Source: an uncultured Nitrososphaerales archaeon
GTDB lineage: Archaea > Thermoproteota > Nitrososphaeria > Nitrososphaerales > Nitrososphaeraceae
NCBI GenBank assembly: GCA_963695855.1
Contig: CAVOHZ010000010.1
Span: forward strand, 800,001 to 864,000
Direction of reading: 5' to 3'
Length of the DNA stretch: 64,000 nt
Shown: positions 1 to 64,000 of the stretch, piece after piece
Numbering within the stretch: the stretch's first letter is position 1
Layout: each line of letters starts with the position of its first letter
Notes under the pieces: generated by a model
The model's database searches: none
The model's input: the letters and a program-made list of their open reading frames with translations, nothing else
Told to the model about the DNA's origin: nothing
Position numbers and translations under genes: made by a program

Positions 1-200
1 GAGTAAATAAAGGGGCCCACCTTTTGGCCAATTTAAAATAGGTGCGCTTTTCCTATTGGTATTCTATAATTTTCTTTTTGTGTTTATTTTTAAATCTAAT
101 ATCTAATTTTAACTGGAGAAAAATATCCAATCAAATATGAATATACCTATATCAACGTTAATAACCACATTGTAATATTAAGACTAACTAAATCTGAGAG

Positions 201-2597
201 ATGGAACCTAAAATCACTTTAAAGTCTTGGAATCATATATTAGAATCAAAAATTCTCAAATATTGGGAAGACGAAGATCTATATAATTTTAATTTAAAAG
301 AAAATAATATTAACAATATATTTGTAATAGATACTCCCCCACCATATCCCTCAGGAAGACCATGGCATATTGGAGCGGCAGCACATTATGCACAGATTGA
401 CATGATTGCAAGATCGGCGAGAATGGACGGAAAGGTTGTTATGTTTCCAATTGGGATAGATCGAAATGGTCTTCCAGTTGAAATTTACACAGAAAGAAAA
501 TACAAGGTCAGAATGAGACAAATGGAAAGGGAAAAATTCCTAGACCTCTGCAAGTCTGCCCTTGATGATCTTGAATCAGAAATGATCAATATCATGAAGA
601 ATCTCGGAATTAGTGCGAACTTTAAAGAATATTATAGGACAGATTCGGTTGAATTTAGATCTCTCACTCAGAAAACTTTTATCGATTTGTGGAATAAAGG
701 TCTTGTATACATTTCTAACAGACCTAATAATTATTGTACAGATTGTGGTACAACCATTGCGGATGCAGAAATAATTTATGAAGATCTTCCGACAAATTTA
801 GTTTACATGTATTTCGGTATTGAAAATAGCAATACCGATAAATTAATTATAGCATCAACTCGTCCAGAATTGCTTTTTGCATGTCAAGCTATCATAGTTA
901 ATCCTAAAGATGATCGGTATTATCAATTTCACGGAAAAAAAGTAATACTGCCACTTTTCAACAGGAAAGTACCAATTCTTGTTCATCACTCAGTAAAACC
1001 GGAATTTGGAACAGGTATGGTAATGGTATGTAGTTACGGAGATCAAAACGATGTACAAGTTTTTAGAGACTTGAAACTAAAGGAAATAGTTGCTCTTGAT
1101 CAAAATGGTTATACTACGGATGAGGCTACGCCTTACCAAAATTTAATGATTAATAATGCAAGAGAAAAAATAGTTAAAGATTTAAGAGAAGGCGGCTTCG
1201 TTGAACGGGAGGAAAAAATAGTTCATCGTACACCACTTTGTGAGAGAAGTAAGACGCCTGTACAAATCATCCCTCTACATGACTATTATTTAAAGCAATT
1301 AGAATATGTGACAGTCTTGAAAGACATCTCAAATAATATTTGTTTTTATCCTGAAATACATAAACAGATCTTAAATAATTGGCTTGATGCAATTTCAATA
1401 GATTGGCCAATTTCAAGAAGAAGATTTTATGGTACTGAAATACCTGTATGGTTTTGTAATAATTGTCAGACTCCAAATCTTCCTGATTCTGGACACTATT
1501 ATCAGCCTTGGAAGGAAAGACCGCCTTTCGATAGATGTTCTAATTGTGGATCAACAGAGTTTACTGGAGAGGAAAAAACTTTTGATACGTGGATGGATTC
1601 TAGTATTACACCGTTATTTATTTCCAAATTCTCCCGAGATGCGAAATTTTACAAGCATGCTTATCCTTGTACAATCAGACCCCAGGCAAAGGATATTATA
1701 AGAACGTGGTTGTATTATACTCTGCTTAGATGTTACCAGCTTACGGACACATTGGCTTGGAATAATGTATGGATTATGGGTTATGGGGTTGATGAAAAAG
1801 GGAAAAAAATGAGTAAAAGTAAAGGTAATGTCATTGATCCTTTTCCTGTTATACAGCAGTTTGGAGCAGATACATTTAGGTTTTGGTCTGCAAGTGAAAC
1901 AAATTTAGGTCAAGATTTTCGTTGTTCTGAGCAAAATATATCTATATCTCAAAAATTTTTGTCTAAATTGTGGAATTTAGGAAGATTTCTATCATCATTT
2001 CCAATCCCTAAAGAAATTTTTGCAGATATTGATAGAAAAAGTATTTTACCAACTGATAAATGGATACTTTCAGAATTATTTAGACTTGTGGAGAATTGTA
2101 GTAAGGGATACAATATATTTAATTTTTTCATTCCTTCGAATCATATACGTGACTTTACTTGGAATCTTTTTGCTTCCCACTATGTTGAGATGGTCAAATC
2201 CCGAGTCTATGATGACTCTGATCCAGCCTCTCAAAATTCTGCACTTTATGCATTGCATAAATGTTTTTCGACCATATTGCTATTACTTGCACCAATTTGT
2301 CCTTTTATTACCGAAGAACTATGGAAAACACTTTATTCTTCACGAAGTATACATTTACAGAAAAAACCATTGACAAATGATTTTTTCAAAGATTTTGAAA
2401 AATTTACACAAAAAATCGTAGAATTTAATTCATTTGTATGGAATAGGAAAAAAGAATCTATTAACCCAGATACTGGTAAACCGGCTTCATTAAAAGACCC
2501 TATCTCAGTATCCGTTCCATTAGAGTTGCAAGAATTCCAAAAAGATCTTCAGCATATGCACAATTTGCATAATATCAATAATATTAACGATAATTGA
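201..2597 (+). CDS. valS: Valine--tRNA ligase (archaeal type)
   Basis: DTPPPYPSG..HIG (HIGH-like) motif, DTWMDSS, KMSKS motif, anticodon-binding C-terminus; 798 aa. Confidence 0.95.
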   Translation: MEPKITLKSWNHILESKILKYWEDEDLYNFNLKENNINNIFVIDTPPPYPSGRPWHIGAAAHYAQIDMIARSARMDGKVVMFPIGIDRNGLPVEIYTERKYKVRMRQMEREKFLDLCKSALDDLESEMINIMKNLGISANFKEYYRTDSVEFRSLTQKTFIDLWNKGLVYISNRPNNYCTDCGTTIADAEIIYEDLPTNLVYMYFGIENSNTDKLIIASTRPELLFACQAIIVNPKDDRYYQFHGKKVILPLFNRKVPILVHHSVKPEFGTGMVMVCSYGDQNDVQVFRDLKLKEIVALDQNGYTTDEATPYQNLMINNAREKIVKDLREGGFVEREEKIVHRTPLCERSKTPVQIIPLHDYYLKQLEYVTVLKDISNNICFYPEIHKQILNNWLDAISIDWPISRRRFYGTEIPVWFCNNCQTPNLPDSGHYYQPWKERPPFDRCSNCGSTEFTGEEKTFDTWMDSSITPLFISKFSRDAKFYKHAYPCTIRPQAKDIIRTWLYYTLLRCYQLTDTLAWNNVWIMGYGVDEKGKKMSKSKGNVIDPFPVIQQFGADTFRFWSASETNLGQDFRCSEQNISISQKFLSKLWNLGRFLSSFPIPKEIFADIDRKSILPTDKWILSELFRLVENCSKGYNIFNFFIPSNHIRDFTWNLFASHYVEMVKSRVYDDSDPASQNSALYALHKCFSTILLLLAPICPFITEELWKTLYSSRSIHLQKKPLTNDFFKDFEKFTQKIVEFNSFVWNRKKESINPDTGKPASLKDPISVSVPLELQEFQKDLQHMHNLHNINNINDN

Positions 2598-2668
2598 ATG
2601 TTATTTCTATTTACTTCATGAAATTGCGAAAAGAAAAATAAAGATTGATAATAATACATTAAAAACAA

Positions 2669-3055
2669 TTAACTATCTATTTTACCATTAATCATGTCCA
2701 AAGAATCTTCTGCTACGTCGATTACTGTATGCGAATCAATATTCGGTTCCAAAGTAATCAAAACTACCATTTTATCTAAGTATATTGTCAGAATAGATAT
2801 TTTTTCACGTTCTACGTAGGAGAATCTAACCTTTCCCAAGGTTTCGTCAAATCTTTCTCTCATGGATCTTCTAATAGATGTTTGAGCAAGATAGAGTTCC
2901 TCGCTTGTTTCATCTACAATAGAGTCAATACCTTTCCTCATACCACCAGCTATCAATGCCCCGCTCTCATCAACTACCCCGGCATATCTTATGTCATCAT
3001 GTAAAGCAAATATCGATTTACATAACTTGTTGTAATCCATTGGTAAGTTAACCAA
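2669..3055 (-). CDS. Roadblock/longin-like small protein (thaumarchaeal DUF6659-like)
   Basis: IRYAGVVD..G..IAGGMRKG pattern typical of this expanded thaumarchaeal family. Confidence 0.7.
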   Translation of the reverse strand: MVNLPMDYNKLCKSIFALHDDIRYAGVVDESGALIAGGMRKGIDSIVDETSEELYLAQTSIRRSMRERFDETLGKVRFSYVEREKISILTIYLDKMVVLITLEPNIDSHTVIDVAEDSLDMINGKIDS

Positions 3056-4216
3056 TAATTCTATTATTGAATGTTCGGGTTGATCCTAAAAATAAATAAC
3101 TAAGACAATAAATCAAATTTTATACTAAAGCCAGCCTAATTTCAGCTTGAATTTAACATACAAGAAAAACATATATCTGAATACAAGAAAAACACGATTT
3201 TTAGTAATTTTTCTCATTCTGCTCAAACGATATTTTACAAACGACACTGTTATTTCAATAATAATATACAAGCATCTTTCACTTAAAGTTTACCAGAAAT
3301 GAATTTATTTATTTTTAAGCAATTTTATTTATAAATTTTATATAAAACTTATGACTTCGTCTTTAATAGATTTAACAAATTATGAGCTATTAATAACTTA
3401 TTCTTTTTAATTAAATTCTTGATATTAAAACAAAGAAAATACTAAATTAATTTAAGATAATTCAAAGAACTGTATTAACAAACAAAATTTAATAAATAAA
3501 ATTTGAAATCATGACTGACATTTATCGAAATATCAAGAATATTTTATAGATTAAGGTAATTAGCTTTACTCTACATCCTTATTTTGCAATTTTAATGTCA
3601 TGTTTCAAAATAAGTAAAAAATTATGGTGTTTTATGAAAAATACACTTCTATATAATAGCAATATAAGTATTAACAAAATACTATATTGTAATTTTATAT
3701 TTTCATTACCGTGCTGACAATGCCATTAAATAGTAATATTTCCAAGTTTTTTCAACAATATATTGTATATTTAGTCACTTTTATTTTTTAAAATATGATA
3801 TTTATAAAGCTATATTTATCTAAACATTGTGGAAAAAAAGATAATAATTCAGGGTAGTAGATTTTAGGTTAGATGGTTCCAATTTTTTTTACGAAAACTC
3901 TCATCGTAATATTAAATTACAATAATAGATAAGAAGAATCATTTTTTCAATTCAATTAATATAATAGTCAAGAATAGTTAAAAAATAAGATAATACTATA
4001 GAAAAGACGAGTATAATAAGTTATTGAATTTACTATATAATTGTCTCCATCTTTTTATTATCTAGAGCTAACTTTACAAATTAGACTTTCCAGTATAAAA
4101 CAAACAGGAAAAAACCAAAATGAGTTGAATCGGAATGTTGATTAAGTAGCTGCAAAATTTGATTTAATATTGTTAACCTTTATACAGTAAGGAATTTAGT
4201 GATTTTCTTTCTGAAT
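3056..4216. other. Candidate replication origin (oriC)
   Basis: 1.16-kb very AT-rich ORF-free gap next to the cdc6 operon; ORB-like TTTCCAGTATAAAACAAACAGG at 4087-4108; direct repeat ATACAAGAAAAACA at 3158 and 3181. Confidence 0.5.
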
Positions 4217-4522
4217 CTAAAGATAATGTTTTTCGCCAGTATATCCTATATCTTGAAAAAATGAAATTATTTTTTTGATAAACTTGTCTTCTCTATTTAA
4301 TGAATAAACATAATTTCCTAATTTCTGTTCTATTACCCAATTTATCTGTATCAACTCTGATAAATTTCTTTTAATATCTTCTCTTTTCAAGTGTGTTTTC
4401 TTGTGAAGAGCATAAACGGTAAACAATTTGTTTTCTTCTGCCATTGTTCTTAATATTCTTATTTTTCCTATTGTTCCAAAGCCCGTTTCCACTATATCTT
4501 TTACAGATCTATCTTCACTCAT
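4217..4522 (-). CDS. Winged-helix transcriptional regulator, co-transcribed with cdc6
   Basis: 101-aa wHTH pattern (KIRILRTM..FTVYALHKKTHLKREDIKRNLSEL); 3 bp downstream of cdc6. Confidence 0.7.
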   Translation of the reverse strand: MSEDRSVKDIVETGFGTIGKIRILRTMAEENKLFTVYALHKKTHLKREDIKRNLSELIQINWVIEQKLGNYVYSLNREDKFIKKIISFFQDIGYTGEKHYL

Positions 4523-4525
4523 CTT

Positions 4526-5689
4526 CTAACTCTTCTTTCCATTTATGATATCTTCTAAAATTTTTTCTAGTTTATCAATTGATGCAGATAACAAACTAAT
4601 CTTTTTAAGAGAATGAATTCTTATTATCTTCTTTGTATCCAGTTCACTCAACACATCCTCTACATCAACTTTTTTTATCTTATTTTCTTTAGCGATATCT
4701 ATGACCTGCATTCTGATCTCTTTTAGTTCTACATGATCCTTTTTTTTGATTCGCAATCCTCTAATTATTGCAAGTAGTATAACAATTTGTTCTTTGGATA
4801 AATCCTTAAGATCTTCATCGGTTATCCCTTTATAAATTTGTTCATGTACTCTTTTAACTTGGTCTAAAAGTATTTTTTTTGTTCCTTCATTCTCAGCAAC
4901 ATTTCCTGCATATGTTAAAAGATCTAATGCGTATCTAATATCTCCATTTATCCCAGGTGAAATTATTATTCTTGAGATCCAATCTATTATATCTGTAGAA
5001 ATCACCTCTTTGTTGAAAGCCTCTACTGATCTTTGTACGAGTATATCACTGACTTGTTCAATTGTATATGTTGGAAATTCAATTGGTATTCTTCCTAAAG
5101 AACTTAATTCTGCTTCATCTAATTTTTCATAAAATTCAATACTTCTAGCAATAAAGATGACTCCTTTAACATTACATCTCTTATTAGGGTTGAATTCATT
5201 GAGGCGGGTCAAGTCATAAATTATTCCAATATCTTTTGATATCTTGATGAGATAGTCAATCTCATCCAATATTATTAAAGCATAAGATGATGTATTATCG
5301 AGATACTCAATCATTTGTCTTAACATCTCTTCAGCACTCAGTCCTTGTGCTGGTAATTCGGGAGCGATACATCCAAGCATATATTTATAAATCGCGTATT
5401 TGTTACCACCTTGTAATTTTAGATTAATATATACAATTTTTGAATTAATTTTATTATTTGCTAGTTCTTCTTTTAATAAATTTCCAAATCTAATAAGTGT
5501 AGATGTCTTACCAATTCCAGCTTGACCTATTATCTGTAAAATTATTAGGGGGTATTTGTCAGGATCGTTTTTTAAATTACTAAATGTTCTTTTGAGTAGA
5601 TCAATTTGTTTTTCCCTGTGTGGTAATTCTTCTGGAATATATCTTGGCGAAAGTTTAGTCCGATCCTTAAAAACGAAGCTTTCCTCCAT
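4526..5689 (-). CDS. cdc6: Orc1/Cdc6 replication initiator
   Basis: LSPRYIPEELPHRE N-terminus, Walker A GQAGIGKT, Walker B IILDEID, GDIRYALDLL sensor, C-terminal wHTH. Confidence 0.95.
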   Translation of the reverse strand: MEESFVFKDRTKLSPRYIPEELPHREKQIDLLKRTFSNLKNDPDKYPLIILQIIGQAGIGKTSTLIRFGNLLKEELANNKINSKIVYINLKLQGGNKYAIYKYMLGCIAPELPAQGLSAEEMLRQMIEYLDNTSSYALIILDEIDYLIKISKDIGIIYDLTRLNEFNPNKRCNVKGVIFIARSIEFYEKLDEAELSSLGRIPIEFPTYTIEQVSDILVQRSVEAFNKEVISTDIIDWISRIIISPGINGDIRYALDLLTYAGNVAENEGTKKILLDQVKRVHEQIYKGITDEDLKDLSKEQIVILLAIIRGLRIKKKDHVELKEIRMQVIDIAKENKIKKVDVEDVLSELDTKKIIRIHSLKKISLLSASIDKLEKILEDIINGKKS

Positions 5690-5820
5690 GAGATTATTTA
5701 TTCATATTCTATCTAGTTGTTATTATTATTATTTCTTTATGATTTTTAGACTCGATCAAAATAAATTCTTAATATATTGGTCAATTCGTAAATATACTCA
5801 GATCCAACATATTGTTTATC

Positions 5821-6798
5821 TTAAAATAGTTTATGCTTTGATAATTTCTTTGCTTTTATAAAATCTACAAAATAATATAGATATACTCTCTCATTAATTT
5901 TTAATATCCATGGAATAAAAGCTTCCTTTTTCTGAGTGGATTCATTGATTTCAAATCCACTTTCTTCTATTAATTCCCTGAATGATCTTCCATCATATTT
6001 TTTTTCAATTTCTTTACCTCTGTTATAATCATATGGATCTGTAAAAATGACATCACTATGGGGTTTTAATAATTTATGAACTGATAACAATAATTCCTTT
6101 GGCTTTACCAATTCTATTAAATTCATTGCCAATGTCAAGTCAAATTTCATATTATGAAAAGGGAGAGAACTTACATCAGAGACACAAAATTCAGTATTAC
6201 CTTGTATATCTTCCTGCATCAATTTACGAGCTTCTTTTATAAACGAAAACGAAAGATCTACTCCTATGACAAATGAATATTTTTTTGCTAGCTTGAGTGT
6301 AGTTTTTCCCATCGCACATCCAAGATCTAGAGCTATTCCATCAAGTTTTGGATTTATACTACTAATTATACGATCGTATAGCTCATTTGGATTTATGTTC
6401 CATCTTAACGATTTAATTAATCTATCCTCGTCATGTTTTTCTAGTTGGAGCCATTTATATGGTGAGTACCATATTCCGCCTTCTTCATATATGTTACTTC
6501 CAATTGGACTAGATAAAGATTCTCCAGCGTTTCTCAAAAAATACTTCATTTCGTTTGTTTGACATTCTAATAACCATTTTCCATACATTTCAGTACGATT
6601 TTGAATATAATTTGAAAAATTCTTTAGAATTATTGCAACCCCTTCTATTATGGGGTATTTGGAATTACAATCTGGACATATTAAAAAACCTTCAATACAG
6701 TCTTTTCCCTCCTTATCTATTAGATTTTCCAACTGCAATCTGATTTGTTTATCTAAATGATTTAGACATATTAGGTGATTTGCAAAAAGTCTCTTCAA
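5821..6798 (-). CDS. Class I SAM-dependent methyltransferase with N-terminal Trm112-like Zn domain
   Basis: LIC..EGFLICPDCNSKYPIIEGV (Trm112-like) plus LDLGCAMG SAM motif I. Confidence 0.8.
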   Translation of the reverse strand: MKRLFANHLICLNHLDKQIRLQLENLIDKEGKDCIEGFLICPDCNSKYPIIEGVAIILKNFSNYIQNRTEMYGKWLLECQTNEMKYFLRNAGESLSSPIGSNIYEEGGIWYSPYKWLQLEKHDEDRLIKSLRWNINPNELYDRIISSINPKLDGIALDLGCAMGKTTLKLAKKYSFVIGVDLSFSFIKEARKLMQEDIQGNTEFCVSDVSSLPFHNMKFDLTLAMNLIELVKPKELLLSVHKLLKPHSDVIFTDPYDYNRGKEIEKKYDGRSFRELIEESGFEINESTQKKEAFIPWILKINERVYLYYFVDFIKAKKLSKHKLF

Positions 6799-6936
6799 TC
6801 TTCTGTCTAAGTAGTAATTATTTGGGAAAAATATAATTCTATGTTATTAGAAAAATATGAAAAATAATTAATATCAGATTATAAGAAAAAAATGGAAAAA
6901 TTAAATTTACTATAAAGTAAATTTAGCTTTTTTTTT

Positions 6937-8271
6937 TCATGATACTACTACTATTCCTCTGGATATTCCATTCCTCGTTTTATCGGCTGAGACAGTATCT
7001 GGAAAGGTTATTCCTTTGATGTTCAATTCTATCTGGTAAATTCCTTTTGATGGAAATTTAATCATCTGTGAATCCGATGCGTTCTCTCCAGTTAGATTTT
7101 CTTTTTTTATAATTTGATTTCCTTTTTGATCATAAAAAGTTAGGTCATATTTTATATCTCCCTTAATTGCTGAAGCTGCCAGTGCATCAGAAAAGGTTAA
7201 TTTTAATGCATTATCTTGATTTGATAGTACCTCACTAGGCCATTCAAATCTTGTTAGTATTCCTCCCTTGTCTGATACAATCTCTGGTGTTGTTTCGACA
7301 ATTTTTTCTTTAGCGGGGGACAAATTAAATGTCATAGTTTTTAAACCTTGGTTTTGAAGAGATTCTGCTAGTTTCAAAATATCGGCTTTGTTCAAAAGGA
7401 AGTGTAATATTAAGTTCTTTTCCTCCGTGAATGGGTCAATAGCAATGGCCCTTCCAGTCAAAGGATTGCCATTTACTATTGCATGGAAAGAAGTACTATC
7501 TCCAAATTCAGTAAATACTTTGGGTATCTTGACTTCCTCATGTACGAAAATATTTTGTTCTTGGATTCTCTTGAGATCCCAATTAAAAGGCATTATCCAT
7601 GAAATATCTTTCTTTGGTGAATCATAGGTAAAATTCTGTATTTGATCATAATAAGATATTATGGTAATATTGTAGTTCTTGTCACTTTCCTTAATATTGT
7701 CCTTATAGATGTCTCCGACACTTAGGTAAGAATCAAACCTAGGTGCAGTTTCAGGAGTGAAAATATTTCTATCGTAATCTATTCCAAATATTTCTATTGC
7801 AAAGTGATATAATCCTCCTTCCAACAATATGGGGCCGCTTATAGAGATATCTCCAGTTTCACTTGTCCAACCGCCAAGAAATGGTTCTGTTGAACCAAAA
7901 ATATTTACAATATTTCCTTGTTGTGGGTTTATTTTTAGCTTCAAAGGTCCTTGATGAGAATGAAACAGGTCCCTCATTATCAATTTTCCATCTTTTTCTA
8001 CCGAAATAAAATACGAAACATGTTCTATGTTTTTGTCAGTCTTCGCATCAAATAATTTTAATTCAAAAAAGGCATTTTCCTTGCTTTCAGATGTTAGAAT
8101 AGGTGGACTGATTTTTGTATATAAACTTGCTTCCCTGTCCCCGACCGATGCAGGAGGTAATGTTTCTTCGAATAGGCCATCTGCAATAACACTCTGAATA
8201 GGGCTACATATAAAAAATACAACTACAAATAAAACTGTTAATAACTGCCCATAAAGAAGAAAAATTAACAT
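6937..8271 (-). CDS. Secreted/surface protein of a conserved thaumarchaeal family
   Basis: Signal peptide; FHSHQGPL, GGLYHF, ISYYDQI, MPFNW, HEEVKIP motifs; paralog at 55802-56842. Confidence 0.65.
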   Translation of the reverse strand: MLIFLLYGQLLTVLFVVVFFICSPIQSVIADGLFEETLPPASVGDREASLYTKISPPILTSESKENAFFELKLFDAKTDKNIEHVSYFISVEKDGKLIMRDLFHSHQGPLKLKINPQQGNIVNIFGSTEPFLGGWTSETGDISISGPILLEGGLYHFAIEIFGIDYDRNIFTPETAPRFDSYLSVGDIYKDNIKESDKNYNITIISYYDQIQNFTYDSPKKDISWIMPFNWDLKRIQEQNIFVHEEVKIPKVFTEFGDSTSFHAIVNGNPLTGRAIAIDPFTEEKNLILHFLLNKADILKLAESLQNQGLKTMTFNLSPAKEKIVETTPEIVSDKGGILTRFEWPSEVLSNQDNALKLTFSDALAASAIKGDIKYDLTFYDQKGNQIIKKENLTGENASDSQMIKFPSKGIYQIELNIKGITFPDTVSADKTRNGISRGIVVVS

Positions 8272-8313
8272 CTGAATTTGTGAATATTGTCCTAGTTTTT
8301 AAAAATCTTTCTT

Positions 8314-9042
8314 TTATAAACCAAGTGATTGAATAGATAAAAATTTTTCGCATTCATAAATCAATCTGGAAACTACAACATGTGCTTCTAAACTATATTT
8401 AGATATCGAGTATATTTTATTCATCCTGTCAATAACTTCTTGGGAAAGATGTCCACTCTGAAATCCTCCAATTACAAAAACGTAATGGCCATCATCTTTT
8501 TTCAAGTTTTCAGTTAAAATGGTCTCGATATCTTGATATTTTCCAAAGGTAGAAAAGCCTATAATTTCGTCAGGTTTCACAATTTTTCCTATTAATTCAT
8601 TAAAAGTCATATCCTTGATTTGTAATAGAATCTTCCTATCGGAATTTGAAGATAATATCTCCTTCTCAAGGAATAGCTTCATCATCAGTCCTTCAAATCT
8701 TTTATAAGATTTTGGAATCCGTAAATTCTCCCCTATCAGAATTACTTTATTATCAATTGTGTGAATATAAACTCCTACTAACCTATTATAAAATAAAGGC
8801 GTAGAAAGTATACATAACAAACATAAATGTATAATATCAGGACGTCCACGTTTCCATCTTGATTCAATTCCTCCCTTTTCCATAGCAGAATAGTGATAAT
8901 TTATATCTAGCAAAATTTCTTTTACAGGCCTTTTCATCTTTTTCGCATAATTTTTAACAACAATAATATTTTGTAAGTTTTTTGGGATGGTTTCAATCGC
9001 TGCCTCGGCAATTATTATCGATAACCGCAATTTAATATTCAC
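8314..9042 (-). CDS. nep1: 16S rRNA pseudouridine N1-methyltransferase Nep1
   Basis: LLD.NYH, RGRPDIIH, RIPKSYKRFEGLM, IGGFQSG SPOUT motifs. Confidence 0.92.
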   Translation of the reverse strand: MNIKLRLSIIIAEAAIETIPKNLQNIIVVKNYAKKMKRPVKEILLDINYHYSAMEKGGIESRWKRGRPDIIHLCLLCILSTPLFYNRLVGVYIHTIDNKVILIGENLRIPKSYKRFEGLMMKLFLEKEILSSNSDRKILLQIKDMTFNELIGKIVKPDEIIGFSTFGKYQDIETILTENLKKDDGHYVFVIGGFQSGHLSQEVIDRMNKIYSISKYSLEAHVVVSRLIYECEKFLSIQSLGL

Positions 9043-9072
9043 TAGTTGTAGCTGTTTATAATTTGGTTGTGA

Positions 9073-9114
9073 TTGATTTCAAAAAATTAAAATTTGATTT
9101 CAAAAAATTAAAAT
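9073..9114. repeat. Perfect 21-bp tandem duplication TTGATTTCAAAAAATTAAAAT x2
   Basis: Read directly in the nep1/rnp4 divergent intergenic region. Confidence 0.9.
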
Positions 9115-9178
9115 TATTTATTTTTTAATCGATTTTCTTACATATCAAAGAAAGGTATTTTTATCTCAACAATTCAAT

Positions 9179-9490
9179 TTGGTATCTAGTGTGGTAAAAA
9201 GTGAGGCTAAATTAGTTGCATACGAACGGATATCTATATTAATCCACAGTGCTCTAAGTGAGAAACACCAAAATTATGATCTAGCAAACAAACAAGCACA
9301 ACTTGCAAAAAAAATTGCAAAAAGACTTAGATTAAAACTTCCATATAATCTTCGCCAATTTTATTGCAAGAAATGTAAAAATTTTATTTCACCAGGTTAC
9401 AATTCCAGAGTACGAATAGGGCGATCTAATGTCAAAGCAATAAGAATTACATGTCTAAGGTGTAACTATGTATACAGGAAATTATTTTAA
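9179..9490 (+). CDS. rnp4: RNase P protein component 4 (Rpp21)
   Basis: A.ERI, YCKKC..ISPG.N.RVR, TCLRC zinc motif. Confidence 0.92.
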   Translation: MVSSVVKSEAKLVAYERISILIHSALSEKHQNYDLANKQAQLAKKIAKRLRLKLPYNLRQFYCKKCKNFISPGYNSRVRIGRSNVKAIRITCLRCNYVYRKLF

Positions 9491-9548
9491 CACATTATGG
9501 ACAGAGAATAAGGTTTTATAAGGGTTCTAGAAATATTCTGATGTTATA

Positions 9549-10001
9549 ATGGCTAAAGTTTATGATGTGCCAGCTGATAAATTTATAGAAAAATTAGCTG
9601 GATATTTAAAAAATGATAAAAAAATTGAACCTCCATCTTGGTCCTATTTTGTAAAAACTGGGCCTCATACTGAAAAAATTCCTCAAAATAAAGATTGGTG
9701 GTACACCAGATGTGCTTCTCTCTTAAGAAAGGTGTACATTCATGGACCAGTTTCTGTAGCGGATCTAAAAGGTGAATATGGTGGGAAGAAACAAAGAGGA
9801 TACAATTTGGCACATCATGTAGATGCTAGTGGTGGAATAATTCGTACTGGTTTAAAACAGCTTGAGAATTCTGGTTACATAGTAAAAAAAGATAAGGGTA
9901 GAATAATTTCTGAAGATGGAATGAAGCGAGTGGATAGACTTGCAACTGAACTTCATAAAGAACTTCAAAAAGATTTTCCCGAGTTAGGCAGGTATTCCTG
10001 A
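9549..10001 (+). CDS. rps19e: 30S ribosomal protein S19e
   Basis: VYDVPAD, VKTG, DWWYTRCASLLRKVY, LKQLE motifs. Confidence 0.97.
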   Translation: MAKVYDVPADKFIEKLAGYLKNDKKIEPPSWSYFVKTGPHTEKIPQNKDWWYTRCASLLRKVYIHGPVSVADLKGEYGGKKQRGYNLAHHVDASGGIIRTGLKQLENSGYIVKKDKGRIISEDGMKRVDRLATELHKELQKDFPELGRYS

Positions 10002-10013
10002 ACTTGATGAAAC

Positions 10014-10301
10014 ATGTCACTCCCACAAAATAATAATCCAAGCGAAGAAGATCGTAAAAGAGAAGCAGATGCAGATGCAATGCGTCAAAAGGTTTTGATG
10101 GTACTTTTGGATGCATCTGCGAGACAAAGATTAGCTAATGTTAGGATGGTCAAACCGGAACTAGCAAATGCCGTTGAAAACTATCTAGTAAATGCGGCCT
10201 CCTCTGGTCGGTTAAATCGTGCGTTGACTGATGACGAGCTAAAACAAATTTTATTGAGCATTCAAAGTCCCAAGAAAGATTTTAAAATTAATCGAATCTA
10301 G
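10014..10301 (+). CDS. PDCD5-family DNA-binding protein
   Basis: ARQRLANVRMVKPELANAVENYL motif; usual position after rps19e. Confidence 0.9.
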   Translation: MSLPQNNNPSEEDRKREADADAMRQKVLMVLLDASARQRLANVRMVKPELANAVENYLVNAASSGRLNRALTDDELKQILLSIQSPKKDFKINRI

Positions 10302-10395
10302 TATCACCAAAAGGATTACATAATATTGATTTGTGAATCCGTTGTACTATATAAGTACTATAACAACAGGCTAAATTTTCATTATTCTGATTAAA

Positions 10396-11052
10396 TTGTT
10401 AGACTGCTTTCTACATCCTAAATTGCTGATGAAGGTCATTTCACATATTGAAGCTGGAAGATTCGACTTAACAGAGTTTCAAAATACACTCGAACTAGAC
10501 AATGATTCTGTATTTCAAGTTATTGTAAAATATCTGCTGAACAACAATATAGGGCAATTATCTGAAAAAGATAAAACAATATCTTTTTCTCGTTCTGACA
10601 AAATTTGGATCACTCTGATTGCAATTAGGAGGGGTTGTGACATACAAGAATGTTCTAGATTACTGTCATGGCAAGATTTTGAATCCTTGACTTCCCAAAT
10701 ATTAGGCCACTTTGAATACGATACCAAAGTTAATATCGTACTAACAAAACCACGATGTCAATTAGACGTAATAGCTATAAAAAACGACTTTCTAATTTCT
10801 ATTGATTGTAAGCATTGGAAAAATTATAGTAAATCCACTATTATGCCATATGTTGATAAACAAATAATACGTACTAAAAATTATTTACGCAGTAATAATA
10901 AAATAAAAAAGGCCCTTCCTATGCTTTTGACATTATACGATTCAAATTTTAAATTTATCAATGGTATACCAATTGTTCCTATAAGCTTTTTTAAATCATT
11001 TATATTTGAATTCGAATCTTTTAATGACAATATAGCGTATATATCAAGATAA
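10396..11052 (+). CDS. PD-(D/E)xK restriction-endonuclease-like protein (Mrr/NERD-like)
   Basis: LSWQDFE, QLDVIA, IDCKHW motifs. Confidence 0.75.
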   Translation: MLDCFLHPKLLMKVISHIEAGRFDLTEFQNTLELDNDSVFQVIVKYLLNNNIGQLSEKDKTISFSRSDKIWITLIAIRRGCDIQECSRLLSWQDFESLTSQILGHFEYDTKVNIVLTKPRCQLDVIAIKNDFLISIDCKHWKNYSKSTIMPYVDKQIIRTKNYLRSNNKIKKALPMLLTLYDSNFKFINGIPIVPISFFKSFIFEFESFNDNIAYISR

Positions 11053-11151
11053 GTAAAATTTTAAATACAACTCAGTTATGATTAAAAAATTCAAATACTA
11101 TTAAAATTAAGATATACAAAAAGAAATGGGTAATCTCTACTTAATATTTAT

Positions 11152-11244
11152 TTATGTTGGGCGTCTTAGGCCAGATGCTATCACGTATGCCAATCCTACT
11201 GCTAACCCAAAAGTTAATGGAATCCACACCCCGAAAGTATCCAT
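11152..11244 (-). CDS. 30-aa single-TM small protein MDTFGVWIPLTFGLAVGLAYVIASGLRRPT (not in ORF track)
   Basis: ATG-TAA ORF, GC-richer than flanks, hydrophobic core with basic tail, TTTAATA TATA-like box ~25-30 nt upstream. Confidence 0.55.
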   Translation of the reverse strand: MDTFGVWIPLTFGLAVGLAYVIASGLRRPT

Positions 11245-11486
11245 ATTAATAGGAACATTTAGCTGCTGTATTAAATTACCAAGTATATCCATTTTCTGTC
11301 TATGATAAGACCGAGGTTGCTTATAAGCGTTTAAAAAATATGGCTTTTTTTATAAACAGAAAATTTTGGTGAATCCCTAAAACGTTCTTTTGACAGTTTA
11401 TTTTCCCCTTTATTATCATTTGATGATCGCTAAAAGCATCTCACCAGCAGTTTTCCTTAAATAACCCTAATATCAAAAAAATCTAC

Positions 11487-11765
11487 ATGAAGATGCAAAA
11501 GGAGATGCGAAAATTCTGTCCTAAGTGTAAGACGCATACCACTCAATCTGTTTCATTATATAAGAAAGGAAAAGATAGAAAGACTGCTTTGGGGGCCAGA
11601 AGGCATGCAGAAGACAAGAAGGGATACGGCGGTCAAAAATTTCCTGAATTGAAACGTACAGCAAAAACAACTAAGAAAATTACCCTTAAGTACACGTGTA
11701 AAACCTGTCAAAGAAAATCCATGAGACAAGGTATGAGAATGCGAAAATTAGAAATTAGCGCCTAA
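11487..11765 (+). CDS. rpl44e: 50S ribosomal protein L44e
   Basis: CPKCKTHT, KKGYGGQKFP, KTTKK, CKTC. Confidence 0.97.
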   Translation: MKMQKEMRKFCPKCKTHTTQSVSLYKKGKDRKTALGARRHAEDKKGYGGQKFPELKRTAKTTKKITLKYTCKTCQRKSMRQGMRMRKLEISA

Positions 11766-11786
11766 ATTAGTTATTGGTAATAAGAA

Positions 11787-11984
11787 ATGAATAAAGAGAA
11801 TATCTTAATTCCGCAACCATCGAGTGAGTATTTCACTATTCAATGCACAAAGTGCAATGATAAAATAATTATGTATTCCCATACGTCAAAGAATATTTAC
11901 TGCAAAACATGCAAAGAATTGTTAGCTCAAGCATCTGGGGGAAAAGCAAAGATATTTGGAAATATAATTGCGAATCTAGATTAG
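11787..11984 (+). CDS. rps27e: 30S ribosomal protein S27e
   Basis: CTKC..YSH..CKTC..LA..GGKA zinc ribbon; follows rpl44e. Confidence 0.95.
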   Translation: MNKENILIPQPSSEYFTIQCTKCNDKIIMYSHTSKNIYCKTCKELLAQASGGKAKIFGNIIANLD

Positions 11985-12503
11985 TAACAATTAAACTTTC
12001 TTCGTAGTAATTCTTATTTTCAAAATATATAAAGCTATTCTATCAAATTACGATGTTTTGGCGATATCGTGGGAGTCAACAAACAACTAGCATAAAATGG
12101 GTCAATAATTGTTTATAATTGCTGTTTGGAATTCGAATTTTTTATAACCTAAAGCTACAAAATAAAATTATTAGACATTATTACATTAGTGATAGCAATG
12201 CTTACTTTTGATATGAAGAATTTTTGATAGATTTCGATTGAAGATGGCGATGTGAAATTTTACTGGGGAAACAAAAAACAAGGTTATTATTATAACAAAT
12301 AATTCTGGAATAAAAAAAAGATTCTATAAGAATATTGTTTTAGTTTTCATTCCTTATATGCTGGGATAGTATAATTTAAAAATAATAACATGTGTCCGAG
12401 ATAACAATCAAGTACATCCATAAAATTACCAGATGGAAACTAATGTTAAGAACATATTACTTGTTCATTGATTTTTAGCCTTGTCTTATGTAATTAAAAT
12501 ATT

Positions 12504-13154
12504 TCATGTTTTCAGCATTCTTTTCGCTTTCTCAAGATCGGATTTTTCATTTACATTAACTGCTATCCCTTTTTGATTTAATACTATGAATCTCTCCGGA
12601 ATCTCACGTCCAAAGTCATATATTTTACTTGGGTTAAAGATTTCAATTCCAGAATAACAGTACTCTTTATATTCATAGGTAAAGCAAACACTTGGCTTTA
12701 TTCCTAAACCTTCTACAAATTCTTTTTCTATTATTATGGAATTGCATGGAAATCGAAAATCGCATGATTTTAAAATCTCAATTATTTCATATTCTGATAA
12801 TAACGGTAGGTCTGCAGATACCACAAAAATCATGTCGTTAGGAAATTTTTTAACGATTGTAATTAGATCTAGGGAATAACTATCTCCATCCGTTTCAACA
12901 AATTCTAGGTCATCAATAATTTTTCTTTTAATTTTTTTTGCCAGAAATGATTTTGTTCTGACTGTGTTTTTACTGGTACAGATAACAATTTTTAGAAAAC
13001 GTTTGGTATTTATCAAATTTTCAATCAAATATTCTATCATTCTTTTGTTTCCCAGTTTTATCATAGGTTTGTCAGTCCGATAATTTTTTTTCATTCTAGT
13101 ACCTTTTCCACCACACATTATTATGGCAATAATATCCATCTTTTTTTTAGACAT
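12504..13154 (-). CDS. cobY: Adenosylcobinamide-phosphate guanylyltransferase (NTP transferase)
   Basis: MCGGKGTRM, KPM, SADLP, NVN...DL motifs; in cob cluster. Confidence 0.85.
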   Translation of the reverse strand: MSKKKMDIIAIIMCGGKGTRMKKNYRTDKPMIKLGNKRMIEYLIENLINTKRFLKIVICTSKNTVRTKSFLAKKIKRKIIDDLEFVETDGDSYSLDLITIVKKFPNDMIFVVSADLPLLSEYEIIEILKSCDFRFPCNSIIIEKEFVEGLGIKPSVCFTYEYKEYCYSGIEIFNPSKIYDFGREIPERFIVLNQKGIAVNVNEKSDLEKAKRMLKT

Positions 13155-13156
13155 TA

Positions 13157-13915
13157 TTATATCGATCCCATAATAACAACATAAATAAAGTAAATAAAAA
13201 ATCTTGATAATTCGTTACAAGCTCCTATCACATCTCCAGATATTCCCCCTAAAGATCTATTAGAAATTAATAAGAGAAGTGAAGTTACAAGTAACATTCC
13301 AGCAACTGATAGTGCTATTTGGTAGACTCCTAGTCCAAAAATGATTAGTATTACAACCAACAGGATTGTTGATATGATAAACTTTTTTCTGTTCTTCATC
13401 TCAGTAATAAATATTGTATTTATTCCCTCCCATGCTGATTTACCTATGTAACATTGTAATACCATGCTATACTTAGAAAGAGTTTCAGCAATTATAATCA
13501 AAGAAAATAATTCAAATTTGTTGTTAATCTGAGACACTAAAACAATAACACCTACTATGTAGATAATAATTATTACAGTTCCAGCAGTTCCATTTCTTGG
13601 ATCCGTCATCACCTTATGTTTAATATCTTTAGAACCTCTTACCATCAATCCGTCTGCTAGGTCTGCAAGCGCATCTGTGTGGTGTAATCCCGTAAATGCA
13701 ATTAATGCAATTGTTACCATCATCCCAAGCATTAAATCTTGCAAATGGTCATATAGAATGAAGGCAAAAGATCCTACACTAAATCCTATTATGAATCCCA
13801 CAATTGGGAATAAATACATATTTTTTGCTATATAGCTAATATCATAACCTTTTCTTTTCGTTACCGGTATAATGGTTAAAAAAGATAAAACGGAAAATAT
13901 ATTATCAAATGCCAA
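13157..13915 (-). CDS. cobS: Adenosylcobinamide-GDP ribazoletransferase
   Basis: FLTIIP, TGLHHTDALADLADGL, MTDPRNG, GGISGDVIGA. Confidence 0.95.
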   Translation of the reverse strand: MAFDNIFSVLSFLTIIPVTKRKGYDISYIAKNMYLFPIVGFIIGFSVGSFAFILYDHLQDLMLGMMVTIALIAFTGLHHTDALADLADGLMVRGSKDIKHKVMTDPRNGTAGTVIIIIYIVGVIVLVSQINNKFELFSLIIIAETLSKYSMVLQCYIGKSAWEGINTIFITEMKNRKKFIISTILLVVILIIFGLGVYQIALSVAGMLLVTSLLLLISNRSLGGISGDVIGACNELSRFFIYFIYVVIMGSI

Positions 13916-14885
13916 AGACTATCGACCACCATTTCAAAAAGTCTAACAATAGTATAGTTGGAATAGAGATTAATAGACAAAATAGTATTGTTGTTATCTT
14001 CATTATTTTTATTGCAACTATACATTTTTGAATAGATAATATCTCCTCAGGATCGCCTAATGCATAATGATCTATTTTTTCTAATCTTATCTTCAATGCT
14101 CCTGCCATTGCAGACATCGGATGGCCAGAGTTTACACTAATTGAACAATTACGATCACGTATTAGAATTTTAATAGAATTTTTCCAATCAGCCCTTGCTA
14201 TAATCGATGAAATTATCATTAGCAAAGATGTGATTCTGGCTGGTATATAATTCGCAAATGTATCAGCTTTAGCAGCCATCCATCCAATATTAACAAAATA
14301 ATTGTTTCTATATCCAATCATAGAATCCAAGGTATTAATTATTCTGAACACAAAGGCTCCAGTTGGACCAAAAAAAGAAAAATAAAATAAAGGTGATATT
14401 ATACCATCTACTGTACTATCTGCTATAGATTCTACTGCCGCTGATAGGATATGTTGTTCATCCAGTTTTTGGGTATCTCTGCCTACGATGAAGGACAGTT
14501 TTAGACGCGCATTACCAATATCATTTCTCTTCAACGCGTTCACAATATCATCAATATGTTTGCCCATATTTTTAATGGCAATTGTACTGTAAAGTAGATA
14601 AATTGATAGTATAAAAAATATATAGAAATTAATATTTTTCAAATAAATTAAAAAGACTTGAACGAGAAATGCAGATATCACTATAAAAGATATTGTTAAA
14701 ACCACTCCTCTGATCTTTTCTTCATGCTGGTTTTCTTTTTCAGTTATCTTTAATTTTGGGATAAAATATTTTACTATTTTACCGATCCATGAGACGGGAT
14801 GAAACCTATTACTAGGGTCACCAAACGCCAGATCTATAGTTAGAGAAAGAATTAGGATAAAGATAATATGTATTGATGATATCAT
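13905..14885 (-). CDS. cbiB: Adenosylcobinamide-phosphate synthase CbiB
   Basis: GDP..HPV.WIG, VGRDT, NTLDSMIGY, NYIPAR, NSG.PM.AMAGAL. Confidence 0.95.
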   Translation of the reverse strand: MISSIHIIFILILSLTIDLAFGDPSNRFHPVSWIGKIVKYFIPKLKITEKENQHEEKIRGVVLTISFIVISAFLVQVFLIYLKNINFYIFFILSIYLLYSTIAIKNMGKHIDDIVNALKRNDIGNARLKLSFIVGRDTQKLDEQHILSAAVESIADSTVDGIISPLFYFSFFGPTGAFVFRIINTLDSMIGYRNNYFVNIGWMAAKADTFANYIPARITSLLMIISSIIARADWKNSIKILIRDRNCSISVNSGHPMSAMAGALKIRLEKIDHYALGDPEEILSIQKCIVAIKIMKITTILFCLLISIPTILLLDFLKWWSIVFGI

Positions 14886-15772
14886 CTGGTTAATTTCAAA
14901 ACCTTATCTAAAATAAATTCTAGTTTAATATTTTTTCTGATCTCTGTTGATAATATGTCTATTTGCTGGTCTAATATTTCTTTTGAATATGTGAAATGTT
15001 CGCCGTTATTATTATCATGGGTAAGGTCTATCTTAGTATTGGTACCGTCTAATGAGTCTTCCTCTGGTAAAGAAAAATCAATTTTTGGAATAATTCCGAG
15101 ACATTCCATATTTTTTGCTGATTGTACATATTTTATTGCATTTTTAAGTAAACTTTTATCACCACGAAATTTGTTTATTAAAAATCCTTTGACTAATTTT
15201 TGATGTTTGCTTTGCAATAATTCCATAGTTCCTACAAGGCTTGCAAAACAACCTCCTCTTTCGATGTCCGATATGAGTAGAACGGGACTTTTCGTTTTTT
15301 CAGCTAGCAACATATTAGCTATATCATATTTTGCTATGTTAATTTCGGCAGGAGACCCAGCTCCTTCTACAATCAATATATCATTGTCTTTTCTCAAAGT
15401 CTTCATTGATTCCAAGACCATGGGCAAGCCAGTCTGTAAGACAAAATCTTTATAGTATTTAGAAGCTGTCATCTCTGCATAAAATTTTCCTTTAATAAAG
15501 ACTCTGCTTCTATAATCCCCTAGAGGCATCAATAAAATAGGGTTAATTTTCCAACTAGGTTTTTTTCTTGCAGCAATTGCTTGTACTGCCTGAATATTTG
15601 ATATTACCTCCGATTTAGAAATATTGAAAATTTTTGACGACATGTTCTGCGCCTTGAATGGACAAACACGAAACCCTAGATCAGACAAAATTCTGCACAA
15701 TGCAATAACTAATGTACTTTTTCCTGCACCAGAAGAAGTGCCCTGAACCATCAATATTTTTGCCTGTTCCAA
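14882..15772 (-). CDS. cobQ: Cobyric acid synthase, short form (synthase domain only)
   Basis: QGTSSGAGKS, PFKAQNMS, EGAGSPAEIN, DIERGG, INKFRGD, PEEDS; ends before a glutamine amidotransferase domain. Confidence 0.9.
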   Translation of the reverse strand: MEQAKILMVQGTSSGAGKSTLVIALCRILSDLGFRVCPFKAQNMSSKIFNISKSEVISNIQAVQAIAARKKPSWKINPILLMPLGDYRSRVFIKGKFYAEMTASKYYKDFVLQTGLPMVLESMKTLRKDNDILIVEGAGSPAEINIAKYDIANMLLAEKTKSPVLLISDIERGGCFASLVGTMELLQSKHQKLVKGFLINKFRGDKSLLKNAIKYVQSAKNMECLGIIPKIDFSLPEEDSLDGTNTKIDLTHDNNNGEHFTYSKEILDQQIDILSTEIRKNIKLEFILDKVLKLTR

Positions 15773-15823
15773 ATTGTTTTTTACCTTCTATCTGTGCACA
15801 TTTTAATTATCAATACTGACCCA

Positions 15824-17002
15824 TTAATTATTAATATTTTTCTCCATGTTTTCTAAAGCAGTTAAAAGAAGTTCATTTTCGCTACGAGTTTTTACTGCAA
15901 TTCTGATAAACTCATTCGACATTCCTCTAAAACTGCTACAGTCACGAACCAAGATACCATAATTTTTCAACAATTCTTCTTTGTACCATGTAGAATCCTT
16001 ATTTTTTAACTTGATCAATAAAAAATTAGCTTCTGAATTATATGCGACCAAACCCTTCATTTTTTCTCTTAGTGCTTTCAACATCCGAATTTTCTCTTTT
16101 TCTATTATTTTTTTAGCTCTCACTAAGTGATCTTGATCATTAAGTGCTTCTATTCCTGCAATTTGAGCTACACCATTTACATTCCATGCAATTTGATTCA
16201 AGTTTATTTTTGTTATTAAAGAAGGATTTGCAACTAAATAACCTAGTCGCAAACCTGCTAAACCAAATGACTTTGTCATAGATCTTAATATTATTAGATT
16301 ATCATATTCCATCACATCTGAAATCATTGAATTCCTTTCATAATTTTTTACAAATTCTATAAAACTTTCATCAATTAATACTAATGTTGACTTGTTCTTT
16401 GCCTCTTTCATAATTTTTTTGATTATTTCTACTGGCGTTAATATACCAGTTGGGTTATTAGGATTGCAAAGGAATAGGATATTGTTGTTTCTTTTTTTTA
16501 GTTTTTTGATCATGAGATCATTATCAATTTGAAAATTTTCTAATGGATCGATGAAATCAACTTTTAAATCCATTCTTCTAACTGCCAATTCATATTCGCA
16601 AAATGTAGGAATTGGAATGAATGCTTTATACGGAAATGTTCTAACAAATTGATGTATTAGTTCAGTAGCTCCATTTCCTACTGTAATACATTCAGGATGG
16701 ATATTATAATCTAAATATTTTGAAATTCTTCTTCTTAATTCTCTACATTTTGGATCTGGATATGTGATTGAAACATTTCTAATATTCTGCGATATCATGC
16801 TTAATACTTTTCTTGAAATTCCGAGAGGATTGATATTTGAACTAAAATCTATTCTTATTTCCTGATTATTATCTGTTGAATATAATCCTCCATGAGTACA
16901 TGAATCTAATCTTTTAAATTCAGTGTGATCATTCATATAAGAATTCTCTCGATCATAGTTGGGCTTTATCAAATCTCTGATGAACAAGATTGATATTTCC
17001 AA
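15824..17002 (-). CDS. cobD: Threonine-phosphate decarboxylase (PLP, HisC-like); true start probably the internal Met (MNDHT)
   Basis: HGG, DFSSNINPLG, YPD, NPNNPTG, DESF, RSMTKSFGLAGLRLGY; in cob cluster. Confidence 0.85.
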   Translation of the reverse strand: MEISILFIRDLIKPNYDRENSYMNDHTEFKRLDSCTHGGLYSTDNNQEIRIDFSSNINPLGISRKVLSMISQNIRNVSITYPDPKCRELRRRISKYLDYNIHPECITVGNGATELIHQFVRTFPYKAFIPIPTFCEYELAVRRMDLKVDFIDPLENFQIDNDLMIKKLKKRNNNILFLCNPNNPTGILTPVEIIKKIMKEAKNKSTLVLIDESFIEFVKNYERNSMISDVMEYDNLIILRSMTKSFGLAGLRLGYLVANPSLITKINLNQIAWNVNGVAQIAGIEALNDQDHLVRAKKIIEKEKIRMLKALREKMKGLVAYNSEANFLLIKLKNKDSTWYKEELLKNYGILVRDCSSFRGMSNEFIRIAVKTRSENELLLTALENMEKNINN

Positions 17003-17070
17003 TCATGTAAATAGTTTGTTTGCTTGAATAACGATTATTAGATCGTTGTTATTTATTTAATTGCTGTAAT

Positions 17071-18147
17071 ATGTTAAAAGTAGCGTTAATAGGTTCTACC
17101 GGTGCAGTTGGACAAGAATTTGTAATAGCACTTGCAAACCATCCTTGGTTTGAATTACAGGATATAGCCTCATCTGAAAGATCAGCGGGAAAAAAATATA
17201 TCGATGCCATTAGAGACCAAAACACAGGTATACTAAAATGGCATAACAAAGAACAAGTTCCAGATTATATTAAAGAAAAAGTTGTAAGTAAGGTTGATGA
17301 CATAGATCCTAAAAATTATGATCTTATTTTTACTGCGTTAGAATCATCAGACGCACAAATGATTGAGCCAAAAATGGCTGAAATAACTCCGGTTATAAGT
17401 ACAGCTGCTGCTTTCAGGTATCAAGACGATGTTCCAATATTGATTCCAGGGATTAATGATGAACATGTAGAATTATTGAACATCCAAAAGAAAAACAGAC
17501 AATGGAAAGGGTTTGTGTGTCCGCTACCTAATTGTACAACCACCGGTTTGGCAATTTCTCTGAAACCTATATTAGACAATTTTGGCATCGAAAGTATTTT
17601 TATGACTTCAATGCAAGCTCTTTCTGGAGCTGGAAGATCTCCTGGAGTTGCTGCTTTAGATATAATAGACAATGTCATACCATTTATTCCAAAAGAAGAA
17701 GAAAAGGTGCAAGTAGAAACCAAAAAGATCCTTGGATCCCTTACAGATAGTTCTATATCTCCTTCAACAGTTAAGGTTAGTTGTACTTGTACTAGAGTAC
17801 CTGTTTTAGATGGCCATACAGAAACAGTATTTGTGGAGACAAAAACTCCTGTTGATCCAGACCAAGTAAAACAAGCAATGATCAATTTTTCAGATTCTGT
17901 CAAACTCAGCGGATTACCGTCATCACCAAAGCAATACATAATAGTTCATGATGACCCTACTAGACCTCAACCCAGAATCGATAGGGAAATCAATGATGGG
18001 ATGACTACATTTGTTGGAAGATTACGAAAGGATACTGTATTTGACAATGGAATTAAGTATGTACTTTTATCTCACAATGAAAAGATGGGTTCAGCAAAAG
18101 GTGCAGTACTTTTAGCTGAATTGCTAAAATCTAAGAATATGATATAG
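17071..18147 (+). CDS. asd: Aspartate-semialdehyde dehydrogenase
   Basis: GSTGAVGQ, PNCTT, QALSGAG, RVPVLDGH, RPQPR. Confidence 0.96.
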   Translation: MLKVALIGSTGAVGQEFVIALANHPWFELQDIASSERSAGKKYIDAIRDQNTGILKWHNKEQVPDYIKEKVVSKVDDIDPKNYDLIFTALESSDAQMIEPKMAEITPVISTAAAFRYQDDVPILIPGINDEHVELLNIQKKNRQWKGFVCPLPNCTTTGLAISLKPILDNFGIESIFMTSMQALSGAGRSPGVAALDIIDNVIPFIPKEEEKVQVETKKILGSLTDSSISPSTVKVSCTCTRVPVLDGHTETVFVETKTPVDPDQVKQAMINFSDSVKLSGLPSSPKQYIIVHDDPTRPQPRIDREINDGMTTFVGRLRKDTVFDNGIKYVLLSHNEKMGSAKGAVLLAELLKSKNMI

Positions 18148-18245
18148 AGAATATGACATAGAATGGTGGAGATTTTTTTAATTTTAAGATATAAATATCA
18201 AAACATAGAATCAGTTATGACATAACACGAGTTGAGAGTTAAACT

Positions 18246-19133
18246 GTGATTCGACAAGTAACATTAGGAAAAAAAGTAAAAAATTATTATGAATTAACAA
18301 AACCAAAAATATGGTATTTGTTAGTTTTTACTGCTTTCGGATCCGCTCTTACTGCTTCTTTCCTATTTGATATCCCGATTAGTGTTGTTACGTGGATTCT
18401 GTTATTAGGTGGAGTGGCAGCAGGTTCTGCTGCAGCCGATACTCTAACTGGTTATAACGATAGGGATATTGATGCAATAATGGAAAGAACAAAAGATAGA
18501 CCTATTCCATCAGGAAGAATTTCCCCCAAGAATGCTTTAATATTTGGTTTAATTTTAATGGCAATCTCTTTGGTATTTTCTTGGTTCATAAATATCTGGG
18601 CATTTATTCTGATGATATTCGGTCTTTTTGATAATATAATTATTTACAGTAAATGGTTAAAAAGACGGAGTCAGTCAAATATTATTCTAGGTGGATTTTC
18701 AGGAGCTGCCCCCGCTCTAATAGGATATCTTGCTGTAACTACACAGAGTATTGAGATAGGTCTAGTAATGGCAGCTCTGGTATTTTTGTGGATACCAACG
18801 CATATTTGGAGTCTTGCTTTGCATGTGAAAAAAGATTATCAAAAGGCAAAGGTTCCAATGTTACCGGTAGTATCCGATGAGAAAACATCAGTCAGGATTA
18901 TTGCCGCAACTACTGTAATGATGATATTTTTTAGTATTCTGCCGTTTTTCTTTAATCAATTTGGTTTAATATATCTGATCACGACAAGTGTATTCGGAGC
19001 AGTAATGATGGCACTCTGTTTGTGGCTTTTGATTAAACCTACAGAACGTGCATCATGGACAGTTTTTAAATTTTCGAGTCCATATCTGACAGCCATATTT
19101 ATTGCATTTATTGTTGATTCATTCTTTCATTAA
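18246..19133 (+). CDS. cyoE: Protoheme IX farnesyltransferase (heme o synthase)
   Basis: YYELTKPKI, DRDID.IMERTKDRPIPSG, WLKRR, LWIPTH, VPMLP. Confidence 0.95.
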   Translation: MIRQVTLGKKVKNYYELTKPKIWYLLVFTAFGSALTASFLFDIPISVVTWILLLGGVAAGSAAADTLTGYNDRDIDAIMERTKDRPIPSGRISPKNALIFGLILMAISLVFSWFINIWAFILMIFGLFDNIIIYSKWLKRRSQSNIILGGFSGAAPALIGYLAVTTQSIEIGLVMAALVFLWIPTHIWSLALHVKKDYQKAKVPMLPVVSDEKTSVRIIAATTVMMIFFSILPFFFNQFGLIYLITTSVFGAVMMALCLWLLIKPTERASWTVFKFSSPYLTAIFIAFIVDSFFH

Positions 19134-19219
19134 ATACATCTACAAAGAACTATTTCATTTTATTTTCAGGAGATTTCTTTATTAAAATTTATTAAACAAT
19201 ATAGTTTTAATGTTATTGA

Positions 19220-19702
19220 ATGGGTCTTGATCATAATGAAGATTCAAATGAGCATGTAAAATCATGGATGGTTGAATGGGGTAAAATAATTGAAGAATTT
19301 GAAGATTATTCAAAGGCACTTGAACTTTTTGACTCAAAATCTTCTGAGGACGTGATTCTATACGAAGTTCAAAGAACTTTGTCTGACGGTTCTATTGTCA
19401 AAAAAATACCTATTCTTAATACCAAAAAGTCTCGTAAAAGAATGGAGGAGTTGGATAAAAAAAGACAAAAAGAAATCCAAAATCTTAAAAAAGAAGACCA
19501 GATTAAAAAACAAAAAGATGTCCCACAAAAAAATAGAATTCAAGACATAAAGTACAGAATAATATTTTTGATAGTTGTTGTTATTGCATTTTTTATCTTA
19601 CTTTATATTCTTAGTCAATTAGTTGCATCCTCCGATACTCTTCATTCTCACGTACTAGGATATGAAATCAAAACAATACAATCTAATATCGTTGAATATT
19701 AA
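19220..19702 (+). CDS. Hypothetical protein with coiled coil and C-terminal TM helix
   Basis: 160-aa ORF, charged region then hydrophobic IIFLIVVVIAFFILLYIL. Confidence 0.6.
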   Translation: MGLDHNEDSNEHVKSWMVEWGKIIEEFEDYSKALELFDSKSSEDVILYEVQRTLSDGSIVKKIPILNTKKSRKRMEELDKKRQKEIQNLKKEDQIKKQKDVPQKNRIQDIKYRIIFLIVVVIAFFILLYILSQLVASSDTLHSHVLGYEIKTIQSNIVEY

Positions 19703-19753
19703 CAATAGGCGAATTATTACAAAATTATTCTGTATTCTTCTCCTTGTTGTCTT

Positions 19754-20548
19754 TCATTTTGTAGATATATTAAATATTTCATCAAGTGTGATCGAGTACG
19801 GTTTTTTACCGCTTACTTTGAACCTAGTTGAGTTTCCCTTGATATCAGCCTCTTGAATAAATCCCAATTTCCTAAAAATAGATAAAGCTATTTTTCCCCT
19901 TTGTCTATTATTACCACAAGCAATTCTATCTTTATCTTGAATATTTTGAAGAATAAACATTCCACCTTTATTTTCATTCGATAGTGAAATAACAGCCCTC
20001 CATAGTCGAGAAATATAAGAATTAGGATCGTTTAGTGATCCCATATAAATAATTTTTGAACCACCAAGAGATTTTGTAATTAACTGAGCAGCAAAATTCA
20101 TCCTGTCTGTTTCTTTGAAATAGATTCTATACACGCTTTGTTTTTTGAATTGCCTACTTTCTTCATTGTCAAACCAATATGCATATCCAGACGGTTCTGA
20201 CAAAAATGGTTGAACGTATTCTTTATTATGTTCTAAATTAATATAATTTACGTTGTTGTGGTCATAATTGATTTTTTCATCTCGCGTTATTTTCTTTTTA
20301 TCATTGACCTTAATAATTTTCTGTGCATCGCCTAACCTTTCGAAATTAACTATGTATTTTCTCTTCTTCCTAGATTCGATCAACATAATGATTCCCTCGT
20401 CTATCAAATCTCTCAGTGCCCTATCTAGGTTAATATCGTAATACTTCCCGATTTCTCTCAAAATTTGGTCATGGTACACGGCATTATGTACTCCCTCTCC
20501 AATTAATTGATAGAGGAACCACTTCTTCCAGCCGTCCACATTCAACAT
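19754..20548 (-). CDS. Hypothetical protein with probable N- and C-terminal winged-helix domains
   Basis: LDRALRDLIDEGII..KRKYIVN and KIALSIFRKLGFIQEA..STRFKV resemble wHTH recognition helix plus wing. Confidence 0.55.
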   Translation of the reverse strand: MLNVDGWKKWFLYQLIGEGVHNAVYHDQILREIGKYYDINLDRALRDLIDEGIIMLIESRKKRKYIVNFERLGDAQKIIKVNDKKKITRDEKINYDHNNVNYINLEHNKEYVQPFLSEPSGYAYWFDNEESRQFKKQSVYRIYFKETDRMNFAAQLITKSLGGSKIIYMGSLNDPNSYISRLWRAVISLSNENKGGMFILQNIQDKDRIACGNNRQRGKIALSIFRKLGFIQEADIKGNSTRFKVSGKKPYSITLDEIFNISTK

Positions 20549-20613
20549 TATATAAAAGCTATTTTTCTCGAATATATAAGGATAAACACGTATTATAAAA
20601 ATATTTCAAGATT

Positions 20614-20997
20614 ATGAAATTTATATGTGATGCATATATTTTATCGGTATCATTGAACCAATCACACTCTTATAAACGAAAACGACCCATAGAGAATCTA
20701 TTTAAAAACGATATCGCTCGGGTATTAGATTTGTTTATTTTTAACTCAGAGTTTTCATATTCCACAAAAGAAGTAAGTGATTTAACCGAAATCCCATATC
20801 AAAAAATCCAAAGGATTTTGATAACATTGGTGAAGAAGAAAATAATTTTAGCTAAAAAATCAGGCAACATGAAGAGCTTTTCCATAAACAATAATTCTGA
20901 ACTTTCAAGAGCTCTGATTAAGTTTGTTCATCAATCCGTTAACATGGAAATTGAAAAATTTATTAAAAATTCGCCTGCAATGATAATAAAAAGGTAA
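20614..20997 (+). CDS. Winged-helix DNA-binding protein
   Basis: RVLDLF..YSTKEVSDLTEIPYQKIQRILITLVKKKII..KSGNMKSFSIN. Confidence 0.7.
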   Translation: MKFICDAYILSVSLNQSHSYKRKRPIENLFKNDIARVLDLFIFNSEFSYSTKEVSDLTEIPYQKIQRILITLVKKKIILAKKSGNMKSFSINNNSELSRALIKFVHQSVNMEIEKFIKNSPAMIIKR

Positions 20998-21392
20998 TGT
21001 ACTTTTTTCTGAATTGTTACTCTAAAGATGATTTGATAAAGTTTTGCAAATATCCTTTGGGAAAACCAACATAGGCTTAGGTACGATTGACGATGGGGTA
21101 AAATAATGAAGTCGTATCCCTTTCAGAATTTTATAAGAAAATTTTCTTTAATGCCTTTTTTGTAAAATCTCATATAATAATTCCAGTAAAAAGCTGAGGT
21201 ATAAAGTATGAAATTTAGTAAGATTGATTTTATAAGAATTTTGACATGACATTATTATTATTTTATGATTACCTTTACTAAACATAATTGATATCTGGAT
21301 TAATTTAGCGCACTTGTGTAATTTACGAATCTCAAATTTATATATTGACGATTTTTAAATTGGTTTAATTATGAGGAATTTCTAGTAAAGAT

Positions 21393-21569
21393 ATGCCCCT
21401 TATCACAGTATCTATGTATCCAGGAAGATCGGAAGATCAAAAAAAAGAATTTGCAAAAGAGGTTACGGATATGGCGGTAAAAATTCTCAAAACAAAAGTG
21501 GAACATGTTATTGTAGTTTTTGATGAGAATCCAAAAGAAAATTGGTATTTGTCAGGAAAAAACCTCTGA
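21393..21569 (+). CDS. 4-oxalocrotonate tautomerase family protein (58 aa, not in ORF track)
   Basis: MPLITVSMYPGRSEDQKKEFAKEVT..HVIVVFDE.PKENW; catalytic Pro1 and GR motif. Confidence 0.9.
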   Translation: MPLITVSMYPGRSEDQKKEFAKEVTDMAVKILKTKVEHVIVVFDENPKENWYLSGKNL

Positions 21570-21624
21570 TATTAAATAATCGATAAAAAATATTTTTTCT
21601 ATAATAGTCTTTATTTGATTTATC

Positions 21625-22596
21625 TCATTCCTGTGTTTCGTGTATTTTTTCGATATGTTCTAATCCTGGTAAAGCCTTTATTTCTTTACATCTTTTTCTC
21701 AATGAAACTGTAGAAATGTCAGCTACTTGACATATCTCAACTTGTCTAATGAATTCGTCACATATTTGAGATGCCAAATATATCACTGCGCCTGCAATTG
21801 CTCTTGGGTTTTTTCCTATCGATATTCCCCTTTGTTCTACATGACCAAAGATTTGTAATGCTTCCCTTTTGGTTTTCTCACTAAGTTTTAGTCTATTAGA
21901 TATTATTGTAACATAATCTGGACCTTTCGTTGCAGGAATATTAAGATCTAATTCATTTAAAATCAATTTATAATGAGACATCAATTCCTTGCTGGTTATG
22001 TTACAAATTTCAGATACATCGAGAATAGTTTTTGGCGTTGAAGCTTCTCTACATGCCGCATACAATGAAGCTCCGACTAATCCAATTGTCGATCGCCCTT
22101 TTGCCAATTTTTTCACAGCTGCTTTTCTATATATGTATGCAGCGCTTTCAATAACCGCTTGATTAAGACATAATTTATCACCAAAGTTATTCAGATATTT
22201 TAGAGCTTTTTCTAGATTTCTTGATACAGAATCACTTAATTGAGATCTGCTGTTCCATGTACGGAGTCTCTGAATCTCCATTCTTTGTTTTGGTTGTAAT
22301 ACTTTGCCTCTTGCGTCAGTGTCACCCATTCCTATCAAAGTTGACAATCCTTTATGATGAACTGCTAATGATTCTGGCATTCCGGTTCTGAACCTGTCAT
22401 TAAAATCTGATTGCATAATATAGCCCTGAATAGTTTCATTGTTTAGAGAATCATTACTTAAAACATAACCACAAGATGAACAAACAAATTCGTTTGCAGA
22501 ATTATCAAAGATAATGGCATCTTTCTGACAATTTTCACAATATGCCGGATTATTTGGATTTGGCTTCGTAGGTTCCTCTTGCTTCTTGTATTCCAC
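21625..22596 (-). CDS. tfb: Transcription initiation factor IIB paralog
   Basis: CENC/CSSCG zinc ribbon, RTG.P, GLST.I, RLRTW, two cyclin repeats (KGRS, GKNP). Confidence 0.93.
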   Translation of the reverse strand: MEYKKQEEPTKPNPNNPAYCENCQKDAIIFDNSANEFVCSSCGYVLSNDSLNNETIQGYIMQSDFNDRFRTGMPESLAVHHKGLSTLIGMGDTDARGKVLQPKQRMEIQRLRTWNSRSQLSDSVSRNLEKALKYLNNFGDKLCLNQAVIESAAYIYRKAAVKKLAKGRSTIGLVGASLYAACREASTPKTILDVSEICNITSKELMSHYKLILNELDLNIPATKGPDYVTIISNRLKLSEKTKREALQIFGHVEQRGISIGKNPRAIAGAVIYLASQICDEFIRQVEICQVADISTVSLRKRCKEIKALPGLEHIEKIHETQE

Positions 22597-22921
22597 TAAG
22601 TTTTTATAGTATGCAATTATTTTATTTATACGTTTTCTAGAAATTCGATAAACAACGAATGTTACTAACTATATTAAGAAATGTCTTGATAATATAGATT
22701 TAAGTAATAATCTCTAATGAATATATATTATATTTTAAAGAAATCTAACTTTTATTAATAATAATGTAGGCGTTTTATTTTATTTATGAATAATGCTAAT
22801 TTTTGTTATGTATTTTTTTTATATAACAACGATCAATTAATTTTCTTCCCAGCTACCCTCGTATTCCAACACAACGTTAATCAAACCCTGTATCCATGAA
22901 TCATTTTGAAAGAACGTTTTT

Positions 22922-22995
22922 GCCTTGATAGCTCAGCCTGGTAGAGCGTTTCCTTGGTAAGGAAAAGGTCGCGGGATCGAATCCCGCTCAGGGCT
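22922..22995 (+). tRNA. tRNA-Thr(GGT)
   Basis: Acceptor GCCTTGA/TCAGGGC, D arm GCTC/GAGC, anticodon arm TTTCC-TTGGTAA-GGAAA, T arm GCGGG-ATCGAAT-CCCGC; no intron, CCA not encoded. Confidence 0.96.
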
Positions 22996-23119
22996 GTAAT
23001 ACCTTCAGATACTATTAGAAAAAAAATGAATTAATGGAAGGGTTAACTAGTGTAAAGTATCTTTAATTTTTGCAAATACTAATCCTCAAAATAAGAAATT
23101 ATATTATCTTTTATTATTT

Positions 23120-23803
23120 CTAATTAAATCTTGTTTCCATCTTATTAAACTCTTCTTCAGTTAGTACTCCTTCTTCCTTCAGGTTTGCAAGTTTCTGTAA
23201 TTCATCTGCAATGGAGACCGATTGATTGAGTGCAGTTACATCTTCTTTATGATCCTCACCTTCAGGAGATTTTTGCTTTTTTGAAGGGGCTATTCTTCGG
23301 CTATCTTTCATACCTGAACGAATTATTTCCAACAAATTTTCTGCCTTGTCTTTTGGAATAGCTTCGATTATACCTGATTGATCATCTTCACCTTCAATAA
23401 AGCCATCCATCATTCCTAATTTGGTTGAGCTCATTAATCCAACAGCTTTAAACCTTATTGTAGATGATAGCAATCCTTTTTCAAGCTTTAAACTTGTAAT
23501 TATATCGTAAGTGATATCAACTACATCTGTCTTTATCCCAAGCATATGTGGGTTCCGGATTATGATTCTTCTGTCTGTTGCAAAGATGGTATTGGGTGTA
23601 AAATAAGAGCCTCCTGGCTTTATTTTTGACTGTCTTGCAACAAGTAAGACTTTTTCGTCTGGATTTAACATCCCCCTTATTTTATTGACTTCTAAATCAT
23701 TCTCATTTATAATTGGTTTTTTGATATATTGAGAATATTTTTTATCTTCTTCTTTGTTGCTGCCGGACCCAGAAGGCATATTATAAAATATCTCTGAGGA
23801 CAT
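23120..23803 (-). CDS. Bacterial-type PH domain protein with C-terminal SHOCT domain
   Basis: LNPDEKVLLVARQ..IFATDRRIII (bPH) and SIADELQKLANLKEEGVLTEEEF (SHOCT). Confidence 0.85.
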   Translation of the reverse strand: MSSEIFYNMPSGSGSNKEEDKKYSQYIKKPIINENDLEVNKIRGMLNPDEKVLLVARQSKIKPGGSYFTPNTIFATDRRIIIRNPHMLGIKTDVVDITYDIITSLKLEKGLLSSTIRFKAVGLMSSTKLGMMDGFIEGEDDQSGIIEAIPKDKAENLLEIIRSGMKDSRRIAPSKKQKSPEGEDHKEDVTALNQSVSIADELQKLANLKEEGVLTEEEFNKMETRFN

Positions 23804-24180
23804 ATTATTTAAAAATTAGTTGTAATAATTCCCAATTTGTGTAACTATATCTCAATTAAATTATAGAATTCAAACGGTCAATTTGCTTCTGAATATCTCA
23901 CTGTTCCTGATACATGTAAAATCATTCAATCTTTTATGGTAGATGAAACCCATATTCCAGAGGGAACCTCATTTACCATATATGTTATCCGCTGTTATGA
24001 CACTGTTTCTGATGCAGTAGGGATTCATTTCTTCGTTTTTAATGGATATTCAAAAAAATATACTATTTTCTATTATAGAACAAAATAGATTTTGAAAATT
24101 TTGAAAATGTTCTTCATGTTGCATACTACTACCCGCAATAATAACATGAGTGGCAGAAGATTTATAATAAATATTTTTAG

Positions 24181-24679
24181 TTAATTTGTTGCTTCTTCTA
24201 CTTGTTCCTGAATTCCTTGTGCAGGTTCTGCAGAGGTATTATTATGTTTCTCTCTTTCATTTACAATATCTAACATCGCTTGTCTGCCTCTCTCTTTTTT
24301 TGATTTATAGTATTCTTCGGTTTCATCAACCCTCATGTTAACAATATCCACGAAGCGGACACTATCATGTTCAAATTGATGTATTATATGCGTTAATTCC
24401 TCGATGGTTGGACGTGGCTCTGTATATAAAAAATCGAGTACAGATATCAGTATTTACGAGATATCTATTTCCAAACATTTCAGCTATCTTAATCATTCCA
24501 TCCAGTCTGCGTACACGATAACGAAGGGCTTTTTCATGCCTTGACATTCTAGTAGAATCCCATTTTGGATGTTTGCATTTTGAACAGCGTCTGGGCCTGG
24601 GTTTCTCCCTACGGCTTATCCACTTGTAACCGCATCTCTCACATTCGTATTCTACTGCTTCTATTATTCTTTGAGGCAT
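24181..24679 (-). pseudogene. Zn-ribbon protein (~165 aa when repaired), copy 1, +1 frameshift
   Basis: CERC..W..R..P..CSKC..W; one extra A in the run at ~24428-24433 relative to copy 2; repaired frame runs to TAA at 24181. Confidence 0.7.
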
Positions 24680-24695
24680 TTAGCTACTGACTAAA

Positions 24696-24732
24696 CTTTA
24701 CTAATGGTAAAGTATCTTTACTAATAGTAAAG
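24696..24732. promoter_or_regulatory. Two tandem 17-bp palindromes CTTTAC-TAATR-GTAAAG (putative operators)
   Basis: 24696-24712 and 24716-24732, 20-bp period, 17-53 bp upstream of the Zn-ribbon ATG. Confidence 0.6.
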
Positions 24733-24751
24733 TTTGAAGAAAGGCCATACT

Positions 24752-24898
24752 TCATTTCTGTGGTTGTTGTTTGCCTTTATTATCATAGAAGTTTAGCAAC
24801 GTTTCGATAACATCCTCATAAGCCTTCCCAATGCACCCATATTTTGAAAGTCTAACTAGTGTTTCAGATTTTAATCGAACTATAATAGGAAAGTGAGC
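24752..24898 (-). pseudogene. RHH-like gene, copy 1, lacking start codon and promoter
   Basis: Matches 36615-36761 but lacks the first three codons. Confidence 0.65.
24868..24897 (+). repeat. Solitary CRISPR-like repeat ATTTTAATCGAACTATAATAGGAAAGTGAG
   Basis: 29/30 identical to 36731-36760. Confidence 0.55.
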
Positions 24899-24899
24899 G

Positions 24900-24978
24900 A
24901 GAAAAATAAAAAATATAATATTATTTAATATACCTAAAAAATGGTAATTAACTTAATCTCAAACGGTAGCACTTATTC
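24900..24978. repeat. ~80-bp imperfect direct repeat of the sequence following attR (41505-41582)
   Basis: AGAAAA.TAAAAAATATAATATTAT..ATATACCTAAAAATGGTAATTA.CTTAATCTCAAAC..TTATTC shared. Confidence 0.85.
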
Positions 24979-25144
24979 TACTCATCTTTGTCCTTAGGAT
25001 TTTAGCAAATATATTTCCACCAGGTAATTTTTTATAAAATACTTCCAAATCTACCTTAACTTACTAATCTATTTCAAAATAAAAATGAACTAGAAAACTT
25101 AATTAACTAACTTGTCTAATGCCATACGAGTCAGTTAATTCCAG

Positions 25145-28100
25145 ATGTATTTCAATATCAATGGAAATAAAATTAAGAAAATGATGTTATTACTTACTTT
25201 CTTTACATTCCTTTCAATTTCAGTAATTACATTATTTATAATGATAACAATAACATCTAGTCTCTTTGTATATGCAGTAGAAGAGAATAATGTGTTAGAA
25301 GATAAAAAAGGTATACAAAACAACATCGATAATAACAATATCAATACTATTACCAATAACAAAACAAAAGAAATTGAGAAACTGCTTGATACTGCGATAG
25401 AATACTTTCGTTCTTATGATAACAACAAAGCCATAACATATCTCGACAGGGTACTGGCTATAGATGGAAGCAATACAGATGCGCTATTAAACAAAGGACT
25501 AGTACTTTTCTACCTTGGAAAACCACAACAGGCAATAACCTACTTTGACAAGGTGCTTGTTATAGATGGAAACTATACAAGTGCGCTATACAACAAAGGA
25601 CTAGCAATCTCAGAGCTTGGAAACCCAAAGGAGGCAATAACCTACTATGACAAGGTACTGGCTATAGATGGAAACTATACAAAAGCACTAAACAATAAAG
25701 GAGTAGCACTTTCTGACCTTGGAAAACCACAACAGGCAATAACCTACTATGACAAGGTGCTTGTTATAGATGGAAACTATACAGATGCGCTATACAACAA
25801 AGCAGTAGCACTTTCTGACCTTGGAAAACCACAACAGGCAATAACCTACTATGACAAGGTGCTTGTTATAGATGGAAACTATACAGATGCGCTATACAAC
25901 AAAGGAGTAGCACTTTCTGACCTTGGAAAACCACAACAGGCAATAACCTACTATGACAAGGTGCTTGTTATAGATGGAAACTATACAGATGCGCTATACA
26001 ACAAAGCAGTAGCACTTTCTGACCTTGGAAAACCACAACAGGCAATAACCTACTATGACAAGGTGCTTGTTATAGATGGAAACTATACAAGTGCGCTATA
26101 CAACAAAGGACTAGCAATCTCAGAGCTTGGAAACCCAAAGGAGGCAATAACCTACTATGACAAGGTACTGGCTATAGATGGAAACTATACAAAAGCACTA
26201 AACAATAAAGGAGTAGCACTTTCTGACCTTGGAAAACCACAACAGGCAATAACCTACTATGACAAGGTGCTTGTTATAGATGGAAACTATACAGATGCGC
26301 TATACAACAAAGCAGTAGCACTTTCTGACCTTGGAAAACCACAACAGGCAATAACCTACTATGACAAGGTGCTTGCTATAGATGGAAACTATACAGATGC
26401 GCTATACAACAAAGGAGTAGCACTTTCTGACCTTGGAAAACCACAACAGGCAATAACCTACTATGACAAGGTGCTTGTTATAGATGGAAACTATACAGAT
26501 GCGCTATACAACAAAGCAGTAGCACTTTCTGACCTTGGAAACCCAAAGGAGGCAATAACCTACTTTGACAAGGTACTTGCTATAGATGGAAACGATACAG
26601 ATGCGCTATACAACAAAGGGAGTATATTCTATGTCCTTGGACAATACCAAGAGGCAATAACCTACTTTGACAAGGTACTGGCTATTGATGGAAACTATAC
26701 AAAAGCACTAAACAATAAAGGAGTAGTACTTTCTGACCTTGGAAAACCACAACAGGCAATAACCTACTATGACAAGGTGCTTGTTATAGATGGAAACTAT
26801 ACAAAAGCACTAAACAATAAAGGAGTAGCACTTTCTGACCTTGGAAACCCAAAGGAGGCAATAACCTACTTTGACAAGGTACTTGCTATAGATGGAAACG
26901 ATACAGATGCGCTATACAACAAAGGGAGTATATTCTATGTCCTTGGACAATACCAAGAGGCAATAACCTACTTTGACAAGGTACTGGCTATTGATGGAAA
27001 CTATACAAAAGCACTAAACAATAAAGGAGTAGTACTTTCTGACCTTGGAAAACCACAACAGGCAATAACCTACTATGACAAGGTGCTTGTTATAGATGGA
27101 AACTATACAAAAGCACTAAACAATAAAGGACTAGCACTTTCTGACCTTGGACAATACAAGGAGGCGATAGAGTACTATGACAGGGCATTGGCTATTGATG
27201 GAAACGATAAAACGCTACTAAGCAACAAAGGATTTGCACTCTACCATCTTGGAAAATACGAGGAGGCATTAACATATTTTGATAGGGCATTGGTTATAGA
27301 TGCAAACAACACCTATGTACTAAGCAACAAAGGACAGATACTTTCAGACCTTGGAAAACCACAGGAGGCATTAACATATTTTGATAGGGCACTTGCTATA
27401 GACAAGAACTTTACATTGGCGCTAAACAACAAAGGATTTGCACTCTACCATCTTGGAAAATACGAGGAGGCATTAACATATTTTGATAGGGCATTGGTTA
27501 TAGATGCAAACAACACCTATGTACTAAGCAACAAAGGACAGATACTTTCAGACCTTGGAAAACCACAGGAGGCATTAACATATTTTGATAGGGCACTTGC
27601 TATAGACAAGAACTTTACATTGGCGCTAAACAACAAAGGATTTGCACTCTACCATCTTGGAAAATACGAGGAGGCATTAACATATTTTGATAGGGCATTG
27701 GTTATAGATGCAAACAACACCTATGTACTAAGCAACAAAGGACAGATACTTTCAGACCTTGGAAAACCACAGGAGGCATTAACATATTTTGATAGGGCAC
27801 TGGCTATTTATGCAAACAACACCTATGTACTAAACAACAAAGCACTTGCACTCTACTCCCTTGGAAAATACGAGGAGTCAATTGTCTCCCTAGATAAAGC
27901 ACTAGTTATTTCTCCAAATGATCTTGTAATAATATCTAACAAAGGACTATTATTGGTTGAACTCGAGGATACCGATCAGGCACTTAAACTGGTTGACTCA
28001 ATTTTAGAAGAAAATCCAGATGATAAACGTCTATTATGTGTGTTTAAAAAAGCATATGAAAAGTCAGGTAATGAAGAATCTGCTGAATATTATGAAGAAA

Positions 28101-28177
28101 AAATTAATGCGCTAGATCCTTCCTATGAATGTAAATTGATAGAAACTCTTGGTAGTGAAAAAGAAGCATTTAACTGA
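25145..28177 (+). CDS. Secreted TPR-repeat protein (~25 TPRs, near-identical 102-bp units)
   Basis: Hydrophobic N-terminus ending VYA; 34-aa repeats ALYNKGVALSDLGKPQQAITYYDKVLVIDGNYTD. Confidence 0.92.
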   Translation: MYFNINGNKIKKMMLLLTFFTFLSISVITLFIMITITSSLFVYAVEENNVLEDKKGIQNNIDNNNINTITNNKTKEIEKLLDTAIEYFRSYDNNKAITYLDRVLAIDGSNTDALLNKGLVLFYLGKPQQAITYFDKVLVIDGNYTSALYNKGLAISELGNPKEAITYYDKVLAIDGNYTKALNNKGVALSDLGKPQQAITYYDKVLVIDGNYTDALYNKAVALSDLGKPQQAITYYDKVLVIDGNYTDALYNKGVALSDLGKPQQAITYYDKVLVIDGNYTDALYNKAVALSDLGKPQQAITYYDKVLVIDGNYTSALYNKGLAISELGNPKEAITYYDKVLAIDGNYTKALNNKGVALSDLGKPQQAITYYDKVLVIDGNYTDALYNKAVALSDLGKPQQAITYYDKVLAIDGNYTDALYNKGVALSDLGKPQQAITYYDKVLVIDGNYTDALYNKAVALSDLGNPKEAITYFDKVLAIDGNDTDALYNKGSIFYVLGQYQEAITYFDKVLAIDGNYTKALNNKGVVLSDLGKPQQAITYYDKVLVIDGNYTKALNNKGVALSDLGNPKEAITYFDKVLAIDGNDTDALYNKGSIFYVLGQYQEAITYFDKVLAIDGNYTKALNNKGVVLSDLGKPQQAITYYDKVLVIDGNYTKALNNKGLALSDLGQYKEAIEYYDRALAIDGNDKTLLSNKGFALYHLGKYEEALTYFDRALVIDANNTYVLSNKGQILSDLGKPQEALTYFDRALAIDKNFTLALNNKGFALYHLGKYEEALTYFDRALVIDANNTYVLSNKGQILSDLGKPQEALTYFDRALAIDKNFTLALNNKGFALYHLGKYEEALTYFDRALVIDANNTYVLSNKGQILSDLGKPQEALTYFDRALAIYANNTYVLNNKALALYSLGKYEESIVSLDKALVISPNDLVIISNKGLLLVELEDTDQALKLVDSILEENPDDKRLLCVFKKAYEKSGNEESAEYYEEKINALDPSYECKLIETLGSEKEAFN

Positions 28178-28255
28178 ATAAATATCATCCTAAGTTTGTA
28201 AAAATAAAAGTAAACTTATTTAAAAAGCAAAATTACTATTAGGTTAAGCGGTTCT

Positions 28256-29515
28256 TTGGTAAAATTACAAAATGTTTTGTATCTGGTCTTATTTTTAATA
28301 ATTCCCTTTATTACTTTTTTCCAAGATGATGATGCTATCGCTTTTTCTCCTACATATGAAAGACAGGAAATCATAGATCTTAATGATGATTGGAAATTTT
28401 GGTCTTTTGATAAGGATATTAAAACAGAGACAATATATGGAAAAAACAATGAACGAATACAGATTCCCGTTGGAAATGAAGATACTTGTAAACTCGAAAT
28501 AGGAAATCCCCCCGAAATCAGATCTGTTAGTTACATGAGTAATGGTGAGAGGTTAGATTCAACCATCTGGTTATCATCAAAACTTAATGAAATAGACCTG
28601 GTTGAAAATAAAATAGACATAGAAAATTACGAAAAAGATGCATTCAAGCCTTTATGGAAAAAAGTAAAATATACTGTTGCTATAGACATTAATTCTGTAT
28701 TTAATCAGGGAACAGATTACAGGATAGAATTTTTATATGATAAGATAAATTCTACTGTTCCAAAATGGACACAAGTTATTTATGAACTCTCTGCTTTCGG
28801 AGGAGAAAAAATAATTTCAACAAAAGTATATGATAAATTTCCATATATCAATAAAAATTTTATCGAGTTTTCAATTGATTTAAACAAAATTAGTAATCCA
28901 ACCAATTACAAACTATTGTTCTATGTTACAAATAACTATGTCAAAAATGGTACATATTGTAGAACTATAGATTATACAAATTGGGTTTTGTCTCCTCCAC
29001 CAAATTTCAATTTAGTCGTTTTTGACAATCCCATTTCAATGAATCCTGGTGAAGAGAAGGATGTCCTTGTAAACGTAGTTGGTAAAACTGGATTACAAGC
29101 AGAAGCAGAACTAACAATAAACAAAACTGATCCTGATGTTAGCCTAAATTTTCTTTCAAAAAACGTTACAATAACTTCGATAAACAATGGTAGTTCTCTT
29201 TTGCATATCAATGTGTCCAAGTCAAAATTTTTTGAAAAACCTAAACAAATAGTATTTCCAATATTAGCAAATATTTCATTTACACCTACCATAAAAGAAC
29301 AGGGCAGTGATATATTTTATAATAATAAAACTACTTTTTTAACTGAAACGATTGATTTAACGCTAAACATAGAAAGATCCCTCACATTTTTTGAAGAAGT
29401 AGAGGAAAAAATCAGTTTTCTCAGACCAATAGAGGAAACATGGGGTATATTAGCACTGATAGGTGCCGCGCTTTTATCTTTGATATATTTAATAAAGAAA
29501 AAAAAGAAAAAGTAG
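28256..29515 (+). CDS. Surface protein with signal peptide and C-terminal TM anchor
   Basis: N-terminal hydrophobic segment, beta-rich body, WGILALIGAALLSLIYLIKKKKKK tail. Confidence 0.7.
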   Translation: MVKLQNVLYLVLFLIIPFITFFQDDDAIAFSPTYERQEIIDLNDDWKFWSFDKDIKTETIYGKNNERIQIPVGNEDTCKLEIGNPPEIRSVSYMSNGERLDSTIWLSSKLNEIDLVENKIDIENYEKDAFKPLWKKVKYTVAIDINSVFNQGTDYRIEFLYDKINSTVPKWTQVIYELSAFGGEKIISTKVYDKFPYINKNFIEFSIDLNKISNPTNYKLLFYVTNNYVKNGTYCRTIDYTNWVLSPPPNFNLVVFDNPISMNPGEEKDVLVNVVGKTGLQAEAELTINKTDPDVSLNFLSKNVTITSINNGSSLLHINVSKSKFFEKPKQIVFPILANISFTPTIKEQGSDIFYNNKTTFLTETIDLTLNIERSLTFFEEVEEKISFLRPIEETWGILALIGAALLSLIYLIKKKKKK

Positions 29516-29768
29516 AAACAATTTAAGACTTGAGTCCCATCAAAAATAATGTAAGATAGAAAAAGACTTTCATAATTCAGTGACATGTTAATATTTTGAT
29601 GTTTTAGAATTATAGAGATTATCTAATAAGATCTCGAGTATAATAGATTTATAAGATAATTAAGTCATATAAAAACCCGCACAACAAATATGTTATATCA
29701 TAAAAACTAAGTTAAAATATATTGTATTTTCGAATTGTCTAATAACATCTACGTCAGTTTAGTTCGAT

Positions 29769-30200
29769 ATGTATTTCAATAGTAATAGATATGAAATTAA
29801 TAACAAGTTGTTATTTTTTCGTTTTTTACATTCTTTCCAATTTCATTAATTACACTTACAGTAATACTGATGACATCCAGTCCCTTTGTTTATGCACAAG
29901 AAGAGAATAACATCTTAGATAAAAAAAGGTATACAAAACATCATCGATAACAATACTAATAACAATACAAATCTCTATAACAAAACACTAGAAATTAACA
30001 AATTGCGTGATATTGCTAAAGAATATTACATTTCTGGTGATTATCCAAAAACACTAACTTACTATGAAAGAGTACTTGCTATAGATGCAAGTGATACAGG
30101 TGCACTAAACGACAAAGGAAATGCACTCTATGCCCTTGGAAACCCAAAGGAGGAATTTGAAGATTACTGGTTATATCTGTGTCATACCTCCGTCAACTGA
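29769..30200 (+). pseudogene. Frameshifted, truncated paralog of the TPR protein
   Basis: MYFN start, TSSPFVYAQEENNIL, and one TPR (YYERVLAIDASDTGALNDKGNALYALGNPKE) match the 25145 gene; several frameshifts. Confidence 0.8.
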
Positions 30201-30345
30201 CAGGTCTATACCAGTGATATAGCTGCTTTCGTCAGATGCAAGGAATGACACTACTTTTGCTACTTCAACAGGACTGCCCATCCTCCCCATTGGCACTGCG
30301 GTTATTATATTCTTCTTGAATTGCTCGACTTGCACCATTGAGTTA
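30171..30345 (-). pseudogene. C-terminal fragment of a short-chain dehydrogenase/reductase
   Basis: [37 protein letters not shown]; Rossmann N-terminus absent. Confidence 0.85.
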
Positions 30346-30723
30346 CCGCTACTCCAAAAGGGTTTTTTCTGGGAAGCCTTGCTGTCTTTTAGTAGGAGAA
30401 AAATTACTCTTGGTATAGATTGATACATAAACATAATGACTGTTATCTTTAAAAGTCTCAATTTTCTATCCGATAAACTCTTTCTTGTAATTTATATGAT
30501 AACTTAATTACACAAATAAATATACTGGGATTTTAACTGGTTCTACTATTGAATGTCAATGATATTTATAAAAATGATGTGAATAGATATTTATAAAAAC
30601 ATTCTTTATTTCTAAATGAGAATATTCTTTTATTTGCTTGCTTGAGATTGATATATTTTTCTAATGACTTATTATTATCACAGGACGAGAACTTAAATAG
30701 AATGGAATTATATAATCTTTACA

Positions 30724-30906
30724 ATGTTATCTGTTTCATGTAAAGATGTTGGAGTGGACTGTGATTTTAGGGGAACTGGCGAAACAGAAGAAGAATTAAT
30801 GAATAGTTTGGTTGATCATGTAATTAAGGACCATGACTACACTCGTGAACATGTGATGAATCCTGAAATACAGGAAAAGATAAAAACCAAAATTAAACAA
30901 TCTTAA
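30724..30906 (+). CDS. DUF1059 small metal-binding protein
   Basis: CKDVGVDCDF..GETEEELM..H..DH. Confidence 0.88.
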   Translation: MLSVSCKDVGVDCDFRGTGETEEELMNSLVDHVIKDHDYTREHVMNPEIQEKIKTKIKQS

Positions 30907-31052
30907 AAATATCGGACTATGCTGTCAAAAGTTAATTTTCAATTACTAAACCACTCTTTATTTATTTTTTAGGATTCTTTCATGCTATCTGTTTTTTTAG
31001 TTGTTGATCCTGAAGTTAATTTGATCAATATCATTGGTTTAAAAGAGAATAA

Positions 31053-33230
31053 TTGAGGACTACTCTATACTTCTTTTTAGGAGTAATTATTACAATAATC
31101 ATAGGAAATTCTATTATTATTTTTGCTGACTCAGACAGTAAAATAATCTATTCAAATTGGATATTGATAACAAATTCTCTTATTGCTGCAGGACTTTCTG
31201 CAATGATTTTCATTAAGAATAAAGATAGTAATGAAGAAGATAAAACTAATATTCTTCTAACACTAGGTCTTGTTTTCTGGTTTATAGCAAATATAATCTG
31301 GGCATATTATGAATTAGTACTTGATATTGTATCCCCGGTACCTTCTTTAGCAGATTTATTCTTGTTATCTGCATATGGATTTTTAATATATAGATTACTA
31401 TGTATATATAGAAAACTTGGTCACATTACAAATAAAAAAATTCTGCTTTTACTAATCTCTGGTTCAGGTTTATTTTTGATATATATATTAAACTTGACTC
31501 TTGATCTTACGGAATTATCAAATTTCAGAGGTCTTATGCTTTTTGTTGTTACTATAGCATATCCTACATTAAATTCCATTCTAACTGTTCTTGCATTGCT
31601 GATCCTCCTTAGGATAAAGAATGAAAAACATCGCTTTATTCCTTGGATCTGTGAATTGGTTGGATTTTTAGCAATAGTTGTAGGAGATAGTTGGTTTGCA
31701 ATTATTGTTCTAACAGCATTTGTTGAACAGTTATGGATGTCTGCATTATTATTGTCTGCACATTATCTGTTAATTGCAGGTGGCCTTATATGGTATCTTA
31801 GATATTATATCAAATGGCAGTCAAAGGACCTCATTTACAAAATTATAACAAATACGAGGAGAAGAAAAAAAAATAAAACTTTCAAAAAGATTCTGCTTAG
31901 TTCTACTATACTAATATCTTTTCTAATATTTGCTAGTGTTTATTACACAAATATTTATAGCGGTGACCAAGGTAACGAATTCTTTATTAAAAAAAGTTCT
32001 TCTTATCCTCAACTCTTCTCATCAATATATAATGAGGAAAGTAGCAAGGACTTTGTTGTTGGCGCCATTTTACCATTTACTGGTTCCTTTTCCTCTCTTG
32101 GTAAATCTATCAAAGTAGCATTGGAAAAAGCTGAATATGATGTAAACAAACATTTTGAAAAAATGAATTCTTCATCACACTTTAATCTATTAATGGCTAA
32201 TTCAAAGACAAGTCCAGAAGATAGCCTGGCAGCAATAAAAAAATTACATGAATATGGTGCAAATATTATTGTAGGACCTGCAATCGGGAGTACAGTTTAT
32301 GCTGCCAAAGAATATGCAGATGCAAATAATATCATCCTTATTAGTTACTCCAGTACTTCCTCATCACTTTCTATTGAAGGAGACAATCTTTTTCGATTGG
32401 TTCCTGACGATACAGACCAAGGAAGAATAGTTGCAGAAAGAATGATCAGTGACGGTATAAAAGTTATTGTTCCTATCTGGAGAGGCGGTTTATATTCAAA
32501 TGATCTCTATAAATCTACTAAATCTTCTTTTGAACAGCTAGGAGGAAAAGTAGAAGAAGGTATTAATTATAAACCCTATACAGGAAAATTTGCCACTAGT
32601 TTACATAGGATAAATTTCCTAATGTGGAATCAAGAATTAGAAAAATTAAATGCAATAGTCTCTGATGCAGTAAAAAAATATGGTGCTAAATCTGTAGGTG
32701 TATATGTAATATCTTTTGACGAGATAACACCTATTTTAATTCAATCAACCATTTATGAAAACTTAGGAAAAGTAAGATGGTATGGAAGTGATAAAATAGC
32801 ACAAAATCATCAGATAACAAAGAATGTTGATTCAGCATTATTTGCAATGAAAACAAATTTTTCTAATCCTTTATATTCAATAGATAGTGAGTCGAAGAAA
32901 TATCATGATCTCAAAGAAGTATTAGAAAAACAATTACATGAAGTAAGTTCAATAACATATCCTGCACTAGCTTATGATTCTTATTGGATAGCGGCACTAA
33001 GCCTTGATAAAAATAATACTACTTTTAACAATAGTAATAATGGAAATTTAACCAAATCATTTGAAGAGATTATTCGTGAAACTGCAGATTCATTTGATGA
33101 GGGAATATCAGGAAAAATAAAACTTAACAAAGCAGGAGATCGCATTGGTGGAAATTATGATTTTTGGATTGTTGGTAAAGATAATGACACTCAAAACTAT
33201 GAATGGGAGAAAGAACATAAATTAGAATAG
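31053..33230 (+). CDS. Multi-TM protein fused to a type-1 (LivJ-like) solute-binding domain
   Basis: ~8-9 TM helices including PVPSLADLFLL; then VGAILPFTG, IIVGPA, LISYSST, FRLVPDD, AYDS, GISGKIKLN.AGDR. Confidence 0.8.
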   Translation: MRTTLYFFLGVIITIIIGNSIIIFADSDSKIIYSNWILITNSLIAAGLSAMIFIKNKDSNEEDKTNILLTLGLVFWFIANIIWAYYELVLDIVSPVPSLADLFLLSAYGFLIYRLLCIYRKLGHITNKKILLLLISGSGLFLIYILNLTLDLTELSNFRGLMLFVVTIAYPTLNSILTVLALLILLRIKNEKHRFIPWICELVGFLAIVVGDSWFAIIVLTAFVEQLWMSALLLSAHYLLIAGGLIWYLRYYIKWQSKDLIYKIITNTRRRKKNKTFKKILLSSTILISFLIFASVYYTNIYSGDQGNEFFIKKSSSYPQLFSSIYNEESSKDFVVGAILPFTGSFSSLGKSIKVALEKAEYDVNKHFEKMNSSSHFNLLMANSKTSPEDSLAAIKKLHEYGANIIVGPAIGSTVYAAKEYADANNIILISYSSTSSSLSIEGDNLFRLVPDDTDQGRIVAERMISDGIKVIVPIWRGGLYSNDLYKSTKSSFEQLGGKVEEGINYKPYTGKFATSLHRINFLMWNQELEKLNAIVSDAVKKYGAKSVGVYVISFDEITPILIQSTIYENLGKVRWYGSDKIAQNHQITKNVDSALFAMKTNFSNPLYSIDSESKKYHDLKEVLEKQLHEVSSITYPALAYDSYWIAALSLDKNNTTFNNSNNGNLTKSFEEIIRETADSFDEGISGKIKLNKAGDRIGGNYDFWIVGKDNDTQNYEWEKEHKLE

Positions 33231-33355
33231 CAAGCCTATTTAAAAATGGTAATATTTACATAAGTGATAGCGGAAATGTTCATTTTCGAGAAAATTATGT
33301 GTATAGTTAAATTATATAATTTACTTAAATATTTGTAGTAACTATAAATAAATAA

Positions 33356-34615
33356 TTGAAGGAACGTATGAAAAAATTCGGCATATTAAGTATTTGCTGT
33401 ATCGTTTTTTTATCAACTTTTTTATATATGACTATAAATAAAAATATATTTTATCATTTTCAAGAATTTGGTAACATTCCACATTTGATTACAACTTATT
33501 ATAGTTATTTAAATGATATATTACCAGTGTCAAAGGTTAGTTTTTCAGATAATCTATCTGTTTCAGCATCACATGATATAAGAAAGCTGATTAGCGTAGG
33601 TGGGATAAATGGCGATAATAAAACATCTAAACCATTTGAAGAAATTCAATATCCCAATAATATAAACATCACTCATAAAGACATTCAAAAATATTTTTTC
33701 TCTAAAAAGAGAAGTGAAATACATTCACCAGAAAATAATAGCCATACTTTAGAATTTGAAAATAAATCTATAGCACTTGTTAAACCTACTTTTACTGATG
33801 CAGCTTATAACAATTCATTCTATAATTTTTATAGACTCTATGCCAGTGTTCCTATTAATACAAATATCACTACTAATCTCAATTTGCTTTATAGTAAACT
33901 CTCTAATAACCAAGAAGGCGCAATTTCAAATGTTTTTGCTATGCTTAATATGATAAAAAATTTAAAATGGATAACAAATAACTCCAATATTACTGTAATA
34001 ATTGACCAAGATGTTGATTCTAACTCTATTTTCAATAAAGATGGATCAAATAAATACAATATTTTAATTCTTGGACATCAAGAATATGTCACCCAACAAG
34101 AATATGATAATTTGAAAGAATTTGTCTCTAATGGTGGAACTATGATCCTCTTGGATGGCAATGCATTATATGTTCAGGTAAAATACGATAACAGCACAAA
34201 TCAAATATCTCTAGTTAAAGGTCACGATTGGGCTTTCAACGGAAAGTCTGCATGGAAAAGTGTAGACGAAAGATGGAAAAATGAAACCTCTCAATGGGTA
34301 GGTAGTAATTATCTTTGTAATGTTTGCCATATATCCTATTTGCATAATCCATTTCAATACATACATCATGAAGAAAATTATATTACAAATCCAAATGATA
34401 TTATCCTCTTAAAATATCGATTTACTGATCCCGTGGATAATTTATCTAAAAATTTAGTAGTAGCAACATATGAATTGAATTATAAAAAAGGAAAAGTTAT
34501 TGCTTTAGGATTATACTCGGATGATATAATAAATAATGGAAATTTTGATAGATTTTTTGATAGTTTGTTAATTAAAGACGTATTCAAAAATAATTTGAGC
34601 CTATCCCAAAAATAG
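33356..34615 (+). CDS. Secreted protein with N,N-dimethylformamidase beta-subunit-like (GATase1-like) domain
   Basis: PTFTDAAY, ILGHQEYVTQQEYDNL..FV.NGG..LDGNA; C-terminus ends inside the IS terminal repeat. Confidence 0.7.
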   Translation: MKERMKKFGILSICCIVFLSTFLYMTINKNIFYHFQEFGNIPHLITTYYSYLNDILPVSKVSFSDNLSVSASHDIRKLISVGGINGDNKTSKPFEEIQYPNNINITHKDIQKYFFSKKRSEIHSPENNSHTLEFENKSIALVKPTFTDAAYNNSFYNFYRLYASVPINTNITTNLNLLYSKLSNNQEGAISNVFAMLNMIKNLKWITNNSNITVIIDQDVDSNSIFNKDGSNKYNILILGHQEYVTQQEYDNLKEFVSNGGTMILLDGNALYVQVKYDNSTNQISLVKGHDWAFNGKSAWKSVDERWKNETSQWVGSNYLCNVCHISYLHNPFQYIHHEENYITNPNDIILLKYRFTDPVDNLSKNLVVATYELNYKKGKVIALGLYSDDIINNGNFDRFFDSLLIKDVFKNNLSLSQK

Positions 34616-35504
34616 ATAGGAATATAGCTCCTTTGTTTCTTACCATATCTGATAATGTTTGAGTAAGAGTAAAAAATATGTTAGAACAATTACACGTATT
34701 CCAGATGACCTTTGGTATGAAATAAAAAATATTTTACCAGATGAGAAACAGGAAAATACAATAGGCAGACCAATTATTCCATATAGAAAAGTATTTGATG
34801 GTATCATGTTTATCCTGAGAACTGGATGTCAGTGGAAAATGTTACCCAAAGAATATGGTTCTGGTTCAACATACCACAGAAGATTTCAGGAATGGAGAGA
34901 ATCACGTATATTTGATAAATTATGGAGTCTATTACTAAAATTATACGATAACAAGAGAGGAATAAAATGGAACTGGCAGTCACTTGACAGCATATGAATA
35001 AAATCACCTTTAGGGGGGCGATGACAGGTCATAATCCTACTGATAGAAGCAAATTAGGAACCAAAAGACATATTTTAACAGATAAAGAAGGCATTCCATT
35101 ATCTGCGATTATAACATCTGCAAATACTCATGATCTTACCGTTGCAATTGATACAGTTGATAGCATGGTTCTCAAAAGATCATCATATAAACTAAATGAT
35201 GGAAAGAAGAAAAAGAAGACTAAAAAGCAGAATCTATGTCTTGATAAAGCATATCATTCCAAAGATGTAGAACAAGAAATTATCAAGAGAGGATACATTC
35301 CACATATACGACACAGAAGAGAAGAACAAATATTTCGTAGAAAACATCCTGCAAGAAGATGGGTTGTAGAACGAACAAATTCATGGCATAACAGATTCAG
35401 GAAATTATTTACACGGTATGAAAAGAAAGAGGAAAACTATCTGGGTCTTGTACAATTGGCTAATAGCATAATTATCTACAGGAGGATAATTTTGGGATAG
35501 GCTC
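34597..35504 (+). mobile_element. IS5-family insertion sequence (908 bp)
   Basis: Perfect 15-bp TIRs GAGCCTATCCCAAAA / TTTTGGGATAGGCTC enclosing transposase; no clean target duplication (TTT | TAA). Confidence 0.92.
34659..35500 (+). pseudogene. IS5 transposase, two-frame gene with premature TGA
   Basis: OrfA LRTGCQWKMLPKEYG..RRFQEW..DS; OrfB GTKRH, DKAY, RWVVERTNSW..RFR; TGA at 34995 precedes a G6 run at 35013-35018. Confidence 0.85.
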
Positions 35505-35563
35505 TAAGTATCAAATATCAATATTCAACATTTTAATATTATATTATTATAAAAAGATACAAT

Positions 35564-36043
35564 ATGAAAATATTGAATGCTGGACCCGGTTTCAGTCAAC
35601 CAATGACAGAAGATGAAACTATAGCATTTCTTACTTCTGGAAGAAGAAATATCTACATTGCAAGTTTAGATGAAAAGAAAGAACCAAATATTCATCCTGT
35701 CTGGTATTATTTTGATTCATCAAATCAAAAATTCTACATTGAAACATCTAAATATTCAAAGAAAAAAAAGAATTTAGAAAATAATAAAATAGTATATTTT
35801 TGTGTAGATGAACCAAATATTCCATATAAAGGGGTAAGAGGAAAAGCAAAGGTAGACATTATTCAAGATATTGATAGTATTGTTCCAATTTGTGAAAGGA
35901 ATATGAAGAAATATCTTGGAAGTCTAGAACATCCAATGGCAAAAGAATTGGTTAATCTTGCTAAAAGAGGTGAATCAGTAGCAATAGAAATCTCTCCATT
36001 GTATTTTTCTACTTGGGATGATGGTAAAGTAAAATTTCAATAA
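35564..36043 (+). CDS. Pyridoxamine 5'-phosphate oxidase-like (split-barrel, probably F420/FMN-binding) protein
   Basis: PNIHPVWY, SKK..NL..N..V.FCVD..YKGVRGK. Confidence 0.85.
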   Translation: MKILNAGPGFSQPMTEDETIAFLTSGRRNIYIASLDEKKEPNIHPVWYYFDSSNQKFYIETSKYSKKKKNLENNKIVYFCVDEPNIPYKGVRGKAKVDIIQDIDSIVPICERNMKKYLGSLEHPMAKELVNLAKRGESVAIEISPLYFSTWDDGKVKFQ

Positions 36044-36100
36044 ATATGATGCATTTATAAAAAATGGCGACAATTTTGTCCCTGTTTCCACTTTAGAATA

Positions 36101-36537
36101 TATTATGTTTCTCTCTTTCATTTACAATATCTAACATCGCCTGTCTGCCTCTCTTTTTTTGATTTATAGTATTCCTCGGTTTCATCAACCCTCATGTTAA
36201 CAATATCCACGAAGCGGACACTATCATGTTCAAATTGATGTATTATATGAGTTAATTCCTCGATGGTTGGACGTGGCTCTGTATATAAAAATCGAGTACA
36301 GATATCAGTATTTACGAGATATCTATTTCCAAACATTTCACCTATCTTAATCATTCCATCCAGTCTGCGTACACGATAACGAAGGGCTTTTTCATGCCTT
36401 GACATTCTAGTAGAATCCCATTTTGGATGTTTGCATTTTGCACAGTATCGGGGTTTGGGTTTCTCCCTGCGGCTTATCCACTTCTAGCCACATCTCTCGC
36501 ATTCGTATTCTACTGCTTCTATTATTCTTTGAGGCAT
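36101..36537 (-). pseudogene. Zn-ribbon protein, copy 2 (nonsense, 2-bp deletion, 3' truncated)
   Basis: ATG at 36537; TAC>TAG at 36484-36486; one CT unit lost near 36150. Confidence 0.7.
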
Positions 36538-36553
36538 TTTGCTACTAACTAAA

Positions 36554-36595
36554 CTTTACTAATGGTGAAGTTAAGTATCTTTACTAATAGTAAAG
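36554..36595. promoter_or_regulatory. Tandem palindromic operators, copy 2 (5-bp insertion, one mismatch)
   Basis: CTTTACTAATGGTGAAG (36554-36570) and CTTTACTAATAGTAAAG (36579-36595). Confidence 0.55.
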
Positions 36596-36614
36596 TTTGA
36601 AGAAAGGCCATACT

Positions 36615-36770
36615 TCATTTCTGTGGTTGTTGTTTGCCTTTATTATCATAGAAGTTTAGCAACGTTTCGATAACATCCTCATAACCCTTCCCAATGCACC
36701 CATATTTTGAAAGTCTAACTAGTGTTTCAGATTTTAATCGAACTACAATAGGAAAGTGAGCCTCTCCCAT
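36615..36770 (-). CDS. 51-aa ribbon-helix-helix-like protein (not in ORF track)
   Basis: MGEAHFPIVVRLKSETLVRLSKYGCIGKGYEDVIETLLNFYDNKGKQQPQK; strand-helix-G-helix pattern of archaeal RHH/antitoxin-like proteins. Confidence 0.7.
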   Translation of the reverse strand: MGEAHFPIVVRLKSETLVRLSKYGCIGKGYEDVIETLLNFYDNKGKQQPQK

Positions 36771-36823
36771 GCTAGCAAAAATACCTGTAAACGTCTTTAA
36801 TCGAACTATTATAGGATTGAAAA
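36731..36823 (+). CRISPR. CRISPR-like mini-array: two 30-nt repeats and one 33-nt spacer; no cas genes in window
   Basis: ATTTTAATCGAACTACAATAGGAAAGTGAG / CCTCTCCCATGCTAGCAAAAATACCTGTAAACG / TCTTTAATCGAACTATTATAGGATTGAAAA; second repeat ends in the canonical ATTGAAA(N) handle. Confidence 0.5.
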
Positions 36824-36990
36824 AGAAAGTGACGGGATTCTATTTTTTTAAGATCCAAACGATGAACGTGCTTAATTATTGTTACAAAAAAATCAAAAAG
36901 AGAAAATTTTTTTTAAAAACAAATAATAGATGGGAAATATAATCTTCGAGTAATGAATCCAAACAATAGGATTCGAGGCGAGCATATTGT

Positions 36991-37004
36991 TCCCGCTCAA
37001 GGCT
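36991..37004 (+). repeat. Short att-like remnant of the tRNA-Thr 3' end
   Basis: TCCCGCTCAAGGCT vs tRNA TCCCGCTCAGGGCT (13/14), GC-rich in an AT-rich context. Confidence 0.55.
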
Positions 37005-37130
37005 CGTCCTTTAAGCATAAATTTTAGTATTTTTGAAAAATCAGCCTTGCGTACTTAAGGGTATCGACACAACTTCATATCAGAATTCGTATATATCATC
37101 ATGTTGCATTAATAAGGTTGAAATTAAGTC

Positions 37131-37481
37131 ATGGGGAAACAAAAAAATAAATCTGTTAATACCAAGGCAAAGATTTCTGATAAAGGTATCAGTACAAATA
37201 AAGACAATAGACCGACTGGAGTAACAACAAGAAGGAATAGAATTTTATCAAGTCAGAAAATTGTAGGAAAAGATATGGTGAAGCGACAGCCTACAGGAAG
37301 TAGTAGGAAATTATGCATGGGGGTAACTATGGATAAAGAATTCCTTGACCGATACTTAGATAAACATGCAGCTGAATTGAAAATGACAAGGAGCTGGCTT
37401 GCATATTCAATACTTAGAATGTACTATGGTTTACCAGTAGAACAAAAGATAAAGAAACCATTTTGGTCTTTTAAAAAATAA
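37131..37481 (+). CDS. Basic protein with C-terminal RHH-like domain
   Basis: MGVTMDKEFLDRYLDKHAAELKMTRSWLAYSILRMY fits a CopG-type RHH pattern. Confidence 0.6.
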   Translation: MGKQKNKSVNTKAKISDKGISTNKDNRPTGVTTRRNRILSSQKIVGKDMVKRQPTGSSRKLCMGVTMDKEFLDRYLDKHAAELKMTRSWLAYSILRMYYGLPVEQKIKKPFWSFKK

Positions 37482-38093
37482 TTTATCTACAACAACGAAT
37501 TTACTGTAAGACTCATTAAAAAAATTCAGAAAAGAAGATTAAAAAGAATATTATAAAGAATATTATGAATAACAGATAAAATAACCTGGAGAAAAAACGA
37601 TTCAACATTAGTTATTTAAATATCAAATCGGTATTTAATTATATTTTTACATTTAGTAAATACTTCAATATTATAAATCATGTTATCATTTCCATTCATA
37701 AATCTTAAATAATTTTTCTTGTTACCAAAACATTAGAATTTATTATTGCAACGATATCGGTATTACATCTCACGCGTCCATTATATTTAGGATTTTATTT
37801 ATGGTATAATACATTATCTAATCAATTTTAGTTATGTACATGAGAAATTGGAAAAGAGACAATAAATTTTTAGTAAAAATAGGTATATTATTTGGTTATG
37901 ATTTTTCTGAAGTAGATGCGGTAAGTAAGAATCATGAATCTTAGAAATGAAATATGGCGTCATGCTGTAAAGCTATCAATAAATATGAAATCAATGCAAT
38001 TAATGAGTAAATAAATGGGTAGAGCATCACAAGTATTTGGATATCTTTTTGGTTTCATAATCCTATTAACAGGACTTATTAATTGTAACAGCA

Positions 38094-38444
38094 TTGGCTC
38101 AGCCTTTGCTGTTTTTAGGTGGTATTCCTATAATTGGTTTATTAGTAACAATCTTTGGATTTGCCATTATGTATCTAGGACATAGGTCAAGACCTACAAA
38201 AGAAAAGGAGATGTTGAAGATGCAGGATGAGGAGTATTTTAGAGAACAAAAGTTGAAGGAGGAATTGGAAAAGAGAGAGACAAAGGAGATGGAAAAAGCG
38301 GAAAAAGGAAAGAGAAAAAGAATAGACATGAAATTAAATTTTTTAAATTTGTATCGCAATAACATATTATACTTTCATCTAATTTGCATTGTGTGTTATA
38401 CCTCATTATCTGAAAACTTAATGCAAAATAAAATCATAAAATAA
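38094..38444 (+). CDS. Hypothetical membrane protein, possibly degenerate
   Basis: TM segment followed by charged coiled coil; further hydrophobic coding-like sequence upstream from ~38015. Confidence 0.4.
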   Translation: MAQPLLFLGGIPIIGLLVTIFGFAIMYLGHRSRPTKEKEMLKMQDEEYFREQKLKEELEKRETKEMEKAEKGKRKRIDMKLNFLNLYRNNILYFHLICIVCYTSLSENLMQNKIIK

Positions 38445-38816
38445 AAGATATAAAATAATTTTATTACTTTTGCAGATAGAATTTCTTACGAAGCACAATG
38501 TATCTTTTAAACAATTCGATCTAATTTTTGTATTGTAATAAATTCTATTCAATAACATTAATACACTTATTTGCATAGTTGAAAAATTCCGATATTTTAG
38601 AAGTATGCATAAACTACTTACTGATTTAAAAATAAAAATGAACAGAATGAATTGTTGACAAAATTATATAGGATAACTATTCCATAATACAATTTTGAGC
38701 AAAGTCACGAATATTTCTTATATTTTTTTGCAAATAATATGTAGAATGTTTTTCTGTAATTAGATTACCTCTTCATGTGACGTTATACTAAAATAAGTAA
38801 ATTCCTTATCAATAAT

Positions 38817-39077
38817 ATGACAAATAGAAGCAGAACAGAAATAGTTTGTAATATACTTGATGCCGCAAATGGAGGGGCAACCAAGACAAAAATTATGTAC
38901 ATAGCTTTTGTAAGTTATATTCAATTAAAAGAGTATCTTTCTATTTTGATAGAATACAAGCTAATAGAATATATTGATGGGACTCGCACATTCAAGACCA
39001 CAGAAAAGGGATTAAACTTTCTTAAAATGCATAACGAAATGGGAGAATTATTACAAAATACCATCGAAAATAACTAA
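38817..39077 (+). CDS. Winged-helix regulator (DUF4364/HTH_45 type)
   Basis: RSRTEIV..IL..GATKTKIMY.A..QLKEYL..TTEKG..FL. Confidence 0.9.
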   Translation: MTNRSRTEIVCNILDAANGGATKTKIMYIAFVSYIQLKEYLSILIEYKLIEYIDGTRTFKTTEKGLNFLKMHNEMGELLQNTIENN

Positions 39078-39455
39078 TTAATTTTATAATCTAAGGTATC
39101 GTAACAACTGAAGAATCTTGAATAGTTGGTGACTAATCAGTAACGAACTATTACACAGATTATATATCATTTTTTAATATGATATTATAGTTTCACACTC
39201 ATTGATTTGTTGTGATTAAATATGGGATCATAGTTGATGGTGATTCACTTCAGGACCGACTTTTTATTTTGCAGCGCTATAAGGGAATCAATAATGTCTC
39301 AAAAACATTATTTCAACCACCTTTGACCTTTTTTATTATGACAACAATTTGTAATACAATAAATAATATTTAAATATTATCTTATTTATTACTAAAACAT
39401 TAGTTTCTTATTTTTGCACCGCTATAGGTATTACTGCCGATGGTTATGTGCCTGT

Positions 39456-39647
39456 TCATAGGTCTGTAGATCTATTTTTTATAGGATCTATTACCATTGG
39501 TGTCTTTCCAAATTCACTTGGTAATTCTATCGATGTTGCATTATCTGGAATTACATCATATTTTAATATCTGTTTATCTACATCATAAACAGGATAATAC
39601 AATTCAACTATCACAATATCTTCTATAATCTGCTGTAATACTCTCAT
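39456..39647 (-). pseudogene. Probable C-terminal fragment of a secreted thaumarchaeal protein
   Basis: IVIVEL..PVYD..LKYDV.PDNATSIELPSEFG..MVID; no signal peptide. Confidence 0.35.
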
Positions 39648-39819
39648 GTTTATTCAGACTATCCTGATTTACATTTAATTGAATCTTAGATAATTAAATT
39701 TTCTAAAAACATACATGTATTACACATTTCCATGAAAAAGAAAAAATAGACATAGTTAAAAATACATTCATGTTAGTGGTAACTAACAAAAAATCCCAAA
39801 TTCGATATTCTTTGATTTT

Positions 39820-40989
39820 TTAATTAAATTTAACAATTTCAATCCAATTTGGATCTTTACCCGACTCATACCGATCCAAGAGTTTTAATTCACCAGTTTC
39901 TGGATTGATCGCATGTACCGATACATGATCTGATTTTTGTCCTGCTACAATCACAAAATTGCCCTTAGGATCAATGTTAATACCACGTGGCATCTTTTCA
40001 GTATCGTAAGTTCCAACGTAAGTCAAATTACCTAAGTGACGGTCAACAGCAAATGCGCTAATTGTGTTGGTAGCTCTTTCACTTACGTATAACCATTTAC
40101 CATCAGGTGTTATGTGAATATCTGCAACTTTAATAATGGTAGATTCCCCATCAGCCATACCTTGGGCACCATATCCAGCTACAGGAGATGATGGTTCAAG
40201 GTTAATGTTAGGAGGGATTACTGAAATTCTCTGGATTTCCGTTAAAATCCCTGTCTTGTTATTAATCTCATAAGAATAAACCGTACCATCCATTTCATTT
40301 GATACATAAACAAACTTATTATTTGGTGAAAAATCAAAATGGCGTGGTCCAGAACCATCTTTAGTATATACAACATCAGGATCATTTGGTGTAAGAGCCC
40401 CAGTGGATTCATTAAACAAATATTGTTTTATCTGATCATTTCCTAACTGAGGTACATACACAAATCGGTTGGATGCATCAACTAAAATTGAATGGGGTTT
40501 TGGACCCGTGGGAATCACCTGTACAGGTTCTGCTTGGACGAAACCTTTGAGGTCTATTGGGTTTACCGCAATTTTCGCACCGGTATAGGATGCTGATAAA
40601 AGAAAACGTCCGGTTTGATCTACTGAGATATATGCCATGTTATCTGGTAATGGTTCTTTAGAAAGATGAGTTAGGTTACCACTCTCAGAATTAATTGAAT
40701 AAGATATTACTGAAAAAGGTTCTGAACGAACAGACGCATAAAGGAACCGATGATCCGGACTCAATGTCATATGCATTACGTTTGGCCCGGCAGGTACCTT
40801 TTCCACCAATTTCATATCACCTGTTTCAGGGTTTAACTTCATGATTGCAATATTTCCATCACCACCATTAGAAACATACACAAACGTTCTATCTGAATTA
40901 GCATAAACAAACGTTCTATCTGAATTAGTCTGATTTATTACCATAAATAAAATCGCAATCACTAGCGCACCCACAATAATTCTAAGCAC
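39820..40989 (-). CDS. Secreted lactonase-family 7-bladed beta-propeller (Pgl-like)
   Basis: GSGPRHFDF, ADIHITPDGKWLYVSER, PRG.NIDP.G, PNWIEI; signal peptide; 27-bp internal duplication (NSDRTFVY x2). Confidence 0.88.
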   Translation of the reverse strand: MLRIIVGALVIAILFMVINQTNSDRTFVYANSDRTFVYVSNGGDGNIAIMKLNPETGDMKLVEKVPAGPNVMHMTLSPDHRFLYASVRSEPFSVISYSINSESGNLTHLSKEPLPDNMAYISVDQTGRFLLSASYTGAKIAVNPIDLKGFVQAEPVQVIPTGPKPHSILVDASNRFVYVPQLGNDQIKQYLFNESTGALTPNDPDVVYTKDGSGPRHFDFSPNNKFVYVSNEMDGTVYSYEINNKTGILTEIQRISVIPPNINLEPSSPVAGYGAQGMADGESTIIKVADIHITPDGKWLYVSERATNTISAFAVDRHLGNLTYVGTYDTEKMPRGINIDPKGNFVIVAGQKSDHVSVHAINPETGELKLLDRYESGKDPNWIEIVKFN

Positions 40990-41196
40990 GAAACTATGCA
41001 GTGTTTTTTTGTTATTATTAATTTATCTATATGTTATTGTCAGTAGATATTATAGCTTGAACCAACTTTTTGGAATCACTTGAAATAAAGATTAATCAAA
41101 AAAGATCCATGTAAATAGAAAACATTTTGTATTCTATTCTAATAGCCATTTCGATATCTATAATAACAATGACTAAAATCCTTAAATATTTGAAAA

Positions 41197-41514
41197 ATGC
41201 AACCAGTTGACAAAAATGGTAGGAAATCAAATTATTCATTTCTAACAAAATCAGAATATGAATTACTCAATGGAAAAGGAGAACAATCTATTTCAAAAAA
41301 CTTTAGATATAAAATGCTATCAAATAATAAAAAGGAGGTTCGCATATTCTTGGAAAATGTATTACCACTACTTGTAGAAAATAACTTGATTTCCTTTGGT
41401 TATGACAGTTACAATTTTGATCCCAATATTGTAGGAAATATTGAAAATGATAATGACTTTAAGCAAAAGGTCGCTCGATCGAATCTCGCTCAAGTCTGTA
41501 ATACAGAAAACTAA
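41197..41514 (+). pseudogene. ORF reading through attR; probable N-terminal fragment of a split (SSV1-type) integrase
   Basis: Its last ~15 codons (KQKVARSNLAQVCNT) are encoded by the degenerate tRNA 3' half; no catalytic R-H-R-Y domain. Confidence 0.5.
41460..41504 (+). repeat. attR: degenerate copy of the tRNA-Thr 3' half plus 7 downstream nt
   Basis: TAAGCAAAAGGTCGCTCGATCGAATCTCGCTCAAGTCTGTAATAC vs 22958-23002, 39/45 identical, ungapped. Confidence 0.85.
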
Positions 41515-41576
41515 AAAATATAATATTATCTGATATACCTAAAAATGGTAATTAGCTTAATCTCAAACAGTGACAG

Positions 41577-41714
41577 TTATTCACCTTCATATTTCTCTTC
41601 TTCCACTTCATCTTCTTCTTCCTGTTTATCATCCTCTATGTGATGAACTTCATCCTTAGTTTCTTCTCTTTCAGTTTGTTCACCTTCTTCGTCATTTTCA
41701 GATTTATTACTCAT
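41577..41714 (-). CDS. 45-aa highly acidic small protein (not in ORF track)
   Basis: MSNKSENDEEGEQTEREETKDEVHHIEDDKQEEEDEVEEEKYEGE; TTTATAA TATA-like box upstream. Confidence 0.5.
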   Translation of the reverse strand: MSNKSENDEEGEQTEREETKDEVHHIEDDKQEEEDEVEEEKYEGE

Positions 41715-42119
41715 AATTATAATGTTATAAAACTAAATCTAATAACTTTATTGTCATGTTTTTTTATTTTTGAAAAAAATCATTTATTTCTAACTTGCTA
41801 AGTATTTTTGTAATATGTAAAGATTTTTGGATTTAGGATTGAGAGTAATTGAATTCAATGTTTCAATAACCATTTCCCTCAACTCTTTAGATAAATAAAT
41901 AAAATATTTATTCCCTTGTAATATCATTAAAGAAGAACGTGTATGAAATATTCTTTTGTATATTTTTATTAGTTCGGATCAACAATTATCCGATATAATG
42001 CTTATCTGGATTAGGCGATTCAATGAACCTCAGAATTCTCATACCCAATTTATAATCATGGGCAAAATAACTTCATTATCTCGATTTGAAAATTGTGCGG
42101 GTTAGGTCCTTTTTTCCAT

Positions 42120-42259
42120 TATGTGAAAAGCACACTTTCAAAATTATCAATTTTTTTTTTAATTTGGCTTTTAATCTTTCGATGATAATTACCTACTAAT
42201 TCTTTATTATGTAATAGCCATTGTAATTCTGTTTTAGTAAATAGCGATGGTTTAACAAT
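42120..42259 (-). pseudogene. Relic homologous to ORF 41197-41514 (second putative integrase N-terminal fragment)
   Basis: SLFTKTELQWLLHNKELVGNYHRKIKSQIKKK aligns with SFLTKSEYELLNGK..KNFRYKMLSNNKK; frameshift at a poly-A run. Confidence 0.45.
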
Positions 42260-43679
42260 TTGGTTATCTCAATTTTCGCTTGCTAATATTTTATCATAGA
42301 TAAAATCAATTTAAGAGAAAAAAATAACAAAGCGACAATAATTTTAGAATGACAATCTGATACTTTAGTATTCTACGACAAAAATATTCTTGTCAGTAAA
42401 CAGATGGTCTTTATAGGTATGCACAGAAAATGAAGGGATATTGTTATCATGTTATGTATGCTGAAGTTGTTATTTGGGATAACTGGTCTTACATTTATCT
42501 TCAGTTTGCTCAATAGCCTGAATACATTTAAAATAGTCATTCCCTGACTTCTGGAAAGATATCGTGAGATTACCTTCATTACGAGAATCAATTCTAGGTC
42601 TACTACTGTCTCCAGTTTGCAATTTTTGTTTATATCTACTCTGATTTTAGAGGTTTCTGGCACAAAACACCCAATTAAAAACCGTATATATACCAAAAGG
42701 CTACCCCTCTATCACATTGCCATAGTTACCAAGCCTTTGTCAAGCAACCTATGCCAGATACTCTAACTTTTTTTACAAGATTTCCGATATATTACATATT
42801 AGGCAAAAAATACCATATTTTAGAATTTTTGAGGTTATTTTACTTTATTTAATATTATTTATGGTCGTAATAGATTAGAAATATCTGGCTTTTCTATATT
42901 TTGGCCTCTTTTCTATATTTTGGCCTACTTAACTCAGCCAAAGTATCTTCAAAGATATAAACAAAGTATTCATAATTTATAGACCGCGTGACTGGATAGA
43001 TATAAACAAAATAAAGCATTTAGAACAATATTTATTTTCATTTATATTGACATAATCACACTTTCGACATTATAAAACTGAGAATTTGGTCTTATTATAT
43101 GCCAATAACAGAGGAATATTTTCTTATCGAGATGACGGGTAACAATTCATTCGCAACTCAATTTGATCCTTCTAATACCACTGCGGATGTTTCGTTGGAT
43201 CCAAGTACTCATGTAATAATGAAACACTTTCTCAAGATTTAGATACTTTGAAACAGCAATTCCCTGATCCACGATTCGTTGATCCGCCATGTTCAACACC
43301 ATTTTTTGAGATTGTATTTAAAGTACTATCTTACGGCAACAGGAACAAGAGGAGCGAGACTATGCCAGATCTGTACTATACAAAACCAATTTGTCGTTCT
43401 GAATGAAGAATGGGATTGGGAAATAATTATCAGGGAAGACTTGGGAACCAGTATACCAATGGAACAGAGCTTTTTTTTCTTTTTTCAATGTTAATTAATC
43501 TGTTACTCTAAGGACGTTGCTACCAACAGCAATAACATGAATACTAGTAAAAGATTTGTTTTAATAATGTGAAAACTCTTTTTTCAGTACCTCCCTTTTA
43601 TCTTTTGGCACCTTATAATAATTTATATTTACATCTCGATTTTGTTTTCTAGTAGGATATATTACATTATATTTAATTA

Positions 43680-44059
43680 AAAATATCTTAATAGTCGATA
43701 ATGATCTTGTTACTTCCTTTAGATACAAGAAATGGTTGAAGAAGAAGGTTTCAATCTAACTTTAATAAACGACCCACAATTAACAGAAAAAAAATTTTAG
43801 ATCTCAAGACTATGATCTTGTTCTTATTGGTTTTAGAATGTCTGTAATGGATGGTTTTGATCTTTATTATAAATTGCTTGAAATATCAAAAAGGGTAGAG
43901 GATACACCTCAAGAATTTAAAATAAGTTTTATAACATCATCACTAATAAATTATAAAGCGTTAGCAGAAATCCATCCAGAATTCGGAGAGGAATGTTATG
44001 TTTCAAAGCAAGATCCAAAAGATATTTTTATAAACCGTATCAATTCCTTGATACCCTGA
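43680..44059 (+). pseudogene. Response-regulator receiver domain, frameshifted
   Basis: NILIVDND / EEEGF..NDP / YDLVLIGFRMSVMDGFDLY..ISFITS spread over different frames. Confidence 0.7.
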
Positions 44060-44781
44060 ATAACCCATTTCTTATTTTTTAACTCTTCAATATCTTCTAT
44101 GGTATACAGTAAATAATTTGAGGTATCCGAAGATGATGTATGTAACAACATAAGTATGACACTAATGACATCATTGTATATCGTTTCTACCTTTAAAGTA
44201 CCAATAAAAACTAGTGTTCCAGCATCATAGTAAAAACAATTTAACTTAAAACCTGCAGATATATTAGATTAGTATATGCATATACATAATACGTTCTCCT
44301 GATATTATCAAATACTGTAGCATCGTTACCAATATGATAACATTCTCTAATAACCAAGCAAACCCTCTACCCAGTCATAGGTACCAAGACAATGAGATGT
44401 TATTACAGGGATTCACAGATGATAAATTTCATGATGAGTATTGTTCAACATCTGCGGAATATCTTCTAGAAATGTAAACAAAAGAGTACTGGTAGCACCA
44501 CGTTGTCTTGTTCTAACAATATTATTATTTAGTGATAAAAAATGATGGTGAGCAAAGTAAAGAAGAAATCAAAAATTTGACAGAACGTGATAAAATAAAA
44601 GAAGATGCATTACTATATTTGTAAGATCAAATATTGAATCGGATAGAAAATTTAGAGAATAAGAGAAATGAGATCTCTAGAATATATCAAAAATAAATTT
44701 CAATAATAGTGTCAACAACAATATTTGCATTAGTAAAGATCACTGCTACGCAAGTGACAAAAAATATCTTTATTTGACGTA

Positions 44782-45432
44782 CTACTTACCAAAGTCTCGA
44801 TAGTCTTCTAAAACAAAGTCAAAATTAGCAAATTTTGTTCCATTTTTATCAACAATTTTCATTATTAATGGCTCTTTTACAAAGATATCCATATTTGGGT
44901 CTCCTTCAAAATATAATTGACTAACCAATGAGGGATTACCAGGGTTTTCAGGAATCCATGCCTTTACATGTATATGCGCAGGCCTAATAATATTTCCTTG
45001 AGAATAACTTCCAGGGAGTATAGTATCTAGTGTATAGTTTCCATTCTCATCAGAAATAACTTTGCCTCTTAGATTAAAATCCTTATTGTCGTACTTTCCT
45101 TTAGAATCTGCTTGCCAAAAATCTAAAACGACACCATTTACTGGATGGCAGTCAGGAAAACTCATGACTTTCCCAGTAACTACTAACCTTTCTCCTTCCA
45201 TTTCTCCGACAAACTCTTTTCCTTCTTTGATTGGTGCACCTTCTTTATAGTATGGTCCTTGTACTGTCGGAAGGGTTAGTTCACAAGATGGATTTATTTC
45301 GTTCATTTTGGCGTCATCTGATGAAGTGTTACTATTTTGAGCAAAAGAGTCAGAATATGACAAGACAGAAAAGAAAAGAGTAATTATAATCGAAAATATA
45401 ACTCTAGTTTTTAAACTATTGATCTTTAACAT
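44782..45432 (-). CDS. Secreted intradiol ring-cleavage dioxygenase family protein
   Basis: QGPYY, DFWQADSKGKY, LRG, TILPG.Y, RPAHIH, QLYF Fe-ligand motifs; signal peptide. Confidence 0.92.
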   Translation of the reverse strand: MLKINSLKTRVIFSIIITLFFSVLSYSDSFAQNSNTSSDDAKMNEINPSCELTLPTVQGPYYKEGAPIKEGKEFVGEMEGERLVVTGKVMSFPDCHPVNGVVLDFWQADSKGKYDNKDFNLRGKVISDENGNYTLDTILPGSYSQGNIIRPAHIHVKAWIPENPGNPSLVSQLYFEGDPNMDIFVKEPLIMKIVDKNGTKFANFDFVLEDYRDFGK

Positions 45433-45818
45433 CTGTTTGTAAAGGATACATTCAATTTATAAAAGTATTGTAACAATCCACTCACAACAATATTGAATTT
45501 ACTAATCATCTGAAAATTCAAGACAATATGAATCTGCCATTATAAATCGATTATTACTTAACTAAATAAACAAATGTTTATGGTGTGGGGACAATTGATA
45601 ATAAAATTTAATCGCTAATAGATATACCAGGTATTTACTAAACAATGAGTTGAACTATCTTGTTGATATGTTTAAAGACTAATTTGAAATTGATCTTTTG
45701 ACGAATTGCTAAGTGTCTAACTGAAATTTTTAGAGAAAATTTATGATATTACTTAAATTCTAAATTCAAAAATATAACACTAGTGTAAAATTATCTCATT
45801 TAAGTGCTTATATATACA

Positions 45819-46241
45819 TCAAATTTGATCAATTCCACTTATTTTATTTTCTATAATTTTTTCAATTTCCTTCAATTGATTACTGTTAATCAATATATCA
45901 GCTTTACTCTGACTATCGATGTCTTCTATACGTGTACTTCCTCTAGGTAGATCTTCTAATACATTTACTGCAGAAGTTTCGGCTGCAATTTGTGATTGTG
46001 CTAATACTATTGATGCTTGATTTAGATCTGCATTACTTAGATCTGCATTACTTAGCATTGATGATTGATTATTAATAAAAAGAACTCTGAAATTTTCTGG
46101 GAGATATGATAATAGAGAATCTCGTTGTTGACCTGTAACAAATGACTCTGATAACATTAAGTGTATAGATAAAATAGCTAAAATAAAAATCAAAAAGAAT
46201 GATAATAAATTTAAATTTGTAAACACTTTGTTGTTTACCAT
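45819..46241 (-). CDS. Hypothetical secreted protein with short pentapeptide repeat
   Basis: N-terminal TM; LSNAD-LSNAD-LNQAS. Confidence 0.55.
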   Translation of the reverse strand: MVNNKVFTNLNLLSFFLIFILAILSIHLMLSESFVTGQQRDSLLSYLPENFRVLFINNQSSMLSNADLSNADLNQASIVLAQSQIAAETSAVNVLEDLPRGSTRIEDIDSQSKADILINSNQLKEIEKIIENKISGIDQI

Positions 46242-48379
46242 ACATTCAAAAGCATTTTATACTATATATATAGGTAAACTTTTAGAGTTTAAAGTTCTTT
46301 ATTTTTGAATTTCTTTCACGTCTTTTATAGATCTCGCTATGTTTGTTTTATTATTAATCCGACAAGATTTCATTGGATTGTTCAACTGCTAGTTTGAGCG
46401 CTCCTATTGCTTATAGAACGTCTAAACTCCTCTTTCCTTGTGATTAGATCTTCTTTATCTCTGTTGCTAACAGGATGTGATCAATTTTGAATAGTATTTC
46501 TGATTTAACGACGTTCTTATCGATAAATGATTTAATTGATATCAGAACTCGCTTTTTTATTATTTGAAGATATTTGCCACTTTTAGAAGCTATTGCTCCA
46601 CATACTCTCTTTTTAACATAATTGCTAATACGGTATGTACAGAATCAGATGGTAAAACAGTATAAACGATTTTCGTCATATATATTATTTACATCCATTA
46701 AATTACGTTCATTACGATTTTACAAAAAGGTACTAATCTAAAATTTGATAAATAAAGAATTAAAATATTTGTTTAATGACTGTTTTTATGAGATTCTTTT
46801 AGTTGGTCGGATGCTACTGGTATCAGTTTATACTTTATTATCCTCATATCATAATTCTGCCCGACGTCACTATAGATCAGAATTTTAACTTTATGAATAG
46901 ATCCGAGATTTTACAGGATTTTATGCAAAGCTTATGATCCAGAAATATTCTAAAAATGACAGCAGATGATTTCAATATTTGCAGGCAAGTTTATCACAAT
47001 AAAAAATCAAATAGCCAAACTGAATTATATCAAGATTTTATAAAGTAATGATACATTTTCAAAAGACGATACTTGCTTTTCTGAGAGAGGTTTCCAGGTG
47101 GCTTGACTTTATGAAAAAATATTGTGTTTCTTTATGTGAATCTAATGTTGTTCAAGGACAAGTTTTCTAAGCACCATACTTCATTAATTTTTATTTTTTT
47201 CAGGATGACCGCGGTATTGATATTGGATTCTTTTTAAATATTAGGTTCTATAAAAAAATTTTAGAGCGTCTTGCAATGTGAATTTTGCTTTAGATCATAA
47301 AACAAAACACAATTGTTAAGCAGTTCAACTGATTGTCAAGAAAGCGTATGCTCTCTTAAGGAAGTTCAATAAAATGGCAGTTCAAAATAATAAAAAAAAG
47401 GTTAGGCATTTATAATAATTGGTTTTTCTTCCTTTTCTGTGTAATCTTCTTCTTGCTTTTTAACCAATTTCTTGTATTTTAGTTCAATTTTCTCTGGTAT
47501 TTCGTAATCGAAACACATGCAAATATACTTGAACTTCGTTTCTAATAAATATTATATTATTCAGCTTGATTTATACCAGTTCTTTTATCTGTCTGCTTTG
47601 TTATGACCTTCAAAATTCATTATAGGCTTTGACAGCTTTTGATGGTCTCTCTATTGACGTTGAATCTTTGGATGTAAATTTTTAGTCAAGTCGTCTTGTG
47701 TATTAATTGAAAAAATATATGTACAATTCATCTTAATTTAATTGAAAGGAAAATATGGTATTATACGTCGATATTTGTCATTCCGTTTCTGTCTGTAGTC
47801 TTAATATACATCATATTGTCTAATACAAAGTCAGCAGCTTAGAGACTATCCGAAAGTTAAAAATGCGTATTTTATTGGCAAAATATACCGATTAAATGGT
47901 TTTCATCTATACTACAGATAGTTATTTTAGTGAAAGTTATTTATGTCAAAGATAATGATACGATTTGTATTAGATCTATATGTTCTGCAAATAAGCAGAA
48001 CATTAAAAGATCAGTGTTACAAACGTAGTAAGACAGAAAGTCAAAAAAATGGCAGAATACTAAAAAATATCATCATTATCGTAATTGTGGCAATAATCCT
48101 AACTGATCTTTTCTCATCGGATACTACCGGTAACATTGCAACCTCATGTTAATGATATTTCGTATTAGAACGTGAAGTTTACGCAAATAAAATAATAAAT
48201 TCAGATATTCATAATTGACCCAATAAACTTCAAGATTATGAATTAGTAAATATTTCTTTAAAAATAAAAACTTGATGAAATCAGCGTTAACGAAAAGAAT
48301 TGATACATTAGTATAAAATTATCTTAATATTTTTTCACAGTATTGTGACTATACATTAAATCTGTATCAGTATCGAAAT

Positions 48380-48604
48380 TCAATTTAATTGTCCACTCTC
48401 AAACCAAAATTTAAATTCATCAAATGTCGGTTTTTTATCTTTACTGGCAACTAAATTTAGATGATAGAGCACATAGTTTATCTTTTCAATTGTCTTTTTA
48501 TTATCATCAATAATTTCTTCTGCAACTTCTAAAGATTTCTTTCGTAAATCAGAAGGGAGGCTGGTTCACCATTCGGCAAATGTTCTTTTTCTCATGTTTG
48601 TCAT
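48380..48604 (-). pseudogene. Small hypothetical protein with in-frame TGA
   Basis: MTNMRKRTFAEW*TSLPSDLRKK..INYVLYHL..KPTFDEFKFWFESGQLN; TGA at 48566-48568, probably from TGG. Confidence 0.5.
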
Positions 48605-49132
48605 AACTAATTGTTTACTAGATGATTTAAAAAATTTTTGATAAAGATTTATCTATCAATATAATATACTAATATAATTTTATTATTATATATACAAGAA
48701 ATAATCTTTATACAAAATATTATTACAGATATTTTGTTAATTAAGAGAAATTATGAATAATTTACTTTTATACATGTTATTTTATGTTATTTTTTTGAGC
48801 TAAAACCTTCACATGAATTTTTTTGATAAGGTTATATTTTTGATAAATTTTATTTGATTTTTTATCATAAATTCACTGCTTGAATCTACCTAATGTGCAA
48901 CAAGATTTTCTATCTAAATTAATATAATTATAGAATTGCAAATAATTTATTAATAATCTTATACTCGCAACATTCCAGATCATTCTCCTGTTGAAGACTT
49001 GCTTATTTCATAATGTACCTAAACATATTTTTTTATCTATGTTAGTATCATTAAATCAGAATATTGAATTAGTAAAAATTTATTTAATGATCTGTCCTAG
49101 CTCAGATATATTTAATCGAGTAACAAGAAATA

Positions 49133-50341
49133 ATGAATAGACAAAAAAACAAAACGATCAGTTTTGTTCTAATGATCATAGCAGCAGCGAGTATAACGGG
49201 TCTAGTGGCTCCGTCATTAGGCACAGATGTACAAGCAGAAAGGGATGGAGACGAATATAAGTCTAATTACAACGATGACAGACAAAAATCATATTACAAC
49301 GATGACAGACAAAAATCATATTACAACGATGACAGACAAAAATCATATTACAACGATGACAGACAAAAATCATATTACAACGATGACAGACAAAAATCAT
49401 ATTACAACGATGACAGACAAAAATCATATTACAACGATGACAGACAAAAATCATATTACAACGATGACAGACAAAAATCATATTACAACGATGACAGACA
49501 AAAATCATATTACAACGACAATTATGCAAGCAATGAATATGCAAAATATTTTGATCCAAAAGATAAAAATGTAAAAGTAGAGGTAATTAAATGTGATAAC
49601 GCGATAACAAACATATTTGATGCAGATCAAGAGCAGAGCCAATTTCAAATACCTGTAAACGTTGGCATCGGTGGACTTGGAGCAACAGAAGCTGAGGAAG
49701 GCGCAACAGCAGCAGGTGGACAGGATGAAAATAAATTTGCTCAATTAAGCATTGACAAGAATACAGTTGTATGGTGTAAAAGCGAAAATAAGTATAAGGT
49801 CGATGTTGATTTAATACAAGGACAAGGCCAATCTAGCGAGCAAAATACTGGTGATGGATTGCAAAGCAACACTAACACCATAGAAGATCAATCAGAAAGG
49901 GAACATAACAATTACGAGTCTAAATACAAAGATAGCTATGGAAAGGATGGATATAACAATTACGAGTCTAAATACAAAGATAGCTATGGAAAGGATGGAT
50001 ATAACAATTACGAGTCTAAATACAAAGATAGCTATGGAAAGGATGGATATAACAATTACGAGTCTAAATACAAAGATAGCTATGGAGAGGATGGATATAA
50101 CAATTACGAGTCTAAATACAAAGATAGCTATGGAAAGGATTCTAAATACAAAGATAGCTATGGAAAGGATTCTAAATACAAAGATAGCTATGGAAAGGAT
50201 TCTAAATACAAAGATAGCTATGGAAAGGATTCTAAATACAAAGATAGCTATGGAGAGGATGAATATAAAAAACATTATGACCGAGAAGATAGCAAATATC
50301 GAGAAGATAGCAAATATTATGATTATGACCAAGAAGACTAA
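49133..50341 (+). CDS. Secreted Tyr/Asp/Lys-rich tandem-repeat protein
   Basis: Signal peptide ending VQA; 9x (S)YYNDDRQK; central domain with two Cys; C-terminal 16-aa and 10-aa repeats. Confidence 0.8.
   Translation: MNRQKNKTISFVLMIIAAASITGLVAPSLGTDVQAERDGDEYKSNYNDDRQKSYYNDDRQKSYYNDDRQKSYYNDDRQKSYYNDDRQKSYYNDDRQKSYYNDDRQKSYYNDDRQKSYYNDDRQKSYYNDNYASNEYAKYFDPKDKNVKVEVIKCDNAITNIFDADQEQSQFQIPVNVGIGGLGATEAEEGATAAGGQDENKFAQLSIDKNTVVWCKSENKYKVDVDLIQGQGQSSEQNTGDGLQSNTNTIEDQSEREHNNYESKYKDSYGKDGYNNYESKYKDSYGKDGYNNYESKYKDSYGKDGYNNYESKYKDSYGEDGYNNYESKYKDSYGKDSKYKDSYGKDSKYKDSYGKDSKYKDSYGKDSKYKDSYGEDEYKKHYDREDSKYREDSKYYDYDQED
49267..49518. repeat. 27-bp perfect tandem repeat x~9.3
   Basis: Unit TTACAACGATGACAGACAAAAATCATA. 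Confidence 0.95.
49905..50260. repeat. 48-bp tandem repeat x~5 followed by its 30-bp sub-unit x4
   Basis: ATAACAATTACGAGTCTAAATACAAAGATAGCTATGGAAAGGATGGAT then TCTAAATACAAAGATAGCTATGGAAAGGAT. Confidence 0.95.
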
Positions 50342-51064
50342 TCAAAGCGAATGAAAGTAAAAGAAGTCACATAAAAATATTTTTTTCTTAAATATTTTTT
50401 TCTTTTTTAACGAATTACTATTGATCAAAAGTAATCATTCTCAACATCTATTCTTTTTCACATGAATAATTCTGAATGTTAAATATTAAACTACTTTTAA
50501 TGTTTCTCCTAGCCAGGATAAATTAAGAACATAAATAACTAACTAACTAATGGACAAACAGACTAGAGACGGACTAGAAATAACACATGGTCTTCACTAT
50601 TATTTGATGTCTCGAGTACAAGAATAAATGTATAAGATGAAACCCGAAAATATAGATGAAATTTTTCCTAAATTTCAGCAATTACTCCCAGATGCCTTCT
50701 GTAAGCAACTTAATTCATATCATATATCAAAGATAGATCTTTCAAAGTTTGACGAACGTTTAATTAAGACACTTCAGCATGAGAATCCCAAACATACAAT
50801 ATAATATATCTAATTGAGATAAAGAATGAGGGTACTCTCAGGAGATTAATGAATAAGTGCCCAGCAAAGGATTTTATAAATTCATGAATAAAAATCGAAA
50901 AAACATCATTCTTTTTTACCTTTTCAAATTAGGCAATCAATCAATCTATTATTGTGTTGATAATACTATTTATTTGCACTGTTGCGTTAATTTTGCCCCT
51001 ATTTTGAGATAATTTATATCTAGACGTATAATTTAAATTCAAAAATTTCTATATTTTCAATAAA

Positions 51065-51505
51065 ATGATTGGATCAGACATAGTTACTAAATATATTACA
51101 TTGTCTTCTAGAGGCGAAAATGATATTATTGATATTACAAGTAATGTAGACGAGTTATTATTAGAAAGTCGATTGAAAAATGGCATTGTGACACTTTTTG
51201 TCATTGGTTCTACGGCAGCAATAACTACCATAGAGTACGAACCTGGTCTGAGGAAGGATTTTCCAAGAATGTTGGAACGAATAGCATCCAAAGATATTGA
51301 ATATGAACATGAGAATACATGGCATGATGACAACGGACATGCACATGTAAGAGCGTCGTTAATTGGTCCTAGTTTAACTATACCTTTCGTTGATGGTAAA
51401 GTTACCCTTGGAACTTGGCAGCAGATTGTTTTACTAGAATTGGATACAAGAAGTAGAAATAGGAAAATTGTAGTTCAGTTAATTGGAAGTGCATCTCCTA
51501 AATAA
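51065..51505 (+). CDS. yjbQ: YjbQ/UPF0047 family (secondary thiamine-phosphate synthase)
   Basis: DIT..V, STAAITTIEYEPGL, NGHAHVRASLIG, LGTWQQI. Confidence 0.92.
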   Translation: MIGSDIVTKYITLSSRGENDIIDITSNVDELLLESRLKNGIVTLFVIGSTAAITTIEYEPGLRKDFPRMLERIASKDIEYEHENTWHDDNGHAHVRASLIGPSLTIPFVDGKVTLGTWQQIVLLELDTRSRNRKIVVQLIGSASPK

Positions 51506-51657
51506 AATTTCTTCTAACTTTATTTTGGATCTTTAGATAATGATTTTTTTTCTTCCCGATCTCTTTATACTTTAATGCGAGATAAAAATATGAATTTACA
51601 TCTTTTGTTCAATTATATCCTCTCCCCCTTATCCAAGAGTATTACACAATTTATCTA

Positions 51658-52629
51658 TTGTCAGTACGAAAACTTTTCATGAGCCTATGGTATGACAATT
51701 CTGCACCTGCGATCTCCGGTAGGGAAGGGAAATCACTCCTTCACAATTTCTTTGTTTACGGGAAAGAAGGATTGACCATTAATCCATATCAGGGATGTCA
51801 TCATAGATGTGGGTATTGTTACGCAACTTATGACTGGTCTCCAAAGTTCTTCGATCATATCTATGCAAAAATAAATGCTGCAGATCTGTTGTATGAAGAA
51901 ATTAGAAAAAGGAAAATCAAGATTTCTCACCCTGTAATGATTTCCTCTGCAACGGATGCCTATCAACCAGCCGAGTTAAAGTACTCTATAACGCGACAAT
52001 GTGTACAAGTATTACAGAAATTTGAAATTCCATATTACATTTTTACCAAGTCTATAATTATTGAGAGAGATTTGGAGTTGCACAAACAATATTCTGATAA
52101 ATGTTTCATAGTGTGGTCAATTACTACTTGCAATGAGGAAGTAAAAAGAATAATCGAACCAGGCACTCCTACATTTGACTCTTTATTTAAGGTAATCGAA
52201 AAATTCACAAAGTCTGAAATCCAGTGTGTCGTTAATATTGATCCTATTCTACCTCTAATTACTGATTCAAAATGCGACCTAGAAAAAATTTTAGATACCG
52301 CTGTCACCAGTGGTGTCAAATTTATCAGTAGCGCAATTTTGAAGCTTAAATCCGACATTTGGGAGAGATTAAAGTCTATCCTGGACCTTCTGAAGATGTC
52401 GGATGCAAAAAAACAATATGAACAAATTTACAACATTAAAGAACCGATAAAAGTAAAGAACAGTTTGAACGCCGAAAATAAATATTCATACAGAATTTTA
52501 AACATGTTGATGAGAGAATGCGATAAAAGAGATCTGAAATATGGGTTTCCCAATCTGCCACTTGAGAAAAATGGTTATTCATCTGCAGATAATTTAAAAA
52601 TGGTTACTCTTTTCGATTTCATAAGGTAA
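51658..52629 (+). CDS. Radical SAM protein, spore-photoproduct-lyase-like
   Basis: INPYQGCHHRCGYCYA, SSATDAYQPAE, TKS..IERD, IEPGTP. Confidence 0.88.
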   Translation: MSVRKLFMSLWYDNSAPAISGREGKSLLHNFFVYGKEGLTINPYQGCHHRCGYCYATYDWSPKFFDHIYAKINAADLLYEEIRKRKIKISHPVMISSATDAYQPAELKYSITRQCVQVLQKFEIPYYIFTKSIIIERDLELHKQYSDKCFIVWSITTCNEEVKRIIEPGTPTFDSLFKVIEKFTKSEIQCVVNIDPILPLITDSKCDLEKILDTAVTSGVKFISSAILKLKSDIWERLKSILDLLKMSDAKKQYEQIYNIKEPIKVKNSLNAENKYSYRILNMLMRECDKRDLKYGFPNLPLEKNGYSSADNLKMVTLFDFIR

Positions 52630-52711
52630 CAAACAAAAAAGCCACCTGAATTTGTATGTGAAAAAGCGTTAATAAAGCATAAAATAGCAGATAATTAATA
52701 TAAAATAATTA

Positions 52712-53281
52712 TTGAAGTCATATAACATAGATAACTTTCAATGTATGTTGATTATATTATCGGTTTCATTAATCTTGACTTTAGGTAATATAGGAATTTT
52801 AAACGAGGCACTAGCTCAAAGTTTTATTACCTATGACAATAGTAAAATGAGATTTAGCCTCATGTATCCATCTAATTGGCAGATGGAAGAACATTTTAAT
52901 GGTTTTGTTACTTTTACTGCTCCAATTGAAGATTATACACAAAAACGGTTTCCAGCAGGACTAGGAATTTTCCCCCTAACTTTGCAATCACAAAACATAT
53001 CTCTGACAACACTAAAAAATGTTAATCTTAAGAATTTAACCAGCAACCTTAAAGAATTTCAATTGTTGAGAGCTAATCAAATTATTCTTCCAGGAAATTA
53101 TCCCGCACAGCAGATAGTTTTCACTGCACTCGATGGGGATGAAATCAGAAAATCGATGCAAATTATTGTTAAAAATCAAGACAAAGCATATCTTATTACA
53201 TACAAAGCTGATTTGAACAAGTATGACAGTTATTTACAAACGATTCAAAAAATCCTTGAAACTCTTGTCTTGACAAAATGA
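52712..53281 (+). CDS. Secreted PsbP-like protein
   Basis: Signal peptide; F.TYDN..FSLMYPSNW; AYLITY; ..Y..YL.TIQKIL.T. Confidence 0.75.
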   Translation: MKSYNIDNFQCMLIILSVSLILTLGNIGILNEALAQSFITYDNSKMRFSLMYPSNWQMEEHFNGFVTFTAPIEDYTQKRFPAGLGIFPLTLQSQNISLTTLKNVNLKNLTSNLKEFQLLRANQIILPGNYPAQQIVFTALDGDEIRKSMQIIVKNQDKAYLITYKADLNKYDSYLQTIQKILETLVLTK

Positions 53282-53303
53282 TTTTTCTCTATATTCTCCC
53301 GAA

Positions 53304-53609
53304 TTGAAGTATATTAAATTACTATACTACTTTATTACTCCTAGAAATAAATATTTAAGATTTGGTTTGATTATCTTGGTAACATTCTCAATATTAGCTA
53401 TCTATCTGAACTTCCAAGGTATGACTTGTCTTAAACAACTAGCCCCTTATTATAGTTCTAACATTGGTGATGCTAAAATCAAATCAATTGAATCTCTAGA
53501 AATGAATTGTTTTATTGTTACTAATTCTTATGTGTATTCCATCTTTGGTATAATTATTGGCATTATATTGATATTAGTTTACTTTTTCAAAATCAAAAAA
53601 AGAAAATAG
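53304..53609 (+). CDS. Two-TM hypothetical protein
   Basis: Two hydrophobic segments, paired Cys in the loop, basic tail. Confidence 0.6.
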   Translation: MKYIKLLYYFITPRNKYLRFGLIILVTFSILAIYLNFQGMTCLKQLAPYYSSNIGDAKIKSIESLEMNCFIVTNSYVYSIFGIIIGIILILVYFFKIKKRK

Positions 53610-53648
53610 ATGTCTTTAACTTTGATTTTTCATTTTATTATGTGCTTT

Positions 53649-54233
53649 TTACATTACAGGTTCAGTATGTCCTGCTTCTGCAGCTTCATGAGATTCATGT
53701 TCTCCCTTGGCTATTTCATTAACGCCGATTACGACTGTTGATGTAGGCGGAAAATCTATGTCCTCGTCAGTTGGATTCTTCAAGGCAATATCTGTTATCT
53801 TAGAAACATTTCCACCGGGCATCAAATCAACATGATATAAACATAAATCTCCCGGTTTAGATAGATTTGCTATATTTTCTAATTCAGCTGGAGCAAATTG
53901 TGGTGCAGATCCTATCAAGACTTGAATTGGAGAAACAGAGTCGTCTTCACATGGTATTTTTACTGCAACATGACCTTTTAATATCGTATCAGGCGTACTA
54001 TCATAGAGATGGATAAAATCTTGAGATGGTAATGTTAGGTCCTGCAGCATAACAGTAACGGTATCCCTGACTGAAATTCCTTCAGTGTACTCTTCACCGT
54101 GCTCTTCTGGAGTTGTTGCATTGGACATCGTCTCGTTGGCCCCTTGTGCAAAGCTAGGTACTGTATTAAAAAGTCCCATCGCAAACGCTACCGTGACAAA
54201 TACTATAATAGTATTTGTAAGATATTTTCCCAT
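53649..54233 (-). CDS. Secreted acidic, His-containing conserved hypothetical protein
   Basis: Signal peptide; FIHLYDSTP..GHVAVKIPC..CLYHVD. Confidence 0.7.
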   Translation of the reverse strand: MGKYLTNTIIVFVTVAFAMGLFNTVPSFAQGANETMSNATTPEEHGEEYTEGISVRDTVTVMLQDLTLPSQDFIHLYDSTPDTILKGHVAVKIPCEDDSVSPIQVLIGSAPQFAPAELENIANLSKPGDLCLYHVDLMPGGNVSKITDIALKNPTDEDIDFPPTSTVVIGVNEIAKGEHESHEAAEAGHTEPVM

Positions 54234-54538
54234 TGAATGTTCTTGATAATTAATGCTTTTAAACTTTATTGTACATCAATCGAAGGTTCAAATTTTTGAA
54301 TTTATGGGTAATTGTACTATATTCCTGAAATATTTTGTTTATAAAAAAATTCGTCGCTTCAAGGTTGTACCATAATATATTTAAATTCTTTCTGTTGATT
54401 TATGACATTGCTAAGGAATTTTAATAATCCAGATACATTCTATAATAATCCAAAAGTACTTGCGTTGATAGCAAGCGTTATGATCTCATCTCATTTTTAA
54501 CTGTTCCAGCTATCTTACCACACATTTACCACAGAAAT

Positions 54539-54820
54539 ATGATTTACCATATTATAGTTCATTTGAGATCATTGATAATCTCACAATTTCTTGTATTAGT
54601 ATGTATCCTAGCATATGGCAGAACCAAAAGTGTCAAGATCTTCTTTATGACCCTAGGTTTTGTAACTCTCGTCGCAGTAGAATACTTGTACCTCTTTAAT
54701 TCCACTGCGGATATTTACGCTATGCTTATTCCAATTGCTAATATAGAACTTTCTCACCTCATTCTACTAATTATGGTTATTTTTTTTGGTATAAGTTTTC
54801 TGAATGGTGCTAATAAATGA
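54539..54820 (+). CDS. Three-TM membrane protein
   Basis: Hydrophobic ORF overlapping the downstream ATG (ATGA). Confidence 0.6.
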   Translation: MIYHIIVHLRSLIISQFLVLVCILAYGRTKSVKIFFMTLGFVTLVAVEYLYLFNSTADIYAMLIPIANIELSHLILLIMVIFFGISFLNGANK

Positions 54821-55356
54821 ATGCAGAATTTACTCTAGAAAAGAGAGAAAAAAAATTCAGTTCAAGAAAAAATAATTCATTTTATTATTAAATTTCCAGG
54901 AGTCAGATACAGGGAATTGTTAAGACTCACTGGACTTTCTAATGGCGTACTTACCTATCACTTAAATATATTGGATCGTTACGGTAAAGTTAAAATCGAC
55001 AGAATTAACAACAGAGTAACTAGATATTATTCTAAAAATAAATGGGATAAGGAGTCCAAAATTTTAGCTATACTGAGACAAAAAAGCACAAGAAATGTTT
55101 TACTGTTTATAACGTATCATGATTCTTGCACCTTTAATGAAATAGTAGTTACACCCATAAGGTTCCATCAACTGTCTCATGGCATTTGATGAGACTAAAA
55201 GAATCAAATATGATCAGGATACGAGGACACAATGATTATAATGTTTATGATCTATCTATAGATAAAACTTTTCTACTCAATACTTTACAAAAATACAACA
55301 AAAGTCTCAGTTCTGACATTGTAGAAGATTATGTTGAAATGATGCAAGAATTTTAA
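54817..55356 (+). pseudogene. Double winged-helix (ArsR-like) regulator with two frameshifts
   Basis: FPGVRYRELLRLTGLSNGVLTYHL and PSTVSWHLMRL..DYVEMMQEF in different frames; shifts near 54850 (A run) and ~55150. Confidence 0.7.
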
Positions 55357-55801
55357 TTTTCACGAACTTTATCCTCTAGAGTTAGCCAAATAGTTTTATC
55401 TATAGCTATCCTTTTCTAGTCTATAGATATTTTACTTTTATCAGAGATCAACATTTTTTCCGTTATCGACTCAAGATTTTTTAGACGAATACCTTAAATA
55501 TACATCCTCTCAAAAAAAAACGATAACAAAAAATGGCTTTCCAAAATGGAAGTAGCATAAATATTGTTTCTCCTAAGGCATACAAAAAACAGAGACCCGT
55601 CGCATTAATTAACAACGATGCGATATTATCAAACCAGAAGTAAAAATGCTGGTGACCAGAAATTGTCACCTGAAAGGAAACTACTCGAAACCTTGTTAAA
55701 GGTGTTTTAATTGAAATACATGTACAAGTGCTAATAGCCTTATGGTATAATCGATGAATGTACTTTAATAGATTAATCTTCCATAATGAACTTATTTTAA
55801 T

Positions 55802-56842
55802 TTATCTTGGTAAAAATGAAAATTTAAGAATCATTTCTGAATTGTCTAACCCTTTCTCAGTTCTATCTTTTGTTAATTTAAACAGACTATTGCTATCTAA
55901 AACAAAATGTACTATTAGATACGAGGAATTTGAAAATGGATCTATTGACACGGAACTTTTACTTATTTCTTCAAAATCAATATCATTTATTTTTATGATG
56001 GAACTGTTAGCATTAAAAAATTTTTTGAAATGGTTCGGTATCTTTAATTCTGTATGGATATAAATAAAACCCTCCTCGATTCTTGTGAGATTATATTTAA
56101 AAGGAATTTCAAAAGAAATTTCATCTGTATTCACGTTATACTGGTATTTTAATATCTGATCGTTGTAAGACAATATGGTTAAATTATCATTTTTATTTTT
56201 GCTCATGTTATTAATATTTAATATGTTACCTAAGCTTAAATAAGAATCAAATTTTAAAAAATTCTGTCCATTTAAATCATTATTCTTCTTCATATTAGTT
56301 TTGATTTTAAGATGATATATTCCGCTCTCTAATATTGGATAGTTAACATAAACCGTTCCATTAATATCTGATTCTACCTTTGAGTTAATCATTGAGTTGT
56401 TATATTTGTCCATCTTTCCACTTTCTTTCTTAGCGGAGTTAAATTCTAAAACCAGTGAATCATTCTTTGAATGAAAAGTATCATTTAAAAATAGATCTTC
56501 AGTTATGTTATTATTTCTAAAATTATTTTTCAGCATTATTAATTCCATACTTTTTGGGTTTTGAGTTGAGTTATTTTCAGTGTCTATTAATTTAAAAATC
56601 AACTGTCTCTTTTCCTCTACATGAGAATCGACCATCGAAGGTTTAAATTCAACCCAAAGACCAAGGGGCGTATTATCTAAATTTAAAGGAGGTAATAAAT
56701 CCCTTCCAAAGTTATTTTTAATACCATTGGCATATGCATTTTCTATTTGATTAATAGATAAAAAGCCTTTTGAAGACGTGAGAAATGAAAGTAAAAATAA
56801 ACAGATTAATGTAGTTACAAAATAATTATTAGTTTCTTTCAT
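55802..56842 (-). CDS. Secreted protein, diverged paralog of 6937-8271
   Basis: LPP, FHS, ILESGIYH, FDSYLSLG, ILSYNDQI, HTELKIP, IDPF, VHFVL shared. Confidence 0.7.
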   Translation of the reverse strand: MKETNNYFVTTLICLFLLSFLTSSKGFLSINQIENAYANGIKNNFGRDLLPPLNLDNTPLGLWVEFKPSMVDSHVEEKRQLIFKLIDTENNSTQNPKSMELIMLKNNFRNNNITEDLFLNDTFHSKNDSLVLEFNSAKKESGKMDKYNNSMINSKVESDINGTVYVNYPILESGIYHLKIKTNMKKNNDLNGQNFLKFDSYLSLGNILNINNMSKNKNDNLTILSYNDQILKYQYNVNTDEISFEIPFKYNLTRIEEGFIYIHTELKIPNHFKKFFNANSSIIKINDIDFEEISKSSVSIDPFSNSSYLIVHFVLDSNSLFKLTKDRTEKGLDNSEMILKFSFLPR

Positions 56843-56922
56843 TTTTCAAAACTAGCCGCCTAAAGCGTCAAAAATTAAATTTCACGATACCGTCTACACA
56901 AAATATTCAAAAAATATTTTAT

Positions 56923-58584
56923 CTATCTGAATAGAAAGCTACAGATAGAATCATTAAAGTGTTTAAGACATTCTCTTTTCAGTTGTTCTAAGTATTTTCC
57001 TTGTCCAAAGTCATCAAAATCTTTTGGTGCGCCATCTTCAAAAGGTTCTAACTTAAAGTTTTCCGGTAGTTCTGGCTCTGGTAAAATTTCTAATTTAGCT
57101 GAAATATTCAATGGTTTTCCTTCTCTTATGATTGCAATTTTTACAACTTCTCCTTCTTTCTTGGTTTCGAGATACTTGTTAATGTCTGTAACATTGTTTA
57201 TTTTTATATCATCTATTCCAACTATGATATCTCCTCCTAGCCTGATTTGAGTATTATTAATAATTTCAACCTTGTATCCGCCTTTAATCCCTGCCTTGTC
57301 TGCAGGACTTTTAGAGTTTACATCTATAACCAGGAATCCTTTTGCTTCAGTCAAGTTCATTGCATCTGCAATTTCTGGTGTAACATTGATTCCTGTTACT
57401 CCTAATGAAGGATGTTCTCCTACCTTAGAAAGAGTTTCTGAATCAGGTCTTGCCTGGAGTATGGCATTTTTCTCTTCCAATGTTCCATTTCTGATTATTG
57501 TCAAAGATATCTTATCTCCAACAGATTTTTCCAGTTCCAAGTGTGTTAGTATGTCATCTATTTTCCTTACTGGAGTTCCATCAATTGCAATAATTACATC
57601 TCCTCCCAATTCTACTTGCCTTCCATCAATGCCATAAATTTTGTCTCCGCCCCTAATCCCTGCCTTGTCTGCCGGACTATTGGAGTTTACATCTATAACC
57701 AGGAATCCTTTTGCTTCAGTCAAGTTCATTGCATCTGCAATTTCTGGTGTAACATCTACACCAGTTACTCCTATCCATGGGTGTTGATAGGATCCTTTTG
57801 CAATCAATTCAGGTATTACCTTTTTAATCGTGTTGGAGGGAATTGCGAATCCAACCCCTGCATAAACTCCTGTGTTAGAAAAAATTGCTGAATTAATACC
57901 AATTACTTCTCCACTCAAACTTAGTAACGGACCTCCAGAATTTCCTGGGTTTATAGCCGCATCTGTTTGAATAATTCCTGGAATGTTGAACGCACCCACT
58001 TTCCCATTTCCGTAAACCGGTTCTTGCGATGATGGTAATAACCTTCCCAACCCGCTAATAATCCCCTCTGTAAGAGATCCTGATAAACCAAATGGATTTC
58101 CTACGGCTGCAACAGGTTGACCTATTGTTAGTGATGATGAATTACCAAGTGTTAGTGGTACTAATCTCTCCTTGGGAACATCTTCCGCGAATACCACTGC
58201 AAGGTCACTATAAGGATCAGAGCTCAGAACCTTTGCAGAATATATAGTTCCATCCGAAAAAGTAACATGCAATGTCTTGCTGCCTGCGATCACATGGTTG
58301 TTTGTTACAATATGACCTTCTAAATCATAAACGAATCCAGACCCCAATCTTTCTCCAAGCATTGCTGAACTTTCGTCCTTACCTGATATCTGGACTACTG
58401 ACTTTTCCACATTTTTAAATAATTCAGAAAGTGAATACGCTTGTGTATTCTCATCTTGAGCAAAAATATCGTAATGGAGATAATTAAGAACTAATAGTGC
58501 TGGTAGCAATAGAGCAAGAAAAACTAACATATTTTTGCTTGCACCGCTTAAATTGTTTATAATATTAGATTTTTTATTCAACAC
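56923..58584 (-). CDS. htrA: HtrA/DegP serine protease with two PDZ domains
   Basis: GSGF, TNNHV, SDLAV, QTDAAINPGNSGGPL; two SPADKAGI.GG PDZ repeats; N-terminal TM. Confidence 0.93.
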   Translation of the reverse strand: MLNKKSNIINNLSGASKNMLVFLALLLPALLVLNYLHYDIFAQDENTQAYSLSELFKNVEKSVVQISGKDESSAMLGERLGSGFVYDLEGHIVTNNHVIAGSKTLHVTFSDGTIYSAKVLSSDPYSDLAVVFAEDVPKERLVPLTLGNSSSLTIGQPVAAVGNPFGLSGSLTEGIISGLGRLLPSSQEPVYGNGKVGAFNIPGIIQTDAAINPGNSGGPLLSLSGEVIGINSAIFSNTGVYAGVGFAIPSNTIKKVIPELIAKGSYQHPWIGVTGVDVTPEIADAMNLTEAKGFLVIDVNSNSPADKAGIRGGDKIYGIDGRQVELGGDVIIAIDGTPVRKIDDILTHLELEKSVGDKISLTIIRNGTLEEKNAILQARPDSETLSKVGEHPSLGVTGINVTPEIADAMNLTEAKGFLVIDVNSKSPADKAGIKGGYKVEIINNTQIRLGGDIIVGIDDIKINNVTDINKYLETKKEGEVVKIAIIREGKPLNISAKLEILPEPELPENFKLEPFEDGAPKDFDDFGQGKYLEQLKRECLKHFNDSICSFLFR

Positions 58585-58778
58585 TTTTTTAATAATAACA
58601 GTTATGTATATTTCTTAACAATTTCAATTAAAAAATTTCTATAGGAATCTTTTATTTATCTAATATATTTATATATATTCTTTCTTGTCTATATAGCAAT
58701 TATTCAATAACTATTTTATCCTTAGATGCTATATAAAAAAACTTCTGGGAGTTGAAGAACTGTATTATTCGGATAATC

Positions 58779-59321
58779 CTATTTTACTTCTTTAGCTTGC
58801 ACATCAATTGTATAGGTAACTGTAAATGGTTCAGAATTTGTATTGTGAAAAAGCAATGCATCACCAACGAAATTGAAAGTACTAGAACTAATCAAAGTAT
58901 CATTAACTTCTAATGGTTTATCAACAATATTCTTAAGTTGTGAAATAGCAATTCTTTTATCACCAAGTACTACATTGTAGGGTTCCCCATGTTCAGAATC
59001 AATAATTTCAGTAGGATTATACTTATGCAAAATTTCTATTTCGATTGGTTTGCTCGCGGTGAAGGTTGCTGTTCCTGACCATATCTTTCCGTCTTCTCTT
59101 AGAGGCAATGCAAAAACAACTTCGTGTGGTTGTTGACCTGGGATACTTACAGACGCGGTTTTGGACATAACTGTTTTTTGTTGTACGATGGAAACATTAT
59201 TATCACCAAGAGCATTTGTGGAGTTATTATTTTCTTGTTGTTGTTCTTGTTGTTGGTATGAGTTTTGTATAAAAGATATAGATGCTATCAAAAAAATAAT
59301 ACCAAATAACAAAATATTCAT
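58779..59321 (-). CDS. Secreted conserved hypothetical protein
   Basis: Signal peptide; H.VV.ALP.REDGKIWSG..TFTASKP..ILH; F.GDALLFH..PFTVTYT. Confidence 0.7.
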   Translation of the reverse strand: MNILLFGIIFLIASISFIQNSYQQQEQQQENNNSTNALGDNNVSIVQQKTVMSKTASVSIPGQQPHEVVFALPLREDGKIWSGTATFTASKPIEIEILHKYNPTEIIDSEHGEPYNVVLGDKRIAISQLKNIVDKPLEVNDTLISSSTFNFVGDALLFHNTNSEPFTVTYTIDVQAKEVK

Positions 59322-59460
59322 CTCTATTTCTGGTTAGTTCCAAACTAAAATATATAAAAGTTCTTAAATTCCTTTATCATGAAGTAATATGACTATTTAT
59401 TAATAGGTTAATTAATTTTTATTAACTAAAAACAAATAACTGTATAAATATTATATTTTA

Positions 59461-60237
59461 ATGCAAAAAGGAAAAACATTTCTTCTTGAGGAAATGAGTG
59501 GATTCGAAATTAAAAAACAGGTTAATTCAAAAACAATAGCCGTATTGATTTTCGGAGCCTGCGAAAATCATGGTGATCACTTGCCTTTCGGTTCTGATTT
59601 TATTTTTCCATTAGATCTAGCAAAGCGTATTTCACTTAAATCTAAAAATTTAATAATTCTGCCTCCTCTTCCATACGGAGTAAGTATTCATCACAAGAAG
59701 TTTTTCATGACAATTAACATCGATCCTAATACTTTAATCAAATTCATTGAAGATATTATAGAGAGCTTAATATTTAACGGAATAAAAAAATTCTTGATAA
59801 TTAATGGTCATGATGGAAATATTGCTCCAATTGAAATAGCTTCAAGAAACACTAAAGGTAAATTTCCACAAGTAACAATAGCATGTTTGGAATCCTGGTG
59901 GACTCTAGTGGGCCAACTTTCTTTAAATACATTTGAGATTTGGGACGGTATGGGACATGGGGGAGAAGCTGAAACATCTGTTATGATGTACATCCGTCCT
60001 GATCTGGTAAATATGGAGAAAGCACCTGAAGACACTATACCCCAACTACCTGATCATCTCCGTATTTATTGGAATATGGATGAGTTATCAACTACGGGAG
60101 CAACAGGTTCTTCAAAAAAAGGTTCACTACAAAAGGGAGAAAGTGTCATGAAAATCTTGGAAAAATTATTATTATCTTTTATTAAAAATATGGAAAAAAC
60201 TGATTGGAAATATGGCTTATATTTGAAAGCAAATTAA
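59461..60237 (+). CDS. Creatininase/formamide hydrolase family protein
   Basis: GACENHGDHLPFGSD, S.HH, NGHDGN, HGGEAETS. Confidence 0.9.
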   Translation: MQKGKTFLLEEMSGFEIKKQVNSKTIAVLIFGACENHGDHLPFGSDFIFPLDLAKRISLKSKNLIILPPLPYGVSIHHKKFFMTINIDPNTLIKFIEDIIESLIFNGIKKFLIINGHDGNIAPIEIASRNTKGKFPQVTIACLESWWTLVGQLSLNTFEIWDGMGHGGEAETSVMMYIRPDLVNMEKAPEDTIPQLPDHLRIYWNMDELSTTGATGSSKKGSLQKGESVMKILEKLLLSFIKNMEKTDWKYGLYLKAN

Positions 60238-60352
60238 GAGAAAGGAAAACAATATGTTTTATCTGTTCGTTGTACCACTTGGTTCTCTGATAATATGATT
60301 ATGTATCTCATGAATTAGTAAATATTATATAAAATAAAAAAAGAAATTTGGT

Positions 60353-60637
60353 CTATTTATAATATGGTTTTCCATATCTATCTTCAAAATATCCGCTTTC
60401 GTATTGGTCGTAATAACCACTATGTTTTTCTCCATTATCATAGCCTTCATTATCTTCTCCTTCATTATCATATTCTCTGTCATCATATCCTCGACATGCA
60501 CAATATTCATCATCATAGTTATCTTTTGTAGATTTATCTCCAGATGCATACACATCACTTGCTAAATACATGCTTATTGAAAAAAAAGCTCCAAGTGTGC
60601 TTGCTGCTAAAATTATTAATGAGTATGTTCTATTCAT
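60353..60637 (-). CDS. Small secreted Tyr/Asp/Glu-rich protein
   Basis: Signal peptide ending VYA, then low-complexity acidic Tyr-rich tail. Confidence 0.6.
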   Translation of the reverse strand: MNRTYSLIILAASTLGAFFSISMYLASDVYASGDKSTKDNYDDEYCACRGYDDREYDNEGEDNEGYDNGEKHSGYYDQYESGYFEDRYGKPYYK

Positions 60638-60868
60638 TTTTTTGTATACAATCCTATGAAAACATCATATATTAGGTGAATTCAAATAAGTTATATAATC
60701 CGACCACACCTTCTTTTTCTATATTTTTTTTTGATTTTCTGTTACTAAACAATTCTCCTTATGTTTACGTGTAATATTTTTTTTTGAATTATGTTACTAA
60801 TTCTAATGAAATATAAATAAATTATTTCTCGAAATCAATATTTTTTTATAGCCAAATTTGATCTTATT

Positions 60869-61864
60869 TTAGGTAATTGAAGAACAAATCATTGGAAACG
60901 AAATATCGTACCGAAAACTTGTATTTGAGTGACCACCATCAAATTCCTCGTAGTAATGTATTATATCCAAATTATTTAATTTATTATGTATCATTCTTGC
61001 ACCAAGGTGTAGGTTAAATTCATCTTTATTTCCGCAATCGATATACAAGAGTTTTAGTTTTCTCAAGTTATATTGATATTTATTTATCATTTTCACTGGA
61101 TCTAATGCTTTCCACATTTTCCATACGTCTTCTATGATCTCTCCTGTTTCTATGTCAAAAGGTAATTTTACACCCAGTTCAGAATTAGTATCAGGTGAAT
61201 AGTGAGCGGCCATAGCAAGGATATTGAGAGTTATAAAATCTTTTTTTTGTTTTCTATTTTGTTTTTTCCAAAATTGATTGAACCACTTTTTTACCCCTCC
61301 TGCTTCCTTGAACGTTTCGTATGCACTAGGAAAATCAGGCAGATAACAATATTCAAATGCAGAATCCCCAGAATGACATGCAATTGCTTTAAAAATTTCT
61401 GGGTACTTCATACCCAGAACAAGTGATCCATATCCCCCGGAAGATTTTCCCCACAACCCAAAGGAGGAAATATTATAATTACTCTGTATGAAAGGAACAA
61501 TTTCATTGACGATGTAATCTTCGTACCTTCCAGTTGCAGTCGAATTAATATATTGGTTTCCACCAAACTTGGTAAAACAATCTGGAATCGCTAGTATCAT
61601 AGGAGCAAGTTTTCCATCAGCAATTAGCCTATTCATTCTTTCTTCAATGTTCTCTCCTAAAGGATCAAAATTAAGGAATGTTCTGCCATTTCCTGCAAAA
61701 CCGGATAATCCAATAGATGCTGGATATCCATTAGAATGACTTTGTGAATAATTAGGAGGAACATATACTATTACTTCTCTTACATGCGGGTCATTGAGAG
61801 GATTAGATCGTAAAATTGTACTATCATGAGTATGCCTGATTATTCTTCCTTTATATTCGGTCAT
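60869..61864 (-). CDS. Alpha/beta hydrolase (enterochelin-esterase-like)
   Basis: VYVPP.Y, GKSSGGYG nucleophile elbow, DCG..DE, EEFDGGH. Confidence 0.88.
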   Translation of the reverse strand: MTEYKGRIIRHTHDSTILRSNPLNDPHVREVIVYVPPNYSQSHSNGYPASIGLSGFAGNGRTFLNFDPLGENIEERMNRLIADGKLAPMILAIPDCFTKFGGNQYINSTATGRYEDYIVNEIVPFIQSNYNISSFGLWGKSSGGYGSLVLGMKYPEIFKAIACHSGDSAFEYCYLPDFPSAYETFKEAGGVKKWFNQFWKKQNRKQKKDFITLNILAMAAHYSPDTNSELGVKLPFDIETGEIIEDVWKMWKALDPVKMINKYQYNLRKLKLLYIDCGNKDEFNLHLGARMIHNKLNNLDIIHYYEEFDGGHSNTSFRYDISFPMICSSIT

Positions 61865-61891
61865 TTTTAATATTTATGATGACTAGGTATA

Positions 61892-61936
61892 TATAATATA
61901 CAAATATAATATACAAATATATTATACAAATATAAT
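61892..61936. repeat. 13-bp tandem repeat x3 (TATAATATACAAA) in the esterase promoter region
   Basis: Read directly; one mismatch in the third unit. Confidence 0.8.
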
Positions 61937-62132
61937 AATTATGTCTTGAATAAAGATTTTAATATCTGGTTTCTCCTTAAATTGTTTTATTCATGTAGTA
62001 CCGATTTTCAATTTTCTCTTTCATATTTGTTTTAACTAGTCATTATCTTATTAAAAATTCTATATTTGTATAAATAATTACGAACTGAAATCCCAACTAT
62101 ATTTATTTTAACCAGTTGAATAAAGACTTTAT

Positions 62133-63074
62133 TTATTCTCTCTTACTTCCATATATGCGGTAAATATTCCCAGTGGTACTCGATATGTAGTTCCACACTT
62201 CAGTACCGATTGGTAATTCCTTAAACTTGTTTTTTTGGTTTTCATCGACCACATCAAACACCAGCTGTCCGATCACAACTTGGTCAGGTTCTGCCAATGA
62301 AGTCATTTTAACTGCAATACTTACTGTATAACCTAAAATATCAATAATGGGTTTTTTTACTTCAATTTTTTCATTCTGGATGTTAATAATACTTTTCTCC
62401 CATCCATATTGTACAACAGCATTTTCCCCAACGTCTACTGCAATCCTTACATGTATTTCTGAATAATCGTATTGGCTTAAAATAGGATTGATTCCAAGTT
62501 TGATAACTTTAATCATTGCTAAAGCACAATTTAAGGCGTTTGCGCACGGTATCTTTTCTTCATCCCTTTCTCCTGTCTTCACCATAAAAAATCCTAAAAC
62601 GGCATCTCCCACAAATTTTAAGACATATCCTCCATAGGAAGATATTAGAATTGACATTTCCTGAGTAAAAGCTCTAATAATGTCTGCCAGCCTATTGGCA
62701 GATAATGTCATACAACGTTTCGTAAATCCCACTATATCAACATGGATGATTACAAGTTTTATCTTTGATTCGAGATATTTTTCTAGAATATATCTCGAGT
62801 CATCAGGAGATATGTTAAACTCTTTTGCCTGTAATGCAGACCATGTTCTAGTCTGTGCTTTCTTGATTAATTCGTTCACGTCAACTATTGCATCAAGATA
62901 AAATTCTGCCAATGTTGGAGTCAAATTTAAAGCTTGTTCAGTGACTCTTTTTTCGTCTGAATTTATTATATTTAGTATCTCTTGTGTGTCTAGATCAGTC
63001 TGTAGTGCAATTACCTCTATCGGTATCCCAGATTTATGTAAGTTGAGTACTGTTTGTTTTTGTTCAATGGACAT
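62133..63074 (-). CDS. Class III adenylate/guanylate cyclase domain protein
   Basis: VDIVGFT, LKFVGDAV, RIAVDVG, DILGYTV; HTH-like N-terminus. Confidence 0.88.
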   Translation of the reverse strand: MSIEQKQTVLNLHKSGIPIEVIALQTDLDTQEILNIINSDEKRVTEQALNLTPTLAEFYLDAIVDVNELIKKAQTRTWSALQAKEFNISPDDSRYILEKYLESKIKLVIIHVDIVGFTKRCMTLSANRLADIIRAFTQEMSILISSYGGYVLKFVGDAVLGFFMVKTGERDEEKIPCANALNCALAMIKVIKLGINPILSQYDYSEIHVRIAVDVGENAVVQYGWEKSIINIQNEKIEVKKPIIDILGYTVSIAVKMTSLAEPDQVVIGQLVFDVVDENQKNKFKELPIGTEVWNYISSTTGNIYRIYGSKRE

Positions 63075-63157
63075 ATCTTTTCGCCTCCTCCTATTATAAT
63101 AAAGTACTATATAGAGATAAATTAAAACTAACTGAATAAAGAAATTTTGGAATCAAG

Positions 63158-63448
63158 TCATAAAGATAGCCTAAATAATTCTCTTTGATCTATAGATTCC
63201 CATGCTCCCATTCCTTTTCCCTCTGCCTGATCACCAACAATTTCACTAAATATAATCTCCTTTGAATTCATTGGAGGCCAAATCATTGCTACGTATTCTC
63301 CTATTTCACCTCCTTTGTCCAGAGAAGCCATAGCTATATTCTCAGATTTAACATTCTTTTCTATCAACATATTCTTTACTCGTTCGTAAATTTGTCTATT
63401 TCCGTGAACAATTACATGGACCTTCTTTTCATCACTTAGTTGGGACAT
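63158..63448 (-). CDS. Hypothetical protein
   Basis: 96-aa ATG ORF with upstream TATA-like TTTTATA; co-oriented with the cyclase. Confidence 0.6.
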   Translation of the reverse strand: MSQLSDEKKVHVIVHGNRQIYERVKNMLIEKNVKSENIAMASLDKGGEIGEYVAMIWPPMNSKEIIFSEIVGDQAEGKGMGAWESIDQRELFRLSL

Positions 63449-63546
63449 ATTTTTCCTATACCCATAAAATATAAAAGCTTAACTTTTAACAAATTAAAAT
63501 AATACATTTATTATTTAACATTGTTTTAATTTTCTTGATCAACGTC

Positions 63547-63849
63547 TCATCTTCTTGATAGTTCATGTCTTTTTATGAAATTCATAAAAAGAAATTTGAG
63601 TATGAGTAGTGATTTTGAAATCTCGTTATAGTATTGAGCAAAAAATGCTATAAATACTGTAATGGCACCTCCAATTATTAATCGTACTCCGACTATTGAA
63701 AAACCTTCTCCATCAGAACCTATCATTTCCCCCAGAAATTTCAAAATGATGCCTACTGTACTTATTACTATTCCAGAAGAAAGTAAAGGCAGAAATAAAA
63801 CATGAAATGATTTTCTATCGACCAATATAGTACATATGATATTCTTCAT
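63547..63849 (-). CDS. Hypothetical two-TM protein (start trimmed to MKNII)
   Basis: Two hydrophobic segments; the longer ORF-track start overlaps the divergent gene at 63897. Confidence 0.5.
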   Translation of the reverse strand: MKNIICTILVDRKSFHVLFLPLLSSGIVISTVGIILKFLGEMIGSDGEGFSIVGVRLIIGGAITVFIAFFAQYYNEISKSLLILKFLFMNFIKRHELSRR

Positions 63850-63896
63850 AGTTACTTTATAAACAATTTTATTGATAAAATAATATTTTTTTAGCA

Positions 63897-64000
63897 TTGA
63901 AAAGTCTAAATATTGCAGTATTAGGTGATCACGAAATTCTAAAGGATCTTGGTAAACTGGGTACAAGCTCTGATATTTCCCTATATGACAAAAAATTGGT
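63897..64000 (+). CDS. Partial gene, probable EF-Tu/SelB-like domain protein N-terminus
   Basis: TTG start; MKSLNIAVLGDHEILKDLGKLGTSSDISLYDKK runs off the window; family call from recalled LGKxGTxxDI motif. Confidence 0.5.
   Translation, partial: MKSLNIAVLGDHEILKDLGKLGTSSDISLYDKKL

Follow-up and report, generated by a model that had tools for sequence, protein, structure and literature searches.

The window analysed here is a 64,000-nt stretch of DNA from an uncultured Nitrososphaerales archaeon. It carries two 30-nt direct repeats on the plus strand, R1 (36731-36760) and R2 (36794-36823), which are separated by a single 33-nt spacer (36761-36793). By comparison of 30-mers, R1 is a degenerate CRISPR repeat, and R2 is a near-intact one belonging to a type I-B repeat family. 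A repeat search of the window paired 36733-36753 with 36796-36816 at an identity of 19/21 and a start-to-start distance of 63 nt, and this 21-nt core occurs three times in the window against 0.02 copies expected from 100 shuffles. The third copy, also on the plus strand and also degenerate (23/30 to the canonical repeat), lies at 24868-24897, with its core at 24870-24890, at the end of a second copy of the neighbouring gene cassette. On the opposite strand, a 51-aa open reading frame (ORF; 36615-36770) takes its ATG (36770-36768) from within the spacer. R1 encodes residues 4-14 of this ORF, HFPIVVRLK included, and the rest derives from a ribbon-helix-helix (RHH) gene. R2 also contains the motif ATTAAAG, 25-31 nt upstream of this start codon, which we record as a sequence feature only. 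The first-pass annotation of this DNA had described both the repeat pair, 33 nt apart, and this ORF layout, and both descriptions hold.

That annotation had further called the repeats CRISPR-like and proposed comparing them with the arrays of this genome and of other Nitrososphaeraceae. The comparison returned matches to real CRISPR repeats. R2 agrees at 27/30 positions with the canonical repeat of the four-repeat mini-arrays on contigs C2, C4, C5, and C6 of the same genome, the mismatches falling at positions 1, 2, and 30. It terminates in the ATTGAAAA motif, and its ATTGAAA end is intact. R1 agrees with the genome's canonical repeat at 22/30 positions (8 mismatches). Its 5′ part, comprising the first 23 nt, is well conserved, and the divergence is concentrated in the last 7-8 nt; the last 8 nt, the putative crRNA 5′ handle, match the canonical repeat at 3-4/8 positions. 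The R1-spacer-R2 locus has a unit of 63 nt, a spacer of 33 nt, and two repeats only, whereas the mini-arrays of the genome have units of 65-66 nt with 35-36-nt spacers. Upstream of R1 lies RHH coding sequence and no leader. Counted as present at three or fewer mismatches of 29, the repeat was found in 51 of the 151 genomes analysed for this taxonomic family (the unpublished G077 among the positives) and in 14 of its 18 genera, in arrays of up to 91 copies. In one of these genomes, G139, the array sits directly behind a cas6-(501 aa)-cas7-(194 aa)-cas3-cas4-cas1 operon on the same strand and in type I-B order.

These matches bear on a purely regulatory reading, by which R1 and R2 would be plain autoregulatory operators of the RHH protein, placed six helical turns apart, with an incidental likeness to CRISPR. 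The 63-bp spacing does equal six turns of 10.5 bp, and RHH proteins often bind direct repeats. However, the likeness is not incidental, given the agreement of R2 with the genome's own arrays and the spread of the repeat family. Native members of the RHH family have a different inverted repeat over their TATA box, and none of the 13 other homologue loci contains an R1/R2-like sequence. Furthermore, two tandem, nearly palindromic 17-19-bp units occupy 36551-36598, between the RHH stop and the Zn-ribbon start, and are kept in the second cassette copy (24696-24733); these are better operator candidates than R1 and R2. We therefore give the operator reading very little credence.

The locus had been described as lacking cas genes nearby, and this is confirmed; no cas match was found genome-wide either. 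The host genome, 99.87% complete in 11 contigs, one of which ends within an array, yielded no Cas1, Cas2, Cas6, Cas7, or RAMP match, and six Pfam profiles (PF01867, PF01881, PF10040, PF03787, PF01905, and PF09827) had 0 matches in it. A tblastn search of the host genome with the seven I-B Cas proteins of G139 returned just two weak helicase matches for Cas3. Considering the number of contigs and the one that ends in an array, cas genes may still lie on unassembled DNA. At least seven CRISPR-like repeat clusters are found in a nearly complete genome without detectable cas genes, and several of them adjoin tRNA-derived att sites. Within the genus, 11 of the 21 sampled genomes have the I-B repeat and one of the 21 has Cas6; most I-B repeats in the genus may therefore be carried on, or have been left behind by, mobile elements. 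In a Cas6-bearing genome of the genus, G048, the same repeat adjoins cas6, and this genome is also home to the closest RHH homologue. The exact 29-mer repeat occurs in 0 IMG/VR contigs. A search with the 21-nt core and two free positions found one IMG/VR contig, where the lone match lies in coding DNA and lacks both the ATTGAAA end and a second copy, and it was taken as chance.

On the sequence evidence, the 51-aa ORF is a chimera of the repeat and a truncated RHH gene, without the native N-terminus and promoter. Residues 1-3 come from the spacer, residues 4-14 from R1, and residues from about 15 to 51 from the RHH gene, of which they represent the C-terminal two thirds. The minus-strand segment 36615-36717 shows DNA homology, 88% over 103 nt, to the closest native family member, the G048 locus L010. 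Towards the repeat, identity to L010 runs at 28/30, then 7/12, then 2/12 within R1, and homology to true family members ends within about 2 nt of the R1 edge. The breakpoint thus lies at the edge of the repeat. Native family members have the N-terminus MVKTIKIS. Some 30 nt ahead of the first ATG, the native loci L010, L011, and L020 have in common a TATA box with an inverted repeat, which the window does not have. The first-pass annotation had put forward the conservation of the repeat-spacer-repeat unit across RHH homologues as a check, and the repeat is present in 0/13 other homologue loci. The RHH-repeat junction is found in 0/24 other genomes of the genus, and no metagenome or genome contig contained an exact copy of a 25-mer over the RHH/R1 border. 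Compared with its closest homologue, the ORF has a dN/dS ratio of 0.89 (Sd 2 and Nd 7 in 27 codons), a value based on just 9 substitutions, compared with 0.10 for the native pair L011-L020. Recombination at a GATTA common to the native gene and the repeat was considered as a source of the junction and rejected, as on our reading the two frames are one base apart there and the in-frame junction would be left unexplained.

The frame of the ORF stays open for 23 codons upstream of its ATG, across R2, with no stop between R2 and the ORF; in this frame R2 reads FNPIIVRLK. Read from the sequence, the reverse complement of the repeat is open in two of its three frames. The window ORF matches DUF7557 with an E-value of 0.015 and 15.2 bits, under the 25-bit Pfam cut-off, and is the weakest DUF7557 match, the best having an E-value of 1.5e-10. 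All eight aligned family members match DUF7557 and seven of the eight match VAPB_antitox (PF02697). The family profile also matches the ribbon-helix-helix N-domain of SeqA (E 0.0098). Thus, the ORF resembles the DUF7557/VapB-like RHH proteins in that residues from about 15 to 51 align with them, and it differs in its start and first strand, which are foreign to the family, and in its score below the cut-off. In the alignment, the repeat-encoded V-R-L fall on the I-K-I strand positions of the family. The AlphaFold2 monomer shows residues 1-13 extended and helices at 14-23 and 30-44, with a mean pLDDT of 77, and according to this model the fusion protein could still adopt a ribbon-helix-helix fold. 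Foldseek found no PDB structure similar to the model at E ≤ 0.001, a word-indexed protein search with the 51-aa ORF gave no candidate, and PHROGs had nothing for the ORF and, for its neighbours, only rows at E > 0.04.

The neighbouring gene and the second cassette copy are decayed as well. The Zn-ribbon gene (36118-36537, minus strand) is a probable pseudogene, its codon 18 being an in-frame TAG (36484-36486 on the plus strand). A segment holding the Zn-ribbon gene, the palindromes, the truncated RHH gene, and R1 (36101-36761) is duplicated, being 95.8% identical to 24240-24898, and the Zn-ribbon paralogue in the second copy (24371-24679) is intact at codon 18 and frameshifted further on. The identity between the cassette copies ends 1 nt beyond R1. 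The second copy is without the spacer, R2, or the RHH start codon; immediately beyond its repeat at 24868-24897 comes DNA similar to the flank at 41505-41597, whereas the R1 copy continues into the spacer and R2. On the other side of the cassette, no repeat was found near 36101 or 24240 at up to 8 mismatches of 30. The R1-spacer-R2 junction also occurs on a 394-nt contig from a soil metagenome (run X2), where the Tyr codon of the Zn-ribbon gene is intact. The locus thus also exists in a less decayed form, although this contig may derive from the source sample itself. Logan contigs from the RNA libraries X17 and X19 cover only 36281-36527, in the Zn-ribbon region, with 6 differences each, and none extends over R1-spacer-R2; these contigs, which are possibly from the paralogue or a relative, indicate neither strand nor absence and carry no information on expression.

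The central proposal of the first-pass annotation was a CRISPR-coupled switch: a plus-strand, crRNA-like RNA, antisense to the RHH mRNA at its 5′ end, would be processed by Cas6/Cascade of the host, and RHH and Zn-ribbon expression would thereby follow the state of the host CRISPR system. The geometry of the locus fits such a switch, with the ATG in the spacer, R1 within the coding sequence, and R2 over the putative promoter, and R2 does come from a genuine I-B repeat family. Nevertheless, no Cas6, Cas7, Cas1, Cas2, or RAMP gene was found in the genome to carry out the processing, and the 5′-handle part of R1 is degenerate. The RHH ORF that would be controlled is a fusion without its native promoter, and the Zn-ribbon gene contains an in-frame stop. 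The arrangement recurs in none of the 13 homologue loci and none of the 24 other genomes of the genus, and even the second cassette copy does without the spacer, R2, and the start codon. The switch is thus largely refuted, and we consider that it has next to no chance of being correct.

The first-pass annotation had also suggested that the locus may belong to a mobile element, and the setting agrees with this in part. A tRNA-Thr(GGU) gene (22922-22995, plus strand) forms the left boundary of a region of mobile-element-like DNA, and at its right boundary (att; 41460-41504, plus strand) 45 nt from the 3′ part of this tRNA gene recur as a partial direct copy (86.7%). Downstream of R2, a conserved, att-like element-end sequence (36913-37005, plus strand) ends in a 15-nt copy (14/15) of the tRNA-Thr(GGU) 3′ end. 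The same element-end sequence adjoins the mini-arrays on C2 and C6 and is present in other genomes of the genus; in G112 it occurs with no repeat within 1.5 kb. The four other mini-arrays are close to tRNA-Thr-derived att-like sequences, and the one on C5 is also near an integrase fragment. The window itself contains no integrase; an IS5-type transposase lies at 34659-35500.

In such a setting the repeats could be functional cargo of the mobile element. R2, alone or with R1, would then serve as a Racr-like decoy or as a mini-array read in trans by I-B hosts, and the locus would be idle in its present Cas-less host. The preservation of R2, the recurrence of mini-arrays at tRNA-Thr-derived sites (one near an integrase fragment), and the co-occurrence of the repeat, cas6, and the closest RHH homologue in G048 all speak for this possibility, and stand-alone arrays on integrated Thaumarchaeota elements are documented, as described in PMC6563490. 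Other features count against it. R1 is without a usable 5′ handle, so that no canonical crRNA can arise from the only spacer, and what precedes R1 is RHH coding DNA rather than a leader. The spacer, furthermore, has no match that would indicate a target. It has no second match in its own genome, no viral, metagenome, or genome contig contains an exact copy of its 24-nt core, and blastn of 36725-36865 gave chance rows at E 0.4 in 15 enterobacterial phage records and nothing among plasmids. The comparison of the spacer with viruses and elements that the first-pass annotation had suggested is therefore negative in these sets, and the spacers of the genome's other mini-arrays are likewise without a match within their own genome. 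The region has insertion-sequence DNA and pseudogenes rather than an integrase, the element end in G112 does without the repeat, and the exact repeat is absent from the IMG/VR contigs. Taken together, we regard a cargo function as unlikely.

The 36 nt after R2 were considered separately. They include a 21-nt exact match of 36835-36855 to C4:41993-42013, within a Cdc48-like gene. As a guide to C4 this segment was rejected, since the 11 handle-proximal nt are unmatched.

We consider it probable that the locus is an orphaned, decaying CRISPR array vestige of a mobile element, to which an accidental fusion ORF has been added. R1-spacer-R2 would be the remnant of a small array of the type I-B repeat family, brought by an integrative mobile element to the tRNA-Thr(GGU) gene of the host. 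Because the host is without cas genes, the array would have become orphaned and would be decaying, with R2 still nearly whole and R1 minus the 3′ end that supplies the crRNA 5′ handle. Through a rearrangement, in the simplest case a deletion, the outer edge of R1 would have been fused to about codon 15 of the element's DUF7557/VapB-like RHH gene, and this gene would have lost its first strand along with its promoter and operator. In the required frame, the repeat happened to be open when read as its reverse complement, and the spacer happened to offer an in-frame ATG, which would account for a 51-aa ORF that takes its N-terminal strand from a repeat. The origin of the junction by deletion is our inference, and so is the view that selection in the present host maintains neither an RNA function nor a function of the fusion protein.

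Several observations count against a vestige. R2 is far better preserved than R1, possibly beyond what neutral decay in 31%-GC DNA would leave, and the recurrence of mini-arrays, at four other sites here and with the repeat in 11/21 genomes of the genus, could mean that they are kept up for other hosts. The open frame through R2, the V-R-L alignment, the AlphaFold2 fold, and the X2 contig were also counted on this side. A further, combined reading is that tRNA-Thr-integrating elements of this Cas-poor genus keep short arrays or single I-B repeats near att as portable decoys or in-trans guides for Cas-bearing hosts and that, in addition, the repeat was recruited here to encode a working DNA-binding strand, and R2 to act as a TATA-like promoter, for an RHH gene deprived of its own 5′ end. 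If true, a CRISPR repeat would have been exapted into a protein. Such a double recruitment is, in our judgement, quite improbable, and the vestige with an accidental fusion ORF is the reading we retain. Its value is mainly corrective: the proposed antisense control of a repressor gene through CRISPR fails, and the locus is reduced to the remnant of an orphan array with a fusion ORF of accidental origin. Moreover, open frames through CRISPR repeats can join gene remnants and so mimic plausible small regulators, which constitutes a trap for annotation.

Several known systems resemble parts of the locus. The stand-alone CRISPR arrays that Krupovic et al. (2019, PMC6563490) describe on integrated Thaumarchaeota elements are, by that account, seemingly active and hold 69-96 spacers. 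The locus shares with them the lack of adjacent cas genes, the location in tRNA-associated element DNA, and repeats like those of related hosts' I-B systems; it differs in having two repeats, one of them degenerate, a single spacer, and a host in which no cas genes were found. The virus-borne mini-CRISPR arrays described by Medvedeva et al. (2019, PMC6858448) hold one to three spacers and target related viruses. They match the locus as very short arrays on mobile elements with host-type repeats, whereas the window spacer is unmatched and its element is decayed and without an integrase. With the RNA anti-CRISPRs (Racr), as presented in PMC10651486, the locus has in common a near-intact repeat, R2, outside a cas locus on mobile DNA. 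It differs in that the host has no Cas proteins to inhibit and in that R2 stands beside a decayed partner repeat, as in an array remnant.

The CreA RNA of CreTA (PMC8501985 and PMC9458426) is similar in that two divergent, degenerate repeats surround one spacer-like segment. According to Cheng et al. (2021, PMC8501985), however, both repeats of CreA retain the nucleotides for an 8-nt 5′ handle and a 22-nt 3′ handle, and CreA works with the resident type I Cascade; in the window, the 5′-handle part of R1 is lost, and no Cas6, Cas7, or Cascade genes were found in the host. Finally, spurious ORFs running through CRISPR repeats, as treated in PMC7673337, are like the window ORF in being an open frame across repeats. 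The window ORF differs in that its frame runs into a real gene remnant of a known family and is thus a fusion.

The first-pass annotation had described two related direct repeats, and the sequence bears this out: positions 36733-36753 and 36796-36816 agree at 19 of 21 bases, with a start-to-start distance of 63 nt. As 30-mers, R1 (36731-36760) and R2 (36794-36823) enclose a 33-nt spacer. Across the 64-kb window the degenerate 21-nt core has three occurrences, where 100 shuffles predict 0.02; the third is at 24870-24890. When the whole host genome was searched for this pattern, the core also turned up, regularly spaced, in clusters on four further contigs: four-repeat mini-arrays occupy C2:123025-123252, C5:27434-27660 and C6:111338-111565, and a copy of the C2 mini-array runs off the end of contig C4. 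Their units measure 65-66 nt, and the repeat terminates in an ATTGAAA motif. At a threshold of ≤3 mismatches of 29, the repeat occurs in 14 of 18 genera and in 51 of 151 sampled genomes (the unpublished G077 included) of the host's taxonomic family, the largest arrays holding 91, 66 and 65 copies. In G139, a related genome, a cas operon is immediately followed, on the same strand, by an array with at least 40 repeats. The order of this operon, cas6, a 501-aa gene, cas7 (DevR), a 194-aa gene, cas3 (HD and helicase), cas4 and cas1, is that of type I-B. Since the repeat is shared with the host mini-arrays and with this cas-linked array, the CRISPR nature of R1 and R2 stands, and the likeness to a real CRISPR repeat on which the earlier claim depended is present. 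The array would be transcribed as the plus strand of the window, in antisense to the ribbon-helix-helix (RHH) ORF.

Compared with the canonical repeat of the host's four-repeat mini-arrays, R2 has three mismatches in 30 (positions 1, 2 and 30), R1 eight and the third copy (R1', 24868-24897) seven, those of the latter two falling mostly within the last 7-8 nt. In type I-B crRNA, the upstream repeat supplies the 8-nt 5′ handle through its 3′ end, and there R1 retains the canonical base at only 3-4 of 8 positions. Moreover, what lies 5′ of R1 is RHH coding remnant, with no leader. The spacer has no second match in its own genome, its 24-nt core has none in exact-match scans of viral, metagenome and genome contigs, which are blind to diverged protospacers, and blastn against phage and plasmid records gave nothing beyond chance alignments. 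A 21-nt exact match of 36835-36855 to C4:41993-42013, inside a Cdc48-like ATPase gene, starts 12 nt past R2, differs in the handle-adjacent bases and is probably due to chance.

The host assembly (3.55 Mb, 11 contigs, 99.87% complete) gave no match to Cas1 (PF01867), Cas2 (PF09827), Cas6 (PF01881, PF10040), Cas7/DevR (PF01905) or RAMPs (PF03787); three of the Pfam families searched do detect G139 proteins. When seven G139 proteins were searched against it by tblastn, only two weak Cas3 helicase alignments were obtained (25% and 22% identity). The host also carries two larger arrays of a different 30-nt repeat (12 and 13 copies; C8:550856-551614 and C10:1185517-1186347) and an array with four copies of a 37-nt repeat. 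As no cas genes were detected, all of its arrays appear to be orphans; some cas genes could conceivably lie on unassembled DNA. Among 21 sampled genomes of the genus, 11 hold the repeat and one has Cas6; in the family, PF01881 is unmatched in 39 of the 51 repeat holders, many of these being incomplete assemblies. Complete and half copies of a third repeat are irregularly clustered at C8:260250-260540 and C10:1667000-1667400, two sites that mirror each other and directly adjoin tRNA-like 3′ ends. The simplest reading of R1-spacer-R2 is an orphan array remnant.

The 51-aa minus-strand ORF (36615-36770) does start in the spacer and run through R1, as had been noted. Its frame stays open for 23 further codons upstream, across R2, which reads FNPIIVRLK. 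Translated searches found relatives in 9 of 61 family genomes, with every alignment starting at residue 7-10 or later, and native RHH genes read MVKTIKISDEIHARLSKHG... or MSTQLTKLIKVKDD.... DUF7557 is matched by all eight aligned members (best E 1.5e-10) and VAPB_antitox by seven of them, and the family profile also touches the SeqA ribbon-helix-helix N-domain (E 0.0098); the window ORF is the weakest DUF7557 match (E 0.015, under the cut-off). The closest homologue, L010 in genome G048, shares 88% DNA identity over 36717-36615. Anchored on the shared Arg19 codon, the two agree at 28 of 30 bases downstream, at 7 of 12 over the four codons before it, and at 2, 2 and 3 of 12 inside R1, whose edge lies 14 nt before that codon. 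Because identity falls off inside R1, the homology breakpoint is placed at its outer edge, within about 2 nt, and on these alignments the ORF is a chimera. Its openness would reflect two accidents, namely a repeat with an open reverse complement (open in two of three frames, by reading of the sequence) and an in-frame ATG in the spacer.

Three native loci, L010, L011 and L020, have in common a conserved TATA box that precedes the first ATG by about 30 nt. An inverted repeat, TATAC..GTATA, overlaps it and probably serves the native family as an autoregulatory operator. The three loci adjoin tyrosine-integrase-like and zinc-finger genes. In the window, this promoter block and these neighbours are all missing. 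The CRISPR repeat, suggested earlier to take part in RHH control, is present at none of 13 other homologue loci (≤7 mismatches of 30), and the RHH-repeat junction is absent from the 24 other genomes examined in the genus. That R1 and R2 are plain operator sites is given very little credence.

Several features of the locus point to decay. Over 27 codons shared with L010, the window ORF has two synonymous and seven non-synonymous changes (dN/dS 0.89, against 0.10 for the native pair L011-L020; the counts are small). The downstream Zn-ribbon gene (36118-36537) carries an in-frame TAG at codon 18. At position 36484, contigs from sequencing runs X1, X2, X17 and X19 have G, not C, so that the TAG becomes a Tyr codon; of these, the X2 contig (394 nt, soil metagenome) alone extends across R1 and the spacer into most of R2, with the same junction. 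As it spans both the junction and the Tyr codon, this very locus seems also to occur in an uninterrupted form. A second copy of 36101-36761 lies at 24240-24898 (95.8% identity), identity ending one base past R1. There, the RHH frame lacks any ATG, GTG or TTG start and the Zn-ribbon gene is frameshifted; R1' is followed directly by DNA 85% identical to 41505-41597. Two tandem near-palindromic 17-19-bp units (CTTTACTAAT.GTAAAG type, 36551-36598) separate the RHH stop codon from the start of the Zn-ribbon gene; they are kept in both cassettes (second copy, 24696-24733) and form a probable operator or promoter element of the Zn-ribbon gene. The first-pass annotation had proposed an antisense crRNA switch over RHH and Zn-ribbon expression, run by host Cas machinery. 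It lacks machinery, because Cas6/Cascade genes were not found, as well as a conserved architecture, and its target operon is already broken; we consider it highly improbable.

We read 22996-41504 as old, tandem, rearranged integrated elements. The 3′ part of a tRNA-Thr(GGU) gene (22922-22995) is partially repeated, in direct orientation, over 45 nt at 41460-41504 (86.7%), and the gene's 3′ end recurs over 15 nt at 36985-37000 (14/15). The 15-nt copy is the tip of a conserved ~90-nt sequence (36913-37005), which is also found in three further genomes of the genus and, in the host, next to the mini-arrays on C2 and C6. The C2 copy has the 3′ end of another tRNA-Thr (CGU) as its tip. On C4, an intact tRNA-Thr(CGU) gene is followed by the same array as on C2. 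C2:123025-123458 and C4:134571-134876 share array and flank, preceded on C2 only by the last 16 nt of tRNA-Thr(CGU), joined to the conserved element end. Either the assembly contains an att site in both its occupied and its empty state, or the elements are in tandem. Spacers 1 and 3 of the C2 array are identical; searched within their own genome, the mini-array spacers outside the window matched nothing else. No integrase lies between 22996 and 41504, and an integrase fragment lies ~400 nt from the C5 mini-array. An IS4/IS5-type transposase at 34659-35500 consists of two overlapping frames (DUF4096, then DDE_Tnp_1), and a related copy is just upstream of the C2 mini-array. The cargo includes a 24-repeat TPR protein (25145-28177; 1010 aa, almost wholly TPR; a 102-nt unit repeated 23.8 times in tandem, 83% identity). 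Further tandem repeats occur at 49266-49518 and 49905-50260 (27 nt x 9.4, 100%; 48 nt x 4.9, 98%; 30 nt x 5, 99%). In genome G112, the same element end and downstream gene have no repeat within 1.5 kb; therefore, the mini-array is not a fixed part of the element. At C5:27290-27463 and C6:111190-111367, the last repeat halts after 25 nt, ~125 nt of other DNA follows, including the conserved element end with its tRNA-like tip, and the repeat's last 12 nt then resume, so that the insert is bordered by a 6-7-nt duplication (TAGGATT/AGGATT). The pattern resembles insertion into a CRISPR repeat.

Several points speak against pure accident. R2 is well preserved, the repeat-encoded V-R-L aligns to I-K-I strand positions of the family, the AlphaFold2 model of the ORF retains two predicted helices, in the X2 contig the junction coexists with an intact Zn-ribbon codon, and mini-arrays recur on element-like DNA of this genome. 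On these grounds, R1/R2 as mobile-element cargo used in Cas-bearing hosts is unlikely yet deserves some weight, well ahead of the switch and the operator sites. The orphan remnant remains our preferred reading.

Published work already describes stand-alone arrays on integrated Thaumarchaeota elements whose repeats resemble those of I-B systems in the hosts (PMC6563490), virus-borne mini-arrays (PMC6858448), solitary-repeat RNA anti-CRISPRs (PMC10651486), two-repeat CreA genes (PMC8501985, PMC9458426) and erroneous translation of CRISPR repeats (PMC7673337). The gene fusion at the window locus is unusual and probably accidental. Set against the stand-alone Thaumarchaeota element arrays, the locus is a small, decayed member of that kind.
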